In this document: piece by piece, positions 1 to 64,000 of the stretch
Layout: each line of letters opens with the position of its first letter
How positions within the stretch are numbered: position 1 is the first letter of the stretch
DNA from: Myxococcota bacterium
Lineage (GTDB): Bacteria; Myxococcota_A; SURF-8
Assembly (NCBI GenBank): GCA_965140415.1
Contig: OZ223209.1
Coordinates: 5,696,001-5,760,000 of the forward strand
DNA length: 64,000 bases
Direction of reading: 5' to 3'
Made by a program: the position numbers and the translations under genes
Notes under the pieces: model-generated
Seen by the model: the letters and a program-made list of their open reading frames with translations, nothing else
Database searches by the model: none
What the model was told of the DNA's origin: nothing

Positions 1-1530
1 CGTTACAGGTGATAACCGCATTACCCGAACATTGCACCGCGTTGGGTGTACAGTCCTGCTGATGGCAGACGCCGCCTTCGCAATATTGATCCTGACCGCA
101 GGGAACCTGCTGGCTGTAGCCGGAACCGGTTGCATTGCACAGCACGACATCGTTTCCATCGCAACCGGATTGATTCGGGGTGCAAACCTGATCGTAACAG
201 GCGCCGCCGTCGCAATACTGATCCTGTCCGCAAGCTACCGGATCGCCGTAACCGGAACCGTTTTCGTTACAAACGATTACGCTGTCATCGGAGCATTCCG
301 CCTCGTTTGGCGTACAGATCTGCTGGCGGCAAACTCCGCCATCGCAATATTGATCGTTGCCGCAGGGAGACGCTACACTGTAGCCGGTGCCGGTATCGTT
401 GCAGGTAATGGTGGCGTTGCCTTCGCATTCGGAGACGCCCGGCGTACAGATCTGGTCCACGCAACCGCCATCGATGCAAACCTGCTCAATGCCACAGGAA
501 ATCGGATCGCCGTAACCGCTACCCTGGTCGTTACAGACGAGGTAGGCGTCTTCGCCATCGCATTCGCTTTCAAGCGGCGGGCAGATCTGATTGTAACAGT
601 ATCCGGCATCGCAGTATTGTTCCGCACCGCAATTTTGAGGTTCGCCCCAGGCGGAGCCGTTATTGTTACAAACGATGACGGCATCGCTTTCATTGCATTC
701 ACGCTCATTGGGCGTACAGACCTGATCGTAACAGGTGCCGCTTTCGCAGTATTGCTGCTGTCCGCAAGCCACCGGGGTGCCGTAGCCAAGTCCCGTATTC
801 AGACAAGTCAGAACGTCATTGCCGCTGCACACCGACTCGCCCGGATCGCAAACGCTGTCCAAACAAACGCCGTTACTGCAAATCTGTTCCTGTCCGCAAG
901 CTACCGGGTCGCCGTAGCCGCTGCCCAAATCGTTACAGGTAATGACATCGTCGTTGTCATCGCACTCGGCAACGCCCGGCTCACAAACCTGGGCTTGACA
1001 AGTGCCGCCCTCGCAGTATTCGTTGTTACCGCACAAAACCGGATCGCCGTAGCCGGAACCGTTGCTCAAACAATGACGGCGAGCGTCGTTGCCGTCGCAG
1101 ACCCAGCTATCGGGAACACAAACCTGGTTCAGACAAGTACCATTGTCGCAATACTGATCGTTGTTGCAGTCTACCGGGTCGACGTAGCCGCTACCCAGCG
1201 CATTGCAGGTGACAACCTGGCCTGAGTCATTGCAGCTCGCCTGATCGGGGGTACAGATCTGATCGAAGCAAACGCCGAACTGGCAGTAACGGTCGTCTCC
1301 GCATGAAACAGGATCTCCAAAGCCGGAACCGTCGCTCAAACAGGATTGATAGGAGAAGTCGTCGGCGCAGATTGCACTGTTGGAATCGCAAACGCGCGCA
1401 TGGCAGGTGCCATCGGAACAGTATTGCTGATTGTTGCAGGTTTCCGGCGCAAGGTAGCCGGTGCCATAACTGTTACAAATGAAAATGGATAATCCGTAGC
1501 AGGTTCGGCTATTTGGAACACAAACCGGAT
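1..1530 (-). repeat. Degenerate 132/135-bp tandem repeat encoding Cys-rich modules (CxPxxxxC...CNxxGSGY...C...QYCxxGxCxxQ)
   Basis: QYC-type codons recur at about 81, 213, 345, 477, 612, 747, 879, 1014, 1149, 1284 and 1419, a spacing of 132-135 nt. Confidence 0.9.
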
Positions 1531-2224
1531 AGGTCTGGTCCCCATCGACCACATCATCGTCACCATCGGGCATGTCGCCGTCGGGCATGTCACCGTCGGG
1601 AGTATCGCCATCGGGAGTATCGCCATCGGGAGTATCGCCATCGGGAGTGTCACCGTCGGGAGTATCGCCATCGGGAGTATCGCCATCGGGCGTATCGCCA
1701 TCGGGCATATCGCCATCGGGCGTGTCACCGTCGGGTGTATCACCGTCGGGAGTATCGCCATCGGGAGTATCGCCATCGGGCGTGTCACCATCGGGCGTGT
1801 CACCGTCGGGCGTGTCGCCGTCGGGTGTATCACCGTCGGGTGTATCACCGTCGGGAGTATCTCCATCGGGCATATCTCCATCGGGCATATCTCCATCGGG
1901 CATATCGCCATCGGGCGTGTCGCCGTCGGGCGTATCACCGTCGGGAGTATCGCCGTCGGGAGTATCTCCATCAGGTGTGTCACCATCGGGAGTGTCGCCG
2001 TCGGGCGTGTCGCCATCGGGAATATCGCCATCGGGCGTGTCGCCATCGGGTTGATAGTCTCCATCGGGTAGTGGATTCTCGTTCCCATCCTCTTCCATGT
2101 CGCCATCCATGGCTTCGCTTTCCTGATCTCCATCCGTGGTATCCACGCTGTCATCATCACCACCGCAGGCAGCCAGGCTAAAGACAAGCATCAAGCTCCA
2201 AAGCAGAAATATCGCCCGTTTCAT
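1..2224 (-). CDS. Large surface lipoprotein (partial, runs off the left edge): lipobox, PDGDx pentapeptide stalk, then at least 11 six-Cys repeats of 44-45 aa
   Basis: Manual translation from ATG 2224 gives MKRAIFLLWSLMLVFSLAAC-GGDDDSVDTTDGD... The frame was open in the segments translated (start, stalk/Cys junction, left edge ...QDCTPNAVQCSGNAVITCN). It is absent from the ORF track, consistent with its stop lying outside the window. Confidence 0.9.
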   Translation of the reverse strand, partial: MKRAIFLLWSLMLVFSLAACGGDDDSVDTTDGDQESEAMDGDMEEDGNENPLPDGDYQPDGDTPDGDIPDGDTPDGDTPDGDTPDGDTPDGDTPDGDTPDGDTPDGDMPDGDMPDGDMPDGDTPDGDTPDGDTPDGDTPDGDTPDGDTPDGDTPDGDTPDGDTPDGDTPDGDMPDGDTPDGDTPDGDTPDGDTPDGDTPDGDTPDGDTPDGDMPDGDMPDGDDDVVDGDQTYPVCVPNSRTCYGLSIFICNSYGTGYLAPETCNNQQYCSDGTCHARVCDSNSAICADDFSYQSCLSDGSGFGDPVSCGDDRYCQFGVCFDQICTPDQASCNDSGQVVTCNALGSGYVDPVDCNNDQYCDNGTCLNQVCVPDSWVCDGNDARRHCLSNGSGYGDPVLCGNNEYCEGGTCQAQVCEPGVAECDDNDDVITCNDLGSGYGDPVACGQEQICSNGVCLDSVCDPGESVCSGNDVLTCLNTGLGYGTPVACGQQQYCESGTCYDQVCTPNERECNESDAVIVCNNNGSAWGEPQNCGAEQYCDAGYCYNQICPPLESECDGEDAYLVCNDQGSGYGDPISCGIEQVCIDGGCVDQICTPGVSECEGNATITCNDTGTGYSVASPCGNDQYCDGGVCRQQICTPNEAECSDDSVIVCNENGSGYGDPVACGQDQYCDGGACYDQVCTPNQSGCDGNDVVLCNATGSGYSQQVPCGQDQYCEGGVCHQQDCTPNAVQCSGNAVITCN
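1556..2068 (-). repeat. 15-bp tandem repeat, about 33 units, encoding PDGD(T/I/M)
   Basis: Units such as gtatcgccatcggga recur every 15 nt. They generate the spurious SPSGV and HRREY antisense ORFs. Confidence 0.95.
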
Positions 2225-2485
2225 GTACACTTCTCCGTATTTTTTTCCGATTATCAACAACATTGGGTTAGCTACAATAGTTGGAGGGTAGTGTACGTAA
2301 GCTGGGCTGGTTCGTCAAACGATATTTACATAGCTTATTCGTGTCTTAATAAAAGCCCTTGTTCTATGAAGGCAGCTCGTGGTAGAAAAGAAACAATATA
2401 CGTCCTTGGGATTGCTAAGTTTTAGAGAGGTTATCTACTTGGAATTTCAAGAAATTCCGAGTGAGTAACAGGCGAAGGAGTGGGT

Positions 2486-4111
2486 ATGGACGATTTAATT
2501 GCAATCAACGATCAGGCACGCGCGCAACGAGTGAAAAAGTGGCTGGTTGCCGGGTTGATGCTGTATTTCATGCTGCTGATCGGTTATGCCATCAGTATTC
2601 CTCAGCGCACCGTGCCGTTTTTTACACGCATCGTAGGATTCAATGAATATGTTGCCGGCGGCAACCTGACCATGCGCTTTTTTGTCATCGGCACAAAAGA
2701 ACAAGCGCCCTTAGCGGATTTCCATATCAAAATGGAATTGATGCGCCCCGTCACGGGAGCAAGCTTCAACGTGTTTGAAGGCAGCGCAGCCCGGCAAGGC
2801 TATGTGGAAGCTTCGGTGCCTTTGCCCGCCATGCAGCCGGGGGACTACATCGCGCGCGTCACTGCCACTCACGAAAAATACGGTCAGGAAGTCAGCGAGT
2901 TTCGTCTGGCGATTCTTCCCCGTGCTCCGGCGCGAAGTCTCGATGTGCAGGTCTTGGACGAGGTCTATACGAAACTGGCTCCGCCGGTGAAAGTGGATCA
3001 GTTAACCCCGCCGGTGGAACTGCGTTTGATTGCGAATAATGGACGTTTCACTCCGAATTTGAACAACACCCTGATGCTCATTGCAGAACGTAGCGACAAT
3101 CGTCTGCCGGTGGAAGGCTTGAATGTCGAAGTGGTGGCCGGTAAACGTAGCATCGCCAAATTGAAAACCGACGAAATGGGCTTGGCGAGTTTCCCCTTTT
3201 ACCCACACAGCATGGGAGATCAGCACATCACGTTGAAAATGACCGACCCCAAGGGTAACGTCATTGAAAAACGCACGGAGATGCGCCCGATCGGCTCCCA
3301 GGTTGTAGCCACACCGAACAAACAATTGCTTCCGGTTGGCGAGCCGATCACGTTCAAACTGGAAACGCTGCGCGGCGGAGGCTGGCATGTTGATTTGTTC
3401 GATCACGGCAACCTGCTGCTTTCAACCGTTCAGCAGATGAAAGGTGCGGCGGTGCAGATGTCGCTGCCGGTGCCGGAGAATGCCACCGGCATGTTGTACG
3501 TACAGGTTGCGGCGGATTTCAACAATCCCACCACCAGCTACGATTCGTTTTACGTATATGTCTACGATCCGAAGTTGGCGCAACTGGACGAAGACGACCC
3601 GCGCCTGAAGAACGCCCAACTGGACGATCCCAAGCTCGACGACATCCTGCTTGAAAAACCCTTCAAGAAATTCTGGGCTTACGTCAATGGCAGCCACGTG
3701 TTCAAGCGCGAAATCACTGAACGCTGGCTGGAAAAGATCAACAATCTTTCGTTGGCGAAACTGCCGTACAAACCGCGTGAACTGGCGAGACAAGTGCTTG
3801 CCGAAGTCCCCAAAGATTACTACCTGCTACCGGAGTTGCTGAACACGCGCGACGTCCGAATTCGAGATTTCGACAAAAAACAGCGCAATGACCGCGACAA
3901 TGTGATATGGCTGCTGGCCCTGTCCGGGGTGGTGGTGATTTTGCTTTTGGGCATGAAAATCTTTCGGGAAATTCGCCTTAGAGACGAGGAAGGCCTGGAA
4001 TACGGACATGGTAACATCGTAACATTGCTGCTTTTATTGGCAGTAGTCGTCGCCGGATACGGAATGATTATTTACCTGCTCACCATCCTGGATTGGTGGA
4101 AGGGAATGTAG
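2486..4111 (+). CDS. Membrane protein with a large periplasmic beta-sandwich region (MG2/macroglobulin-like)
   Basis: N-terminal TM helix, two C-terminal TM helices, and an MG-domain-like segment LKTDEMGLASFPF. AGGAG precedes ATG 2486. Confidence 0.6.
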   Translation: MDDLIAINDQARAQRVKKWLVAGLMLYFMLLIGYAISIPQRTVPFFTRIVGFNEYVAGGNLTMRFFVIGTKEQAPLADFHIKMELMRPVTGASFNVFEGSAARQGYVEASVPLPAMQPGDYIARVTATHEKYGQEVSEFRLAILPRAPARSLDVQVLDEVYTKLAPPVKVDQLTPPVELRLIANNGRFTPNLNNTLMLIAERSDNRLPVEGLNVEVVAGKRSIAKLKTDEMGLASFPFYPHSMGDQHITLKMTDPKGNVIEKRTEMRPIGSQVVATPNKQLLPVGEPITFKLETLRGGGWHVDLFDHGNLLLSTVQQMKGAAVQMSLPVPENATGMLYVQVAADFNNPTTSYDSFYVYVYDPKLAQLDEDDPRLKNAQLDDPKLDDILLEKPFKKFWAYVNGSHVFKREITERWLEKINNLSLAKLPYKPRELARQVLAEVPKDYYLLPELLNTRDVRIRDFDKKQRNDRDNVIWLLALSGVVVILLLGMKIFREIRLRDEEGLEYGHGNIVTLLLLLAVVVAGYGMIIYLLTILDWWKGM

Positions 4112-4117
4112 CACAAC

Positions 4118-5200
4118 ATGAAATTCGTAGATGAAGTCAGTATATACGTTGAAGCGGGCAATGGCGGCAATGGCTGTTGTTCGTTCCGACACGAAAAATA
4201 CGTCCCGCGTGGCGGGCCGGACGGCGGTGATGGCGGTCGTGGTGGCGATGTCTATCTGGTCGCTGATACGGGTGCATCCACCTTGTTGGATCTGCGCTAT
4301 AACCAGCACCAGCGAGGCAAGCGCGGCTCGCATGGCAAAGGCAAGCAGATGACCGGTGCTGCGGGCCAGGATCGGCTGGTGCGCGTACCGGAAGGTACAA
4401 TTGCCTACGACGTGGAAACAGGCGAACTTATTGGCGAAGTATTGAAGCAGGGACAACGTCTGCTTTTAGCGCATGGCGGACGTGGCGGGCGCGGCAACAT
4501 GCGTTTTCTCAGTTCCAAAAATCAAGCGCCACGCAGGGCCGATCCTGGTGAACCGGGAGAAGTGCGCCAGGTTCGTCTGGAGTTGAAATTATTGGCGGAT
4601 GTCGGCCTGGTAGGCTTTCCCAATGTGGGCAAAAGTACACTGATTTCCGCCTGTAGCAAAGCTCGTCCTAAAATTGCGGATTATCCGTTTACGACCATCA
4701 TTCCCAATCTGGGCGTGGTGCAGGCTGACAGCGGCAACAGCTTTGTAATGGCCGATATTCCGGGCTTGATCGAAGGTGCTGCCGACGGCGCGGGAATGGG
4801 CATTCGTTTTCTGCGGCACGTCGAACGTTGCAGTGTGCTGTTGCATGTACTGGAATTCAACGAGGAACGCGGTGGCGAACCGCTGGCGGACTATGAAGCA
4901 CTATGTAGTGAGTTGAAACAGTACGCACCGGAGATGCTGGACAAACCCCAGATCGTCTGCTTGAACAAAACAGATCTGAGTCCCGATTCCGAGGCGGTGG
5001 AAGATTTGCGGAGTGCATTCAATAAACTCGACATTCCGTTTTTCACCATTTCGGCAGCCACTCGCAAGGGTTTGAAAAAGCTGTTGAATCAGTTGGATCA
5101 ATTGATCAAACGCCCCGAACCGGAGCTTACGCCGTTTGAGGAATTCGCACCGACTCCCTGTTCCGAAGTCACCTGGTCCTCAGAAGAGGAAGACGAATAG
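4118..5200 (+). CDS. obgE: GTPase ObgE/CgtA
   Basis: MKFVDEV...GGPDGGDGGRGG glycine-rich Obg fold; G1 GFPNVGKS, YPFTT, DIPG, NKTD. Confidence 0.98.
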   Translation: MKFVDEVSIYVEAGNGGNGCCSFRHEKYVPRGGPDGGDGGRGGDVYLVADTGASTLLDLRYNQHQRGKRGSHGKGKQMTGAAGQDRLVRVPEGTIAYDVETGELIGEVLKQGQRLLLAHGGRGGRGNMRFLSSKNQAPRRADPGEPGEVRQVRLELKLLADVGLVGFPNVGKSTLISACSKARPKIADYPFTTIIPNLGVVQADSGNSFVMADIPGLIEGAADGAGMGIRFLRHVERCSVLLHVLEFNEERGGEPLADYEALCSELKQYAPEMLDKPQIVCLNKTDLSPDSEAVEDLRSAFNKLDIPFFTISAATRKGLKKLLNQLDQLIKRPEPELTPFEEFAPTPCSEVTWSSEEEDE

Positions 5201-5290
5201 AGTTGTAAGTCATTTCATAGCACTGCCACTTGATTTCCTTCGGTCTTCACGCTATAAAGACATACATTGTCACAATATGTGAGGTATGTC

Positions 5291-6370
5291 ATGTCGACCA
5301 CGATCCGTTGGATGCCGGCTGCTGTCGTATGCTTCGCTGTGCTGCTTTTTGCTGCTTCAGCTTGTAACGAAGATACCGACGACTCCGAACCCCATTATGG
5401 CGATAATCCGTATTCGATCCCGGATGGGGATGAGGATAGCGACTCTTCGTCGGGACAATCTCAAATCATCGATTGCCCAAGCCTACAAGATCTGGCGGGT
5501 GGCTATAGCTGGATCACGAGCATCGATGTGGGTGACGATCCTTCCTTGTGCCAGTATATGGATTGCGACATCGATACGGTGTATTGGAACGGGGGATTAT
5601 ACATCGATGAAAATGGTTTGCTTCGCATGGGTCTGCGCTATGTCAACACCTATGCGAGTTCCCGCATGCAGATCCACATTACCGGCAAGGCTCAGATGAC
5701 TTCATGTAACACCATGGTGTTAAGCGAGGTATTCGATTACGCCGATGATTGCCAGATGCAATCGTTTCATCGCGGCACCGGCTGGCGCGATCCGGTTGAA
5801 GTCGATACGGACAATCCGCAGCTTACATTCCATCTGAAATTGTTCGCTTCCGGGGCATTACTGATGAATCACTCGCTGGAATGGTACGGCGGCCAGTTTC
5901 CCTGGGAACCGGACTACGAGATCACAGCCAACAATGCCGACTTTGAATATGACGAAGATTTCAAAGGGCCGCTATGCGATCCCCTGACTCAGACTTCCTG
6001 TGAGTGCGCCTGCCAGCCAAACAGCACCGCCTGCCAGGATTCCAGTCACGTAATCGTTTGTGATGAATCCGGAAATCCGAATACCTACGATTGTGACACG
6101 GCTTGTTCCAACGATGGCTACGGTACTTCGCAGGGATGCAGCGAGCGTAACGGCGAGGAATTATGCTGGTGTGATTACGAACCCTGCTATGAAGAACCGG
6201 GAACACGGGAATGCGTCAACGACATGCGCGTCCGCATCTGTTCGGCGGAAGGCACCTGGTTTCCCAAGGACTGCAACGACGATTGCGCCGATTACGGTTT
6301 CGGGCCGGCGATTGATTGTCGTTGGATCGAAGAGTCCAGCATGTACGATTGCTGGTGCGAGTCGAATTAG
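5291..6370 (+). CDS. Cys-rich lipoprotein with acidic PDGD linker
   Basis: Lipobox AASAC, acidic linker PDGDEDSD, and two C-terminal Cys-rich repeats. GAGG precedes ATG 5291. Confidence 0.75.
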   Translation: MSTTIRWMPAAVVCFAVLLFAASACNEDTDDSEPHYGDNPYSIPDGDEDSDSSSGQSQIIDCPSLQDLAGGYSWITSIDVGDDPSLCQYMDCDIDTVYWNGGLYIDENGLLRMGLRYVNTYASSRMQIHITGKAQMTSCNTMVLSEVFDYADDCQMQSFHRGTGWRDPVEVDTDNPQLTFHLKLFASGALLMNHSLEWYGGQFPWEPDYEITANNADFEYDEDFKGPLCDPLTQTSCECACQPNSTACQDSSHVIVCDESGNPNTYDCDTACSNDGYGTSQGCSERNGEELCWCDYEPCYEEPGTRECVNDMRVRICSAEGTWFPKDCNDDCADYGFGPAIDCRWIEESSMYDCWCESN

Positions 6371-6389
6371 GGTATTACATCACAGCAAA

Positions 6390-6452
6390 GGGTGCTTCAA
6401 GTTCAAGGATTCCGGGCCATCGATTCGTACCGAATCGAAGACCCGGGCACCC
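6390..6452. repeat. GGGTGC...GCACCC palindromic REP-like element between convergent genes
   Basis: Nested inverted repeats GGGTGC/GCACCC, CCGGG/CCCGG and TCGATTCG/CGAATCGA. Confidence 0.6.
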
Positions 6453-6498
6453 ATCCAATAGTGTAAATCACCTAATAGTGACTAGGAGTTTGTCTATC

Positions 6499-8646
6499 TC
6501 ACTCACAGCTTCCGGCGTCCTTCCAGGCTAAGAACTGACCTTCACCGGCATCGATCAAACCATAATAGCGAGCCATCCAGAACGATTCGGTGAAATCGCG
6601 ACCCGGTGATTGCTTGCGCCCGATGCCGCCATGGAAATCTCCAATATCAAACGGACTGCGCTGCCACATAAAATCCGAATAGCCGCGCAGACTGCCGGGC
6701 AATCCCCAACTGGCCAGGCCGTTGGTGCATTTGCCATCCTCCATTACGCATTCACCGGCACGCCCGTCGCACTCGTGCGTAATGACTTTGCTTTCCAACG
6801 GAATACCGAAAAGTTCACCGCCATCTTCACAGATGTTGCGTTCCTCTTCGGTCGGGCAACGCACGGAGATGCCTTCCGGGAACGCATCGATGATGTCCTG
6901 GCGTCCGGGTGAATAGGTGCGACGAGGAGCATCCTGTACGCCGTCGTTTCCACCGAAATCCGCTAATTGCGCCAGAACGGAATCCACGGCGGCCTGTCGG
7001 TTTTCATCCGAATCGGGGAAAACGGAGGCGTACATGGTGTTGAATTTGGCGCTTTCGTGATTGAACAGGGCTTTGTCCCATAGTTCACCCTTCATGACCT
7101 TGAGCATCTCTTCTTTGAGAGTGCCTTCCGGCAACATGGTGATCATCTGCCAGTGGGTTCCATAGGTGATGTGGTCGCCGTAAAAACGGAAACACCAGTC
7201 CGGCAGACGGAAAGCAATCATCGTGTGCGCCACATCGATGGTGCGTAGGTTTTCGATCAGTTCGTTGTTCAGGAAATCCAGGTACTGCTGCTCGCCGGTG
7301 AAATAGTAGTTCATCAAGGCCAGGTGCATCATGTGGCTGGCGTCGCCACCGCGCACGTTGGCAATGTAGAAATGATCGATCATTTTTTCGCGGGCGGGCT
7401 TGTCGCTTTCGTCATCCAGTTCGGATGCCAGATTCAGCATTTCCACCATGAAATTCGATGCGTTGGCATCGATCACGCGCGAAGGCTCGATTTCCAGCGT
7501 ATCCGGGCAGGTGCGGTCGAAGGTTTCGGCGCTGGCCTGGTTGAACATCTGGTTATAGTACACGACCAGCCGGTCCAACTTGTTAAAGTCCATGTCATCC
7601 GGGTCCAGGTTCATGTTGGCGCCGGCAAAGTAGCTGGTCACCGCTTCCAGTACATCCGGATTGTCCTGCAAGTTGATGATTTCCAAACGCTTCAGGCGTT
7701 TCATGTAGCAAGTCATGTGGTGGACGATCTTCTCCTTGAGAGCGCTGTCCTCCTCTTTAAGCAGGTTGTAAATCAGCGGGAAGGCGGTCATAGGACCGGA
7801 ATACTGATCGATGGATGGATGCCCGTTCCAATAAGGCGTTCCCTTTACCACGCCGCCGTTGCCGTCCGGTACGCCATCGAAATACATCGACGGTAAGCCC
7901 TCGATATCCTCCGGGTTCTCGATGGGATTGTCGCGGTTACTGCGGTTGTCCAGACCGTATTCGATGATGATCTGATCGTTTTGCGGACTGCCTTCGTCGA
8001 GCACCAGAAAATCGTGGCGCGCCAGGTAACCGGGAATGCCGGTCACGTCGAAGTTTCGGAGCATGGCTTTCAGCCGGTTCACCATATGGTCGTAGTCGGC
8101 GGCGGTTCCGGTATTCATGTAGCGGAAAATATCCGACACCAAAGCCGCGCCGGTCCAGATGGAGGCATCGCCGGTTCCGGCCCAACCCGCGAATTTCTCC
8201 GGGTCGCCCCATTCCGCCTCCGGCATGGAACCCGGAATATCCGTGTTGAAGGTGCGCTCGGCGGTCAGCCCATTAGGCGAAGTGTACAGATCGTGCCAGC
8301 GGTCGTAAAGGTATACCCGATTGAGGATTTCATTGGGTGAATCCACAAACGCCTGGGCTTCGCCGTCGTAAATGGCGCAGACTTTCTTTTTGCCGCCTTC
8401 GCAGACTTCCTGCTGATAGATCGCGCAGCTTTCGATGTCCGTCTCGGCTGTCGGGTCCGAAGGCGAAGCACTGAAGGTGGGATGTGGTTCGAACGCTGTG
8501 TTTTCGTCTTCGATGTCCAGATCACCATCGCCTTCAATACCGTCGGTGCCGTCGCTGTCACCAGGAGCGGTGTCATTTGAATCCGAACAGGCATAGCAAA
8601 GAGAAAAAGCCAGTAGGATGACGAGGATTGGGCGCAGGGATTTCAT
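6499..8646 (-). CDS. Lipoprotein of unknown function with a DGD linker and a large helical, possibly (alpha/alpha)-barrel, domain
   Basis: 715-aa ORF; lipobox CYAC; linker GDSDGTDGIEGDGD; segments GDASIWTG, GIPGYLAR, SIDQYSG, FWMARYYG. Confidence 0.75.
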   Translation of the reverse strand: MKSLRPILVILLAFSLCYACSDSNDTAPGDSDGTDGIEGDGDLDIEDENTAFEPHPTFSASPSDPTAETDIESCAIYQQEVCEGGKKKVCAIYDGEAQAFVDSPNEILNRVYLYDRWHDLYTSPNGLTAERTFNTDIPGSMPEAEWGDPEKFAGWAGTGDASIWTGAALVSDIFRYMNTGTAADYDHMVNRLKAMLRNFDVTGIPGYLARHDFLVLDEGSPQNDQIIIEYGLDNRSNRDNPIENPEDIEGLPSMYFDGVPDGNGGVVKGTPYWNGHPSIDQYSGPMTAFPLIYNLLKEEDSALKEKIVHHMTCYMKRLKRLEIINLQDNPDVLEAVTSYFAGANMNLDPDDMDFNKLDRLVVYYNQMFNQASAETFDRTCPDTLEIEPSRVIDANASNFMVEMLNLASELDDESDKPAREKMIDHFYIANVRGGDASHMMHLALMNYYFTGEQQYLDFLNNELIENLRTIDVAHTMIAFRLPDWCFRFYGDHITYGTHWQMITMLPEGTLKEEMLKVMKGELWDKALFNHESAKFNTMYASVFPDSDENRQAAVDSVLAQLADFGGNDGVQDAPRRTYSPGRQDIIDAFPEGISVRCPTEEERNICEDGGELFGIPLESKVITHECDGRAGECVMEDGKCTNGLASWGLPGSLRGYSDFMWQRSPFDIGDFHGGIGRKQSPGRDFTESFWMARYYGLIDAGEGQFLAWKDAGSCE

Positions 8647-8752
8647 GATACTTCTCCTTGGATTCTAAAACAGTTGGCGTTACAGCCAAGATATGACAGG
8701 TATTATTCCGATGTCGGGTTGGAACTAGTCCGAGCGACTAGAAGCCGTGAGT

Positions 8753-9340
8753 TTATCCTTTTCGTTTCAGATCTTTCAGGACGAGTTTGGCGGCTGTCTT
8801 GAGGGTTTCCAGCACGCCATCGCCGCGCGTGGCGACCGCTCCAAATTCCGGTCGCCTGCCGGGATTAAGCAAGGCGGAAAGTTCTTTGACATCCACCGCG
8901 CTGGGTAGATCGCGCTTGTTGTATTGCATCACCCAGGGAATCGCATTGATATCGAGATCGTGCTCCTCCAAGTTGATTTTCATGTTGTCCAGGCTCTCCA
9001 GATTGGCGTCCATGCGCTCGATCTGCGAGTCGGCAACGAACACCACGCCATCCGCGCCTTTTAAAATCAGCTTGCGGGAAGCATCGTAGAAAACCTGGCC
9101 GGGAACGGTATACAGATGGAAGCGGGTTTTAAAGCCACGAATTTCGCCAAGTTGCAGCGGCATAAAATCGAAAAAGAGGGTACGCTCCGTTTCGGTGGCA
9201 AGTGAAATCAGGCGACCGCGCGTGGTGGGGTCCGCCTTTTGATGAATGAACTGGATGTTCGTCGTTTTCCCGCCCAGACCGGGACCGTAGTACACCAGTT
9301 TGATGTTGATTTCCCGCGAAGAGTAATTGATGAACGCCAT
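8753..9340 (-). CDS. mglA: Small Ras-like GTPase MglA
   Basis: MAFINYSSREINIKLVYYGPGLGGKTTN, TLFFDF, TVPGQVFY, NKRDLP. Confidence 0.97.
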   Translation of the reverse strand: MAFINYSSREINIKLVYYGPGLGGKTTNIQFIHQKADPTTRGRLISLATETERTLFFDFMPLQLGEIRGFKTRFHLYTVPGQVFYDASRKLILKGADGVVFVADSQIERMDANLESLDNMKINLEEHDLDINAIPWVMQYNKRDLPSAVDVKELSALLNPGRRPEFGAVATRGDGVLETLKTAAKLVLKDLKRKG

Positions 9341-9355
9341 CAGGCGGCCCCCGGA

Positions 9356-9838
9356 CTAATCGTTGAACAAATTATCGATGTCTTCGTCTGTGATTTCCGC
9401 GAACAAGGGGTTGGCAGCTCCAGATTCGCTTTTCTTGATCATTTCCGTAAAGACTGTTTCCAGCTGATGCCCAGCCTTCTTTACCCGCAATCGAACCAAG
9501 CCCAAAGAAGATCGAATGTCGAACACCACCACCAGGATGTAACGGTTGGCGATGATCGACAGATGCAGGTTGTCCTTTTCGCCTTCGTGGAACAGAATCG
9601 AAAATTCCTGTTCCCCGATCAGCTTGGCCAGTCCTCCGGTCGCCGCAATATTACCGGCGGCCAGCGTGGCCAGCGAAGTCGTATCCATGGTGCCGGTATC
9701 GCCGGAAGAGGCGATTAACTGACCGTTTTTATCCACGAGAAAAACGAGTTTGGCGTTGGTCTGCTCGGATAGATGATTGCAGATCTCCAGTACCCGGTTG
9801 TAGTCTTCTTCGTGGATCACCGTTTGGGCGTTTAACAT
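9356..9838 (-). CDS. mglB: Roadblock/LC7 GTPase-activating protein MglB
   Basis: VFLVDKNGQLIA...AGNIAATGGLAKLIGE, SSLGLVRLRVKK, FAEITDEDIDNLF; directly upstream of mglA. Confidence 0.96.
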   Translation of the reverse strand: MLNAQTVIHEEDYNRVLEICNHLSEQTNAKLVFLVDKNGQLIASSGDTGTMDTTSLATLAAGNIAATGGLAKLIGEQEFSILFHEGEKDNLHLSIIANRYILVVVFDIRSSLGLVRLRVKKAGHQLETVFTEMIKKSESGAANPLFAEITDEDIDNLFND

Positions 9839-9972
9839 GATGATTTCGTCCCGTTCTATTACCCGATCAGTCCGCTTTGCCGAAGGCGGACCTCACACTT
9901 GCAAGAGCGCTTACTGTAGCAAAGTTATCGTAAAAACGCAAGAATATCGCACGGGTCGCCAGATTCCAGCGT

Positions 9973-11790
9973 TTATCGCAAGGAAGTCGGCTGCTGCCAT
10001 ATTCCGTTTTCCCGCACCATCAACCATTGTTTACTGCTGCCTTCGCTATGCAGGGTCGTCTTGATTTGCGGGAACAGGTAGTTATCCATATCCAGCGGAT
10101 CGTAGAATTCCAGCATGATGTCGTTGTTCGTCAAGCGCCGGGCGCAGAATGGCGTTATCATCCAATCGTTATAGGCGGCACAGTCATTGGTATAAGCCAC
10201 TTCGATTTTATAGGCGCCATTAACTGCGTTGTTGATTGCCAGTTCTTCAATACCTTCGCACGTACTACTGCCATTGCAGAAGGCGGTAAAAATAACCGAA
10301 CCTTCCTCCAAACCTAAGGTACAGATTCCGCTTGAATTAATGGAGTTGTTAGTGCATTTGAAGCCGGAAGGCGAAATCACTCCCAGATCCATATCGATGA
10401 TGCTTCTTCCGGTGGGAGAATCCTCTGCGGTTTCGAAAGTCAAGCGGATAATCAAACCCTGGTTCCCCATCCTCTGAACAGTGACCGGAATTCGGAACGG
10501 AGCAGAGATGTTGTCGTCGTTATCGGTTACCTGAAACTCGACCACATAATCCCCAGATTTGTCGAATCTCACACAGGAGCTATACTGATCGGCGTCAAGA
10601 TATCGGAAATAGGCGCTGCTACCTTCCGGCATCACCGGCATAGACCAGATGCCGGGAGGTTGAAGTTCGCCGTCTGGATCATTGCTGCAATCGCCGTAGA
10701 AACATAGGGTTGTCCCCTCATCGATGCCGGTTATCGGAGCAACGATCACCGGTCCATGCGACTGCAACGCCACACAAGCCTGGGGCAGACCATCGCCCGG
10801 AGAGGCATAAGCTTGGATGGGAACGGTAAGCTGCGAGGCGTTTTCGTCTTCGCCGGAAACAATTTGCAGGTTACACAGATGCTCGCCCGACCTGGTTGGT
10901 AGATAGGCAATTTGAATGCGGCCCGGTGTTTCCTCTTCCGGGCGGAGTTTACAGACGTTGTAGTCTTCGCCTGAAAGCGGACAACAGAACATGCGATAGG
11001 GACATTGCGAATCGGAAGTGCAAACCTTATTGGAGACACCCCAGGTGTCGATGATGCGGAACTGGTGACATTCGGAGGTGCTGCCGTTAAGGAACATGCT
11101 CGTCACCGCCAACGGTTCGTTGGTGAGGTTGAACAGATCCACGTTCTGTACCGTGTGGCAATATCCATCGTCCAGGCAACGCTGATTCGTAGCGCAATCG
11201 GAATTGCTCTGACAGGGATCGTAGGCTACTACAACATCTTCAAAAACAATCGGGTCCGGTTCGGCGCGCAGGTTCTGGATAGACAGCTCATCTGCATCAT
11301 GTTCCAGATCGCCGTCTATCGGCAAGTCGCCGTCAATTTCCAGGTCTCCATCGATTGGCAGGTCTTCATCTGCGGGCAAGTCGCCATCAACAGGAACGTC
11401 ACCATCAATTTCCAAGTCCCCGTCTATTGGAGTGTCGCCGTCTATGGGGAAATCCCCATCGGTAGGAGTATCACCATCGATGGGCAGGTCACCATCAATG
11501 GGAGCATCGCCATCAATGGGCGCGTCGCCGTCGACGGGTTGGTCACTTGAATCGCCATCCACCACATCGCCGTCCGGCAGTTCTCCGTCCTCGGAATCCT
11601 GATCGCCGGGAGTCTGTGCTTGCTCGCAGACATCCGACACGCATACCAGATCCCCAATACAATTACCTGACAAATCGCAGGGGCAGCCTAACGTGCCTTC
11701 CAGGCAATCGCTGGGAGACTGCAAGGTGCTGGTGCAGCCAGAAGCAACCAGGAAAATCAGCAGCAATAGCAAGGCTCTTGGATACAGCAT
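9973..11790 (-). CDS. Cys-rich lipoprotein with a 13x PIDGDL stalk and Ig-like/PKD-like domains
   Basis: Lipobox ASGC; CLEGTLGCPC module; PKD-like SNDPDG...GDYVVEFQVTDND. An alternative GTG start lies at 11820. Confidence 0.8.
   Translation of the reverse strand: MLYPRALLLLLIFLVASGCTSTLQSPSDCLEGTLGCPCDLSGNCIGDLVCVSDVCEQAQTPGDQDSEDGELPDGDVVDGDSSDQPVDGDAPIDGDAPIDGDLPIDGDTPTDGDFPIDGDTPIDGDLEIDGDVPVDGDLPADEDLPIDGDLEIDGDLPIDGDLEHDADELSIQNLRAEPDPIVFEDVVVAYDPCQSNSDCATNQRCLDDGYCHTVQNVDLFNLTNEPLAVTSMFLNGSTSECHQFRIIDTWGVSNKVCTSDSQCPYRMFCCPLSGEDYNVCKLRPEEETPGRIQIAYLPTRSGEHLCNLQIVSGEDENASQLTVPIQAYASPGDGLPQACVALQSHGPVIVAPITGIDEGTTLCFYGDCSNDPDGELQPPGIWSMPVMPEGSSAYFRYLDADQYSSCVRFDKSGDYVVEFQVTDNDDNISAPFRIPVTVQRMGNQGLIIRLTFETAEDSPTGRSIIDMDLGVISPSGFKCTNNSINSSGICTLGLEEGSVIFTAFCNGSSTCEGIEELAINNAVNGAYKIEVAYTNDCAAYNDWMITPFCARRLTNNDIMLEFYDPLDMDNYLFPQIKTTLHSEGSSKQWLMVRENGIWQQPTSLR
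11305..11538 (-). repeat. 18-bp tandem repeat, 13 units, encoding (P/E)xDGDx
   Basis: PVDGDA PIDGDA PIDGDL...PIDGDL; 234 bp equals 13 x 18. Confidence 0.9.
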
Positions 11791-12029
11791 AATAACGTCC
11801 TTCAACATATTGGGTTTCACTCGCTTTACGAACGCATGTAGCGAAAAGAAAAAAACGATGCAATTGACCTAGAAGCACCAGCATTTCAAAATGTACCATA
11901 GCAAATCGGTTTGACCAAATCGAATTTCATGTGAATACCGGAAAGCAAGAAACTTTAAAGATTCACACCTTATCGCTCAAACTGCCTCTCTGTGCTTCGA
12001 TGCTGAAAATGCAAGATTTTAAGCTACAC

Positions 12030-12066
12030 AAAAAAACCGGCTTCGCACAATGTACGAAACCGGTTT
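12030..12066 (-). terminator. Rho-independent terminator of the cyclophilin gene
   Basis: Minus-strand hairpin ccggtttcgtaca/gtgcgaagccgg followed by a T-run. Confidence 0.7.
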
Positions 12067-12099
12067 CACTAAAACGAACGAGTCTAAATGAAGACGGTA

Positions 12100-12609
<510 letters not shown>

Positions 12610-12689
12610 GTCGTTCTCCACCTTGCTTGCAGGTTTGGGTTATGGCCCCACTTCCAATCAGGACCGTACAGGTTTTCCAATACGCCGGA

Positions 12690-12968
12690 TCAGGATTCCA
12701 TTTGCGGCGGTTGCACGAATCTGGCCGGTTCGCCGAAAGGTTGAACGCGCCCTTCTTCGTTTAACGTGGCGTGCAACCCGATGACTTCTCCCGCTCCCGC
12801 CGTTAACAGTTTTTGCACCGTTTCTTCGAATCCCGGCAATTCTTCCGCCGAAGCGGTAAAGACGGTGCGTTCCGGGTCCAGACCTAGATCGGTTACGGCT
12901 TGGGCTTTGTCGAATGTATCGGGAAGGTGTTCCGTTCCACACAGATACACCACCATGATGGGTTGCAT
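12690..12968 (-). CDS. Small hypothetical protein (weak CbiX-like resemblance)
   Basis: ORF co-oriented with its neighbours. PGFEETVQKLLTAGAGEV loosely recalls CbiX, but no metal-binding His motif is evident. Confidence 0.45.
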   Translation of the reverse strand: MQPIMVVYLCGTEHLPDTFDKAQAVTDLGLDPERTVFTASAEELPGFEETVQKLLTAGAGEVIGLHATLNEEGRVQPFGEPARFVQPPQMES

Positions 12969-13099
12969 AGTCCAATTCCTTCCGCTGAATCCCGGATTCC
13001 GATGCAATCGCCGAATGTTGTTTCTATCCGACGCATGGCAGCGTTATACAAGATTTTTACCGGTAGAACAAGAGGATTGAGCGGTTCAATATCGCTTTC

Positions 13100-13513
13100 T
13101 TATTTGTTACTGACCAAGCCCAGATTCTGGAGAGAAATACGCAAGGTAGCTGGAATAACAGGTTTTTGCAGGTAACCTTCACAGCCTTCCTCGAAGGAAG
13201 ACAACATATCGTCACTGTCCTGGGTGGCTGAAACCATTAGAATTTTAACACGATCGGCCCCGGTTTTATTATTCTTCATTTCCCAATGACGCATCATTTT
13301 GACAACTTCCATGCCACGCATACCAGGCATGTTGATATCCATGGAGATCAACCCGTAGGGAACCTCCTCTTCATGCGCTTTTAAAAACATGCGCACCGCC
13401 AGATCTCCATCGGGAACGGCATCGACATCACCATAAGCCGACAGCATCGCCTTCAACTTCGTTCGGCTGACGTAATCGTCATCTACCACCAGGATTCTCA
13501 TCTCAGCCCTCAC
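13100..13513 (-). CDS. Single-domain response regulator (CheY-like)
   Basis: RILVVDDD, SMDINMPG (phospho-Asp), MVSA, QKP. Confidence 0.92.
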   Translation of the reverse strand: MRAEMRILVVDDDYVSRTKLKAMLSAYGDVDAVPDGDLAVRMFLKAHEEEVPYGLISMDINMPGMRGMEVVKMMRHWEMKNNKTGADRVKILMVSATQDSDDMLSSFEEGCEGYLQKPVIPATLRISLQNLGLVSNK

Positions 13514-13528
13514 GACCGCTTCAATAGG

Positions 13529-16500
13529 TTACGAATTCTCCTCGTCCTTGCGGGCCGCCAATGCGTCGGCAAGGCGCTTCAACTCAACAACAAGTTCATC
13601 TACGGCATCGGATGCGTTTTCAAGATTCCCCGACTTCCCGATCTTTTCCAACCGAAAAGCCACATCCGCCATCGGCTGGGCAGTCAAACTGGCTGCACCG
13701 CCCTTAAGCTTGTGTGCCTCCTGGCGAATCGTCTCCGAATCTTTTTCTTCCAATGCGGTGCGCATCCGCTCGATCTGCTTTGTTGCACTTGCAACGAACT
13801 GATCGAAAACCGACGCCACCAGTTGACGATTCCCTCCAAATTCCTCCACCGCTTGATCATAGTTCATCGGCTCGTTCGGATCAAGGCTTTCCTCCATCCT
13901 TGCATCATCTTCCGACTCGGCAGTATCAACCTGCTGCGCAAGCTGCAAAGGCGAATCCGGAAGGGAGCTCAGGTGTTCCACCAATTCTCGATGTCGCCAG
14001 GCAAGGACTTCAACCGCCTCTAACAACTCATCGAGTTGTTCTCCCTTGGCCAAGACTTCAAGGTTGCGTGCCGCCACAGACAAGGGCTTGGCACGCAGAT
14101 TTGCCGCTCCGCCTTTCAATTTGTGCGCTTCCGCAAGGATGACATCCAGTTGCGCCTCATTGGCGGCTTTGCGCAGTTGATCGATCTGGGTATCTACATT
14201 GGCGATGAACTGCCGGATGCAGTCGTTGACCAAAGCCTGGTTGCCACCGAATTCTTCGATTGCCAGTTGATACTCGATCGGCTTTGTGGGCTCACTGGCT
14301 TCGGCCAAGGCAGGAGTAGTGTTCTCGGATTTCTCAGGAACGTTGGTATCTTCCTGCTGTGGCTGAGATTTGATTTCACCGCTTGTGCAAATCCATTTGT
14401 CCAGCGCAGCCAAAAAACTGGCCTGGCGAATAGGCTTAGTGATGACATCGTTCATACCTGCTTGCAGGCAGGTTTCACGGGTACTGGCCTCCGCGCTGGC
14501 TGTCATGGCCAGAATTGGAACTTTAGAGCAACGAGAACCCTCCTTGCGAATGTTGCGGGTTGCAGTTTCGCCATCCATCACCGGCATTTGAAGATCCATC
14601 AGAACCAGGTCGAAGTCCTGCGTCCGGCAGGCGTCAACCGCCTGCTGTCCGTTTTCCACGATGACCAGAAAATACCCGGCACCTTCGATATGTAACTTGG
14701 CGATCTGCTGATTGGTTACATAATCCTCTGCCAACAGGATGCGACCCGAACATTTCTTCGGTTTGAGCGGATCGTCCAGATCGAGATCTTCCAAATCATC
14801 AAAGGTTTCCAGGTTGGCCTTGGGTGCCTGTGATTTGAAAAACGGTAAGGAGAACCAAAAGGTACTTCCTTTTCCTGCTTCACTTTCCACACCGATTTCC
14901 CCGCCCATCAATTCGACCAACTGACGGGCGATTGTGGTGCCCAACCCGGTCCCACCGTATTTGCGTGTCGTACTGGCATCGGCCTGCGTGAAGCTTTGAA
15001 AAATCTGCTGCTGCTTTTCAACAGGAATGCCGATACCGGTGTCGGTTACACGGAAGATCAGCTTGGCAAAATCCGTTTGCTGTTCCGCAACCTGCACATT
15101 GATCGATACCGACCCCTTGTCGGTAAATTTGATCGCATTGGAAATCAAATTCAACAGGATCTGTCGCAAGCGCAGAAAATCTCCAAGACCGTAACGCGGA
15201 GTGCCCTTCTCCATGGAAACATTGAATTCCAGATTCTTGCTGTGCGCTTGCAGGGTGGCATTGGCCATGATGTTTTCAAGCAATTCGAACAGATCCAGCG
15301 GGCGGTTATCCAACTCCATCTTTCCTGCTTCGATTTTGGCGTGATCCAACAGGTCGTTGACCAACATCAGCAGTGCGTCAGATTCTTTGAGAATGGTCGT
15401 AGCCTGCTGATGAATCTGCGGCAGGGAGGTAGATTCCTGGATGACTTCGGCAAAACCGATGATGCCATTTAAGGGCGTACGGATTTCGTGAGACACATTA
15501 AAGACAAAACGTGACTTGAGCCGGTTGGCGCTTTCCGCAAGTTCTTTGGCTTCGAGCAGAATCTGTTGCGATTCCTTAAGTTGGCTGATATCACGCACGA
15601 CATGCACGAGACCGAACAAATCGTCACGCTCATCGATGAGTCTATTAGAGGAAACCAATGCCGGGAAAACGGAGCCATCTTTGCGCATCAGTTCGATTTC
15701 TCCCTGATGCGCTCCCTCACGTAAAACCCTTTCGATAAACACAGAACCATCGACGGTCAATATCGTGGCAATCGGTCGCCCCAACAATTCCTTCTTTTGA
15801 TAGCCGTGCATCTGTGCCCAGGCACGATTGGCATAGAGCAGGTTTCCGTCGAGTTCGGTGATGGCGATACCATCGATGGATTGTTCTACGGCCTGTTCCA
15901 GACGCAACAAATTCTTTTCCGTTTGTTTGCGTTTGGTAATGTCGAAAATCGCACCCTGCACGGCTCCGGGTTGACCGTTGGCGTCGGGAATGTTTTCAAT
16001 GGTTTCCTGTACCCAGCGAACCTCTCCCCAGGGAGTGAGAATACGATATTCGATTTCATCCGCATTGCCGGCCTTTTCCGAAACGCGCTGCAAACGTTTA
16101 ATATAGCCAGCCTGATCTTCGGGATGGACGATATCCCGCCAGGTCGGATTACGAGACATGAATTCAGCGTGGGAGCGCCCGGTAATCTCCTTAATTTTTC
16201 CATGAAGGAAAATGGGAATCAGATCCTGGCGACAGCGATAGGCGATACCCTGGAAATTTTCCGCGAAAAGACGATAGCGAGCCTCGCTATCCCGCAGGCG
16301 CGCCTCGGTCAAACGGCGTTCACCGATTTCCCCTTGAAGCATTTTATTGGCAACTTGCAATTCCGCCGTGCGTTCTTTGACTTCCTCTTCCAAATGATCG
16401 CGATATTGACGTAATTGCTCTTCGACCCGCTCTCGCTCTACGATTTCAGCTTGAAGTTTCGTATTGAGCGTTTCCTGTTCTTTGGTGCGCTCCTTAACCA

Positions 16501-16654
16501 GTTTGTCCAGGTTGGCGTAAATGTCGAAGTAATTACGAATGGAGGTGTCGTACTCTTCGCGCGTTAGACGCAGCTCGTTTTGCAGATGTCTGACATCCGT
16601 TTCCAGTTGCTGAATCTTAATTTGAAGCTTGTCTTGCCCCAAGTCTTTGCTCAT
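13529..16654 (-). CDS. Cytoplasmic hybrid histidine kinase: coiled coil-PAS-PAS-HisKA-HATPase-REC-Hpt-Hpt
   Basis: SHEIRTPLNG, NAIKFT, DTGIG, GGTGLG, LMDLQMP, and two EAHKLKGGAA Hpt motifs. Confidence 0.95.
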   Translation of the reverse strand: MSKDLGQDKLQIKIQQLETDVRHLQNELRLTREEYDTSIRNYFDIYANLDKLVKERTKEQETLNTKLQAEIVERERVEEQLRQYRDHLEEEVKERTAELQVANKMLQGEIGERRLTEARLRDSEARYRLFAENFQGIAYRCRQDLIPIFLHGKIKEITGRSHAEFMSRNPTWRDIVHPEDQAGYIKRLQRVSEKAGNADEIEYRILTPWGEVRWVQETIENIPDANGQPGAVQGAIFDITKRKQTEKNLLRLEQAVEQSIDGIAITELDGNLLYANRAWAQMHGYQKKELLGRPIATILTVDGSVFIERVLREGAHQGEIELMRKDGSVFPALVSSNRLIDERDDLFGLVHVVRDISQLKESQQILLEAKELAESANRLKSRFVFNVSHEIRTPLNGIIGFAEVIQESTSLPQIHQQATTILKESDALLMLVNDLLDHAKIEAGKMELDNRPLDLFELLENIMANATLQAHSKNLEFNVSMEKGTPRYGLGDFLRLRQILLNLISNAIKFTDKGSVSINVQVAEQQTDFAKLIFRVTDTGIGIPVEKQQQIFQSFTQADASTTRKYGGTGLGTTIARQLVELMGGEIGVESEAGKGSTFWFSLPFFKSQAPKANLETFDDLEDLDLDDPLKPKKCSGRILLAEDYVTNQQIAKLHIEGAGYFLVIVENGQQAVDACRTQDFDLVLMDLQMPVMDGETATRNIRKEGSRCSKVPILAMTASAEASTRETCLQAGMNDVITKPIRQASFLAALDKWICTSGEIKSQPQQEDTNVPEKSENTTPALAEASEPTKPIEYQLAIEEFGGNQALVNDCIRQFIANVDTQIDQLRKAANEAQLDVILAEAHKLKGGAANLRAKPLSVAARNLEVLAKGEQLDELLEAVEVLAWRHRELVEHLSSLPDSPLQLAQQVDTAESEDDARMEESLDPNEPMNYDQAVEEFGGNRQLVASVFDQFVASATKQIERMRTALEEKDSETIRQEAHKLKGGAASLTAQPMADVAFRLEKIGKSGNLENASDAVDELVVELKRLADALAARKDEENS

Positions 16655-17535
16655 GACTGGAAGAATCCTTTATCTTCCTGTTTTTGCAATTCTCCGCGCA
16701 TCTCCTTGGCCAGTGACTCCAGCGCGTACGGCAGCAACTTCAACTCATCTGCAAATGATTCGAACAGAATGTCTTCCGGCTGTTTGGATTTATCATAACG
16801 AATGTTCAGGGAATAGGTCAAATAATCTGCAATATAGATCGTTTTAGCTAACCTTGAGAAAGCTTCGGGGACTCCTCTAGGATCATGATGCGATCCGATG
16901 GACACAACCAGATCCTGCGGCAACTCCCAACTATCGACTAGGCGTCCCCCCACCTCGGAGTGGGAAAAGCCGAAGTGCTCTTTTTCCGCCTTGTCCAGAC
17001 TTTTGTTGTTTTTATTGGCATCTTGCAAGACATGAATGAAATCCGCACCGAGAAACTGATCCTCCGCAATGATACCAAGGTCATGCAACAAACCGGCAGT
17101 ATAGGCGTTTTCTCCTCGTTCGCCGAATTCACGTCGATAAATCATCTTCGTCAATAGAGCCACAGCCAACGAATGCCGCCACAATTTGGGACGGGAGAAG
17201 CTCTCTTTGACTTCCTCGGCTTGAAACACCTCGCAGACCTTCTGACTCAGCACGATTTCTTTCAAAACGTCATAGCCGACCCAGATGACCGCCTGATCCA
17301 GTTCGTTGATGTGCCGTGGAGAAGCGTAGTAGGCAGAGTTGGCAATGCGTAGCACCTTCCCAGACAATGGCGGATCGATTTGCAACAATTCCTTCAGATC
17401 CTTGACGTTGGAACGTGGATTGTTGATCAGAGAGACGATGCCGCTGACCGTACTTTTAATCGAACTGATCTCCGATTCGTTAACCTGTTCGATTAGTTTA
17501 TCCAGGGGAGTTGTCGCTTCAGCCGTTGGTTCCAT
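16651..17535 (-). CDS. HDOD domain protein
   Basis: DPPLSGKVLRIANSAYY, LWRHSLAVA, AGLLHDLG; ATGA overlap with the kinase. Confidence 0.93.
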   Translation of the reverse strand: MEPTAEATTPLDKLIEQVNESEISSIKSTVSGIVSLINNPRSNVKDLKELLQIDPPLSGKVLRIANSAYYASPRHINELDQAVIWVGYDVLKEIVLSQKVCEVFQAEEVKESFSRPKLWRHSLAVALLTKMIYRREFGERGENAYTAGLLHDLGIIAEDQFLGADFIHVLQDANKNNKSLDKAEKEHFGFSHSEVGGRLVDSWELPQDLVVSIGSHHDPRGVPEAFSRLAKTIYIADYLTYSLNIRYDKSKQPEDILFESFADELKLLPYALESLAKEMRGELQKQEDKGFFQS

Positions 17536-17590
17536 TGTTCACCTCTGTTGGTTTGAGCAGTGGAGAAGCGAAATACGAATGAAAAGTCGC

Positions 17591-18049
17591 CTAGGGTTGT
17601 AGGCCAATGATCATCTGGAACTCACCGATATTCTCTGCATCGAAAGAGACAGCGAGGTAGGGGACTCCCTTTGGGAAATGAACGATGCTGTCCGTTCCGG
17701 AAACGACCGATGGCAGTGAAATGGATAACGACAGATCCGGAATATCCGCCTTGGCGGCTCCCGCAATAATATTGATGATTTCCCCCATAGCATCTAAAGT
17801 ATCAGCGTCGATTTCCTCTACGCTTTCTCCCGTAAACTCTTCAATCATCCGTTTGGCCACAGCCGCACTGCAACTGATGGCGGAAAGTCCGTGAGCATCA
17901 CCCGACAGACCGATTAGAGCACAGATATCCGATTTCGAAAACGCGGGAGCATCCATGCTGACGTTACGCTGCACGGGTGTCACATCCATCATCATTTCGA
18001 AACAGCTATTAGTCGCCTTGACAAAAGGAGGAATGACTTGCTTATACAT
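17591..18049 (-). CDS. cheX: CheX-family phosphatase
   Basis: ALIGLSGD, DAMGEIINIIAG (ExxN motif), ISLPSVV. Confidence 0.88.
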   Translation of the reverse strand: MYKQVIPPFVKATNSCFEMMMDVTPVQRNVSMDAPAFSKSDICALIGLSGDAHGLSAISCSAAVAKRMIEEFTGESVEEIDADTLDAMGEIINIIAGAAKADIPDLSLSISLPSVVSGTDSIVHFPKGVPYLAVSFDAENIGEFQMIIGLQP

Positions 18050-18065
18050 CTATAAAACCCCCATA

Positions 18066-18662
18066 TTACTGCAATGATTTATTGTTGGGTTGAAGTAAAT
18101 TGGGAAGCAGGTTTTGCACTTTTTCAAGTACCTGTTCGGGGGTGAACGGTTTGGCAAGGCAGTCATCCGCTCCCAATTCGATCATTCGTGTCAATGCGTC
18201 CGGGTATCCGGAAATCGCCAGAATTTTGATTTGTCTTGTGTTTTCATTGCGGCGCAGTTCATCGAGCAGTTGGCGACCATCCATACCCGGTAACTCTGCG
18301 TCCAACAGCACCAATTTGGGTTCATCCGCCCAGATCTTTCCATAGGCGGTGTAACTGTTGTTTGTTCGATCGATACACACATGTTGATAACAACTGAAAA
18401 TCCTGCACAAAATGGAAACCACGGAAGGATCATCGTCAACAATAAGAATCTTGATGCAATCCTTAGCTGACGCCTGAGTCACGCCATCCTTGTCACAATC
18501 TGCCAGAAAAAGCTGTAAATCCTCGTCGTTGATCGTCCATTGTTTTCCCATGCGGTCGCTGGTCGCCGCCAATCGTCCATCGATGCAATATTGCCTGATA
18601 GTTGGAACCGTGACATTTAAGATCCTTGCAACTTCTTCCACCGTATAATTCGGTTTTGTCAT
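18066..18662 (-). CDS. Excisionase-like HTH plus receiver-domain regulator
   Basis: YTVEEVARILNVTVPTIRQY winged HTH, then ILIVDDD, LLDAELPG, AKPF. Confidence 0.88.
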   Translation of the reverse strand: MTKPNYTVEEVARILNVTVPTIRQYCIDGRLAATSDRMGKQWTINDEDLQLFLADCDKDGVTQASAKDCIKILIVDDDPSVVSILCRIFSCYQHVCIDRTNNSYTAYGKIWADEPKLVLLDAELPGMDGRQLLDELRRNENTRQIKILAISGYPDALTRMIELGADDCLAKPFTPEQVLEKVQNLLPNLLQPNNKSLQ

Positions 18663-18941
18663 TCGCGTATGACCTTCCGTAGCTGAAGACCAACATGCAA
18701 CTGTTCAACTCAATCACCCGCCGGAATCGGACGGGCTTAGCGCAGCACCTGACATCAGTGTATTGCCAATTTGCCGATATGGCAACAAAAAAAGAGAGCT
18801 CTCCCCTATTTTTTATAAAATTACATTAATGATACTATACGTTTATCTGATTTCTTATTTCACGAATCCCGGCATAATCACTTGAAATCAAGAGGCTTTT
18901 TTAACCGAGATCGATTGGAATGTCCAAATGGGCGTCTGCTG

Positions 18942-19712
18942 TTACACGCGAAAGTGCAAACCATCATAAGCGGGTTCAACACCATCAGGCAAATAGGCAA
19001 GAAGGTCTTCGTACTCCAATTCATGGCCCATGTGCGTCAGGTAATTGATAGGTGCTCCCAATTGCTGCAATGCTTCCACCGCCTGCTCGACGGTAAAGTG
19101 GGTGTCGTGATAGTGATAACGTAAAGCATCCATAATCACGACCTGAACACCCTTCAACAAGCTCCAGCTTTCCGGCGGAATTCGATTGACATCGGTCAGA
19201 TAGGCGAAGTCGCCGATACGCCACCCGACAACTAAAAGTTTCCCATGCCAAAGTTGGATGGGAGTGATTGTTGTACCGAAGAGGGTAAACGGTTGGTTCA
19301 TGGTAACAGGATGAGTGATTACGTTCGGTTTTCCTCCACCGCGCTGGACGGAATCCTCGAAAATATAACGGAATTGATCGCGGATATGATCGATATGTTC
19401 CTGGGCTCCGTAAATGTCCAAAGCTTGTTTTTGCAGGTAATTATAGGTGCGGATTTCGTCGATACCGTGTGTGTGGTCGGCATGACAATGCGTGTAAAAA
19501 ACGGCGTTCACCCGAACCAGATTGTTTTGCAGGGCCTGTTGGCGCAGATCCGGTGAGGTATCGATCAGGATATTTTCACCGCTATCCAGCGTCACGACAA
19601 TGGAGGAACGCAGGCGTTTATTGCGTTGATGTGGCGAGCTGCATACCTTGCAGTTGCAACCGACAATCGGTACTCCCGTGGATGTTCCGCAGCCCAGTAT
19701 CACGACTTCCAT
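18942..19712 (-). CDS. PhnP-like metallo-beta-lactamase-fold hydrolase
   Basis: LGCGTSTGVP, DTSPDLRQQ, THCHADHTHG, THMGH, AYDG. Confidence 0.92.
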   Translation of the reverse strand: MEVVILGCGTSTGVPIVGCNCKVCSSPHQRNKRLRSSIVVTLDSGENILIDTSPDLRQQALQNNLVRVNAVFYTHCHADHTHGIDEIRTYNYLQKQALDIYGAQEHIDHIRDQFRYIFEDSVQRGGGKPNVITHPVTMNQPFTLFGTTITPIQLWHGKLLVVGWRIGDFAYLTDVNRIPPESWSLLKGVQVVIMDALRYHYHDTHFTVEQAVEALQQLGAPINYLTHMGHELEYEDLLAYLPDGVEPAYDGLHFRV

Positions 19713-19885
19713 ACCGCATCTTCTCCGTTCTATCAGCGCACCAATCTGTCGGCAAAGTACCATCCGCTCGGATGCATGACAAGGTAAATTTCGTGAAAAG
19801 GCGTTAGATTCTAGCTAGTTTGCCGATTAAAAGGTGGCACAAGCCATTCTTCAATGGTACAACGGAACAAGATCGATTGTAAGAA

Positions 19886-21481
19886 ATGGAAGAAACCGTG
19901 CCGTCTTCTCGCAGCATCTATCCCTGGATGATCGCCGGTGCGCTGTTGTTGATCGGCAGCATTCCATACCTGTTTGCCTATTGGATGCAGGACGCACAGC
20001 ATCTTTTTTCCGGTTATCTTCATTTTCCCGAAGACATGGACAGCTACGCCGCTTTCGCCAACCAGGCGGCTCAGGGTCACTGGCTGTTCGTCAACCCCTA
20101 TGAGCTACAACCCCAAACCCCTTCTTATTTCAACCTGTTATGGCTCATCAGCGGCAAATGCCAGGGATTACTCGGTCTTTCATTTGGTGTCATCCTACAG
20201 GTAGTTCGGATCATCGGAGGGCTTGCTTTGATACTTGCCTGCTGGCGTCTGCTCGGTGATTTCCAAACGGAACCCGCCGCACGCAAACTGGGGTTAATAC
20301 TATTCGCATTTGCCTCCGGTTTTGGTGTCCTGCTGTTTTTGTTCCGACTTTCCGCACCGCCTCCCGATTTGTATACGGAACTGTTTCCCTTCATTCAAAC
20401 TGCCTTTGTACCGCATACCGCCTTGGCACATGCACTGTTACTGCTGGCTTTGTCATTCGCTTTGAGCGCCGAACGGGAACAGTCGCTTCGTCCAGCTCAG
20501 TTTGCAGGCGCGACGTTGGTACTTTTAGGTAGTTTCAGAGCCTATGACACAGCCGTCGGTTTTGTCATTCTGGGCGCTTTCGTTGCAATTCGAATTATAT
20601 TCGTTTCCGAAGACAGGCGTTCCCGCCTGTTGCGAGGCTTGTGGATGATCCTGCCCGCCCTGCTCCCCATCGGCTATGCCGCCTGGTTGACCCGCATGAC
20701 AACGGGCTTTTCGATCTGGAGTATGACCAATCATTACCCACCGCCGGATGTGTTCACCATGCTGTTGGGACTAGGCATTTTCGTTGCAGGAACGCTAGTC
20801 TGGCTGGTTTGGAAAGCGGTGGAAAAAAGCCGCTGGTCGATTGCCGAACAGTTACTGGGAATCTGGCTGCTGAGCGCTTGGATATTGATGTACTCCGGGC
20901 TTTTGCCCTGGGCCTGGCGCACCTGTGCGGCTTTCGCCACGCCGCATATTCTTGCAACGATTCTTGTGTTGGCCCGAATTCCGCAGCGCCCACTGAAAGT
21001 CGTATCGTGGATGCTTGTATTTGCAGTGGCTTTGCCAACCAGCGTGTTTGTCTGGCATCAGAAAATCGAACAGAGCCGCGAACAGTTCGTGTATTATTAC
21101 CAGCCACCGGAAACGATCGAGGCGCTGCAATGGATCGGGCGTGAGCGTCGGGGCGCACATGTACTGACGCATGGGCATATCGGACTGAAAGTGCCTGCTT
21201 ACGCCGATGCCTATTCGTTTTTAGGTCACAAGGATCTGACCGCCAATCTGGAAGAAAAACGAAACGCGACGGCGGATCTTTTCAGCGATAAGCTGACTGC
21301 TAAACAGGCATTGAAACTGCTGGAACTAAACAGAATCGATACGATTATATGGGGACCGCTGGACCGGCGAGAGTTCACTTTTTCGCCGGATCGATTGATG
21401 TGGCCCAAACTGTATGAGAACGGTCTTGTCACCATCTATGGCAAGCCACCGAGTAAAATCAATACGGGGAAAAATCCCTAA
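19886..21481 (+). CDS. Polytopic membrane protein, probable GT-C fold glycosyltransferase
   Basis: Many TM helices, an acidic EDMDSY motif in the first external loop, and a soluble C-terminal domain ending LYENGLVTIY. Confidence 0.6.
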   Translation: MEETVPSSRSIYPWMIAGALLLIGSIPYLFAYWMQDAQHLFSGYLHFPEDMDSYAAFANQAAQGHWLFVNPYELQPQTPSYFNLLWLISGKCQGLLGLSFGVILQVVRIIGGLALILACWRLLGDFQTEPAARKLGLILFAFASGFGVLLFLFRLSAPPPDLYTELFPFIQTAFVPHTALAHALLLLALSFALSAEREQSLRPAQFAGATLVLLGSFRAYDTAVGFVILGAFVAIRIIFVSEDRRSRLLRGLWMILPALLPIGYAAWLTRMTTGFSIWSMTNHYPPPDVFTMLLGLGIFVAGTLVWLVWKAVEKSRWSIAEQLLGIWLLSAWILMYSGLLPWAWRTCAAFATPHILATILVLARIPQRPLKVVSWMLVFAVALPTSVFVWHQKIEQSREQFVYYYQPPETIEALQWIGRERRGAHVLTHGHIGLKVPAYADAYSFLGHKDLTANLEEKRNATADLFSDKLTAKQALKLLELNRIDTIIWGPLDRREFTFSPDRLMWPKLYENGLVTIYGKPPSKINTGKNP

Positions 21482-21571
21482 CGAGCGGGATGTAAAAATC
21501 AGGTTTGCCAAACACCCTGTAGTTGGTGTATTTTATGAGATGAATCGACTCAGGGAAAAGACGATACACCC

Positions 21572-22276
21572 ATGAACGCAAACGATACCAATTCGCTCAG
21601 CACGGAAGATCTGAAACCGGTCGAACTGGAGGAATTTCAAGAGAAATTATCTCCACGAACCCAGGTGCGTGTTACGTTCGGAAAAGCGGCACGTAATAAA
21701 ACGCTGAATTCGATGGTGCTGGCTCACGACCAGGAGGTGTTCTGGATTGCAAGCTTGACATCGTTCAATTTGCCCAAACGCGGCAAAGTTACGGTGGCTT
21801 TCAGCACAAAAGAGCGACTTTACGAATTCAAAACGCGTTTGATCGGAGTCTTTGAGCATGAGTCTCAACCGGAACGAACGGCGCTGGCACTGGTGCGCCC
21901 GGAAAAATGGTCGAGTCTACAACGACGCGACGATTATCGAGCGAAAATTTCGGTAGCGATCGAGGTGGCATCGATGACCAACCCCGGCAATATTTACAAG
22001 GGATTGACGGTAGATGTATCCGCTTCGGGCATGATGGTTTCATTGGATGAAGTGTTACCGGAAGGGGAAGACCTGGAAGTTTCTTTCCGGTTTCCCAATG
22101 CCAAAGAAAACGAAGAACCGTTTGAAGAACGTGCGAAAGTGGTGCGTTCCGTCAAACCGCAGGTCCGTAGCCGTTTCGAGTTCAATTACGGATTACAGTT
22201 CACTGAGTTATCCGAACGTCATAAAGATCAACTCGCCCAATTCATCTGGGCGATGCAGAAACAGAAAGTCACCTAA
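21572..22276 (+). CDS. PilZ-domain c-di-GMP receptor (YcgR/MotI-like flagellar brake)
   Basis: QRRDDYR (RxxxR) and DVSASG (DxSxxG), preceded by a PilZN-like region. Confidence 0.88.
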   Translation: MNANDTNSLSTEDLKPVELEEFQEKLSPRTQVRVTFGKAARNKTLNSMVLAHDQEVFWIASLTSFNLPKRGKVTVAFSTKERLYEFKTRLIGVFEHESQPERTALALVRPEKWSSLQRRDDYRAKISVAIEVASMTNPGNIYKGLTVDVSASGMMVSLDEVLPEGEDLEVSFRFPNAKENEEPFEERAKVVRSVKPQVRSRFEFNYGLQFTELSERHKDQLAQFIWAMQKQKVT

Positions 22277-24615
22277 TGAGTCCCTGTGCCGGTTTGCGAT
22301 GGCCGAGTTGCCTGCTGCTGCTCATTGTTGTTCTCTTTGCCCAGGTTTCGCCGGTTTCCGCCGCGCGTGAGCCGGGAAAAAAGATAATCCTGATTCTCGA
22401 CGGCACCAGCCTTGCACGAGAAACCGACCCGAACGCGCAGTCATTTCAGGCTGCCCGCATGATTCTATCCCTGTTACCGCCCAAGTCTCGCGGCGGTGTG
22501 ATCCTTGCGGAAGAAAAACCTCAGATCCTCAGTTCGCTGACGAGATGGTCGGATCGCAAACTGTCCCGTTTGAAAAGCAAGCTGGACGGCTACCAGGCAC
22601 AGAGTCAGTTTGCGGATCTTTCCGGCGCGATTCGCAAAGCCGGTTCCATGTTCGGAAAACCCGATGGCGGCCAGCGCATCGTAATGTTGATTATCGCCTC
22701 TCCCTTGCCGGAGTATCCCAATCACAGTTTCGTTCAGGAGTTGCAGGATCAGCAAGTCGCCTTGCATATCGTGCAACTTGTCACCGAAGAAGTCTGGCCG
22801 GAATGGCGGCAGGCGGCGGCGGATACGGGGGGGTCGGTGCTGGGCTGTACCTTGGACGAAGACCTGCCCGAGTTCATGTTCAATCTTTACGTCGGTGCGA
22901 CCGATCCCCAGTTGATTCCATTGGATGCGGATACTTTCCAAGTGGATGAAGCGGTAAAGAACATGGTTATCGTTACCGTGCGTGATGAGGATAGCCAACC
23001 GGAAGTGGTTTCTCAAAAACGGGTGTTTGCATCCGACAAGCGCAAGCGAGGCAAAACCAAACGGGACCGTATCGCTCGCAACGATTTCGGTAAGCTGACA
23101 ACCATCAAAGTTTCGAACCCGACGGTGGGTCACTGGAAGGTCTCGGATGTAAACAAATCGAAAACGATGGTGTTGGTCGATACCGAAGTGACGCTGAACA
23201 CGATTTTACCCCGCTCGCAATACATCGAGAACGAGCACCTGACATTAACGGCCTACCTGGCGCGCTATGGCGAAATCTCCCCCCAGCGCAAAGAGGCACG
23301 TAATGTCGGCTTCATGGCGGAACTGTTCAATCCCAAAACCGGCGAATTAAGCATGGCAACCATGCGTGATGACGGAGAAACTCCCGACCGTCAGGCCGGT
23401 GATGGCATTTATTCGGGAAGCATTCCATTACAGGGTCACGTTGGACCTCATCTATTGCGCACGGTCGTGCGGCGCGGAAACCTGATGCGCAAGCAGATCG
23501 ATTACATCACCATCGAAGCGGGAACCTGGTACACCTTATTGGAACCACCCGGTCCAGCAGATCTCTCGCGTGACTTGCTATTGAGCATCGAATTGCATCC
23601 GGCGATCCCTTTGGACAACAGTTTGCGGGTTTTCGCCCAAATTCCTCCTCATGAAAAGGCGAAAATGACATCCTTGCCCAAAAATCCACGACGCTATGCC
23701 ATCATGGTGCTTCCTCCGGAAGAACCCAGCGAAATGAACTTGAAAATCACTCGCAGCGGAACGAATGTCCCCTTGGCTATTGACGAGCAAGGCTCGACAA
23801 CCAAACTAACCTTTATTTCACCGGATCAGGTTGGCGCCAAGGAGAAGGAAGGCAGCAGCACGATATACCTGCTGATTGTGTTTATCGTCGTTGCAGGAAT
23901 CGGTGGAGCTGCGATTCTGTACATTCAGAAACGCAAGCAGGCCGGAATGGAAGTGGAAGCGGAATTCGAACCGGAAGAAATGCCCGAGGAGATCACTCCA
24001 CTTTCAACCGAACCGGTGTCGGAAAATGATATCTTCGCCGAGGAATCGGAGGAAGAAGCACCGGAGCCTGCCACACCGGAAGAGGAAGCGGAACAAGAAG
24101 TGGTCACCAACCTGGGGGATCGCATCGAAGAGGTCTTCACAGCGCATGCCAGAGAAGCACATCATAGTGATTTCAAACGCCCCGAAACCGAGCAGGAAAA
24201 CCTGGATCGCGATTCCGATCCCGATTACGTCAGCGGCACCGGATTCGACGATCGCGACGAATGGGGTCAGATGATTTCAGAAATGAAAGACAGCACGATC
24301 AAAGAATCCGTTGAAGAAGAAGAAGAGATAGAAACAAACCAGGGTTTCTCGGATATGATGGGCTTTGCCAGTGGTCCCGAACCCCAATCCGATACACCCA
24401 CCGAAAAGGATTTCGACAATCTGGATTTCCGTGTGGCTGAACCTCAAGGAAGTTCGGATGATCGCCCCGACCACGACGGCAGCGAAACAGAGGAATTCAA
24501 GGCTCTATCAGGTGACGATTTGAGTGACCTGTTCGGATATGCCTACTCGCCCTCCAAAGACGGGGAAGAATCGAACGAAGAAGAAGACACGGAAAAAGAC
24601 GAACCGGAATACTGA
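22276..24615 (+). CDS. VWA-domain membrane protein (TIGR03503-like) with a very acidic cytoplasmic tail
   Basis: Signal peptide, degenerate MIDAS LDGTS...TDP, DDG...GDGIYSG motif, one TM helix, and a D/E-rich tail of about 230 aa. TAATG overlap with the PilZ gene. Confidence 0.7.
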   Translation: MSPCAGLRWPSCLLLLIVVLFAQVSPVSAAREPGKKIILILDGTSLARETDPNAQSFQAARMILSLLPPKSRGGVILAEEKPQILSSLTRWSDRKLSRLKSKLDGYQAQSQFADLSGAIRKAGSMFGKPDGGQRIVMLIIASPLPEYPNHSFVQELQDQQVALHIVQLVTEEVWPEWRQAAADTGGSVLGCTLDEDLPEFMFNLYVGATDPQLIPLDADTFQVDEAVKNMVIVTVRDEDSQPEVVSQKRVFASDKRKRGKTKRDRIARNDFGKLTTIKVSNPTVGHWKVSDVNKSKTMVLVDTEVTLNTILPRSQYIENEHLTLTAYLARYGEISPQRKEARNVGFMAELFNPKTGELSMATMRDDGETPDRQAGDGIYSGSIPLQGHVGPHLLRTVVRRGNLMRKQIDYITIEAGTWYTLLEPPGPADLSRDLLLSIELHPAIPLDNSLRVFAQIPPHEKAKMTSLPKNPRRYAIMVLPPEEPSEMNLKITRSGTNVPLAIDEQGSTTKLTFISPDQVGAKEKEGSSTIYLLIVFIVVAGIGGAAILYIQKRKQAGMEVEAEFEPEEMPEEITPLSTEPVSENDIFAEESEEEAPEPATPEEEAEQEVVTNLGDRIEEVFTAHAREAHHSDFKRPETEQENLDRDSDPDYVSGTGFDDRDEWGQMISEMKDSTIKESVEEEEEIETNQGFSDMMGFASGPEPQSDTPTEKDFDNLDFRVAEPQGSSDDRPDHDGSETEEFKALSGDDLSDLFGYAYSPSKDGEESNEEEDTEKDEPEY

Positions 24616-24904
24616 CACCTACAACATATCACACTGTAATAACTAATCTATTTAGAAACGCCAATCTCTCTCTAACTGCCGTATAAACCGGCTGTACAGT
24701 TGGCTTTTTGACGCTATTGGGTGAACAACAGGGAAAAACATGCCCAGGACGTCGGAAAAATGTCACCTGTGCCTTTTCGCCCATTAATATAGAACGATGC
24801 CAGTCAAAGGCTTGACCTTGGCCTGGTGTAACAAACTTTATACTTATCTTTATCCTGTTGCAATAACTACGAAATTCATTTCAAGCAATGAAAATCGTCG
24901 TCTC

Positions 24905-24920
24905 TGGCATGACCCTTGCT
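24905..24920 (+). promoter_or_regulatory. sigma54 (-24/-12) promoter for the TPR-activator operon
   Basis: TGGCATGACCCTTGCT; GG-N10-GC. Confidence 0.8.
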
Positions 24921-24956
24921 TTCTTGTTGCCGCAGTGACAGATTAGCGAGGATAAG

Positions 24957-27335
24957 ATGCTACGTCGTTTGATCACAATAAGCTTTGGATTCGGGTTGTT
25001 GCTGCTGCTGTCTTCCCAGCTTTGGGCGGCTGCGGATTACGCCACAATCACAATTCAGATCGAGCGACGCTCTCACTACACGTTGACTCCCGGTGAAAAC
25101 ACCAGCGAACTGGTGCTTTCGATGAAGCAATATCCGGCGGATCTGGTGGAACAACTGAAAAGCCAGTTCAACGACAACTTCGTGGCGGTTAAAGTTACCT
25201 ATCAGGATGAGCAGCAGATCGCCGTCAAATTGATTCTGATCCCCAAAGATTTCCGCTACAGCCACCTGCGCAAGGTTTCGCCGCAACAACTAGTGATCGT
25301 CATTTCTCCACCGACGAGTGACGACGAACAGGCGAGCCGAAAAGAAGAAATCCCCGTCTTGCCGATGTGGGAAATGCTGGAAGATTCGACCATCCTGCTG
25401 CCCTACATGAATTATGCGGAAGCGGTCGATGCCACTACCGGCGACACGGCATATCTGAATGCCATTAAATTGTTCAATATCGCCGCCGATGACGCCGCAC
25501 TGCAACTGATCGACAAATCACTGGCGACCGAAAAAGGAGAGTTGCGTCAGTATTTCCAGATGATGAAAGGGGACATCCTTTTCAAGCACGCTGTCAGCAA
25601 TCCGGCGCATATCGAAAAGGCACGCCGCCAGTTGGCCAGCTTGGATCAGGACGACACCGATGAGTTCATTCGCAGTCGGGCGAGACTGATGCTGGGTTAC
25701 TGCGCACTACTATCCAAACTTCCGCGCCAGGCGATGCGGGTTTTCGATGAAGGATTGAATGAGAGACGTCAACACAAAGCGTTTTTCATGATGGGCTTGT
25801 TGGAAGTGGCATTGAAGCAAGATCGTTATGCCGACGCCCAAAAGCTGATCACCGCGCTTTCCCGCATGGAAAACCTGCCGGAACCATTGCTGAGCAAGCT
25901 CTGCTTCGCCGGTATGATCCTGCTTTCTCGTCGCGGAGAAGTCCGTTTTGCCAACGATGCCGCAGATCGCTGCGCAGCCGGATCGGAAAACACACGCTTT
26001 TCAGCGGATCAAATGATGGCATTAGCGGAAACGCGGTTGTTGTCCAATCGTTTCGGTGAAGCCAAAGCGCTGTTGCGACAAGTCATTAACGATTATCCCA
26101 ACCACGCCAAGCTGCCATTGGCGGAAATGCGCCTGGGTGATGTGCTGGTGTATGAACGACGTTTCGAGGAAGCTCGGCAGCAGTATGAAAGCGTGATCAA
26201 TCGTCATCCGCTTGGCGCGTTCACTCGCCTGGCCGGATTGAAAATTACGGAACTGGATGAGCAGCGCGAGGGACGTCCTTTCCCGGAATTGCAATACAAA
26301 GCACTTGATCTGCACCACGAACCCGAGCCGGTGGATCGTGAATCCAAGTTGCGCCTGATGTGGGCCATGGATACCGCCGGTCGCAATGCGGAAGCGTACA
26401 ACTACCTGGTGGACTTGATCCGACGTTACCAGGGAATGCGCTACTGGGCGTTCCAGCCACGCCGCTTCAGTCAGATCGTAATGCGCGTGTATGACGCCTA
26501 CAAAAAAGCGGGTGACAACCTGAGCTTGATCAGCCTGTATCAGTCCCACATGGAATTCCCGCTGATGGAAGAAGACCGTGATCGCATCGCTATGATGGTG
26601 GCGGATGCGTACGGGGCCATCGAGCATCAGGAAGAAGCCGTCAAAGTGTATCTGGAAGCCCTGGAACGTCGCGGACGAGAAGTACAGGGCGAACGAGATA
26701 TTCTGCTGTCACTGACCAACTCCTACATCCTGATGGACGACGCCTACCGCGCAGCCAAGACCCAAGAGTATTTCAACAGCAAATTCAAAGAGATGGAAGA
26801 CCATCGCGTCTACCACATGATGATGGGTGAAATCGAGCAGATGCGCGGCAACGACGCGGCCAGCATTTCCCATTATGAAAAAGCCATGGATTACATTATC
26901 GACCCGGTGGAAAAGCGGCATCTGTCGCTGATCATCGCACGGGTTATTTACCAGCAGAAGCAGTATAAGCGCGCCATCACGATTCTTTCGCCGGTGCTCA
27001 ACCTGCTGCTGGATGAAAACGTCATCGTCGAGCGCAAACCGATTTCCTACGATGTACGCAATGCGATTTTCAACCTCGCCGACTGCTATTACATGCTGGG
27101 CAATTACGAACAGGCACTGCGCGTTTACCGACGCGCTACGCTTCTGTTTCCCGAAGATTCTCGGGTTCCCATCGCCTATTACTTTGCGGCGAAATCCAGT
27201 GAAAAACTCGGCTCGATTGATGAAGCCGTTGATTTTTATAACAAAATAGCCGCCATGCCCGACGCCAGCTGGAAACAGATCGGCGAAATGCAGGCACAGA
27301 CTTTAAGCTGGATTCAGAAGCATAATCTTAAATAG
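24957..27335 (+). CDS. Exported TPR-repeat protein associated with the flagellar cluster (PflA-like architecture)
   Basis: Signal peptide, a beta-rich N-terminal domain and many TPR-like helices (e.g. AIFNLADCYYMLGNYEQALRVY). Confidence 0.8.
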   Translation: MLRRLITISFGFGLLLLLSSQLWAAADYATITIQIERRSHYTLTPGENTSELVLSMKQYPADLVEQLKSQFNDNFVAVKVTYQDEQQIAVKLILIPKDFRYSHLRKVSPQQLVIVISPPTSDDEQASRKEEIPVLPMWEMLEDSTILLPYMNYAEAVDATTGDTAYLNAIKLFNIAADDAALQLIDKSLATEKGELRQYFQMMKGDILFKHAVSNPAHIEKARRQLASLDQDDTDEFIRSRARLMLGYCALLSKLPRQAMRVFDEGLNERRQHKAFFMMGLLEVALKQDRYADAQKLITALSRMENLPEPLLSKLCFAGMILLSRRGEVRFANDAADRCAAGSENTRFSADQMMALAETRLLSNRFGEAKALLRQVINDYPNHAKLPLAEMRLGDVLVYERRFEEARQQYESVINRHPLGAFTRLAGLKITELDEQREGRPFPELQYKALDLHHEPEPVDRESKLRLMWAMDTAGRNAEAYNYLVDLIRRYQGMRYWAFQPRRFSQIVMRVYDAYKKAGDNLSLISLYQSHMEFPLMEEDRDRIAMMVADAYGAIEHQEEAVKVYLEALERRGREVQGERDILLSLTNSYILMDDAYRAAKTQEYFNSKFKEMEDHRVYHMMMGEIEQMRGNDAASISHYEKAMDYIIDPVEKRHLSLIIARVIYQQKQYKRAITILSPVLNLLLDENVIVERKPISYDVRNAIFNLADCYYMLGNYEQALRVYRRATLLFPEDSRVPIAYYFAAKSSEKLGSIDEAVDFYNKIAAMPDASWKQIGEMQAQTLSWIQKHNLK

Positions 27336-27350
27336 TTCCGGAGAAAGCTC

Positions 27351-28373
27351 ATGAACCTTCAAGACGATTTAGCCAGAGCCTATTCCTCTTCCGAAATGCC
27401 CGAACCCGGAGAGTTCGCCATCTCCCGCCCGGACATTCTGACCCGTAATCCGAAGATGGAAACCATGCTGAAAATGGCGGAAGTCGTTGCCCTGCACCGC
27501 ACGCCGGTGCTGATCGAGGGAGAAAGCGGAACGGGCAAAGAACTTCTGGCACGCTACATCCACAGCCATTCCGATCGCAAAAACGGTCCCTTCGTGGCGG
27601 TCAACTGCGCTGCGATTCCGGAAACGCTACTGGAAAGCGAGCTGTTCGGATATGAAAAAGGCGCGTTCACCGGCGCTCAGAACGGACGTCAGGGTAAATT
27701 CGAACAGGCCGACGGCGGCACCATCCTGCTGGACGAAATCGGCGAGTTGGCTCCGTCGTTGCAGGTCAAGCTGCTGCGCGTTTTGCAGGAATACGAAGTG
27801 GACCGACTCGGCGGACGGCAGTCGATTCCGGTGAATGTGCGCATCATCGCCACCACCAACCGCAGCCTGAAAAAGCTCGTCGCCAAAGGTGGTTTCCGCG
27901 AAGATCTGTATTTCCGCATCAACGTGTTCCCGCTGCGTCTGATTCCGTTACGCGAACGGGTGGAAGACATGCGCGTGCTGGTGCCGCATTTCATCTGCAA
28001 ATACAACAGCGACACGGTCAAGGAAGTGGACCCGGAAGTCTACGAAATGATGGGTCGCTATCCCTGGCGTGGCAATATCCGCGAAATGGAAAACGTGGTT
28101 GCCCGTGCGGTGGTGCTCTCTTATAACTCCCCGCGCATCACGGCGGAACACATCATTTTCGAAGGTATCATCGAAGATGACGAGGAAGACGATGTCATCC
28201 CCAGCGGCATCACCCTGCGTGAGATGGAAAAGCGTTTGATTCTGAAGACGCTCTCCGATCAGGACGGCAACCGTACCCATGCCTCCAAAGTGCTCGATAT
28301 CAGCGTACGTACCCTGCGAAACAAGTTGGCGGAATACCGTCGCAACGGAGAATTGACGATTTCCCTGGCCTAA
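27351..28373 (+). CDS. sigma54-dependent enhancer-binding protein (flagellar activator) without an N-terminal sensory domain
   Basis: [28 protein letters not shown] and a Fis-type HTH ([21 protein letters not shown]). Confidence 0.95.
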
Positions 28374-28388
28374 GCAAGAGCCAAACCG

Positions 28389-28443
28389 GGCAATAGTTGC
28401 CGACAGACGGGCAGAAAGTTCCGCTCCATCGGCAAAAACGACC
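28389..28443. promoter_or_regulatory. Three phased candidate activator-binding sites
   Basis: GGCAATAGTTGCC (28389), GGCAGAAAGTTCC (28410), GGCAAAAACGACC (28431), exactly 21 bp apart. Confidence 0.55.
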
Positions 28444-28487
28444 CGGAAAGGCGGATTTCCCCAATGAGTAGCGAGTCGATGAAGAGT

Positions 28488-28503
28488 TGGTCCGAATGTT
28501 GCA
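28488..28503 (+). promoter_or_regulatory. sigma54 promoter of the flgB operon
   Basis: TGGTCCGAATGTTGCA; GG-N10-GC, about 50 nt before flgB. Confidence 0.7.
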
Positions 28504-28553
28504 ATAAACCTGTGGTCGTGAATAGGTGCTTTGGTTTTTGACAGGATTTTGAC

Positions 28554-28952
28554 ATGAGACTATTTGATATCACAGTCGATGCCCTAGAGAAAAATATGGA
28601 CCTGCGCTTGCAGCGCCAGGCCTATATTAATGCCAACATCGCCAATGCCGACACACCCGGTTACCTGCCTGTGGACTTGAAGTTCGAAGACGAACTGATG
28701 AGTTTCCTCGGTCAGAACGAAGACAAGATGGACACGACGAACAACAAGCACATGGGTGGGCGGATCGATGTCAGCGAAGTACAGGGCGAGTTGATCGAAC
28801 AGGCCGGCGAAATGAGCCCGGACGGCAATGCGGTCGATCTGGACCGACAGATGGCCGAACTGGGGAACAACTCGTTCAACTATCGCATGTCGGCCAAGGT
28901 CGTCAACAAGCAGTTAGCCCTGCTCAAGTACGTGATTACACAAACGAGGTAA
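28554..28952 (+). CDS. flgB: Flagellar basal-body rod protein FlgB
   Basis: NIANADTPGY, DGNAVDLD. Confidence 0.96.
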   Translation: MRLFDITVDALEKNMDLRLQRQAYINANIANADTPGYLPVDLKFEDELMSFLGQNEDKMDTTNNKHMGGRIDVSEVQGELIEQAGEMSPDGNAVDLDRQMAELGNNSFNYRMSAKVVNKQLALLKYVITQTR

Positions 28953-28956
28953 GACC

Positions 28957-29388
28957 ATGGACTTCCAAGACGCAATCAGAATCGCATCCAGTGGAATGTC
29001 GGCCCAGCGCTTCCGGCTGAATATGATCTCCTCCAATCTGGCCAACGCCAACACCACGCGTGCCGAAGGCGGCGGTCCGTACCGGCGCAAAGACGCCGTT
29101 TTCCAGACCATGCAGGTCGGCAACAGTTTCGACCAGATCATGTCGGAAGTGGAAGAAGAACACATGCGCGGCGTGCGCGTGCAGGATGTAAAACAGTCCG
29201 ATAAGTTCCGTTCGGTCTTCGATCCCACGCATCCCGATGCCAATAACGAAGGTTACGTGCAGATGCCGGATGTCAACGTGGTCACGGAAATGGTGGACAT
29301 GTTGCAGGCCACGCGAACCTACGACGCCAACGTGCAGGCCGTTAAAGCACTAAAGGCCATGGCCGCCCAGGCCTTGCAGATCGGCTAA
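28957..29388 (+). CDS. flgC: Flagellar basal-body rod protein FlgC
   Basis: SNLANANTTR, GPYRRK, DPTHPDA...GYVQMPDVN. Confidence 0.97.
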   Translation: MDFQDAIRIASSGMSAQRFRLNMISSNLANANTTRAEGGGPYRRKDAVFQTMQVGNSFDQIMSEVEEEHMRGVRVQDVKQSDKFRSVFDPTHPDANNEGYVQMPDVNVVTEMVDMLQATRTYDANVQAVKALKAMAAQALQIG

Positions 29389-29402
29389 CGAGGTAATCGA
29401 TC

Positions 29403-29723
29403 ATGGAACGCATCAGCCTTAGTCCGCAAGCGATGAAGCTTCAGAATCTCTACAAGCAGAACTCGGCCAAAATGACCGAGAACGTTGCAGAGACGAAAAG
29501 CAGCAAATCCTTCGGAGAATTTTTAACCGAGTCCGTACAGGAAGCCAACAGCAGCCAGGTCCAGGCCGATCAATCGATCACCGATTTCTTAGGCGGCAAG
29601 GGCGTGGGTGTACATGAAACGATGCTGGCCGTGGAAAAAGCGGAAATCAGCATGAAACTGTTGTTGCAGGTGCGCAATAAGGCAGTTGAAGCGTATCGCG
29701 AAATCATGAAAATGCAGGTTTAG
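29403..29723 (+). CDS. fliE: Hook-basal body protein FliE
   Basis: HETMLAVEKA...QVRNKAVEAYREIMKMQV. Confidence 0.96.
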   Translation: MERISLSPQAMKLQNLYKQNSAKMTENVAETKSSKSFGEFLTESVQEANSSQVQADQSITDFLGGKGVGVHETMLAVEKAEISMKLLLQVRNKAVEAYREIMKMQV

Positions 29724-29750
29724 GTTTAAACACGAACGGCAAGGTGAATC

Positions 29751-31376
29751 ATGGCTCCGGAAGCTCAAAAGGTGCTACAAGACATCCTGCGACTCTATAA
29801 AGGACTGACCACCCAGAACAAGATGATCATTGGTGCAGTTCTGGCGGTCGCCATTGCAGGATTCGTGTATTTGCTCTCCTTTTCCGATTTCACCGAATTC
29901 GATTACCTCTACACCAACATTTCCGACAAAGATGCCGGAGACATTGTCGAACATCTGAAAAAGAACAAGATTCCCTACAAACTCGGTGAAGGTTCCATTA
30001 TGGCGCCGAAAAAGGACGTGCGTCAGCTTCGTTTGTCCTTGGCAGCCGAAGGATTACCGCGCGGTGAAGGCGTCGGCTTCGAGATCTTCGAGAACCAAAA
30101 ACTCGGCACAAGTAAGTACGTTCAGGAACTGAACTATAAACGCGCGATGGAAGGCGAACTGTCTCGTACCGTCGCCAGCCTAGAAAAGGTGGAAAACGCG
30201 CGCGTACATCTGGTCACTCCTAAAAAAGCACTGTTCAAAGAGGACGAAGTTCCTGCCAGTGCCTCGGTGGTTGTGCGTCTTGCAGGCAACAAGGAACTGG
30301 ACGCCAACGAAGTCAAATCCATCGTTCATCTGGTCAGTTCTTCCGTCGAGGGACTTTCGGCGAAAAACATAACGATCATCGATAGTAACGGCAACATGCT
30401 CAGTCGGGCGATGGGCGATGAAGAAGAACAGATCTGGGGCTCGTCTCCCCTGGAATATAAAAACAAATTGGAACGCGATCTGGCCAGCCGGGTGGAGGAA
30501 GTAGTCTCCCATGTGGTCGGACTTGGAAAAGTGGTGGCCAAAGTCACCGTGGAATTGGACTTTAAAAAAGAAGAAAAAACCGAAGAACTCTTCGATCCCG
30601 ATCAGGTGGTGGTGCGTTCGGAAAAACGCAGCAAGGAAAATCGTCAGAACGACGAAACGATCAATGCTGGCGGAGCACCCGGAGCGCAGGCCAATCTGCC
30701 ACAGAATCAGGATGGCACCGGACAGCAAAGCTCGGCCACCGAGCGCGACCGCACGATGGTCAACTACGAAATCAACAAAGTGGTGCGACACACCGTCCGC
30801 GCGGCAGGGGATGTCAAGCGTGTGTCGGTAGCGGTACTGGTAGACGGCTCCTATAAGCCGGGTGAAGTCGCCGAAGATGCCGAAGACGATGCCAAGCCGG
30901 AAGATACCTACGTTCCACGCACACCGGAAGAACTGGAAAAAATCCGTGCGTTGGTCATGCGCGTGGTCGGGTATAATGAAAACCGTGGCGATGAAGTGGA
31001 AGTCAGCAACGTTCCGTTTGAAACGTCGGCGCTGGAAGAATATGAAATCGAACCCAGTTTTTTGGAACGTTACGATTTCATCCCACAACTGCTGCGGTAT
31101 GGTATCCTGTTGGTGTTGGCGATCGTGCTGGTCTTCTTCCTGTTCAAACCGCTGGTGGAATGGGTCATCAACTACCACGAGGAAGAACGGCTGCGGGAAC
31201 TGGATCGCGAGCAGGAAGATATCGTCAAGTCGATGGAAGAACAGCTCTCGGAAGTACGAGGCACCATCGAAACATCGACGGTTGAATTGAAAAAGCGCGT
31301 GCAGGAACTGGCGGATATGAACCCCGATATGGTCGTAGCCGTGTTCCGCACTTGGTTGAACGTGCCGGAGGATTGA
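29751..31376 (+). CDS. fliF: MS-ring protein FliF
   Basis: GVGFEIFE, RAMEGELSRT, ARVHL, ASASV; two TM helices. Confidence 0.97.
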   Translation: MAPEAQKVLQDILRLYKGLTTQNKMIIGAVLAVAIAGFVYLLSFSDFTEFDYLYTNISDKDAGDIVEHLKKNKIPYKLGEGSIMAPKKDVRQLRLSLAAEGLPRGEGVGFEIFENQKLGTSKYVQELNYKRAMEGELSRTVASLEKVENARVHLVTPKKALFKEDEVPASASVVVRLAGNKELDANEVKSIVHLVSSSVEGLSAKNITIIDSNGNMLSRAMGDEEEQIWGSSPLEYKNKLERDLASRVEEVVSHVVGLGKVVAKVTVELDFKKEEKTEELFDPDQVVVRSEKRSKENRQNDETINAGGAPGAQANLPQNQDGTGQQSSATERDRTMVNYEINKVVRHTVRAAGDVKRVSVAVLVDGSYKPGEVAEDAEDDAKPEDTYVPRTPEELEKIRALVMRVVGYNENRGDEVEVSNVPFETSALEEYEIEPSFLERYDFIPQLLRYGILLVLAIVLVFFLFKPLVEWVINYHEEERLRELDREQEDIVKSMEEQLSEVRGTIETSTVELKKRVQELADMNPDMVVAVFRTWLNVPED

Positions 31377-31380
31377 TTTC

Positions 31381-32370
31381 ATGGACGATATCTCAACGGT
31401 ACAAAAAGCGATTCTGGTGCTGGTTTCCATGGAAAAGGAACAGGCCGTCAAGGTCGTGCGCCAGCTCAACAATCGCGAGATCAAACGAATCTCCACCGAA
31501 ATCGGCAAGATCAGCAAAACCAGCCCTGAAGAACTGATGGAAGTGCTGGAAGAATTCATGGCGGAAGTGACCGGCTCCAGTAGCGTCATTACGACCGGCG
31601 AGCAATGGATCAAAGACGTCATCGAGCGTGCGGTGGGAACCAACAAAGCCCAGCATCTGCTGCGGGATCTGGGACCACCTACAAAAGTGTTCGATTCGCT
31701 GTTCGATATCGATTTGAATGCGCTTGCGAACTTGATTCGCAAGGAACATCCGCAGACGCAGGCTTTGATCCTGGCCCATCTGGACCCGACCAAAGCGGCG
31801 GGCGTGCTGCCATTGCTGCCTGAACAGGACCAGGTAGACATCATTTTGCGTATTGCGAAAATCACCTCGATTCATCCGGACCTGTTGGCCGAGATCGAGG
31901 ATGCACTGATGGAAGAAATCCAACGTCTGGGTGCGGTAAGTACGGCAGAAGCCGGTGGTGTCGAAATGGTCGTGGATATGTTGAACATCATGGAGAAGAA
32001 GCACGAAAAGACGATCCTGACCGGCATCGAACAGGAAGATCCGAAGCTGGCCGAAGAGATCAAGGGCATGATGTTCGTATTCGAAGATCTTTCGAGCCTC
32101 GACGACCGCTCCCTGCAACTCATCCTGCGCGAAGTGGATCAACAGACTCTGGTTATGGCCCTCAAGGCGGCCAACGAGGATATGGTCGAACGGGTCAAGG
32201 GCAACGTGTCCAAACGCGCGGCACAGATGTTGGACGAAGATCTGGATGCGCTGGGTCCGGTGCGCTTGAGCGAAGTCGAAACGGCACAGGGCGAGATTGT
32301 ACGTGTTGCGCTTAAACTGGAAGAAGAAGGCAAGATCGTAGCCAGCTCCGGCGAGGAAGAGTATGTCTAA
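31381..32370 (+). CDS. fliG: Motor switch protein FliG
   Basis: EHPQ, MFVFEDL, GPVRLSEVE. Confidence 0.97.
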   Translation: MDDISTVQKAILVLVSMEKEQAVKVVRQLNNREIKRISTEIGKISKTSPEELMEVLEEFMAEVTGSSSVITTGEQWIKDVIERAVGTNKAQHLLRDLGPPTKVFDSLFDIDLNALANLIRKEHPQTQALILAHLDPTKAAGVLPLLPEQDQVDIILRIAKITSIHPDLLAEIEDALMEEIQRLGAVSTAEAGGVEMVVDMLNIMEKKHEKTILTGIEQEDPKLAEEIKGMMFVFEDLSSLDDRSLQLILREVDQQTLVMALKAANEDMVERVKGNVSKRAAQMLDEDLDALGPVRLSEVETAQGEIVRVALKLEEEGKIVASSGEEEYV

Positions 32371-33217
32371 GATTCTGAAGAAAGATCTGGCCGATGCGCT
32401 GGGGGTGACGAAAGCGATTTTCGATGAGGTACCGGAATCGGCGGAATCGGAGTTCGTGCTTTCCATGCGGGAAAACAGTGGCCGGATGGCCAACCATGGA
32501 ACGAATAGTCCGGCCTCTTCCGCCCAAGCGCCGGGATCGTCTTCCGGTGCGGCGGCCATGTCTGATTTCCAACCGGATGTGTCTTCGCAGGAACTTGTGG
32601 ATCAGATGATGAATCCGGGTGCTACGAGTGATGGGGCAATTGCCGGAGATAGCGTTCCATCTTCTGCCGGCGCAGGCGAGATTGCAGAATTGGTAGCGCT
32701 GTTGGAACGCGAGCGCCACGAACAGGAAGAAAAGATTCAGCAAGCCTACGAACGCGGAGTCGCCGATGGCGAACGTCACCGCGCCGAATTCGAGGCGCAG
32801 TTGTCCGAATCCTATCATTACGGACTCAAGCGTTTGGAAATGCTTGGGAATTCATTGGAAGTGCTGGCTCGTTCGGAAGCGTTGGAAATCGCGATTCTGG
32901 TCGCCAGACGTATTTTGCAAAAAGAGATCGAAATGAACCCGTTGCAGATCATCGAACAGGTGAAACGGGTCAGTTCGGAAGCGATGGGCAAAAAGGAATT
33001 GACCATCCGCCTCAATCCGCAGGATCTGGCCGCAGTGCGCGCCATCGATCCGGAATTGGGAACGCATTTCCCGGCGGTCGGACAGGTATCGATTCTGGAA
33101 GATCACGACCTGCAACCGGGTGATTGCCTTGTGGATACCGAAGTAGAGCAGATCAATCTGTCATTGGATGAACAACTCGCAGTGTTGAAGAAAGCACTGG
33201 AGGAGGAACTGGCGTGA
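32363..33217 (+). CDS. fliH: Flagellar export protein FliH
   Basis: Lies between fliG and fliI; AYERGVADG, IRLNPQD, GDCLVDTE. Confidence 0.88.
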   Translation: MSKILKKDLADALGVTKAIFDEVPESAESEFVLSMRENSGRMANHGTNSPASSAQAPGSSSGAAAMSDFQPDVSSQELVDQMMNPGATSDGAIAGDSVPSSAGAGEIAELVALLERERHEQEEKIQQAYERGVADGERHRAEFEAQLSESYHYGLKRLEMLGNSLEVLARSEALEIAILVARRILQKEIEMNPLQIIEQVKRVSSEAMGKKELTIRLNPQDLAAVRAIDPELGTHFPAVGQVSILEDHDLQPGDCLVDTEVEQINLSLDEQLAVLKKALEEELA

Positions 33218-34581
33218 CCCTGTTCAGGATCACAGATATCGAGCAACGGCTGGAAGCCACCGATCCCTACGTGACTCACGGCAAGGTGCAGAAAGTAGTG
33301 GGTATGGTGGTGGAGGGCTATGCTCCCGGCGCGAAAGTCGGTTCCTTGTGCCGAATCCATCCCGGATCGGATCTGCCTTCGATCAAAGCGGAAGTTGTCG
33401 GTTTCAAAGCTCATACCGCGCTGATGATGCCGTTGGGCGATATTCGCGGTGTGCGTATGGGATCGACCATCGACGTCATCAAAGCGGAAACCACCCAGCC
33501 GGTGGGTTCGCGCATGCTGGGTCGTGTCATCAACGGCATGGGTGAGCCGATCGACGATAAAGGCCCGTTGCAACTGGATAAAAACATCCCGTTATACGGA
33601 AACCCGCTCAATCCTTTGCAGCGCCGCAGCATCGAGCAACCGCTGGAGTTGGGCATTCGCGCCATCGACGGTTTACTGACCTGCGGCAAGGGTCAGCGCA
33701 TGGCGATTATGGCCGGTTCCGGCGTAGGTAAATCGGTGTTGATGGGCATGATCGCCCAGGCGACACGGGCGGATGTCAAAGTAATCGCTCTTATCGGTGA
33801 GCGTGGTCGCGAAGTGCGTAACTTCATTCAGAATTCGTTGACGGACCAAGGGCTTGCCACGTCTGTGGTGGTGGCTGCCGCCAGCGATCAGCCTCCGCTG
33901 ATTCGTATGCGCGGGGCTTTTGTCGCTACGGCCATCGCCGAATATTTCCGCGACCAGGGCTTGTCGGTACTATTGATGATGGATTCGATTACGCGCTTTG
34001 CCATGGCCCAACGTGAAATCGGTCTGGCGGTCGGTGAACCACCCACCACCAAAGGCTATACCCCCTCGGTATTTACCCTGCTGCCTCGCTTATTGGAGCG
34101 TGCCGGAACCAGTTCCGGGCCAGGCTCGATCACGGGGTTGTACACGGTACTGGTCGAAGGCGATGACATGAACGACCCGATCGCCGATTCGGTACGTTCG
34201 ATTCTGGATGGCCACGTCACGTTAAGTCGTGCGCGTGCGGAACAGAACATCTACCCGGCCATCGACGTGCTTTCCTCGATTTCACGCGTCATGACCGAAA
34301 TCGTGGACGACGATCACCTGCAAACGGCCTATCGCGTTCGTGAATTGATGGCGGCTTACAACAAAGCCGAGGATCTGATCAACATCGGTGCATACGTCAA
34401 GGGAAACAATCCCAAGATCGATGAGGCCATCGCACGCATCGATACGATTACGAATTTTCTAAGGCAGGGGATTCGCGAACGATCCAGTTTCGATGAATCC
34501 TTGCAGGGACTAAATCAGATATTTTCCAACCAGAATGCCGGTCCGGGCGGGAAACCGTCGGGAGCGACTATGGAGGGATAA
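33214..34581 (+). CDS. fliI: Flagellar export ATPase FliI
   Basis: AGSGVGKS, LIGERGREV, DSITRFAMAQREIGL, YPAIDVL. Confidence 0.97.
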   Translation: MTLFRITDIEQRLEATDPYVTHGKVQKVVGMVVEGYAPGAKVGSLCRIHPGSDLPSIKAEVVGFKAHTALMMPLGDIRGVRMGSTIDVIKAETTQPVGSRMLGRVINGMGEPIDDKGPLQLDKNIPLYGNPLNPLQRRSIEQPLELGIRAIDGLLTCGKGQRMAIMAGSGVGKSVLMGMIAQATRADVKVIALIGERGREVRNFIQNSLTDQGLATSVVVAAASDQPPLIRMRGAFVATAIAEYFRDQGLSVLLMMDSITRFAMAQREIGLAVGEPPTTKGYTPSVFTLLPRLLERAGTSSGPGSITGLYTVLVEGDDMNDPIADSVRSILDGHVTLSRARAEQNIYPAIDVLSSISRVMTEIVDDDHLQTAYRVRELMAAYNKAEDLINIGAYVKGNNPKIDEAIARIDTITNFLRQGIRERSSFDESLQGLNQIFSNQNAGPGGKPSGATMEG

Positions 34582-34584
34582 ACG

Positions 34585-35316
34585 GTGACGTCGAATTATT
34601 TTCCCAATTATAAACAGAAGAAACCCTGGTACCGCAAACCGGGCTTCTTCTTCTTTCTAATGATACTGGCCGGTATCATGGGTGCAGCCTATTGGGTATT
34701 CAAGGTTTACCCGATGCCGGTGTTGAAACTGGTTGATACGCCACAGGCGGTGGCGCAGGAAGAAGCGAAAAAGGCAAAGAAGGCGGATCAACAACCGCGC
34801 AGCGCAGAAGTGGATAGCGCCAAAGCCGAAGCCGTTTTGAGCAAACGCCAGAAAATCCAGAAGAGCGACGAACTGAAGTTCAGGGAAGAAAAAATCGCGC
34901 AGATCCAGAAAGATGTCATTCAGTCGTTGTACGAAATCCGCACGATTCAGAAATCGCTGGATGAAACACTGAAGAAACAGAAACGGGAAAATCGCTCCGA
35001 GCAGAATTTACATCTGGCCAAGCTGATCAAGATCGTGGGCAGCATGGCGGGTGAACAAGCCGCTCTAGTGATCACGCAAATGGAAGAGGATCTGGCGGTG
35101 AATATCATGGCGTCATTGTCCGGGGCCAAGTCGAGCAAGATCATGGCCGGATTGGAACCGGAAAAAGCGGCGCGTATCAGTAAACGCATGGTTGCCTTGA
35201 AACCGGATGCGGAACTCAAGAACGTGATGGACAACTGGAAAACCATTTTGGAAGAAGAGGCCGAACGTGAGAAAAATGAACGTTATCCTTCCCAAGAGCC
35301 CCCAAAGTCTCAGTGA
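34585..35316 (+). CDS. MotE/FlbB-like protein (TM, coiled coil, MgtE_N-like domain)
   Basis: LIKIVGSMAGEQAALVITQM...SKIMAGLEPEKAARIS; typical position between fliI and fliK. Confidence 0.8.
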   Translation: MTSNYFPNYKQKKPWYRKPGFFFFLMILAGIMGAAYWVFKVYPMPVLKLVDTPQAVAQEEAKKAKKADQQPRSAEVDSAKAEAVLSKRQKIQKSDELKFREEKIAQIQKDVIQSLYEIRTIQKSLDETLKKQKRENRSEQNLHLAKLIKIVGSMAGEQAALVITQMEEDLAVNIMASLSGAKSSKIMAGLEPEKAARISKRMVALKPDAELKNVMDNWKTILEEEAEREKNERYPSQEPPKSQ

Positions 35317-36940
35317 GTCGCCGGATAGTTCTCTCTCGGCGGCAATCTCGGGTACGGGCGAAGCCTTTCAGCAGGTAATGGGAGCGTTGAATGAAACTCC
35401 CAAAACTGGTGAAGCCGTGGTGTCCGAAGCGAAGGAAGAAAGCGGCATCAAGGTGCAGTTCGTTCGGGCGAACAACTCCGAGCTGAAAGAAAAGATGCAA
35501 CCCGGTAAACAGGCCGCCGAGGGGCGGCATCCCTCACGACCGGATTCGGCCAAGGTGACCGAACCCATAGGCAAGAGCCTGCGAGACGAGAAACTTCAGA
35601 CCATCAACGGCAAACGCTTCAGCGGACGCATGGTCGAAGCCAGCGCCTGGGACAAGGCACAGGCCGCCAAAGCACGTTCAATGGCCGCCAGTCCGGGCGC
35701 ACGCAGTCGCATGGGCGGTCAACAGATTGAAGGTACCGATAAAAACACGGTGAATCGCAAGGATCTGGCCTCTGGCGAAAAGTCGGCAGATGCGATCAAG
35801 TTAGGCACCAAGGGTGAAATCAGCCGCGCCGATGGCAGCCCGGCGGTCAAAGCAGCGGATGGCAGCACGAAGGTGCTTGACGCACAAAACGAGGACAATT
35901 CGCTCAAGCTTTTCGTCAATCAGGATGCCAGCGACGAAGAAATCCAGAAAGCCAAGCAAACGATCTCTGAATCGTTGAAGAAAAAACAAGCCGATACAAA
36001 AAGCAATCCGGAAGCGTTTGCACGTGCAAGCGAATCCCTGCATGAAAAATCCGGAGAAACAATCGCCAGAAACGTCAAACTGACCGTAGAGGATTCCGCC
36101 ACTAAATTGACCGAGGACAAACTACGTCCTTCTGTACAAACAGCCGAAGAATCGGTGAAAGCGTCCGATGCCGATAAAAAGCACGACAGTAAGCACGACG
36201 GCAAACACGACGGCAAGAAAGATGCACACGCCGGCAAGGCGGATGTGGTGCAGCAGCGCGGCGAGCAAGCCAAGGGCGAACAGAACAAATCGGATGCGGC
36301 ACAGAACTTCGCGCAGGCAGCCAAAGCGGCCAAAGACGCTGTTGAAACTCTACCGGGAAAAGGCGTCGCAGACGGAAAAATTGCAACAGCAAAGAAACTC
36401 ACCCCCACCAAAGGTACGGAGAAATCCGTGACCACGGGGTCCAGCACGGCAACGGCACAAATGGATGCCACCTCTGTCGCTCATGCTCTGGGACGCGGCA
36501 ATCGTACCCAGGCGGTCAATCAGCTTTCTTCTCTGATGGAAGCGCGTTTAACCATGATGACCCAACAGAACCGCCCGGAGTTGCATCTGAAACTGACGCC
36601 GCAGCATCTGGGTGATATTCACGTCCGGCTCATCAGCCAGGGCGAGCAGACCACGGTGCGCATACAGGCGGAGCGCGAAGTCGTGGGACGCATGCTGGAA
36701 TCGGGCGTACAACAACTATTGCAACAGTTGAACAAGGCCGGGTTGCAGGTCAACGAAGTCAACGTCGACTTCGCTCAAATGGATTTCGAGCATGGTGGAA
36801 GCAATGAAACCGGAGCCGGTTCCGGTGAAAATCAGGATTTCGCCCAGATGATGGGTGGAGAACAGGTTGAAGAAGGCGCAACGACCAATACGGCGCAGCG
36901 CCGATCTCTTCACGAAGGAGCAATCGACGTCACGGCCTGA
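35276..36940 (+). CDS. fliK: Hook-length control protein FliK
   Basis: Long low-complexity N-terminus; C-terminal LKLTPQHLGDIHV...LNKAGLQV. Confidence 0.9.
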   Translation: MNVILPKSPQSLSESPDSSLSAAISGTGEAFQQVMGALNETPKTGEAVVSEAKEESGIKVQFVRANNSELKEKMQPGKQAAEGRHPSRPDSAKVTEPIGKSLRDEKLQTINGKRFSGRMVEASAWDKAQAAKARSMAASPGARSRMGGQQIEGTDKNTVNRKDLASGEKSADAIKLGTKGEISRADGSPAVKAADGSTKVLDAQNEDNSLKLFVNQDASDEEIQKAKQTISESLKKKQADTKSNPEAFARASESLHEKSGETIARNVKLTVEDSATKLTEDKLRPSVQTAEESVKASDADKKHDSKHDGKHDGKKDAHAGKADVVQQRGEQAKGEQNKSDAAQNFAQAAKAAKDAVETLPGKGVADGKIATAKKLTPTKGTEKSVTTGSSTATAQMDATSVAHALGRGNRTQAVNQLSSLMEARLTMMTQQNRPELHLKLTPQHLGDIHVRLISQGEQTTVRIQAEREVVGRMLESGVQQLLQQLNKAGLQVNEVNVDFAQMDFEHGGSNETGAGSGENQDFAQMMGGEQVEEGATTNTAQRRSLHEGAIDVTA

Positions 36941-37004
36941 TGCGGTCGTGCCGGATGCCGCGTTGATCGGCATCTGAAAATTAGCGGAAAGGAGGTGAAA
37001 GACA

Positions 37005-37676
37005 ATGGGAACAACAATCGCGGATATTCTAAACAGTCAGGCAGGTTCGTATGATACCACAACGACCAGCAGCAACGATGCCATGGGAAAGGAAGCCTTT
37101 TTGCAACTGCTGACCGCACAATTGACCAATCAGGATCCGCTCTCACCGATGGAGAACGAACAGTTCGTGGCGCAGTTGGCGCAATTCTCCAACCTGGAGC
37201 AGATGATCGCGGTCAATGAACGGCTGGAATCGATGGCCATGACACAGCTTTCGCAGAGTAGCGCCTCGGCGGTGAACTTCATCGGCAAGGACGTGCGTGC
37301 AATGGCCGACTGGGTGGATTACGACGGCGTCAACGCCACTGATGTGAACTTCGAACTGCTGGGAACGGCAGCCGAAACGAATCTGACCATCGAGGATGAA
37401 GACGGCAACGTGGTGCGCACCGTACAGTTGGGGCAACGCTCGGATGGTAGCCACAGTTGGGAATGGGACGGCCTGAACAACAATGGCGAGCAGGTGGATG
37501 CCGGAACCTACACCGTCACGCTGACGGCAAAGGACGAAAGCGGCACGAATGTCAATGGATATACCGAATCGCTGGCACGCGTAACCGGAATTTCCTATGA
37601 AAGCGGGTATGCCGAGTTGATGCTCGGTGATCACCGTATCAGCCTGGCCGATGTGGTCGAGGTATTGGAGGATTAA
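37005..37676 (+). CDS. flgD: Hook capping protein FlgD
   Basis: FLQLLTAQLTNQDPLSPM, WEWDG. Confidence 0.97.
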   Translation: MGTTIADILNSQAGSYDTTTTSSNDAMGKEAFLQLLTAQLTNQDPLSPMENEQFVAQLAQFSNLEQMIAVNERLESMAMTQLSQSSASAVNFIGKDVRAMADWVDYDGVNATDVNFELLGTAAETNLTIEDEDGNVVRTVQLGQRSDGSHSWEWDGLNNNGEQVDAGTYTVTLTAKDESGTNVNGYTESLARVTGISYESGYAELMLGDHRISLADVVEVLED

Positions 37677-37678
37677 CG

Positions 37679-38077
37679 ATGACGAACCGGATTGACCCGA
37701 CAATTACGGGAGCCATCCGGCAAATTGCCGACCAGGGAGGGACGCAACCGTCAACCGGAACGACGTCGGGAGGATTGGCTGATTTCCAGTCTTTACTCGA
37801 AGACGCCCAACGGCAAGAGTTGAATTTCTCCAAACACGCGATGGAACGCTTGCAGCGACGGGAAATCCCGCTGAATCAGGATGATTTGAAGCTGCTTTCG
37901 GAAGGCATCAATCGCGCCAGGCAAAAAGGCTCTCGTGAATCACTGCTGCTCATGGATGACACGGCCTTTTTAGTCAATGTAAACGATCGCCGCATCATTA
38001 CGGCGGTTGGCGAAGAAGGCATGAAGAACAAGACGTTCACCAACATCGATAGCGCCATTCTGCTGTCGAGGAAGTAA
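37679..38077 (+). CDS. Flagellar operon protein (TIGR02530/Flagellar_put-like)
   Basis: LNFSKHAMERLQRR, KGSRESLLL, FTNIDSA; lies between flgD and flgE. Confidence 0.9.
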   Translation: MTNRIDPTITGAIRQIADQGGTQPSTGTTSGGLADFQSLLEDAQRQELNFSKHAMERLQRREIPLNQDDLKLLSEGINRARQKGSRESLLLMDDTAFLVNVNDRRIITAVGEEGMKNKTFTNIDSAILLSRK

Positions 38078-38236
38078 GCCGCCTATCAAGGCGGAAAGAG
38101 GACGCTCTTTACGGATATGAAATCGGACTCCGCACTTGAAACCATAAGGATGTGGCCAGTGGAGATCCCTCGCACGGACGCGAAAAGGAGGAACATCGAT
38201 ATGATGAGTAAAACGTAACGATTGACAACATGACGC

Positions 38237-38294
38237 AGGGCTGGCCCTCATTCGAGGAAGCCCTCCACGGTGACCGGTTGCTTGCCGGAACACC
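38237..38294 (+). promoter_or_regulatory. Putative twin-hairpin cis-regulatory RNA in the flgE leader
   Basis: AGGGCT-ggc-CCTC-attc-GAGG-a-AGCCCT and GGTG-a-CCGG-ttgcttg-CCGG-aa-CACC, immediately before the GGAGG ribosome-binding site. Confidence 0.5.
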
Positions 38295-38309
38295 ACGAAG
38301 GAGGATATC

Positions 38310-39572
38310 ATGAGCTTGTACGGATCTTTGTACACAGGTATTTCCGGTCTGAACTCCAACGGTTCGGCTCTTTCCGTTATCTCCGACAACATCGCCAATA
38401 TGAACACCATCGGTTTCAAGCGCTCGCGCGCGGTGTTCCAGGACATCATGACCTACCCGACGCTGGGCATCGGCTCGGAGAATTACATCGGTGTCGGTTC
38501 GACTCTGTCGGGCGTCGAGCAGGAAATGTCACAGGGCTCGCTGCTTAACACCGGCAACGGAATGGATCTGGCCATTCAAGGCGCCGGATTCTTTGTCGTC
38601 GGCGGTCAGCAGGCCGGACAATCGGGCAATTTCTACACCCGCGCCGGTCAGTTCCACGTGGACAACAACGGTTACATGGTCAATACCGCCGGTTTCCGGC
38701 TGCAAGGCTATCTGGCCGACAGCGCCGGCAATATCAGCAGTGCGTTGACCGATTTGCAGTTCACCAACGCGTCCGCTCCGGTTCTGGCCACTTCCGAAGT
38801 GGAAATGACCATGAATCTGAACGCCGGTGAAGATACGCCGATGACTTTCGATCCCACCGATCCGGATGCCACCAGCCATTTCTCCACGGCTACCACCGTT
38901 TACGACAGCCTGGGCGCCGCCCACGATGTCACTCTGTATTTCACCAAAACGGCGGACAATACCTGGAGTTGGAATGCGATGCAGGAAGGTGCTGCGGTCG
39001 CCAGCGCATCGGGCGAATTGACCTTCAACAGCGACGGTCAACTGCTCACCGCCACCACCACCGCCAGTTCCTTCGACTTCCCCGGCGCGACTCCGGGTCA
39101 GGTCGTTGACTTCAATTTCGGTGACCCCATCTCCACCGGCGGCACCGGTCTGGCGGGCACCACCCAGTTCGCCTCTTCGTCTTCCGTTTCCGCCCAGAGC
39201 CAGGACGGCTACGGTGCGGGCGATCTGAACACCATTCTGATCGATGACGAAGGCGTTATCACCGGTACCTTCACCAATGGCGAACGCCGCGTGATGGGTC
39301 AGATTGCACTGGCCAACTTCAAAGGCGCGGGCCTGGACCGCATGGGCAACAACCTGTGGCAGGAAACCACCGCCAGCGGGCAGCCGCTGATCGGCGCGGC
39401 AAGCACCGGTTCGCGCGGTTCGATCAATTCCTCGCTGCTGGAACAGAGCAACGTGGATCTGGCAGCCGAATTCGTAGACATGATCGTCGCCCAGCGCGGC
39501 TATCAGGCCAACGGACGTACCATTACCACCTCGGACCAACTGTTGCAGGAAGTATTGAATCTGAAACGATAA
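38310..39572 (+). CDS. flgE: Flagellar hook protein FlgE
   Basis: NIANMNTIGFK, DLAIQGAGFF, YTRAGQF, LEQSNVDLAAEF. Confidence 0.97.
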   Translation: MSLYGSLYTGISGLNSNGSALSVISDNIANMNTIGFKRSRAVFQDIMTYPTLGIGSENYIGVGSTLSGVEQEMSQGSLLNTGNGMDLAIQGAGFFVVGGQQAGQSGNFYTRAGQFHVDNNGYMVNTAGFRLQGYLADSAGNISSALTDLQFTNASAPVLATSEVEMTMNLNAGEDTPMTFDPTDPDATSHFSTATTVYDSLGAAHDVTLYFTKTADNTWSWNAMQEGAAVASASGELTFNSDGQLLTATTTASSFDFPGATPGQVVDFNFGDPISTGGTGLAGTTQFASSSSVSAQSQDGYGAGDLNTILIDDEGVITGTFTNGERRVMGQIALANFKGAGLDRMGNNLWQETTASGQPLIGAASTGSRGSINSSLLEQSNVDLAAEFVDMIVAQRGYQANGRTITTSDQLLQEVLNLKR

Positions 39573-39598
39573 TCGCCTTCATTAAAGGCTAAACCGTC

Positions 39599-39634
39599 AA
39601 ATAGGCGACGTCCAACCGGGCGTCGCCTATTTTT
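39599..39634 (+). terminator. Rho-independent terminator after flgE
   Basis: AAATAGGCGACGTCC-aacc-GGGCGTCGCCTATTT followed by a T-run. Confidence 0.85.
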
Positions 39635-39770
39635 CTTGTCAATCCTGTGACGCTTTTCCCCCGAACTTTGACGGATTTCACACGATCACCAACCTAAAAT
39701 TTTCGATCACTATCGCAAATAACGCATTGTAATCACTGAGTTTCGCCTACATGTCAAGAATATACCTCTT

Positions 39771-39786
39771 TGGCATGACGTTTGCA
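39771..39786 (+). promoter_or_regulatory. sigma54 promoter of the motA-flhB operon
   Basis: TGGCATGACGTTTGCA; nearly identical to the site at 24905. Confidence 0.8.
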
Positions 39787-39858
39787 TTATTTGCACGCGG
39801 CAGGTTTTGTATGCATTATATTGGCAATTGTCATTGATTCTATAGAAAGAGTCGAACC

Positions 39859-40629
39859 ATGGATCTTGCAACCATAATCGGACTCGTTGGAGCGTTTGGC
39901 GTTATCGTCGTCGGTATCATGGTCGGTTCCTCGATGAGCATCTTCATCGACATTCCGTCCGTTCTGATCGTCGGCTTCGGAACGATCCTGGCGACAACCA
40001 CCAACTTCAGGTTGACGGATGTGATCAATTCGGTCCGCGTCATCAAGAATGCGTTTTTTGCGCCGTCGCTCCCATTGCAGGGCATCGCCAAGACCCTGAT
40101 CGAAATGTCCATCCGTGCACGTAAAGAGGGTTTGCTGGCCTTGGAAGCCTTGATCAGCGACAGCAAAGATCCATTCATCGCCAAGGGAATCCAGCTCGTG
40201 GTCGACGGACATGAAGTGGACGACGTCGACAAGATCATGTCGGCGGAAATCGAAGCCATCACCGAACGTCACCGGGTAGGCGCGGAACTCTTTTTGCAAG
40301 CAGGTACCTTCGCCCCGGCTCTCGGATTGATCGGAACCCTGATCGGTCTGGTGCAGATGTTGCAGAACATGAGCGACCCATCCAAAATCGGTCCGGCCAT
40401 GTCCGTCGCCCTGTTGACGACCTTCTACGGCGCGATTCTGGCCAACGTCGTGTTCAACCCCTTGGCCGGAAAACTGGCGATCCGCGCCAAAGAAGAAGAA
40501 CAGATGAAAGACATGGTGCTTAGCGGCATTCTGGCGATCAGCAACGGAGACAACCCGCGCATCGTCGAACAGAAACTGAATGCTTTCTTGTCTCCGAAAC
40601 TGCAAATCAGCATGTTCGAAGGCGAATAG
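39859..40629 (+). CDS. motA: Stator A subunit (MotA/PomA family)
   Basis: ARKEGLLALE, APALGLIGTLIGL, ALLTTFYG, NPLAGKL. Confidence 0.96.
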   Translation: MDLATIIGLVGAFGVIVVGIMVGSSMSIFIDIPSVLIVGFGTILATTTNFRLTDVINSVRVIKNAFFAPSLPLQGIAKTLIEMSIRARKEGLLALEALISDSKDPFIAKGIQLVVDGHEVDDVDKIMSAEIEAITERHRVGAELFLQAGTFAPALGLIGTLIGLVQMLQNMSDPSKIGPAMSVALLTTFYGAILANVVFNPLAGKLAIRAKEEEQMKDMVLSGILAISNGDNPRIVEQKLNAFLSPKLQISMFEGE

Positions 40630-40670
40630 AATACGAATTAATGGTAATGGCATAAACGAGATAAACACTC

Positions 40671-41393
40671 ATGCCTAAGAAGAAACAACCAGAGAAAGCC
40701 AAGGAAGACAAGTTCGCAGCCTTGTTCTTGTCCTTGTCCATCATTCTGTTGGCTTTCTTTATCCTGCTTAATTCCATTGCCGAGCTGGAAGCCTCGCGCG
40801 TGGATCGTGCCCTGCGCTCGTTGCAGGCGCTTTCGGCAGGATTGGGTGTATTCGGGCAGGGCGTCAGTGTGGATGTAAGCAGCGACCGTCCCCCGGTGGA
40901 CATGAGCAAACCGCAAGTATTTGAAAAAGCTTATGAAATGATGCAGAAGTCGCTGACCAAATGGGGTCGCGACATGAATGCCATCGATGCGTATGAAGAT
41001 GAGCGCCGCTTGGTGATCACCATGCAATCGACGGCTTTGTTCAGCAGCGGAAGCAATGCCCTTCATCCGCGAACCTTCGCTTTCCTGGATGATATCGGCG
41101 AGTTGGTCGAGCGTTTGCAAACGCCCATTACCGTGCAGGGGCATTCCGATTCCACTCCGTCTTCGGGTAAGTTTTCCAACTGGGAACTGGCCGCCTTTCG
41201 TGCCAACGAAGTAGCCCGTTATTTGTTGGAAGGCGTAGGTGTTCCAGATGTACTGGTAGAGGCGGAATCCTTTGGCGATACCAGACCGATGACCACCAAT
41301 GATACCGAAGAAGGTCGACGTAAAAACCGGCGTGTGGATCTGGTGTTCTACAAACGTGATCTGGCACGATTGCAGATCGTGGGAGGCGAGTGA
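40671..41393 (+). CDS. motB: MotB-like stator B subunit 1: no TM Asp, intact OmpA-like peptidoglycan-binding domain
   Basis: TM FAALFLSLSIILLAFFILL; GHSD, NWELAAFRA, NRRVD. Confidence 0.85.
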   Translation: MPKKKQPEKAKEDKFAALFLSLSIILLAFFILLNSIAELEASRVDRALRSLQALSAGLGVFGQGVSVDVSSDRPPVDMSKPQVFEKAYEMMQKSLTKWGRDMNAIDAYEDERRLVITMQSTALFSSGSNALHPRTFAFLDDIGELVERLQTPITVQGHSDSTPSSGKFSNWELAAFRANEVARYLLEGVGVPDVLVEAESFGDTRPMTTNDTEEGRRKNRRVDLVFYKRDLARLQIVGGE

Positions 41394-42154
41394 TGGCTAA
41401 AAGCGAGCCAAAACCAGTCGACCGCAATGCCTGGATGGCAACGTTCTCGGATCTGATCACGCTGATGCTGACCTTTTTCGTGTTGTTGTTGACCATGAGC
41501 ACGATTGACACCAGCCGCCTGCGCAGTTTGTTCCAGTACTTCCCCGGTGCGGGAATGATGATGGAAGGTGGCGCACCTTCTATCGTGGATTCCAAACGCG
41601 CCATGATCGAACCGTTTAAAATTTCCAGCCGCTCGGGTCAGAAACGCTGGTTGGACGAACAGGACGAAGAACCTTACCATGCATTGACGCGCTGGTTGGA
41701 GAGTCGGCAACTTGATAAAAACGTGAAAGTGATCCGACGCGGCGATGCCTACGAAATCCATTTGGATAACCGGGTCGTCTTCGGAGCAGGTTCGGTTGAA
41801 ATCAATCCGGAATTCGTTCCATTTCTGCATGAAGTGGCGCAGACCTTGAAAGAACAGACCGGCGCTCGCTTGCGTGTACAGGTTGTCTCCTCCGATCCCA
41901 ACGATCTGGCCCAACAGAGCGTATATAAGTCACTTTGGACCTTGGCAACCAAGCGGAGTTTTGAATTATCGCATGCACTAATCTCGCGCTTTAAAGCGGA
42001 TCGCAGGCGGTTATCGTTGATCGGATACGGAGAAGCGCGTAAAATTATGGCAGAGGGCCAGTCGGTAGAAACCTTCGACCAGCGTGTCGAGTTCATTTTT
42101 GTCGAAAACGACGATTCCGCCTCGGCGGCGGAGCCAGGCAAGAGAGAGGATTGA
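41393..42154 (+). CDS. motB: MotB-like stator B subunit 2: TM Asp present, degenerate OmpA-like domain
   Basis: WMATFSDLITLMLTFFVLL; C-terminal motifs eroded to VVSSD, LWTLATKRS, DQRVE. An alternative GTG start lies at 41390. Confidence 0.88.
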   Translation: MAKSEPKPVDRNAWMATFSDLITLMLTFFVLLLTMSTIDTSRLRSLFQYFPGAGMMMEGGAPSIVDSKRAMIEPFKISSRSGQKRWLDEQDEEPYHALTRWLESRQLDKNVKVIRRGDAYEIHLDNRVVFGAGSVEINPEFVPFLHEVAQTLKEQTGARLRVQVVSSDPNDLAQQSVYKSLWTLATKRSFELSHALISRFKADRRRLSLIGYGEARKIMAEGQSVETFDQRVEFIFVENDDSASAAEPGKRED

Positions 42155-42157
42155 TCC

Positions 42158-42691
42158 ATGGCCGTTGACGAAAAAGATGTGGAAGAAGAAGGATCCAGCC
42201 CCAAACCTAAAAAGGGAGGAAACTTCCTGATCGTGCTGTTGCTGGTGGTGAATCTGCTGCTGGTCGGTGGAATGGGCGCATACTTCATCCTTTTCGGCGG
42301 AATGGGAAAAGGCGGCTCCAATGCCGGTGAACTGGAAGGTGCTCAGGAAACCGGAGCGGAAGAAGTAAAAGAAGAAGTTTCCGACAAGTTGGGAACCATC
42401 GTTCAACTGGAGCCGTTTCTGGTCAACCTGGACGAGCCGGGAACCAACCGTTATCTAAAAGCGGTCATCCAGCTTGAAGTTGCCGCCAAGGAAACGGAAG
42501 AGGAAGTCAAATTGCGGGCGGTGCCGCTTCGCGATCTGGTGATTACCTACCTCTCCTCGCTCAATTACAGCCAGACCCAAGGTGTCGTCAACAAGGAAGT
42601 CATTCGCACCGCGTTGATCAAACAGATCAGCAATCTGTTGAAAACCGGAAGCGTAAAGAATTTGTACTTCACCGAATTCGTCATTCAGTAA
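42158..42691 (+). CDS. fliL: Basal body-associated protein FliL
   Basis: One TM helix; FLVNL...RYLK, LYFTEFVIQ. Confidence 0.95.
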   Translation: MAVDEKDVEEEGSSPKPKKGGNFLIVLLLVVNLLLVGGMGAYFILFGGMGKGGSNAGELEGAQETGAEEVKEEVSDKLGTIVQLEPFLVNLDEPGTNRYLKAVIQLEVAAKETEEEVKLRAVPLRDLVITYLSSLNYSQTQGVVNKEVIRTALIKQISNLLKTGSVKNLYFTEFVIQ

Positions 42692-42709
42692 CGGCGAACG
42701 GAGTTCATC

Positions 42710-43702
42710 ATGGAGCAAGTGCTTAGTCAGAATGAAGTCAATGCGCTGCTGGAAGCGGTACAGGAAGGAAACGTTCCGACCGAGGGAGACCCGATTCCAC
42801 GCGACGACGAATTCGAATCATACGATCTGGCCAGTCAGGACAAGATTATCCGTGGCCGTATGGCCGGACTGGAAATCATCAACGATCGTTTTAACCGTTA
42901 CCTGCAAATCGCCCTGTCCAGTTTGCTGCGCAAAGTGGCCGACGTGCAACTCGAATTCTCCGGCCTGATGAAGTTCGGTGAATTCATCAACCAGTTGATT
43001 TCGCCGACCACGTTGAATTTATTCAAGATGTCACCCCTGCGCGGCGTGGCGATTCTGGGCTTGGAAACGCGATTCATCTTCAGCATGCTCAACACCTTTT
43101 TCGGTGGCAGTCGTGGAGATGACAAAGACATCGAACTGCTCGACACGCGCGATTTGACCATCATTGAAATGAATATCGTTAAAAAACTCGTGCGCACCAT
43201 GTTGGGCGAGCTGCAAAAAGCCTGGCATCCGGTGCACGAAATTCACCCCAGCTATCTGAGAACCGAAATCAATCCTCAGTTCGTTGGTGTGGTGCCCTCT
43301 TCCGACGTGGTCATCAACACGCAGTATACCGTGGAATTCGATAACGCGGTGGGCATGCTCAATCTGGTAATTCCTTATTCCATGATCGAACCAATCAAGC
43401 AGAAGCTGTCGATTTACAGCCAAAGCGAGGAACAGGAACTGGATATGCACTGGATTCAGCGCCTGAAAGAGGAAATGATGCAGGCGGCGGTGAACATGCG
43501 TGTCGATCTGGGTCATGCGGATATGACGGTACGCGAGCTGAAAAACATGAAGGCCGGCGACGTCATCATGCTGGACAGCAGCGCCAACGATCCGTTGGTG
43601 GTGCGTATCGAAAACATTCCGAAAATGAAGGGTTTGCCCATTGTCCATAAGGGACATGTGGCGATGAAGATTACCAATATGCACCTCGATGGTGAGGATT
43701 AG
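42710..43702 (+). CDS. fliM: Motor switch protein FliM
   Basis: VLSQNEVNALL (CheY-binding), FFGG, IPYSMIEPI. Confidence 0.96.
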   Translation: MEQVLSQNEVNALLEAVQEGNVPTEGDPIPRDDEFESYDLASQDKIIRGRMAGLEIINDRFNRYLQIALSSLLRKVADVQLEFSGLMKFGEFINQLISPTTLNLFKMSPLRGVAILGLETRFIFSMLNTFFGGSRGDDKDIELLDTRDLTIIEMNIVKKLVRTMLGELQKAWHPVHEIHPSYLRTEINPQFVGVVPSSDVVINTQYTVEFDNAVGMLNLVIPYSMIEPIKQKLSIYSQSEEQELDMHWIQRLKEEMMQAAVNMRVDLGHADMTVRELKNMKAGDVIMLDSSANDPLVVRIENIPKMKGLPIVHKGHVAMKITNMHLDGED

Positions 43703-43723
43703 GCGAAAGCGGAACGGGAGGAT

Positions 43724-44134
43724 ATGATGAGCGACGAACTGGATAAAGCCATACAAGAGCTGCAAAATTCCATGGCTTCTGGCGAAAGCGCGGATTCCTC
43801 GTCGATGCAGGAAGACCTGATGGCCGCCGCCGTATCCCAGTCATCGGATATGGAAAAAGGCCACGGCAAGAATTTGCAAATGATTCTGGATATTCCGCTG
43901 GAAGTTTCGGTGGAGTTAGGGCGCAACAAGATGCTGATCAACGACCTGCTGCAACTCGGGCAGGGATCGGTCATCGAGTTGAACAAGCTGGCTGGTGAGC
44001 CGATGGACGTCCTGGTCAACGGGCGTCTGGTGGCACGCGGCGAAGTGGTTGTACTGCACGATAAGTTCGGTGTGCGCCTGACAGACATCATCAGCCCCAG
44101 CGAGCGCATTCAACAGCTCGCGGAGGAAGCGTAA
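43724..44134 (+). CDS. fliN: Motor switch protein FliN
   Basis: [13 protein letters not shown]...GEVVV...FGVR. Confidence 0.96.
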
Positions 44135-44144
44135 GGAGAACGTC

Positions 44145-45467
44145 ATGTCGAAACATCTACTCGCACTCACGGCCTTGATGCTGTTTGCACTGACCCTGAT
44201 CGGTCCGGTTTCCACCGCGACGGCGGCTGGCAAGCAGCGAACCTTGACCGGTATTTCGGTCGAGGCCGACAACGAGACCGCGCGCATTACCTTCGATCTG
44301 GAAAAGAACAATGGCCGTCGTCTGGGAAAAGTCTATTTCTCGGGTAAAACGGTCAAGATTCTGGTCGAAGATACCAAACTGGCCAAGAATCGCGAGATCA
44401 AGATGCCGGGTCATGATGATACCCTGAAGGGCATCACCGTCAAGCAGAGCAAGTCGGATGTTGTCGTACAGTTGAAACTGGAAGACAAAATCACGTCCAT
44501 TCTGGAACATCTGGTTTTCGAGCCTTACGCCAATCACTCGGTATTGACCATTCGCAAACCCGGTTTCTACGCTGCACGTGCCAAAGCGGTAGAGGAACTG
44601 GCAGCAGCCAAGCCAAGCCCCGCCGAAACCAAAGTGGTCCAGGTGCAAGCCGTAGCCCCTGTAAAAGCAAAAGCCGACAATAACAACAAGTTGGTAGACA
44701 TGCTGCCTTTGGTGGAACCGGAAGCGAAACCGGTCGAACCCAAAAAAGCCGTAGCCGCCGAAAAAACGGTCAGCAAACAGGAAACCCTGGCTTCGCTGCG
44801 TAAAGGCATGGAAAAGACTCCCGCCGAGGCTACGGAAGTTGCGGCGGTTCCTGTCGCCGCTTCGTTGGGCACAGCACCCGCTGGAGGCGTTTCCTCAACC
44901 GGAACCTCCGGTACTTCGGGCATGTCCAAGCCTTTCAAAGTCGGCAATGCCGCACCGGATCTGACCGGTTTGTACGTCATGACCGTGGCCGTGCTGCTGA
45001 TCGCTGCCGTCTGGTTCTTTTTCCGACGTGGACGCCTGGTGTCCTTTACCAAAGTCGAAGAACCGATTCAGGTGGTCAAATCCACCAACATCGGTCATCG
45101 TCAACGCTTGTTGGTTGTCGAAACGGAAGGCAAACGCTTATTATTGGCTGCCAGTGACAAGCAGGTCAATTTCCTGTCGGACCTGACGGTCTCCGACAGC
45201 ACCGCGTTACAAAAGCGCGAAGCACCAGCCGAACCCACAAACGTGCATCCTTTCCGTCAACAAAGTGCCGCTCAAAGCGAAGCCGACACCTCCAGCATGT
45301 TCGGTCAGGCTCAGCAGCCTACTCAACCAGCCAGTGGGCGTCCCAGCTACTTCGGCGGCAAAGCACCTCAGATGAATTCCGGTGCTGCACCCAAACCCCG
45401 GTTCGAAGAACAGTCACAACCGATGACCTTCGCCGAAAAACTGCGCGCGATGAAGCGGAGGGCCTAA
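44145..45467 (+). CDS. fliO: Extended FliO with a large periplasmic N-terminal domain
   Basis: Lies between fliN and fliP; signal peptide, TM helix, then IGHRQRLLVVETEGKRLLLA...VNFLSDL. Confidence 0.82.
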   Translation: MSKHLLALTALMLFALTLIGPVSTATAAGKQRTLTGISVEADNETARITFDLEKNNGRRLGKVYFSGKTVKILVEDTKLAKNREIKMPGHDDTLKGITVKQSKSDVVVQLKLEDKITSILEHLVFEPYANHSVLTIRKPGFYAARAKAVEELAAAKPSPAETKVVQVQAVAPVKAKADNNNKLVDMLPLVEPEAKPVEPKKAVAAEKTVSKQETLASLRKGMEKTPAEATEVAAVPVAASLGTAPAGGVSSTGTSGTSGMSKPFKVGNAAPDLTGLYVMTVAVLLIAAVWFFFRRGRLVSFTKVEEPIQVVKSTNIGHRQRLLVVETEGKRLLLAASDKQVNFLSDLTVSDSTALQKREAPAEPTNVHPFRQQSAAQSEADTSSMFGQAQQPTQPASGRPSYFGGKAPQMNSGAAPKPRFEEQSQPMTFAEKLRAMKRRA

Positions 45468-45469
45468 TC

Positions 45470-46246
45470 GTGCAAACGTCATCTCTCACTGCCAAATGGC
45501 CGATATTAATCGCTCTTGCGCTATTGGCGGGCCTGTTTTTCATTATGGCCGATGCCTCCGCCGCGCCGTTGGAACTACCTAAGATTTCAATTGAAATGGG
45601 CGATCAAGGGGAACCCGGTCAGGTAGTGGGAACCATTAAAATCATGGTATTGTTGACGGTCATCATGCTGGCGCCGTCGATCTTGATCACCATGACCTCC
45701 TTTACACGCATCGTCATCGTATTTTTCTTTTTGCGACAGGCCATGAGCACCCAACAGAGCCCCCCCAATACGGTTCTGATCGGGTTGGCCATGTTCTTGA
45801 CCTTCTTCATCATGAAGCCGGTGTTGACAGAAATCAACGACACGGCGCTGCAACCGTATCTGGAAGGAACCGTTACCCAGGAGCAGGCATTGGAGTCGGC
45901 CTCCACGCCGATCAAGGGATTCATGCTTTCGCAAACGCGCGAAGCGGATCTGGCTCTGTTCTTCCGCATTTCCAAATCCCCTAAACCGAATTCGGTGGCG
46001 GACGTTCCCTTTCACATCGCGGTGCCGTCCTTCATTATTTCCGAATTGAAAACCGCGTTTCAGATCGGCTTTCTGATCTACCTGCCGTTTTTGATTCTGG
46101 ATATGGTCATCGCCAGTGTTTTGATGGCCATGGGTATGATGATGTTGCCACCGGTGATTATCTCACTGCCGTTTAAGATCATGTTGTTCGTATTGATCGA
46201 CGGCTGGAACCTGATTGTAGGTTCCCTGGTCAAATCCTTCGGATAA
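45470..46246 (+). CDS. fliP: Export gate protein FliP
   Basis: MTSFTRI, QQSPPN, SELKTAFQIGF, MGMMMLPP, DGW. Confidence 0.97.
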   Translation: MQTSSLTAKWPILIALALLAGLFFIMADASAAPLELPKISIEMGDQGEPGQVVGTIKIMVLLTVIMLAPSILITMTSFTRIVIVFFFLRQAMSTQQSPPNTVLIGLAMFLTFFIMKPVLTEINDTALQPYLEGTVTQEQALESASTPIKGFMLSQTREADLALFFRISKSPKPNSVADVPFHIAVPSFIISELKTAFQIGFLIYLPFLILDMVIASVLMAMGMMMLPPVIISLPFKIMLFVLIDGWNLIVGSLVKSFG

Positions 46247-46259
46247 TGCGAGGCTTGCA

Positions 46260-46529
46260 ATGACTCCAGACGCCGTATTAGCACTGGCCTCCGATGCATT
46301 GAAAACCGCGTTGCTGATTGCTTCGCCCATGCTGGCGATCGGCTTGACCGTCGGTCTGTCCATTTCCTTGTTTCAGGCCGTTACTCAGATCAACGAAGTT
46401 TCGCTGGCGTTTATCCCGAAAATCATCGCCATGGTTTTATCTCTACTGGCGTTTTCCTCCTGGATGCTCAACCAGTTGATGAGCCTGGCAATTCGTCTGA
46501 TCGAACAAATCCCTCAAATGACACAGTAG
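46260..46529 (+). CDS. fliQ: Export gate protein FliQ
   Basis: QAVTQINEVSLAFIPKI. Confidence 0.96.
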   Translation: MTPDAVLALASDALKTALLIASPMLAIGLTVGLSISLFQAVTQINEVSLAFIPKIIAMVLSLLAFSSWMLNQLMSLAIRLIEQIPQMTQ

Positions 46530-46533
46530 ACCC

Positions 46534-47307
46534 ATGCTGGTCACGCATTTCTATTACCACCTGTTTCCACTTGTCATGATCGCCGGGCGCATTACCGGTC
46601 TATTCATGTTCATCCCCGTTTTCGGCAGTAATCTCGTGCCCATGCAAAGCCGCGCCGTCTTTGTGTTTCTTCTAGCCGTCGTGCTGCATCTGGGTGGAGA
46701 TATCGGCATGGAGCAGATGAACATCGGCCCGATGGAAGCGGCTTATGGAATTTTATTCGAGTTTCTGGCCGGAGCGGCAATGGGTCTGATATTGGTGATT
46801 TTCTTTGCCGCCATCAGCTACGCCGGAGATATCGTCGCACCTCAGATGGGTATGGCCATCAGTCAATTGGTCGATCCGCAGACACAGCAGATGCAGCCGG
46901 TATTGTCCACGTTTCTCAATTTCATCGCCGTAATCTTCTTCCTGTCGATCAACGGGCATTTGTTGGTGATTCAAGGCATGGCCGACAGCTACCGCCTGTT
47001 GCCGCTGGGTGGGTTTCACATGACCGGAGGTCTGATCGAAGCCCTACTCGAACAGGGTGGACAGGTATTCATTTTAGGGTTGAAAATCTGCTCGCCGGTA
47101 CTGGCGGTCATCATGTTTTTAAATACCGGCATGGCGATCATGGCGCGAGCGGTGCCGCAGGTGCACGTCATCGTCGTGGGATTTATCATTACGATTTCGG
47201 TTGGTATTTTGACGTTGATTAGCATCCTTCCCGCGTTTGAGCCAATCTTTGACGAGTTGATGCACGATGCGGTAGAACGCATGATGTGGTTGTTGAAAAC
47301 GATGTAA
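46534..47307 (+). CDS. fliR: Export gate protein FliR
   Basis: QMGM...VDP, NGH, ARAVPQVHV. Confidence 0.95.
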   Translation: MLVTHFYYHLFPLVMIAGRITGLFMFIPVFGSNLVPMQSRAVFVFLLAVVLHLGGDIGMEQMNIGPMEAAYGILFEFLAGAAMGLILVIFFAAISYAGDIVAPQMGMAISQLVDPQTQQMQPVLSTFLNFIAVIFFLSINGHLLVIQGMADSYRLLPLGGFHMTGGLIEALLEQGGQVFILGLKICSPVLAVIMFLNTGMAIMARAVPQVHVIVVGFIITISVGILTLISILPAFEPIFDELMHDAVERMMWLLKTM

Positions 47308-47344
47308 AAGGGTTCGTTAATAGAGATTCGGTTCTTTGATTCTC

Positions 47345-47411
47345 GTAGTGGCGAGGCGTAAGCCCGCCGAAAAACACCTTTATTAACGGCGGGCTTGCGC
47401 CTCGCCGCTAC
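47345..47411. repeat. GTAG-type REP inverted doublet (REPIN)
   Basis: GTAGTGGCGAGGCGTAAGCCCGCCG ... CGGCGGGCTTGCGCCTCGCCGCTAC; 25-nt arms with 2 mismatches. Confidence 0.8.
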
Positions 47412-47475
47412 AAAACAACATCGTTAAATAATGTAAAGACCGATAAAGGTCTGAACCAGACGGGCCGGAAGACGA

Positions 47476-48567
47476 ATGGCCGAAGAACAATTCGAGCGTA
47501 CAGAGCCCGCCACACCCCGAAGGCGTCAGAAGTTTCGGGAAAAGGGGCAGGTGGCAAAAAGCCAGGAAGTCAACGCCGTGGCGGTGCTGGTGGGTGTACT
47601 GCTTTATTTTTATTTCGCCGGAGAAACCATCTTCGAGCGTATGAACGTTCTGATGGGGCAGAATTTCAAAATCGCCGCCGATGTCAATCTCGATATCAAC
47701 GGCATGTACAGTATCATCGGGACGACCATCGAACTTTTTATCGAACTGCTCTTCCCCCTGTTCATCATTATTCCCGTGTTGTCCGTACTCACCAATATCA
47801 GCCAGACCGGCTGGCTGTTTACGGCGAAACCTCTGGTGCCGGATCTGAAACGCATCGATCCGATCAGCAAGTTTCAGCAAAAATTCTTGAGCATGAAGCT
47901 GTGGACCGATACGGCAGTGAACATCTTGAAAATTTCGGCTCTTACTTCCGTGATCTGGTGGGTCATTGCCGGTAAATACGACGGCTTGACGGAACTGATG
48001 TTCATGAGCCCGATGCTGTTGACGCAAACGATCATGATGGACATCCTGGAAATCATGCTGAAAACCATCCTGTTGTTCGTCGTGGTGGCCATAGCCGACT
48101 TCGCCCAGCAGTGGTACCAGCTTGAAAAACAGATGAAGATGACCAAGCAGGAAATCCGGGATGAATTCAAGGACATGGAAGGTGATCCGCATATGAAGGG
48201 CAAAATGCGTTCGCGTATGCGTGAGATTTCATTGAACAAAATGATCGATGTCGTACCCGAAGCGGACATGGTCATCACCAACCCGACCCATCTGGCCATC
48301 GCCATTCGTTACAAGCAGGGTGTGGACACTGCACCAAAAGTGCTGGCCAAGGGCAAAGGGTTCTGGGCGGAACGCATCAAGGCGATTGCACGCGAAAACA
48401 ACGTCGAGGTGATCGAAAACAAGCTACTGGCGCGCTCACTATATAAATCGGTTAAAATCGGCGGAGAAGTTCCACCTCAATTCTATCGCGCTGTGGCCGA
48501 ATTGCTGGCTTACGTCTACCGCTTGCAGCAGAAGGTCGGAAGTCAGCCGCAAACGAGACAAGCCTGA
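47476..48567 (+). CDS. flhB: Export switch protein FlhB
   Basis: RTEPATPRR, EGDP, NPTH autocleavage motif. Confidence 0.97.
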   Translation: MAEEQFERTEPATPRRRQKFREKGQVAKSQEVNAVAVLVGVLLYFYFAGETIFERMNVLMGQNFKIAADVNLDINGMYSIIGTTIELFIELLFPLFIIIPVLSVLTNISQTGWLFTAKPLVPDLKRIDPISKFQQKFLSMKLWTDTAVNILKISALTSVIWWVIAGKYDGLTELMFMSPMLLTQTIMMDILEIMLKTILLFVVVAIADFAQQWYQLEKQMKMTKQEIRDEFKDMEGDPHMKGKMRSRMREISLNKMIDVVPEADMVITNPTHLAIAIRYKQGVDTAPKVLAKGKGFWAERIKAIARENNVEVIENKLLARSLYKSVKIGGEVPPQFYRAVAELLAYVYRLQQKVGSQPQTRQA

Positions 48568-48575
48568 GATCTCGT

Positions 48576-48857
48576 TCAGGGGCAACCCACGCTTTCCCAT
48601 TCACTCATCGGCTTGACTTGAGATTCGAAGTGAGCCGCCATCCAGCCAAAGCAATCCGAATATCCCTGGCAGTCTTCGCAGTGCAAGAGGCAGTCCTGCC
48701 GCTCATCGCTTGTTTCCGAAAGGCAGATTTCATCGCAATTGTAACAGGTGCCGTCGTAATCCCCGGAATCGTCGCCGCCGCCGCAAGCGGCAAAGCTAAT
48801 TGAAATCAGCAACAGCATCGGCAGGAAAATCAATCTGAAGTTTTGTAAGATGTGCAT
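48576..48857 (-). CDS. Small Cys-rich lipoprotein
   Basis: Lipobox FAAC followed by GGGDDSGDYDG and 8 further Cys. Confidence 0.7.
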   Translation of the reverse strand: MHILQNFRLIFLPMLLLISISFAACGGGDDSGDYDGTCYNCDEICLSETSDERQDCLLHCEDCQGYSDCFGWMAAHFESQVKPMSEWESVGCP

Positions 48858-48880
48858 CAGTGGTCCTCTTTCGCGTTTTC

Positions 48881-49128
48881 AGTAACTACTGGAATGAGTA
48901 CCAGCAAAGGACAGCTAGCTTAACAAAGGGTGGCACGTGGCCAAGCGAAATGGAATGGAGCTTGCCCGTGTTCTTGTTTTGGCTCATGGGCAACCTGCGG
49001 TTCGCCCATGCCACCCACCACCGATATTATTGGTGTTTTCGGACTTACCCCCTCGCCGCTACAAGAAGACATCGCCAGTAATGAAAATAACTCTTCTAGT
49101 AACTACTGGAATGAGTACCAGCAAAGGA
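48881..49128. repeat. Perfect 31-bp direct repeat enclosing REP-like palindromes
   Basis: AGTAACTACTGGAATGAGTACCAGCAAAGGA at 48881-48911 and 49098-49128; GGGTGGCA...TGCCACCC palindrome at 48928-49016. Confidence 0.85.
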
Positions 49129-49304
49129 TGTACCAGAATTCTTGATGTGCCGGAAAGCGGTACTTCAAAACCGCTGCGGCATGGTTTTTCATGGTTGCAA
49201 TACGTGTAGGACTTGACAAATTCTAGCCATTACGCTTATATGGGGCCATAAATCCGCGAGCTTCGCGGGTATAACGACGTTTACCATAGGTGGGAGGTTT
49301 ATCG

Positions 49305-49634
49305 ATGCGGTCAGCATGGGCGGTAGTAATAGTGGCGGTAGTAGCCGGAATGTGGCTCATGGCCTGTAGTGATAGTGAAGAATGGACCACCGAGCGTCGT
49401 TGCGTCGAGGATAAACTGATGCTGGTTTACGTGTTCGAGGACGACCTGGACGCCAACAACCAGCCCAAAGAAGAGTTTTCCCTGCTCGAAGATTGCACAG
49501 CCACCGGCTTGGTTTGCGACGATTCCAACCCGAGCGAGTTGCAATGTGCAGAAGGGGGAAGCACTCCCGATGGCGATGGCACCACCGACGGCGACACTGC
49601 CGATGGCGACACGACCGTTGACGGAGACGAATAG
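49305..49634 (+). CDS. Small lipoprotein with a C-terminal DGD tail
   Basis: GGAGG ribosome-binding site; lipobox LMAC; ends PDGDGTTDGDTADGDTTVDGDE. Confidence 0.75.
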   Translation: MRSAWAVVIVAVVAGMWLMACSDSEEWTTERRCVEDKLMLVYVFEDDLDANNQPKEEFSLLEDCTATGLVCDDSNPSELQCAEGGSTPDGDGTTDGDTADGDTTVDGDE

Positions 49635-49944
49635 TCAAGCCAGCTTGACACTCGGGCGTCAATGTCGGAACACCGGAATTTATATCTGCCGGATGAAGAC
49701 ACGTAACCGCTGGTAAATACAAAGTTTCCGTTTTTTGGCGCGAGCTTTGCGAGCAAAAGCGACGCAGATTGTTTGAAATCGTAATTTGCTTGAAAGTAAC
49801 ATTCGCTGTAGGGCTGGTTGAGGCGACAGGCGAATGTTATCTTTTTATGATTCGATAGCAGTAGACTGGGGCTTGAATACCCGTTAAAGATGTGGGTCCG
49901 CAACGCCGGATCCCGATTGAAAGAACAACGAGGAGGAGAGAATC

Positions 49945-50751
49945 ATGCGTAAAAGTAATTGGATCTTGTTTTTAGTCGTGTTTGCGATCTCGAGTATGTT
50001 GCTGGTGGCCTGTGCCGCGGACGAATGGGATTGCAATTCGTACTGCGAGAAAATGTTGGAATGCGGGGATATTCCGGCATCGGGGTTGGATAGTTGTATC
50101 TCCAAGTGCGATGCGATCAGAACTTGCATCGAATCCAGCACAATGAGCATCGAATGCCAGGATGCCCACACGGCCTATAGGGAGTGTTTGCAGGGCCTGA
50201 CCTGTTCGGTTTACGATAATGAAGTGGACGAATCGCATGTTTGTTATAGCAAACTGACAGCGATTGACACGGTCTGCACCGTTCAGGACAGCTCGAAATA
50301 CGATGAATGCCAGAGCGCGGAAGCGGTTGATGGCGATGTGGACGGCGACGGCACCATCGATGGCGACATGACGACCGATGGCGACATGACGACCGATGGA
50401 GACATGGTTGACGGCGATGTGGACGGCGACGTGGACGGCGACTCGACCGAACCGGAATGCACCGTCGATGATGATTGCTTGACCGCGGAAATCTGCGATG
50501 ACACCGGCGCCGAGCCGCTGTGCACCGTGGCTTGCAGCGACAATTTCGTCAACGAAGACTGCGGCGGCGTGTATGAATTCACCACCACCCGCTATGCCAC
50601 CGGCGACACCAAAGACGAAACCTGCCAGGAAGTGCCCTGCACCACCAACGACGACTGCGCCGGCCTGGGTGCCTGTGACGATCCGGAACAGAGCAGCACC
50701 AAGTCCTTCATCTGCGACGCGGACAAGTGCAAGCGTACCACCACGAAATAA
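49945..50751 (+). CDS. Cys-rich lipoprotein with a central DGD-repeat linker
   Basis: Lipobox LVAC; VDGDVDGDGTIDGDMTTDGD... flanked by Cys-rich domains. Confidence 0.82.
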   Translation: MRKSNWILFLVVFAISSMLLVACAADEWDCNSYCEKMLECGDIPASGLDSCISKCDAIRTCIESSTMSIECQDAHTAYRECLQGLTCSVYDNEVDESHVCYSKLTAIDTVCTVQDSSKYDECQSAEAVDGDVDGDGTIDGDMTTDGDMTTDGDMVDGDVDGDVDGDSTEPECTVDDDCLTAEICDDTGAEPLCTVACSDNFVNEDCGGVYEFTTTRYATGDTKDETCQEVPCTTNDDCAGLGACDDPEQSSTKSFICDADKCKRTTTK

Positions 50752-50777
50752 CCACCTTTCAACGGGGACGGTTTGTA

Positions 50778-50810
50778 TGGGGTCACTTTATGGTGGCCCC
50801 AATTTTTGTT
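50778..50810 (+). terminator. Rho-independent terminator
   Basis: TGGGGTCAC-tttatg-GTGGCCCCA followed by ATTTTTGTT. Confidence 0.65.
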
Positions 50811-50857
50811 TAAAAGGCTCTATTTTCCAATGAGTATAACTGCTTCGAATTAAACTA

Positions 50858-51430
50858 CCTTCGCCTAAAGGCGAAGGATTTATGGGTGGTCGTTCAACGG
50901 CGTGACGACTCAAGTCGTCACGCATCTTCGCCCTCAACTCTGAAATTGGCTCCACCGTCCGGCGGTTCCCCTTCTTCCTGCAATCGGATATATTCCTGAA
51001 TCGTCTCATCCGTCACATTACCGCTGCTCGCAACAAAGTAGCCTCGCGCCCACAAATGACGACCCCAGAAAGCTTTTTGCACGTGCTTGAACTCCATCAT
51101 CAGTTTCCGTGACGATTTTCCTTTGATCTTCTGCATGATCTTGCTTGGAGACAAATTCGGAGGACACGACACGAACAGATGAACGTGATCTTTGGCTACA
51201 TGCCCTTGCAGTATTTCGATCTCATTCGCCTTGCAAACTTCAATTACCAAATCCCTTAGTCGCTTGCCTACCGCGCCGGAAAGAATGGGTTTCCGATACT
51301 TCGTTATCCAAACAAAGTGATACTTCAGGTCGAAACGCGAATGCGAACTGGTGCGATATTTCTCCATGACAAAGACATTATCACGCTCAATTGAAAAACC
51401 TCAAGGTTTCGCCTAAAGGCGAGGGATTTA
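50858..51430 (-). mobile_element. IS200-group insertion sequence (tnpA only)
   Basis: Subterminal hairpin TTCGCCTAAAGGCGA on both sides (about 50860 and 51408) flanking an HUH transposase. Ends are approximate. Confidence 0.88.
50918..51367 (-). CDS. tnpA: IS200/IS605-family Y1 transposase
   Basis: YHFVWITKYRK, DHVH (HUH), LWARGYFVAS, IQEYIRLQ (catalytic Tyr). Confidence 0.96.
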   Translation of the reverse strand: MEKYRTSSHSRFDLKYHFVWITKYRKPILSGAVGKRLRDLVIEVCKANEIEILQGHVAKDHVHLFVSCPPNLSPSKIMQKIKGKSSRKLMMEFKHVQKAFWGRHLWARGYFVASSGNVTDETIQEYIRLQEEGEPPDGGANFRVEGEDA

Positions 51431-51482
51431 AACCCATCGACTGACATTAATCTGCTTTTCTCTTTGCTTTTCCCGTATTTGC

Positions 51483-51510
51483 TTGACAAACGAAGCGCGA
51501 TATATATGAT
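51483..51510 (+). promoter_or_regulatory. sigma70-type promoter of the yceD-rpmF operon
   Basis: TTGACA-N16-TATGAT. Confidence 0.55.
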
Positions 51511-51562
51511 TAATCGCCTTCTCGGGCCTAGCGCCCGAAAATGGATGTAAGGAGACGCGGAC

Positions 51563-52117
51563 ATGATCATCCGCCTGACCGAAATACCCGAGCGGGGGCT
51601 GGAGATCAAGGAAAGCCGTTCGCTGGACTGGCTGCGCGAGCAGATGCAGAGCGAGGGCTTTGATGTCATGTGGCCCGCCTCCAATATTGAACTGGATCTC
51701 AAACTGATCCGGCACAAGCGCCAGGTGCGTTTGACCGGAAAAATGCGTTTGCAAGCGGCTTATCTCTGCTCGAAGTGCGGCAAGCAGTTCGAACGTGAGA
51801 TCAAGATCGCTTTACAGGAACTGTTCCTGCCCAGCGACAGCTTCGGCGATCCGGGGGTTCGTACACTGGATCTACAGGAGGAAGATTTCCAGAATTCGCT
51901 ATATAGCGAAGATGAAATCAACCTCGGACGCTACCTGGCGGAATCGGTTTTATTGGAAATGCAGGATTATCCTCGTTGCGAGGCTCCCGAATGCAATACC
52001 GAAAACCCCGTCACATACGGGGAAGATTGGGATGTCGATGAGCGAGAGCTGCGGCGCAATCCGGATTGGCAGCGCCAGTTGCAACGAGTGAACTTGAAAA
52101 TGAACGGAAAGAATTGA
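51563..52117 (+). CDS. yceD: YceD/DUF177 family protein
   Basis: CSKC and CxxxxC motifs, DEINL; directly upstream of rpmF. Confidence 0.85.
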
Positions 52118-52148
52118 ATCACCACGTTTGTGGGAAAGGAGCGGAGAA

Positions 52149-52331
52149 GTGGCTGTCCCAAAGAAAGCAAAATCGAAAAGTCGCCGTGACATGCGTCGTT
52201 CGCACCAGGCGCTGACCAAATCCACGACCATCAACTGCCCCAACTGCGGCGAAGCCAAGCTGCCGCATCGTGTCTGCCAGAGCTGCGGTCACTACAAGGG
52301 CCGTGAAATCATCCAGATGGAAGAGGATTAG
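52149..52331 (+). CDS. rpmF: 50S ribosomal protein L32 (zinc-ribbon type)
   Basis: GTG start; [18 protein letters not shown]...CPNC...[12 protein letters not shown]. Confidence 0.96.
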
Positions 52332-52372
52332 TTTAGGCTGAATTCTTGTACGCTGCGCTTTAGGAGCTACAG

Positions 52373-52810
52373 ATGATAGCAATCGCAAGCGACCATGGCG
52401 GATACGAACTCAAGCAGTTGATCGGGCAATGGCTGGCAGAGCGGGGTCTGGAAGTTACCGACCACGGATGCGTGGACGGTGAATCCGTCGATTATCCCGA
52501 TTACGCCGCCAAAGTGGCCCAGGATGTTGCTGCCGGTCGGGCTCAAAAAGGTGTATTGGTTTGCGGCACCGGCATCGGCATGTCCATCGCCGCCAACAAG
52601 TTTCCTGGTATTCGTGCAACGCTGGTTCACGATGAATTCACCGCGCGCATGAGCCGCATGCACAACGACAGCAATGTGCTGGTGTTGGGCGGACGTGTGC
52701 TGGGCGTGGAAACCGCCAAGGGAATTCTGGATGTGTGGCTGAACACCGAATACGAAGGTGGCCGTCATCAACGACGCCTGGATCGAATCGGCAGTTTCGA
52801 AAAGCCTTAG
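52373..52810 (+). CDS. rpiB: Ribose 5-phosphate isomerase B
   Basis: SDHGG, DYPDYA, CGTGIGMSIAANK, HNDSN, EGGRH. Confidence 0.97.
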   Translation: MIAIASDHGGYELKQLIGQWLAERGLEVTDHGCVDGESVDYPDYAAKVAQDVAAGRAQKGVLVCGTGIGMSIAANKFPGIRATLVHDEFTARMSRMHNDSNVLVLGGRVLGVETAKGILDVWLNTEYEGGRHQRRLDRIGSFEKP

Positions 52811-52873
52811 ATTCATTGGGAATCTTGGGTTGCGTCGCCGTGTGACGTTCTTTGTTCGACAAGGACGGTATGC

Positions 52874-53371
52874 ATGAAATGCCCTCATTGCGGAGAGACC
52901 AGCAGTTCGGTCGTGGATTCCCGGCTAACCCGGGAAGGGCGGGAAATTCGGCGACGCCGTGAGTGCGAGCATTGCAAACAACGATTCACGACGTATGAAC
53001 GCATCGAAGAACGCGAAGTGCTGGTCGTCAAAAAAGATGGCCGCCGCGAACCCTTCAATCGCGATAAAATCCGTTCCGGATTGTACAAAGCCTGCGAAAA
53101 AATCCCAATCGCCAGTGATGCCATCGAACAGTCCGCCATTCGCGTGGCGCGACGTGTATCCGATCTGAACAAGCTGGAAGTCGCAAGCGACGTTGTTGGT
53201 CGCTTCGTGATGGAAGAGCTGTTTCAGCTCGATGAAGTTGCCTATCTGCGATTTGCTTCCGTGTATCTGCGCTTTCAGGATATCTCGGAATTCACAAGTA
53301 AAATCGAAGAATTGCGGCGAATGAAGAAAAATCAGGCAAAAAAGAAAGCCGAAGCAAACGAGAAACCGTAA
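52874..53371 (+). CDS. nrdR: Transcriptional repressor NrdR
   Basis: MKCPHC...RRRRECEHC..RFTTYE, ATP-cone, YLRFASVY. Confidence 0.97.
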   Translation: MKCPHCGETSSSVVDSRLTREGREIRRRRECEHCKQRFTTYERIEEREVLVVKKDGRREPFNRDKIRSGLYKACEKIPIASDAIEQSAIRVARRVSDLNKLEVASDVVGRFVMEELFQLDEVAYLRFASVYLRFQDISEFTSKIEELRRMKKNQAKKKAEANEKP

Positions 53372-53401
53372 TCCCCAGTTCCTTCATTAGTAAAGATCGC
53401 C

Positions 53402-54529
53402 ATGCGCCCTCATGATCACCGCTACGATACCGAAATGATGTCCCGCGCGTTGCGGCTGGCGCGACGTGGCGCGGGTTTCGTATCCCCCAATCCAATGGTG
53501 GGAGCCGTAGTCGTTGAAGACGGCAAAGTCATTGCGGAAGGGTATCACCACCAGGTCGGACAGGATCACGCCGAAGTCGATGCCTTGAAAAAGATCGATT
53601 TCAAGGCCAAGGGCTGCGATATGTACGTCAGCCTGGAACCCTGTAATCACGAAGGTCGCACTCCGCCCTGCACCAGCGCCATTATCCGCTCCGGCGTGCG
53701 CACGGTGCATGTCGCCATGGTCGATCCCAATCCGCTGGTGGCGGGTACGGGTATCGAGCGGCTGCGGCAGGCGGGCATTCAGGTGGAAGTCGGTTTACTG
53801 GAGCAACGCGCCCGGCAGTTGAACGAAGTCTTTTTGACCTACATTTCCACCAAGCGACCCTTCGTGCACGCCAAGGCGGCGATTTCGCTGGATGGCAAGA
53901 TCGCCACCCGCACCGGCGACAGCGGCCAGCATTCCGGCGGTATCAGCGGCGAGGCAGCGCATCGCTACGTGCAGACCCTGCGCAAAAACCTGGATGCCAT
54001 CCTGGTGGGCGCGGGAACGGTACTGGCGGACAATCCGCGCTTGACCTATCGCGGAGCGGGACGCGCCCGGCAGCCGTTGCGCATCGTATTGGACGGAGAA
54101 GGCTTGACCGATCCGGGTGCACGCATCTATGATGTGGGCCTGGCACCGACGTTGGTAGCCACCACACGTACCTCTCGTACCGACTGGCGTAAGAATTTGC
54201 AGGCTCGTGGTGTGGATGTACTCGTATTTGCTGCGAAAAAAGGATTTTTGGATATCGGCGACCTGCTGGACGATCTTGGGCGCGAGCAGGTATCCTCGGT
54301 GCTAGTCGAGGGCGGTTCGGGTGTTTTAGAGCAGTTCGTGTCGCATAATGCGGTGGATCGCTTCGATATTATCCTGGCCCCGATGCTGATCGGCGGGCAG
54401 AGCATCCCCATGATCGGGGGTGTGGGCGTCGAAAAGGTAACCCAGGCCTATCGTATGCAGCAGATGAGCTTCCGCAAACTCGGCAGCGATATTTTAGTGA
54501 CCGCTTACCCGCAGAAAGGAGCCCGCTAG
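53402..54529 (+). CDS. ribD: Riboflavin deaminase/reductase RibD
   Basis: PNPMVG, HAE, LEPCNH...PPC, SLDGKIA, VEGG. Confidence 0.97.
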   Translation: MRPHDHRYDTEMMSRALRLARRGAGFVSPNPMVGAVVVEDGKVIAEGYHHQVGQDHAEVDALKKIDFKAKGCDMYVSLEPCNHEGRTPPCTSAIIRSGVRTVHVAMVDPNPLVAGTGIERLRQAGIQVEVGLLEQRARQLNEVFLTYISTKRPFVHAKAAISLDGKIATRTGDSGQHSGGISGEAAHRYVQTLRKNLDAILVGAGTVLADNPRLTYRGAGRARQPLRIVLDGEGLTDPGARIYDVGLAPTLVATTRTSRTDWRKNLQARGVDVLVFAAKKGFLDIGDLLDDLGREQVSSVLVEGGSGVLEQFVSHNAVDRFDIILAPMLIGGQSIPMIGGVGVEKVTQAYRMQQMSFRKLGSDILVTAYPQKGAR

Positions 54530-55165
54530 ATGTTTACCGGACTGATCGAAGACATCGGCACCTTGCATGGCGTACAGCGGGGAAGCGAAGGATTGCGCAT
54601 CGAAATCGACACCCAGCTTCCGGTGGATGAAATCGCCATTGGCGATTCGGTGGCCTGCGATGGTGCCTGCTTGACGGTCGTGGCCAAGCAACCCGGTCGC
54701 TTTACGGCGGAATTGTCGCACGAAACCGTTGCGCGTACGAGTTGGAAAGAGGCGACAATCGGGCGCAAGATCAACCTGGAGCGGGCGTTACGGCTGGGCG
54801 ATCGGTTGGGTGGACATATTGTGTCCGGTCACGTGGACGGTGTCGGGCATCTGTCGCGGCGCACACAGCGCGGACAGGCCACGGACTTAGTTATCCACTG
54901 TGATTCCAATGTGTTGCGATATGTCGTAGAAAAAGGTTCCATCGCCATCGACGGCATCAGCCTCACAGTCAATGCAGTTGACGAGTATGGATTTACGGTT
55001 ACATTGATTTCGCACACCCAGCAAAAAACCACCCTGATCGACAAGCGCCAGGGACAACAGGTGAATCTGGAATGTGATATTGTTGGAAAATACATCGAGA
55101 AGCTCATCAGCAAACATGGTAAGATCGACCGATCTTTTCTAGCTGAGAACGGTTTTCTGAAATAG
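54530..55165 (+). CDS. ribE: Riboflavin synthase (alpha chain)
   Basis: MFTGL, GACLTV, GGHIVSGHVD, GISLTVN. Confidence 0.97.
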   Translation: MFTGLIEDIGTLHGVQRGSEGLRIEIDTQLPVDEIAIGDSVACDGACLTVVAKQPGRFTAELSHETVARTSWKEATIGRKINLERALRLGDRLGGHIVSGHVDGVGHLSRRTQRGQATDLVIHCDSNVLRYVVEKGSIAIDGISLTVNAVDEYGFTVTLISHTQQKTTLIDKRQGQQVNLECDIVGKYIEKLISKHGKIDRSFLAENGFLK

Positions 55166-55182
55166 GGTTCAAGGAGAAGAAG

Positions 55183-56466
55183 ATGAACGCGAGCAAAGTC
55201 GAAGCCGCAATGGAGCGTCTGCGCCAGGGCAAAATGATCATCATGGTTGATGATGAAGATCGCGAAAACGAGGGCGATCTGGTCTGCGCCGCCCAATTCG
55301 CCACCCCGGAAAATATCAATTTCATGGCGACTCACGGACGCGGTCTGATCTGTCTTTCGCTGGATCGCAAACAGGCGCGTCAGGTCGGTTTGTCGCTGAT
55401 GGTCTCGCGTGAACGCAACTCGGCCCGCTTCGGCACGAACTTCACGATCAGCATCGAAGCTCGCGAGGGTGTCACCACCGGCATCAGCGCCTTCGATCGC
55501 TCCACAACGATTTTAACCGCCATCAAAGACGATGCCACCCCGGACGACATCGTGTCTCCCGGCCACGTTTTCCCGATTATCGCCAGAGACGGCGGCGTAC
55601 TGGTGCGCACCGGACAAACGGAAGGCTCGGTGGATCTGGTGCGGTTGGCGGGTTTGAAACCGGCTGGCGTGATCTGCGAAATCATGAATGAAGACGGCAC
55701 CATGGCGCGTCGTCCACAGTTGGAAGTGTTCGCGAAAGAGCATGATATGCTCATCGTTTCGGTGGCGGAAATCATCGCCTACCGCATGCGCTACGATTCC
55801 CTGATCCGACGTGCGGCGGAATCCATCCTGCCCACTCAATTCGGCGGAGATTTCAAGGTAATCGCCTATGAAAACGACGTCGACCAGCAGGTGCACATGG
55901 CGCTGGTAAAGGGTGAGGTCGATGACGGCGAGCCGGTATTGGTGCGGGTGCACAGCGAATGCATGACCGGCGACATCTTCGGCAGCTTGCGTTGCGATTG
56001 CGGTCCGCAATTGCAGGAAGCGATGCGCATGGTCGAGCGGGAAGGTCGCGGCGTGGTTCTGTACCTGCGCCAGGAAGGACGCGGGATCGGAATCGTCAAC
56101 AAGCTGAAAGCCTATCACCTTCAGGAAGAAGGCGCGGATACGGTGGAAGCCAACCTGAAACTCGGTTTCAAGGAAGACTTGCGCGACTACGGCATCGGAG
56201 CGCAAATTCTGGCGGATCTAGGCCTGAAACAACTCCGCTTAATGACGAACAACCCCAAGAAAGTCATCGGTCTGGAAGGCTACGGAATGCGCGTGGTCGA
56301 GCGTGTGCCGATCGAGCTGCCCTCCCAACCGTTCAATTTGCGTTACCTGACGGCGAAAAAAGAGAAGATGGGACACAAATTGAACCTGCTGCCGAAGGAC
56401 GGAACTCACGATTTGAGCGAAGAAGAACGAGAGCTGTATCAGAACGGTAACAAGACGAAGCCGTAA
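55183..56466 (+). CDS. ribBA: Bifunctional DHBP synthase/GTP cyclohydrolase II
   Basis: DDEDRENEGD, GVTTGISA, RVHSECMTGD...RCDCG, QEGRGIG. Confidence 0.97.
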   Translation: MNASKVEAAMERLRQGKMIIMVDDEDRENEGDLVCAAQFATPENINFMATHGRGLICLSLDRKQARQVGLSLMVSRERNSARFGTNFTISIEAREGVTTGISAFDRSTTILTAIKDDATPDDIVSPGHVFPIIARDGGVLVRTGQTEGSVDLVRLAGLKPAGVICEIMNEDGTMARRPQLEVFAKEHDMLIVSVAEIIAYRMRYDSLIRRAAESILPTQFGGDFKVIAYENDVDQQVHMALVKGEVDDGEPVLVRVHSECMTGDIFGSLRCDCGPQLQEAMRMVEREGRGVVLYLRQEGRGIGIVNKLKAYHLQEEGADTVEANLKLGFKEDLRDYGIGAQILADLGLKQLRLMTNNPKKVIGLEGYGMRVVERVPIELPSQPFNLRYLTAKKEKMGHKLNLLPKDGTHDLSEEERELYQNGNKTKP

Positions 56467-56574
56467 GGGCCGTGTTTCTAAGGAACAAGCCCGATTTTTA
56501 TGGAAAAAAAGATTGATTTTAATGCCTTTGTGCATTAGCTTCACATCGATACCCTTCGGGGCAACAGCCATGAT

Positions 56575-56662
<88 letters not shown>

Positions 56663-56670
56663 GTGTATCC

Positions 56671-56707
56671 AAAACGATCTCCATTTTCGTGGAGGTCGTT
56701 TTTTTTT
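56671..56707 (+). terminator. Terminator after tRNA-Ser
   Basis: AAAACGATCTCCA...TGGAGGTCGTTTT followed by a T-run. Confidence 0.8.
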
Positions 56708-56810
56708 GACTAGCGGTCTACTCGCGCCGGACTGACTCGCTATCAACCGCAGTCACTCCGACGTGTCGATTCAATGCAGCCGGACAATTAACAAGTAGAA
56801 TGAGGCGAAT

Positions 56811-58400
56811 ATGAAAGAGACGGCATTTCTTGATGAGATCGGCATTAAAAACATCAAATCCGTTTATCGGAACCTGCCTGTGGCGCAACTGGTGGAAGAA
56901 GCCTTGCGTCGCGGTGAGGGCGTTCTTGCGAGCAACGGTAGTTTGCTGGTGAATACGGGAGCGCGCACGGGGCGTTCTCCAAACGACCGCTTTTTCGTGA
57001 ACCATCCCAACACGGAATCCGGTAACAACATCTGGTGGAGTAACGCCAATCTGTCCGCCGATCCGGAAACCTTTAACCTTCTGTATGCACGCGCCTGCGC
57101 GTACCTGCAACAGCGGGATCTGTTCGTGTTCGATGGTTTTTCCGGGGCTGACAAGACCTTCCGTCTGCCGCTGCGCCTGGTGACGCCGCTGGCCTGGAAT
57201 GCGCTCTTTGCGCGCACATTGTTCGTGCGTCCGACGGAAAAAGAACTCGCCGCGCACGAACCGGAATTTACCGTTCTGGCGGTTGGGAATATGACCGTCG
57301 CCGATGAAATCGAGGGCGTTAACTCCGAAGTTTTTGTAGGCCTGGATCTGGAGACCAAGCGTATTCTGATCATCGGTTCCATGTATGCAGGGGAAATCAA
57401 AAAGGCCATTTTCACCGTCATGAACTACCTGCTGCCCATGCGGCATCAGTTGATGACCATGCACTGCTCGGCCAATATCGGTCAGGATGACAGCGTGGCG
57501 TTGTTCTTCGGTTTATCCGGTACTGGAAAAACCACGCTCTCCGCCGATCCGACCCGCCGCCTGATCGGCGACGACGAGCATGGCTGGAGCGATAACGGCG
57601 TCTTCAACTTCGAAGGTGGCTGCTACGCCAAGTGCATCAACCTCTCCGAAGAAGCCGAACCGCAGATCTACCACGCCATCCACTTCGGTTCGGTGCTGGA
57701 AAATGTGGATTTCGACCCGCACACGCGCGAACCCGACTACGATTCGTCGCGCTTCACCGAGAATTCCCGCGCCAGCTATCCGGTGGATCACATCCCGAAT
57801 TGCGTGCTCAAGGGCACCGGCGGACATCCTTCCGACATCTTCTTTTTAGCCGCCGATGCCTTCGGTGTGCTGCCTCCGATTTCGCGCCTGGATGGTCCGC
57901 ACGCCATGTACCATTTCCTGTCCGGTTATACCGCCAAACTGGCCGGAACCGAGGCGGGTATCGACGAACCGAAAGCCACCTTCAGTGCCTGTTTCGGCGA
58001 ACCGTTCATGCCGCTGCATCCGGCGCGTTATGCGGAACTGCTGGGCGAACGGATTGAAAAACACGGCGTGCGCGTATGGCTGGTCAATACCGGCTGGAGC
58101 GGCGGCCCTTATGGCGTCGGCAAGCGGATGCGCATTCAGCATACGCGGGCGTTATTGAATGCGGCGCTGTCGGGAGCGCTGGACAAGGTGGATTACCGGG
58201 AAGACGAACTGTTCGGTTTGCAGGTTCCGAGGCAGTGCCCCGGTGTGCCGGATCAGGTCTTGACACCGCGTGAAACCTGGCCGGATAAAGACGCCTACGA
58301 CCGCAAGGCGCGCGAACTTGCCGGGTTGTTTGTGGAGAATTTCAAGAAGTACGAGTCGGGCGCAAGCGAAGCGATTCGCAACGCCGCACCGAAACTGTAA
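56811..58400 (+). CDS. pckA: Phosphoenolpyruvate carboxykinase (ATP)
   Basis: TGRSP, YAGEIKK, MHCSAN, GLSGTGKTTLS, LIGDDEH, EGGCYAK. Confidence 0.98.
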   Translation: MKETAFLDEIGIKNIKSVYRNLPVAQLVEEALRRGEGVLASNGSLLVNTGARTGRSPNDRFFVNHPNTESGNNIWWSNANLSADPETFNLLYARACAYLQQRDLFVFDGFSGADKTFRLPLRLVTPLAWNALFARTLFVRPTEKELAAHEPEFTVLAVGNMTVADEIEGVNSEVFVGLDLETKRILIIGSMYAGEIKKAIFTVMNYLLPMRHQLMTMHCSANIGQDDSVALFFGLSGTGKTTLSADPTRRLIGDDEHGWSDNGVFNFEGGCYAKCINLSEEAEPQIYHAIHFGSVLENVDFDPHTREPDYDSSRFTENSRASYPVDHIPNCVLKGTGGHPSDIFFLAADAFGVLPPISRLDGPHAMYHFLSGYTAKLAGTEAGIDEPKATFSACFGEPFMPLHPARYAELLGERIEKHGVRVWLVNTGWSGGPYGVGKRMRIQHTRALLNAALSGALDKVDYREDELFGLQVPRQCPGVPDQVLTPRETWPDKDAYDRKARELAGLFVENFKKYESGASEAIRNAAPKL

Positions 58401-58434
58401 AAAAAATAGCGTTCATGATTTGCGATTTCGTTTT

Positions 58435-58569
58435 GTAGCGGCGGAGCGTGAGCCCGCCGTTTTTTTGATGGTTCAAGGCTCTGTCTTGAACCATTCGTTT
58501 TCGGTCGGGGCTCCCGTCCCGACCAGGAAGACAAACATTTGGAGAAGGTCAGGAAACGCTGCTCCAACC
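58435..58569. repeat. Cluster of REP-like palindromes
   Basis: GTAGCGGCGGAGCGTGAGCCCGCCG (same family as 47345), GGTTCAAG..CTTGAACC, GGTCGGG..CCCGACC and a degenerate inverted partner. Confidence 0.65.
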
Positions 58570-58604
58570 CCTCAACAATCAGTTATCAATGCAATACACC
58601 AGAC

Positions 58605-58643
58605 AAAAAAAACGCACCCTCGAAAAAGAGGATGCGTTTTTTT
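58605..58643. terminator. Bidirectional Rho-independent terminator
   Basis: A-run, CGCACCCTC/GAGGATGCG stem, T-run, between convergent genes. Confidence 0.8.
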
Positions 58644-58664
58644 ATTTTTGTTACCGGATACGAG

Positions 58665-59777
58665 TTACTTTTCTTCCTGCTTTACACGAAGAATCTCGTA
58701 GCTGGCGGTTTTATCCGGGTTGATGGTCATCACGGCGGCCATACCCACGGAGATGCTGCCGTCGTTCATGTTCCAGGGATCGGAATCCGCCGGGCCGGGG
58801 TTCAGGAAAAGCTGACCGGCTTTGGCACCCTGCTTGACCAGGGTTTTGAAATCGCCCGCAACCGCTTTGCCACCGGCTTCGTGGATGTTGCCGAAGATAC
58901 CGAAGGGAATCTTCGCCTTCGTGATCATTTCAGCCATCTTCGGATCGCCGACGTTGCCCGCTTCAACGGCCAGATCCAGCGCGTCTTTGCCATCGCCACG
59001 AGGTGGTCCATGAGAGAGCAGCACCACGGGGTTCTTGGCGTCGGCGGCCAGTTTGCCAACCAGATCCAGTTGCGGTTGTTTGTAAGCGCAACCCGGCTTG
59101 TTGTGGATGTAATTGGGATCGTAGTAACCGGCCAAAGAAACCACGCTGGCAACACCCAGATCCGCAAAGCGGATGCGATTCATGTTGACTAGGTTTTTGA
59201 ACTGTGCGCCCACTTCGGTCATGGCTTTGTCGAAGTCAGCCCGCGTGTCACGGTTGCCCATGATGACCAGGGTCAGCAGATTCTGCTTGGCCAGCATTTC
59301 GAACAGGGGCTTCATCATGTCGTATTTTTCCGACGAATCACCCGCTACGACGACCACGGAAACACCTTTTGCCTTGAAGGTCGTGTAAAATTCCTTCAGG
59401 TTCTTTTCATTGGCCGGAATGAAGTTTTTGATGTCGGTCAGCACGCCGATAACCAGGGGCTTGGCGGCGTCGGCATCTAACGCCTTCAAACGGTAATTAC
59501 TGGTAATTTCGAACTTTTTGCCACCGACCTCAAAGGCCACCGGTGCAGCTTTGGCGTCTTCGGCACCCCAGCAAATGCCCGATTTAGCAGGTTTGGCCGC
59601 TTTGGCTTCGTCGGCTTTCTTTTCGTCCTGCTTTACTTGCAGATCCTTGATTTCTTTTTCTTTTTTCTCCACCAACTGCGCTTTTTTGTCCTTATAAGAC
59701 TTCTCGCAGCCGGCGAACGCCGTCGCGACCAGACTAATCGCGATCAGCAAACAGATCATCAGCTTTGCGTGTTTCAT
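58665..59777 (-). CDS. Lipoprotein with a calcineurin-like metallophosphoesterase fold (degenerate motifs)
   Basis: Lipobox FAGC; TDIK, AGD, GNRD, SHGPP, GNIHE. Confidence 0.8.
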   Translation of the reverse strand: MKHAKLMICLLIAISLVATAFAGCEKSYKDKKAQLVEKKEKEIKDLQVKQDEKKADEAKAAKPAKSGICWGAEDAKAAPVAFEVGGKKFEITSNYRLKALDADAAKPLVIGVLTDIKNFIPANEKNLKEFYTTFKAKGVSVVVVAGDSSEKYDMMKPLFEMLAKQNLLTLVIMGNRDTRADFDKAMTEVGAQFKNLVNMNRIRFADLGVASVVSLAGYYDPNYIHNKPGCAYKQPQLDLVGKLAADAKNPVVLLSHGPPRGDGKDALDLAVEAGNVGDPKMAEMITKAKIPFGIFGNIHEAGGKAVAGDFKTLVKQGAKAGQLFLNPGPADSDPWNMNDGSISVGMAAVMTINPDKTASYEILRVKQEEK

Positions 59778-59948
59778 GGTCAAGCACCTCGCCTTTCATC
59801 TATCGATTGACGAAAATTCCTGTGAATAATCCCTCAAATTCATTATGGAAATGATGACACACCTTTCCGCGCCCTAGTATACAACACGGAAAGGTAGAGT
59901 AAAGCTTTTTTCCCTTCCACCTGCTCTATTGCCGATTCGCTGGCGTTT

Positions 59949-61001
59949 CTAGCGTTTCACCTCAACGCACTGCTCGAATCCCTGATCCGATGGCGGAATG
60001 TACACACCGCTATGCGGGTAGCCATCACAATAGGGAACCATGAGCTTGTCTACATCGAACCATTCCTTCGATCCGTCCTCGCAAACAACCTCATAGTATT
60101 CGGGCGATTCGTCCATCACCAGCTTGGTGCGTCCCAATTCGTTGCCGTCCCGATCCGTATAGACGTTGTAGCCGCTTGCAGCATCGACATACATGCGATA
60201 GCAGAATACTGCGGTATCTTCGCTGTTGATGCCGGTGGCTTCGTAGCTCAAATTCCCGGCCTGTCCGATCATCTTCCAGGTGGAACCGTCTGGGAATTCA
60301 AAGAGATACACCGGGCGGTCGAGATCGTCTGTATAGTGGCTGCACTGCAAATAGCTAGCCGCATCGGGGTAGCCCTTGTCGAAGCAGCTAAGCGTTTCGT
60401 ACAGGCAGCTTTCCTTGAATTCGGGGCATTGCTGCAAATCGCCGACCTGCCCTTCCGAGTCGCCGTCGAGATTGCTCACACAGATCCCGTCGTTGGAGCA
60501 ATACTGGTTTTCCTTGGGACAGTCGGTGTCGAACATGCAGTCTTTGCAGGTGTAGGTATCCAGATCGCAGAGCTTGCTTTCGCACTGGCTGTGATCGTCG
60601 CATTCCTTTTTAATGCAGACACCGTTCAGGCAGGTATGCCCGGAGCGCGTACAGTCGGCGGGTTCGGTGCAGCTTTTCTCTTTGCAGCGATCCTCGATGC
60701 AGTACCAGGGTTCGGCGCATTCCGCATCGGTGTTGCATTCGATTTTGCGGCAGCAGTAATTGGGCTGGATGCAGTCGTAACCGCTGTCGCAGTCCTGCCG
60801 CACGTTGCAGCTATCGCAGGCTTCGCAAATGCCGTCGGTCGAGCAGAGCGTTCCCACGCCGCACTCGCTGTCGTTACTGCAAGCGGTTCCGTCGCCATCG
60901 ATCTGACTGTCATCCGAATCGCCTTCGTTACAGGCAAACAGTAACAGCAACATCACTATCGAACACAGGGTCATCAGCACGAGTTGTTTTCGGCTAGGCA
61001 T
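59949..61001 (-). CDS. Cys-rich lipoprotein with DGD motifs and short CxxDxxC repeats
   Basis: Lipobox LFAC; IDGDG, six repeats such as CSNDSECGVGTLC, then LDGDSE. Confidence 0.82.
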   Translation of the reverse strand: MPSRKQLVLMTLCSIVMLLLLFACNEGDSDDSQIDGDGTACSNDSECGVGTLCSTDGICEACDSCNVRQDCDSGYDCIQPNYCCRKIECNTDAECAEPWYCIEDRCKEKSCTEPADCTRSGHTCLNGVCIKKECDDHSQCESKLCDLDTYTCKDCMFDTDCPKENQYCSNDGICVSNLDGDSEGQVGDLQQCPEFKESCLYETLSCFDKGYPDAASYLQCSHYTDDLDRPVYLFEFPDGSTWKMIGQAGNLSYEATGINSEDTAVFCYRMYVDAASGYNVYTDRDGNELGRTKLVMDESPEYYEVVCEDGSKEWFDVDKLMVPYCDGYPHSGVYIPPSDQGFEQCVEVKR

Positions 61002-61094
61002 CCGTTACCTCGCTTTCATCTTGATCGGGATGCAATCGTTCTCTTCATAGCGGAAAGGTGCGAGCGAGTCAAGTTGTTCGCTCGCTTGTTGTAT

Positions 61095-61676
61095 CTATCG
61101 ACGCCTGGCCAGCCAGTCGCGCAGGTTTTTGCGATGCGCGATCACGATCCAGCCTGCGCAGCAAAGACAACCCACCACCGAAAGCGCCATCCACCCGGAA
61201 ACGGAAACAAGGCCCAAAATCAACACGGCCAGCATACCGAATGACGCGATGAACGGCTCTTTGACCCAGCGATGAATCAGCACCCAGCCCGCCATGGAAA
61301 CAACGGCGTATCCGGGAGCCAGCGCCAACACGAAACCCAGCAGATTCGCTACGCCTTTACCGCCTCGAAAACCGTGAAAACAGGGATAGCGATTGCCGAT
61401 GAGTAACGCCAGCGCCACCCAGGGCAGCCAGTGGGGTGACAAGAGCCATTGGGCAACCAGGGCGATGGTGATCGAGCGCCCCAGATCCAGCAGCAGCACC
61501 GCCGCCGCCGTCAGTCGTCCATGCTGGCGGTAGACGTTCACCACACCGGGATTGCCGCTGTGCAACTTGCGCGGATCGGGATGTCTCAATATCTTTAAGG
61601 TTAGAATCGCGAAGTTGATCGACCCTGCCAGATAGGCAGCCAGAGCGGAGATGAGCAGCAGCAGCGTTTCATTCAT
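61095..61676 (-). CDS. plsY: Glycerol-3-phosphate acyltransferase PlsY
   Basis: YLAGSINF, DPR...SGNPG..N, FRGGKGVA, AHRKNL; ATGA overlap with the upstream gene. Confidence 0.88.
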   Translation of the reverse strand: MNETLLLLISALAAYLAGSINFAILTLKILRHPDPRKLHSGNPGVVNVYRQHGRLTAAAVLLLDLGRSITIALVAQWLLSPHWLPWVALALLIGNRYPCFHGFRGGKGVANLLGFVLALAPGYAVVSMAGWVLIHRWVKEPFIASFGMLAVLILGLVSVSGWMALSVVGCLCCAGWIVIAHRKNLRDWLARRR

Positions 61677-63166
61677 GGGCGCTCTCCATCCAGCACCAGC
61701 AGAGTAAACACATGTTCGTCTACTTCCATATGAACGGCCCAATGCTGGCGCTCGTCGATCAGCACAAGGCTTCGATCTCGCTCGATTTCTACAGCTTCCA
61801 CCGTCTTCCAGCACATGGGCAGGGGGCGATCCAGGGCTTTGGCGGCAGCTTCCTTTAGCGACCAGATGCGCGTGGCCGCTTGCATTTCCGATAATTCGGA
61901 TTGCTCCACCAAGCGGCGCTCGGCGGGATTCATAAAGCTTTGTTGTCCTTTAATAACGCGCTCTCCGATTCGCTCCACATCCACGCCCAGCGGCTTCGAT
62001 CCGCCCACCGCAACGGCAAAGCGCTCATCGTGCGAAAGGCTGCAATACATCGGATTCTGTTCGTTTTTTCCGATCCGGCACAGGGGGCGTTGCGCGTCAT
62101 CAAACGTTTCGATGTCTGTCGCGTCGCAGCGATTTTCTCCGCTGCTCAATCTGGCCAGACGTTTGAGCGCCGCTCTTCCGGCGAGATAGCTTTTCCAGCG
62201 TCGGGGGTGGAAGTTTGCGCTCCGCGCGATTTCCGATTTGGATAACCACCGGTTTTCAAAAGGAATCACCGCGTCCAACTCGACAATCGCCAGTTGTTCG
62301 CAACGCTGCTTGAATGCAGAGAAATCAGGAGGTTGAAGCTGCTGCAACCAATCCGGAACCGTCATCTTTCCTTTAAAGATGTTCCCCATGCGCAGTCCGA
62401 GCAGGCTTTCACACAAAACGCCGTCCGCTTGCAGCACATACAGATCGTAGCGCAACACGTCGCCTTCCGGGGCTTTCGGGAAGATGCGGCAAATGTAGCG
62501 CCCGCCCGCTTGAGTCGGCACATGGATGCACCGTTGCTCGTAGCCAACCGGAATGCCAACGATACCCTGGGCGTATTGTCCCCAGGCGCAGGCGATATGA
62601 AACGCCGCATCGAGCACGAAGGGCGAACCGAGCGGCGCTTCACGTTCAGAATGCGAAGGCGCTAGGATCTCCCCGAGTGCACCATCGGGTGTTAAAAAGA
62701 TCTCGCCGGTCGCGTTGTGAAATGAAGCACCAAAGGGCACCAGTTCGTTGTATAGCGTTTCACCGGAGATGCGGCAGGCCACGCCTTCCGGCGCGGCGAG
62801 TCGATCCAGCGGTACAAGCGCAAGTTCCGGCAACTCACCGAAATGCAAACGGATATGCTCCAGGTTTCTGCGGATGCCGCTTTTGGGCGATTGAAAACTG
62901 GAGAGCAGGCGCGCTCCGCCGTCTTCGTCAAATTCGGCCAGCGCCTCGATTGTATTTTTCTCACCTTGCGGCGGCAAGGGCAGAAAGCGTCCGAATTGGG
63001 CGTTTTCGCTCTGTGTGACGCAAGCCGTCGGGTCTTGCTGCAAACGGGCAATGGCCAGACTTTGCAAGCCTTCCACGGCGGGATAAACAGCTTTGCCGAA
63101 GAAATGATGGTCGTAGAGATAGGATTCCAAGGGAAAAGAAAGCGGCGCTCGTTGCGAATCGCTCAT
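61673..63166 (-). CDS. Fusion of a PKS-type double-hotdog dehydratase and an Sfp-type 4'-phosphopantetheinyl transferase
   Basis: DH motifs DHHFFGKAVYP (HxxxGxxxxP) and LDAAFH; PPTase motifs AGRAALK, SLSHD, GVDVE, WSLKEAAAKA. ATG 63166 overlaps the thioesterase stop. Confidence 0.88.
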   Translation of the reverse strand: MSDSQRAPLSFPLESYLYDHHFFGKAVYPAVEGLQSLAIARLQQDPTACVTQSENAQFGRFLPLPPQGEKNTIEALAEFDEDGGARLLSSFQSPKSGIRRNLEHIRLHFGELPELALVPLDRLAAPEGVACRISGETLYNELVPFGASFHNATGEIFLTPDGALGEILAPSHSEREAPLGSPFVLDAAFHIACAWGQYAQGIVGIPVGYEQRCIHVPTQAGGRYICRIFPKAPEGDVLRYDLYVLQADGVLCESLLGLRMGNIFKGKMTVPDWLQQLQPPDFSAFKQRCEQLAIVELDAVIPFENRWLSKSEIARSANFHPRRWKSYLAGRAALKRLARLSSGENRCDATDIETFDDAQRPLCRIGKNEQNPMYCSLSHDERFAVAVGGSKPLGVDVERIGERVIKGQQSFMNPAERRLVEQSELSEMQAATRIWSLKEAAAKALDRPLPMCWKTVEAVEIERDRSLVLIDERQHWAVHMEVDEHVFTLLVLDGERP

Positions 63167-63642
63167 TTGGGAAAGCTCTCCCACATCGTAACCGTTTTCG
63201 GATCGACCGCCACCACCGTGCCGCGTGCGTTCAACGCGCAGTGCTCGGTGAAGCCACGGCAGACCAGCCTGCCGGTTTCGGCATTCGTGATGACGTAATC
63301 GAACAGGATCTTGACCTTTTCCAGTTTCGCCGGGCGCGTATGCACCCACATCGGATCGTCGTAGTAAAGTGGATGATGGTAGCTGATTCCCAGGTTGACG
63401 ATGGGGTACACGTAGCCGCTGTCTTCCACTTCGCGGTAGGGATAGCCCACCTCGCGCATGAGGCTGGCGCGTCCCAATTCGAAGTAGCGCAGGTAGTTGG
63501 CGTGATAAACGACCTGCGAGCGGTCGGTGTCGGCGTATAAAGGCCGATGAAAAACACGATGCCACACCAGCCCGCCGTGGCTGTCGCGCACGAAGGCGGC
63601 CTGCTCGTCACTGGCTTCCGGCTTAAAAGGTTCAGGTCGCAT
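63163..63642 (-). CDS. YbgC/4HBT-family acyl-CoA/ACP thioesterase
   Basis: YADTDRSQVVYHANYLRYFELGR. Confidence 0.92.
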   Translation of the reverse strand: MRPEPFKPEASDEQAAFVRDSHGGLVWHRVFHRPLYADTDRSQVVYHANYLRYFELGRASLMREVGYPYREVEDSGYVYPIVNLGISYHHPLYYDDPMWVHTRPAKLEKVKILFDYVITNAETGRLVCRGFTEHCALNARGTVVAVDPKTVTMWESFPK

Positions 63643-64000
63643 TTACACTCCTCGAAACACCACGCAGCAATTGGTGCCGCCGAATCCGAAGGCATTGCTG
63701 ATCATCAATTCCACCGACAGCTTACGCGCTTCGTCGGGAACCACATCGAGTTCATCGAAATCGGGATCGGGCAGGTGGTTGATAGTCGGTAAAATCATTC
63801 CCTGCCGCATGCCATGAATAGAGAGCGCCGCTTCGATAGCTGCGCTCGCACCCAGGGTATGCCCGAGCTGACTTTTATTCGACGAAACCGGGATCTTGCT
63901 CAACCGCTCCCCGAATACTTCCCGTAAGCAGGCGACTTCGTTGGAATCGCCTTTGGAAGTGGAGGTGCCGTGGGCGTTGATGTACTGGATGTCCTCCGGC
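63643..64000 (-). CDS. FabF-like beta-ketoacyl-ACP synthase (C-terminal part; the rest is outside the window)
   Basis: YINAHGTST, SNKSQLGHTLGA, SNAFGFGGTN. Confidence 0.93.
   Translation of the reverse strand, partial: PEDIQYINAHGTSTSKGDSNEVACLREVFGERLSKIPVSSNKSQLGHTLGASAAIEAALSIHGMRQGMILPTINHLPDPDFDELDVVPDEARKLSVELMISNAFGFGGTNCCVVFRGV

Follow-up and report, generated by a model that had tools for sequence, protein, structure and literature searches.

In the current models of 5:2 rotary ion motors (MotAB, PomAB, ExbBD and TolQR), two equivalent aspartates alternate in taking up ions. The locus that we describe here raises the question of which kind of stator is built when one motA gene is followed by two unlike MotB-type genes, termed B1 and B2 in what follows, of which B2 carries the membrane aspartate and B1 does not. 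It lies in a window, by which we mean the whole stretch of 64,000 nucleotides that was analysed, of a 5.98-Mb genome labelled Myxococcota.

The stator genes and their partners in the genome

The stator genes are part of a flagellar cluster, flanked by flgE on one side and by fliL on the other, with fliM and fliN downstream of fliL. The features are the following:

39599..39632, + strand: terminator-like hairpin 3' of flgE (15-pair stem, 8 G-C pairs), which would divide flgE from the motA unit; such hairpins stand at chance level across the region (4 found, 3.8 expected)
39771..39786, + strand: putative sigma-54-like promoter element, TGGCAT-N5-TTGCA, 72 nt 5' of the motA ATG, picked out by eye against what we take to be the consensus
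39859-40629, + strand: motA, 256 aa, PomA/MotP-like stator A subunit
40671-41393, + strand: B1, 240 aa, MotB paralog with Ser21 and a well-preserved OmpA-like domain
41393-42154, + strand: B2, 253 aa from the ATG at 41393 (254 aa from an alternative GTG start at 41390), MotB with Asp20, a strong plug match and a divergent OmpA-like domain
42158-42691, + strand: fliL, starting 4 nt past the end of B2 (PF03748, 74.5 bits)

The preliminary description of this locus had noted a single motA followed by overlapping genes, and both points hold. The open reading frames and the sequence confirm that the TGA stop of B1 (41391-41393) shares one nucleotide with the ATG of B2 (41393-41395) in a TGATG overlap, and a GGGAGG motif is found at 41381-41386, 6 nt 5' of this ATG. 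The singleness of motA extends to the whole genome, in which the seven other PF01618 matches reach at most 35 bits each against the MotA of the window, so that the latter is the sole flagellar one. MotA itself matches PF01618 with 100.9 bits, and its residues 1-245 align end-to-end with the solved Vibrio PomA (8BRD/8BRI, E 3.7e-59); its best NCBIfam model is PomA, at 267.8 bits and thus below the 341-bit cut-off, and no NCBIfam equivalog cut-off is reached. Judged by its channel domain and by this full-length likeness to solved flagellar A subunits, it is a stator A subunit of the MotA/PomA kind.

B1 and B2 are the only proteins of the whole genome above the MotB_plug cut-off. Since there is one flagellar motA for two MotB-type genes, a working motor must use the aspartate of B2, and B1 has no other A subunit to turn to. 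A role for B1 as partner of another MotA was considered and ruled out on the low scores of the seven other PF01618 loci.

Two MotB paralogs that differ at the ion-binding position

Automatic annotation labels both B genes 'MotB' or 'OmpA family protein'. The two proteins have a full-length identity of about 22% (BLASTP), and the Asp and Trp positions set their helices apart. B1 has the layout of MotB: its N-terminus is short and basic, the helix that comes next continues as a plug-like helix, and a linker leads to an OmpA-like domain. It can be aligned with solved MotB along its entire length (E 4.5e-21); its AlphaFold2 model (mean pLDDT 82.3) consists of a continuous helix at 14-57, a disordered stretch at 58-74 and then the OmpA-like domain. 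Its match to MotB_plug (PF13677, cut-off 24) is of 22.7 bits in the window search and of 25.1 bits in the whole-genome scan. By profile and motifs, it carries an OmpA-like peptidoglycan-binding domain (PF00691, 66.0 bits for a cut-off of 27.2), in which G-H-S-D, N-W-E-L-A-A-F-R-A and N-R-R-V-D are all present and which obtains 120.7 bits with a model made from 10 single-copy MotBs. Where the transmembrane aspartate is expected, however, it has Ser21: this residue stands opposite the Asp of the solved MotB 6YSF and 8UCS in the HMMER alignment and is aligned with Asp20 of B2 by MAFFT, just as the preliminary description had it. On these alignments, B1 descends from MotB as a paralog, yet it lacks the feature by which MotB function is defined, the aspartate of the membrane helix.

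In B2, it is the wall-binding end that departs from MotB. Asp20, within W-M-A-T-F-S-D, aligns to the Asp of the 6YSF MotB, the plug is strongly matched (57.6 bits for the same cut-off of 24; helix 40-48 in the model), and the full-length alignment to solved MotB has an E value of 2e-18. The OmpA-like domain scores 22.2 bits, below the cut-off of 27.2, and the motifs are altered at the G-H-x-D, N-W and N-R-R-V positions. The preliminary description had spoken of eroded wall motifs, which is right for the motifs and goes too far for the domain. Indeed, the AlphaFold2 model (mean pLDDT 78.6) exceeds 90 in the C-terminal domain, for this domain Foldseek ranks MotB periplasmic domains first (3s06_B, E 4.6e-10, TM 0.73 by target), Arg188 is invariant across 29 B2 sequences, and the aspartate D168 lies one residue off the canonical G-H-x-D position. 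Peptidoglycan binding by B2 appears weakened by sequence criteria, yet, with the fold, Arg188 and D168 retained, B2 may still bind.

A widespread arrangement with a lineage-specific decay

The preliminary description had suggested that motA-motB-motB loci be surveyed for this pattern. The motA-B1-B2 order recurs in 29 fully read loci belonging to several phyla, the relatives of the window locus being labelled Myxococcota as well, and the split at the aspartate is invariant: B1 is without it in all 29 (Ser in 17, Ala in 11, Gly in 1), and the B2 that follows retains it in all 29. In the genome-contig scan, 31 of the 33 B1-type loci have an Asp-bearing MotB directly 3', and the other two stop at a contig edge. 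The genes are also tightly spaced, with at most 10 nt from the B1 stop to the B2 ATG in 21/29 loci and an overlap in 9/29, the gaps of the remaining loci being overestimates owing to an ATG-only start rule; in most related loci, fliL comes next after B2.

The genome-contig loci were selected by a peptide pattern taken from the B1 helix, so the invariance of this helix in the 29-sequence alignment is partly built in. The loci L013-L019, found by whole-protein similarity and with no helix-motif selection, are free of this effect (L017 was left out, its B1 being truncated by the start of the contig). There too, the helix is the best-conserved part of B1, with 9 invariant residues at 19-33 for an overall identity of 32-58%, and such conservation fits packing against a protein rather than a mere lipid anchor.

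The wall-binding side is less uniform. The G-H-x-D motif is found in the B2 of none of the 14 loci of the clade of the window and of 13 of the 15 loci elsewhere, while 10/10 single-copy MotBs have G-H-x-D or A-H-x-D; the median score of the B2 C-terminal domain is 43 bits in this clade and 116 bits in the other 15 loci. By these measures, the decay of the B2 wall motifs is limited to one 14-locus clade, window included, so that the 'reciprocal' division between the paralogs is specific to a lineage. In 15/29 loci, B2 is a complete MotB with aspartate, plug and intact wall-binding domain. Within the clade of the window, the B1 motifs are degraded too in six loci.

The trees and substitution rates speak to the age of B1. 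All B1 sequences form one clade (SH-aLRT 97) whose subtree mirrors that of B2, while B2 mixes with single-copy MotBs; going by this topology, B1 stems from a single old duplication and its loss of the aspartate is ancient. The dN/dS values, 0.07-0.44 for B1 and 0.07-0.36 for B2, indicate similar constraint; they come from the closer pairs of other loci with dS mostly saturated, L035/L038 being the only pair with an unsaturated one. Between the window and its nearest relative, a dS of 1.8, with amino-acid identities of 59% and 51%, makes that ratio unreliable. Among the observations that would speak against its proposal, the preliminary description had named homologs devoid of a reciprocal pattern together with a B1 free of purifying selection; the 29/29 loci and the similar dN/dS run the other way.

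These data bear on the simplest account of B1, a decaying duplicate with no motor role. It would explain why B1 is without a residue held essential for MotB function, but it is contradicted by the conservation data and we consider it hardly credible: the B1 frame is intact in every locus read, B1 is one old clade across several phyla under a constraint similar to that of B2, and a B1-profile search, read out at the Asp position for its best 150 cluster representatives, gave Ser, Ala, Gly or Thr in 82 of them (5 Asp-type sequences being mis-registered in this read-out and 6 having no helix found).

Predicted pairing of the periplasmic domains

The periplasmic domains of B1 and B2 are confidently predicted to pair. 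The heterodimer of B1 78-240 and B2 85-253 has an ipSAE of 0.81 (runs of 0.81, 0.79 and 0.83), and the best of three controls reaches 0.04; at least 76% of the contacts are common to the runs, and the partner pLDDT is at least 80. The mark used for ipSAE is attained by 58 of 80 solved complexes and by 2 of 110 mismatched pairs, counts that are rough here, own alignments having been used. The predicted interface is the helix-plus-strand one of solved MotB and PomB homodimers, so the score may merely echo these structures; moreover, pairing was scored for the mixed domains only, so it carries no preference over homodimers.

As the predicted contact is periplasmic, it fits equally well an arrangement in which MotA5(B2)2 is the ordinary unit and B1 an accessory wall anchor or scaffold outside the ring, binding the periplasmic domain of B2 (or FliL) and peptidoglycan. 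B1 would then take the role that separate periplasmic proteins have in other motors. The model for this is MotY of Vibrio and Pseudomonas, a separate periplasmic peptidoglycan-binding stator helper with an OmpA-like domain, which resembles B1 as an extra OmpA-like protein holding the stator. To our knowledge, MotY-type helpers lack both a plug and a membrane helix of the MotB type and are encoded elsewhere than between motA and motB, whereas B1 has a MotB-type helix and a plug-like segment and its gene does lie there. The completeness of B2 in 15/29 loci, its aspartate and strong plug match, and the fliL directly next all agree with an accessory anchor, which would leave the published alternating mechanism intact with two aspartates per unit. 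It sits less well with the whole MotB layout kept by B1 or with the motA-B1-B2 order and 1-nt overlap, which suggest a B1 dosage equal to that of B2, and the helix that is the most conserved part of B1 in the unselected loci is hard to explain for a scaffold anchored in lipid only. We regard this arrangement as possible, if on the unlikely side.

Comparison with known stators

Canonical MotA5MotB2 and PomA5PomB2 stators (6YSF, 8UCS, 8BRD, 8BRI, 6YKM) share with the locus the end-to-end likeness of MotA to PomA and the full-length likeness of both B proteins to MotB. Unlike them, the window has two unlike B genes per A gene, a serine in B1 at the position held by an aspartate in all the solved B chains that we aligned, and, in B2, an OmpA-like domain below the Pfam cut-off.

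The gene order motA-motB1-motB2 is that of the Aquifex aeolicus operon, in which, as the text consulted reports, the N-terminal and membrane regions of MotB1 and MotB2 are 97% identical, with one residue differing (Gly20/Ser20), and a functional chimeric stator was obtained with MotA for either protein (Takekawa et al. 2015, PMC4525482). An arrangement of the Aquifex type, in which near-identical, Asp-bearing membrane regions go with different periplasmic parts, was rejected for the window: B1 and B2 have a full-length identity of ~22%, their helices differ throughout, and B1 is without Asp in all 29 loci. The Aquifex genes were, in the same account, tested as two alternative A/B pairs (PMC4525482), and this lends some credit to a further reading, namely that MotA5(B2)2 is the active unit and MotA5(B1)2 a non-conducting one that would compete for stator sites as a placeholder, a brake or a load-dependent anchor. 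The MotB-like helix and plug-like segment retained in B1 would agree with it. Yet a unit with no ion site would be unable to turn and would only block sites, while B1 is conserved across phyla with a dN/dS like that of B2; the decay of the B2 wall motifs only where B1 exists would be left unexplained, and translational coupling offers no means to vary the B1/B2 ratio. We therefore hold such alternative units to be improbable.

The AglR-AglQ-AglS motor of Myxococcus xanthus, which the preliminary description had invoked as a precedent, likewise has two unlike small subunits for a single channel protein of the MotA/TolQ type, and the portion consulted of an article on this motor predicts, from modelled structures, a heterodimeric insertion AglR5-AglQ-AglS (PMC11761067). 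The precedent is good for the two unlike subunits and fails for the aspartate: in the passages seen of a review, both AglQ and AglS are reported with a membrane aspartate, and their hetero- or homodimeric state is given as unknown (PMC9389320). AglQ and AglS are TolR-like and non-flagellar, whereas B1 and B2 belong to the MotB type, carry OmpA-like domains and are encoded in a flagellar operon, and one of them only bears the aspartate. An identity as AglRQS-type gliding motor was discarded, as the locus runs from flgE to fliL-fliM-fliN, its B proteins match the MotB family and OmpA, and B1 is Asp-less.

A proposed mixed stator unit

The best reading of motA-B1-B2, to which we would give an even chance, is a stator with a B1-B2 heterodimer inside the MotA pentamer (MotA5-B1-B2). 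B2 would supply the only ion-binding aspartate (Asp20) together with the canonical plug, and B1 a helix permanently uncharged at the ion position (Ser21) and, in the lineage of the window, the better peptidoglycan anchor. We infer that the B1 helix would stand beside that of B2 in the MotA ring with a 5:1:1 stoichiometry, with consequences for stepping: ion uptake would use one site rather than two, and either each second 36-degree step of the ring would be a driven one or the ring would move by 72-degree steps.

Several observations argue for this mixed unit: the single motA with only two MotB-type genes, the tight coupling of B1 and B2, the conservation across loci of an Asp-less B1 and an Asp-bearing B2, the single B1 clade with a subtree mirroring that of B2, the conserved B1 helix, the predicted heterodimer, and the similar dN/dS of the two genes. 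The B2 wall motifs, in addition, have decayed nowhere but in a clade where B1 was already present, which would follow if the unit containing B2 is anchored by B1. Against it stand the loci in which B2 is a complete MotB and could work as an ordinary homodimer, the B2 of the window, which retains the fold, Arg188 and a nearby Asp and may still bind peptidoglycan, and the published mechanism, described in the text consulted as an alternating protonation of two aspartates (10.64898/2026.04.14.718414), with which a one-Asp unit is at odds. The six loci with degraded B1 motifs also misfit 'B1 as anchor' as a general rule. The clean division put forward in the preliminary description, one chain that conducts and one that anchors, thus keeps the Asp split of 29/29 loci and the predicted pairing on its side; it loses ground with the normal B2 wall domain of 15/29 loci, the degraded B1 motifs of six, and the fold and Arg retained by the B2 of the window.

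Significance

No description of an Asp-less MotB paralog was found in the literature searched, which included the text available of PMC12505986 and PMC12204202; supplementary alignments outside this search may bear on the matter. The word 'aspartate' occurs 0 times in the text of PMC12505986 examined. In that portion, this 2025 MotAB phylogeny took the gene directly 3' of motA as the B subunit (PMC12505986), and surveys that proceed in this way would pick the Asp-less paralog in these lineages. If the mixed unit is true, a conserved one-Asp stator would be a ready-made test of the two-Asp model, showing whether a single site can drive rotation, how large the steps are and how many ions a turn takes; should B1 lie outside the ring instead, it would be a stator anchor of a new kind, one that arose from MotB. 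The broadest claim falls, in our estimate, a little short of an even chance: that MotA5-B1-B2 is a widespread natural stator with one aspartate per unit, in which the neutral chain would mainly be a wall anchor and the ion sites half the usual number, contrary to the alternating two-Asp model, and that the two jobs of MotB would be divided between paralogs in this Myxococcota-labelled lineage.

Locus organization and subunit identity

In the window, a single motA precedes two overlapping MotB genes, an arrangement that the preliminary description had reported correctly. The first paralog (B1) has Ser21 at the position of the channel aspartate, and the second (B2) carries Asp20. One base is common to the B1 stop codon and the B2 ATG (TGATG), and GGGAGG lies 6 nt 5' of this ATG. 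Upstream of motA are fliK, flgD and flgE, named by similarity of order and size, while fliM and then fliN are the next genes 3' of fliL.

Features of the locus (window positions, strand)
28554-46246, +, long same-strand flagellar cluster; names by order and size only, except motA, B1, B2 and fliL
39599-39632, +, terminator-like 15-pair hairpin, 3' of flgE
39771-39786, +, TGGCAT-N5-TTGCA, 72 nt 5' of motA, seen by eye
39859-40629, +, motA, ORF of the flagellar cluster
40671-41393, +, B1, ORF
41393-42154, +, B2, ORF; alternative GTG start at 41390
42158-42691, +, fliL, FliL family match of 74.5 bits (Pfam)

By eye, the element at 39771-39786 resembles a sigma-54 promoter. Because this element lies 5' of motA and the hairpin follows flgE, motA-B1-B2-fliL may form a separate sigma-54-dependent unit; no hairpin comparable to that at 39599-39632 was found between these four genes. 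Further downstream, between fliN and a fliP-like ORF, a 440-aa ORF (44145-45467) has a signal-like segment at its N-terminus, a long middle part rich in Ala, Pro and Lys, and a membrane segment; it also shows a FliO-like stretch by eye, but is far longer than the usual FliO. The nearest relatives are labelled Myxococcota, a phylum better known for gliding than for swimming.

MotA matches MotA_ExbB (Pfam) with 100.9 bits and can be aligned along its whole length to PomA of Vibrio (8BRD and 8BRI, E 3.7e-59). Its best matches are the sodium-type PomA and MotP, and it retains the threonines of G-T-L and L-L-T-T that in PomA belong to the site for sodium, which may be the coupling ion here as well. 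B1 and B2 align over their full length with the MotB chains of the solved stators 6YSF and 8UCS (HMMER), and Ser21 of B1 falls opposite their membrane aspartate, in line with the Ser21/Asp20 difference described earlier. In the Pfam comparison, B1 scores 66.0 bits with OmpA (cut-off 27.2) and 22.7 bits with MotB_plug (cut-off 24), and B2 scores 22.2 and 57.6 bits, respectively. B1 and B2 alone are over the MotB_plug cut-off in the entire 5.98-Mb genome, and the seven other MotA_ExbB loci, each with at most 35 bits against the window MotA, are for this reason regarded as ExbB/TolQ-like. This leaves the cell with a single flagellar A subunit and precisely two B candidates.

Conservation of the pair among relatives

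A whole-protein similarity search of 41 genomes, its own included, found full-length B1 orthologs in the genome itself, in four of the five same-family genomes, and in two more distant ones, the first from the same order and the second from a different family within the phylum. The order B1-B2-fliL is found at all seven B1 loci, and motA precedes B1 in six, the exception being L017, a locus whose contig begins inside B1. At eight further loci from this search, motA is followed by only one MotB, which has the aspartate and normal OmpA motifs, and fliL comes next in four of them. A second scan (one genome per species, with a peptide pattern from the B1 helix) returned 38 loci, of which 5 are ordinary MotB or OmpA genes and 33 are B1-type; five loci duplicating those of the first search were counted once. 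Directly 3' of the B1-type gene lies an Asp-bearing MotB in 31 of the 33, and a contig edge in the other two; motA is directly 5' in 32. The remaining locus, L035 (1-2490), has B1-B2-fliL with two ABC-transporter ATPase-like ORFs in place of motA, which may reflect a rearrangement or an assembly mis-join.

These pattern-scan relatives are metagenome-assembled genomes, with no cultured strain among them by record titles. The closest carry Myxococcota labels (60, 54, 41 and 36% identity), and the others are labelled Nitrospirae/Nitrospirota, Deltaproteobacteria, Thermodesulfobacteriota, Desulfarculia, Bdellovibrionales, Schekmanbacteria, Sumerlaeota and Adiutricales.

Twenty-nine loci were fully read column by column (2 from the 41-genome search and 27 from the pattern scan). 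The proposed reciprocal split proved to be universal in one half only: B1 has Ser (17), Ala (11) or Gly (1) at the Asp position and B2 keeps the aspartate in 29/29, as do 10/10 single-copy MotBs, but the wall-binding motifs of B2 are normal in 15 of the 29 loci. G-H-x-D is found in 13 of these 15 B2 and in none of the 14 of the window's own group. The Trp at the helix start is missing from nearly all B1, and nine residues at positions 19-33 of the B1 helix are invariant at 32-58% overall identity in loci not selected by this helix.

Domain scores in bits, from models built solely from the 10 single-copy MotBs (N-terminal, C-terminal)
14-locus group, median: B1 28.9, 76.3; B2 60.8, 43.2
Other 15 loci, median: B1 28.5, 108.3; B2 60.1, 116.0
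Window: B1 28.7, 120.7; B2 67.2, 57.2

In six loci of the 14-locus group (L050, L053, L059, L056, L058 and L064) the B1 motifs are degraded too. Their C-terminal domains score 45-67 bits in B1 and 13-57 bits in B2, so that a good anchor is not apparent in either paralog and another scaffold may hold the stator there. In another locus, L061 (Bdellovibrionales label), the B1-type gene is followed by a short Asp-bearing B2, a 209-aa open frame (3602-4228). BLAST gave no match for an OmpA-like part in it, and this B2 may have lost its wall-binding domain completely.

Evolutionary history and selection

In an unrooted tree of 68 rows (quick IQ-TREE search, SH-aLRT support alone), all 29 B1 sequences fall together on one side of a branch with support 97, and the B2 sequences are intermixed with single-copy MotBs. 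The 14 motif-degraded B2 form one clade (support 96), and the B1 subtree has the same groupings as that of B2. Long branches are confined to three rows (B1 and B2 of L036, B2 of L047). The simplest history would be a single old motB duplication, followed by early loss of the aspartate from the copy adjoining motA; the Asp-bearing copy would have let its wall-binding motifs decay much later, in one Myxococcota-labelled lineage.

Pairwise dN/dS ranges from 0.07 to 0.44 in B1 and from 0.07 to 0.36 in B2, with dS above 1.4 in all pairs but L035/L038 (dS 0.30 and 0.38; dN/dS 0.44 for B1 and 0.36 for B2). With similar values in both, B1 is thus no more relaxed than B2. That B1 is merely a decaying duplicate seems to us extremely improbable.

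When 1.84 billion cluster representatives were searched with a profile built from the 29 B1 sequences, 6,073 proteins matched at E <=1e-30; ordinary MotBs are also caught by this profile, so not every match is B1-type. Among the best 150 of these, the Asp position holds Ser (39), Ala (39), Gly (3), Thr (1), Asp (40) or a natural Asn (1); 5 were mis-registered by the read-out (S-D or G-D by eye), 17 are long multi-domain proteins, and in 6 no helix was found, of which by eye at least one looks Asp-less and one Asp-type. Names assigned at source, all in metagenomic genomes, are 'OmpA family protein', 'flagellar motor protein MotB' or 'chemotaxis protein MotB'.

Predicted structures and contact

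The AlphaFold2 model of B1 shows every part of the MotB layout (helix 14-57, disordered linker 58-74, OmpA-like domain; mean pLDDT 82.3), and its OmpA score agrees with the full wall-binding motifs ascribed to it earlier. The erosion ascribed to B2 stands for its sequence but not for its fold: the C-terminal domain is modelled with pLDDT >90 (whole-protein mean 78.6), and Foldseek matches it best to periplasmic domains of MotB from Helicobacter (3s06_B, E 4.6e-10, target TM 0.73) and next to further OmpA-like domains, MotS and PomB among them. Arg188, the counterpart of the arginine in the conserved helix motif, is invariant in the 29 B2 sequences. An Asp lies one residue off the canonical G-H-x-D position, near which [ST]-D is kept in the five closest B2 orthologs. 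For these reasons, the B2 anchor is degraded on sequence criteria and not necessarily dead.

B1 78-240 and B2 85-253 were co-folded, each with its own 29-row alignment. The ipSAE was 0.81 (runs 0.81, 0.79 and 0.83) and that of the best of three controls 0.04; the mark used is reached by 58/80 solved complexes and 2/110 mismatched pairs, counts that are only rough here because own alignments were used. The runs have at least 76% of contacts in common, with partner pLDDT of at least 80. The predicted interface (B1 171-179 and 197-201 against B2 182-190 and 207-212) is the helix-plus-edge-strand contact of MotB/PomB homodimer crystals, and the result may for that reason echo homodimers. It shows that the divergent B2 domain can be modelled against B1 in the family dimer geometry, which does not imply preference over homodimers.

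Possible composition of the stator

We give an even chance to a MotA5-B1-B2 unit built on a B1-B2 heterodimer. It is favoured by the single A subunit, the constancy of the coupled gene pair, the strong conservation of the B1 helix in loci not selected for it, and the loss of B2 anchor motifs only where B1 is already present. Against it, half of the family has a fully competent B2, and the B1 helix is placed in the ring by inference. An ordinary MotA5(B2)2 unit, to which B1 would be an anchor derived from MotB and located outside the unit, is a less probable but serious alternative. A pair of separate units of which one does not conduct seems rather unlikely.

In the mixed unit, a permanently neutral Ser/Ala on one chain would leave one working ion site, which might deliver power at every second 36-degree step. 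In the published model, the two aspartates are protonated alternately, and a recent simulation paper states that rotation requires one aspartate or more to be protonated, and so neutral (10.64898/2026.04.14.718414); a permanently neutral residue would thus at least not be mechanically absurd.

For Aquifex aeolicus, a motA-motB1-motB2 operon has been published, with MotB membrane regions 97% identical and each MotB functional with MotA in chimeras (PMC4525482). The gliding motor of Myxococcus, earlier invoked as a precedent, is one as regards two unlike small subunits, an AglQ-AglS heterodimer having been modelled in the AglR pentamer (PMC11761067); according to a review, however, both keep the aspartate, unlike B1, and their stoichiometry is given there as unknown (PMC9389320). 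In full-text literature searches and in passages of the surveys PMC12505986 and PMC12204202, no MotB paralog that lacks the aspartate and lies between motA and motB is described; the former took the gene directly 3' of A as the B subunit, and 'aspartate' occurs 0 times in it.

The Asp-less MotB partner thus represents a conserved family of old origin that apparently has not been described before, for which we offer the heterodimeric one-aspartate stator as a hypothesis. In the lineage of the window, the Asp-bearing partner has lost the canonical wall-binding motifs too, and this loss is the strongest evolutionary hint so far for two proteins working in one unit.
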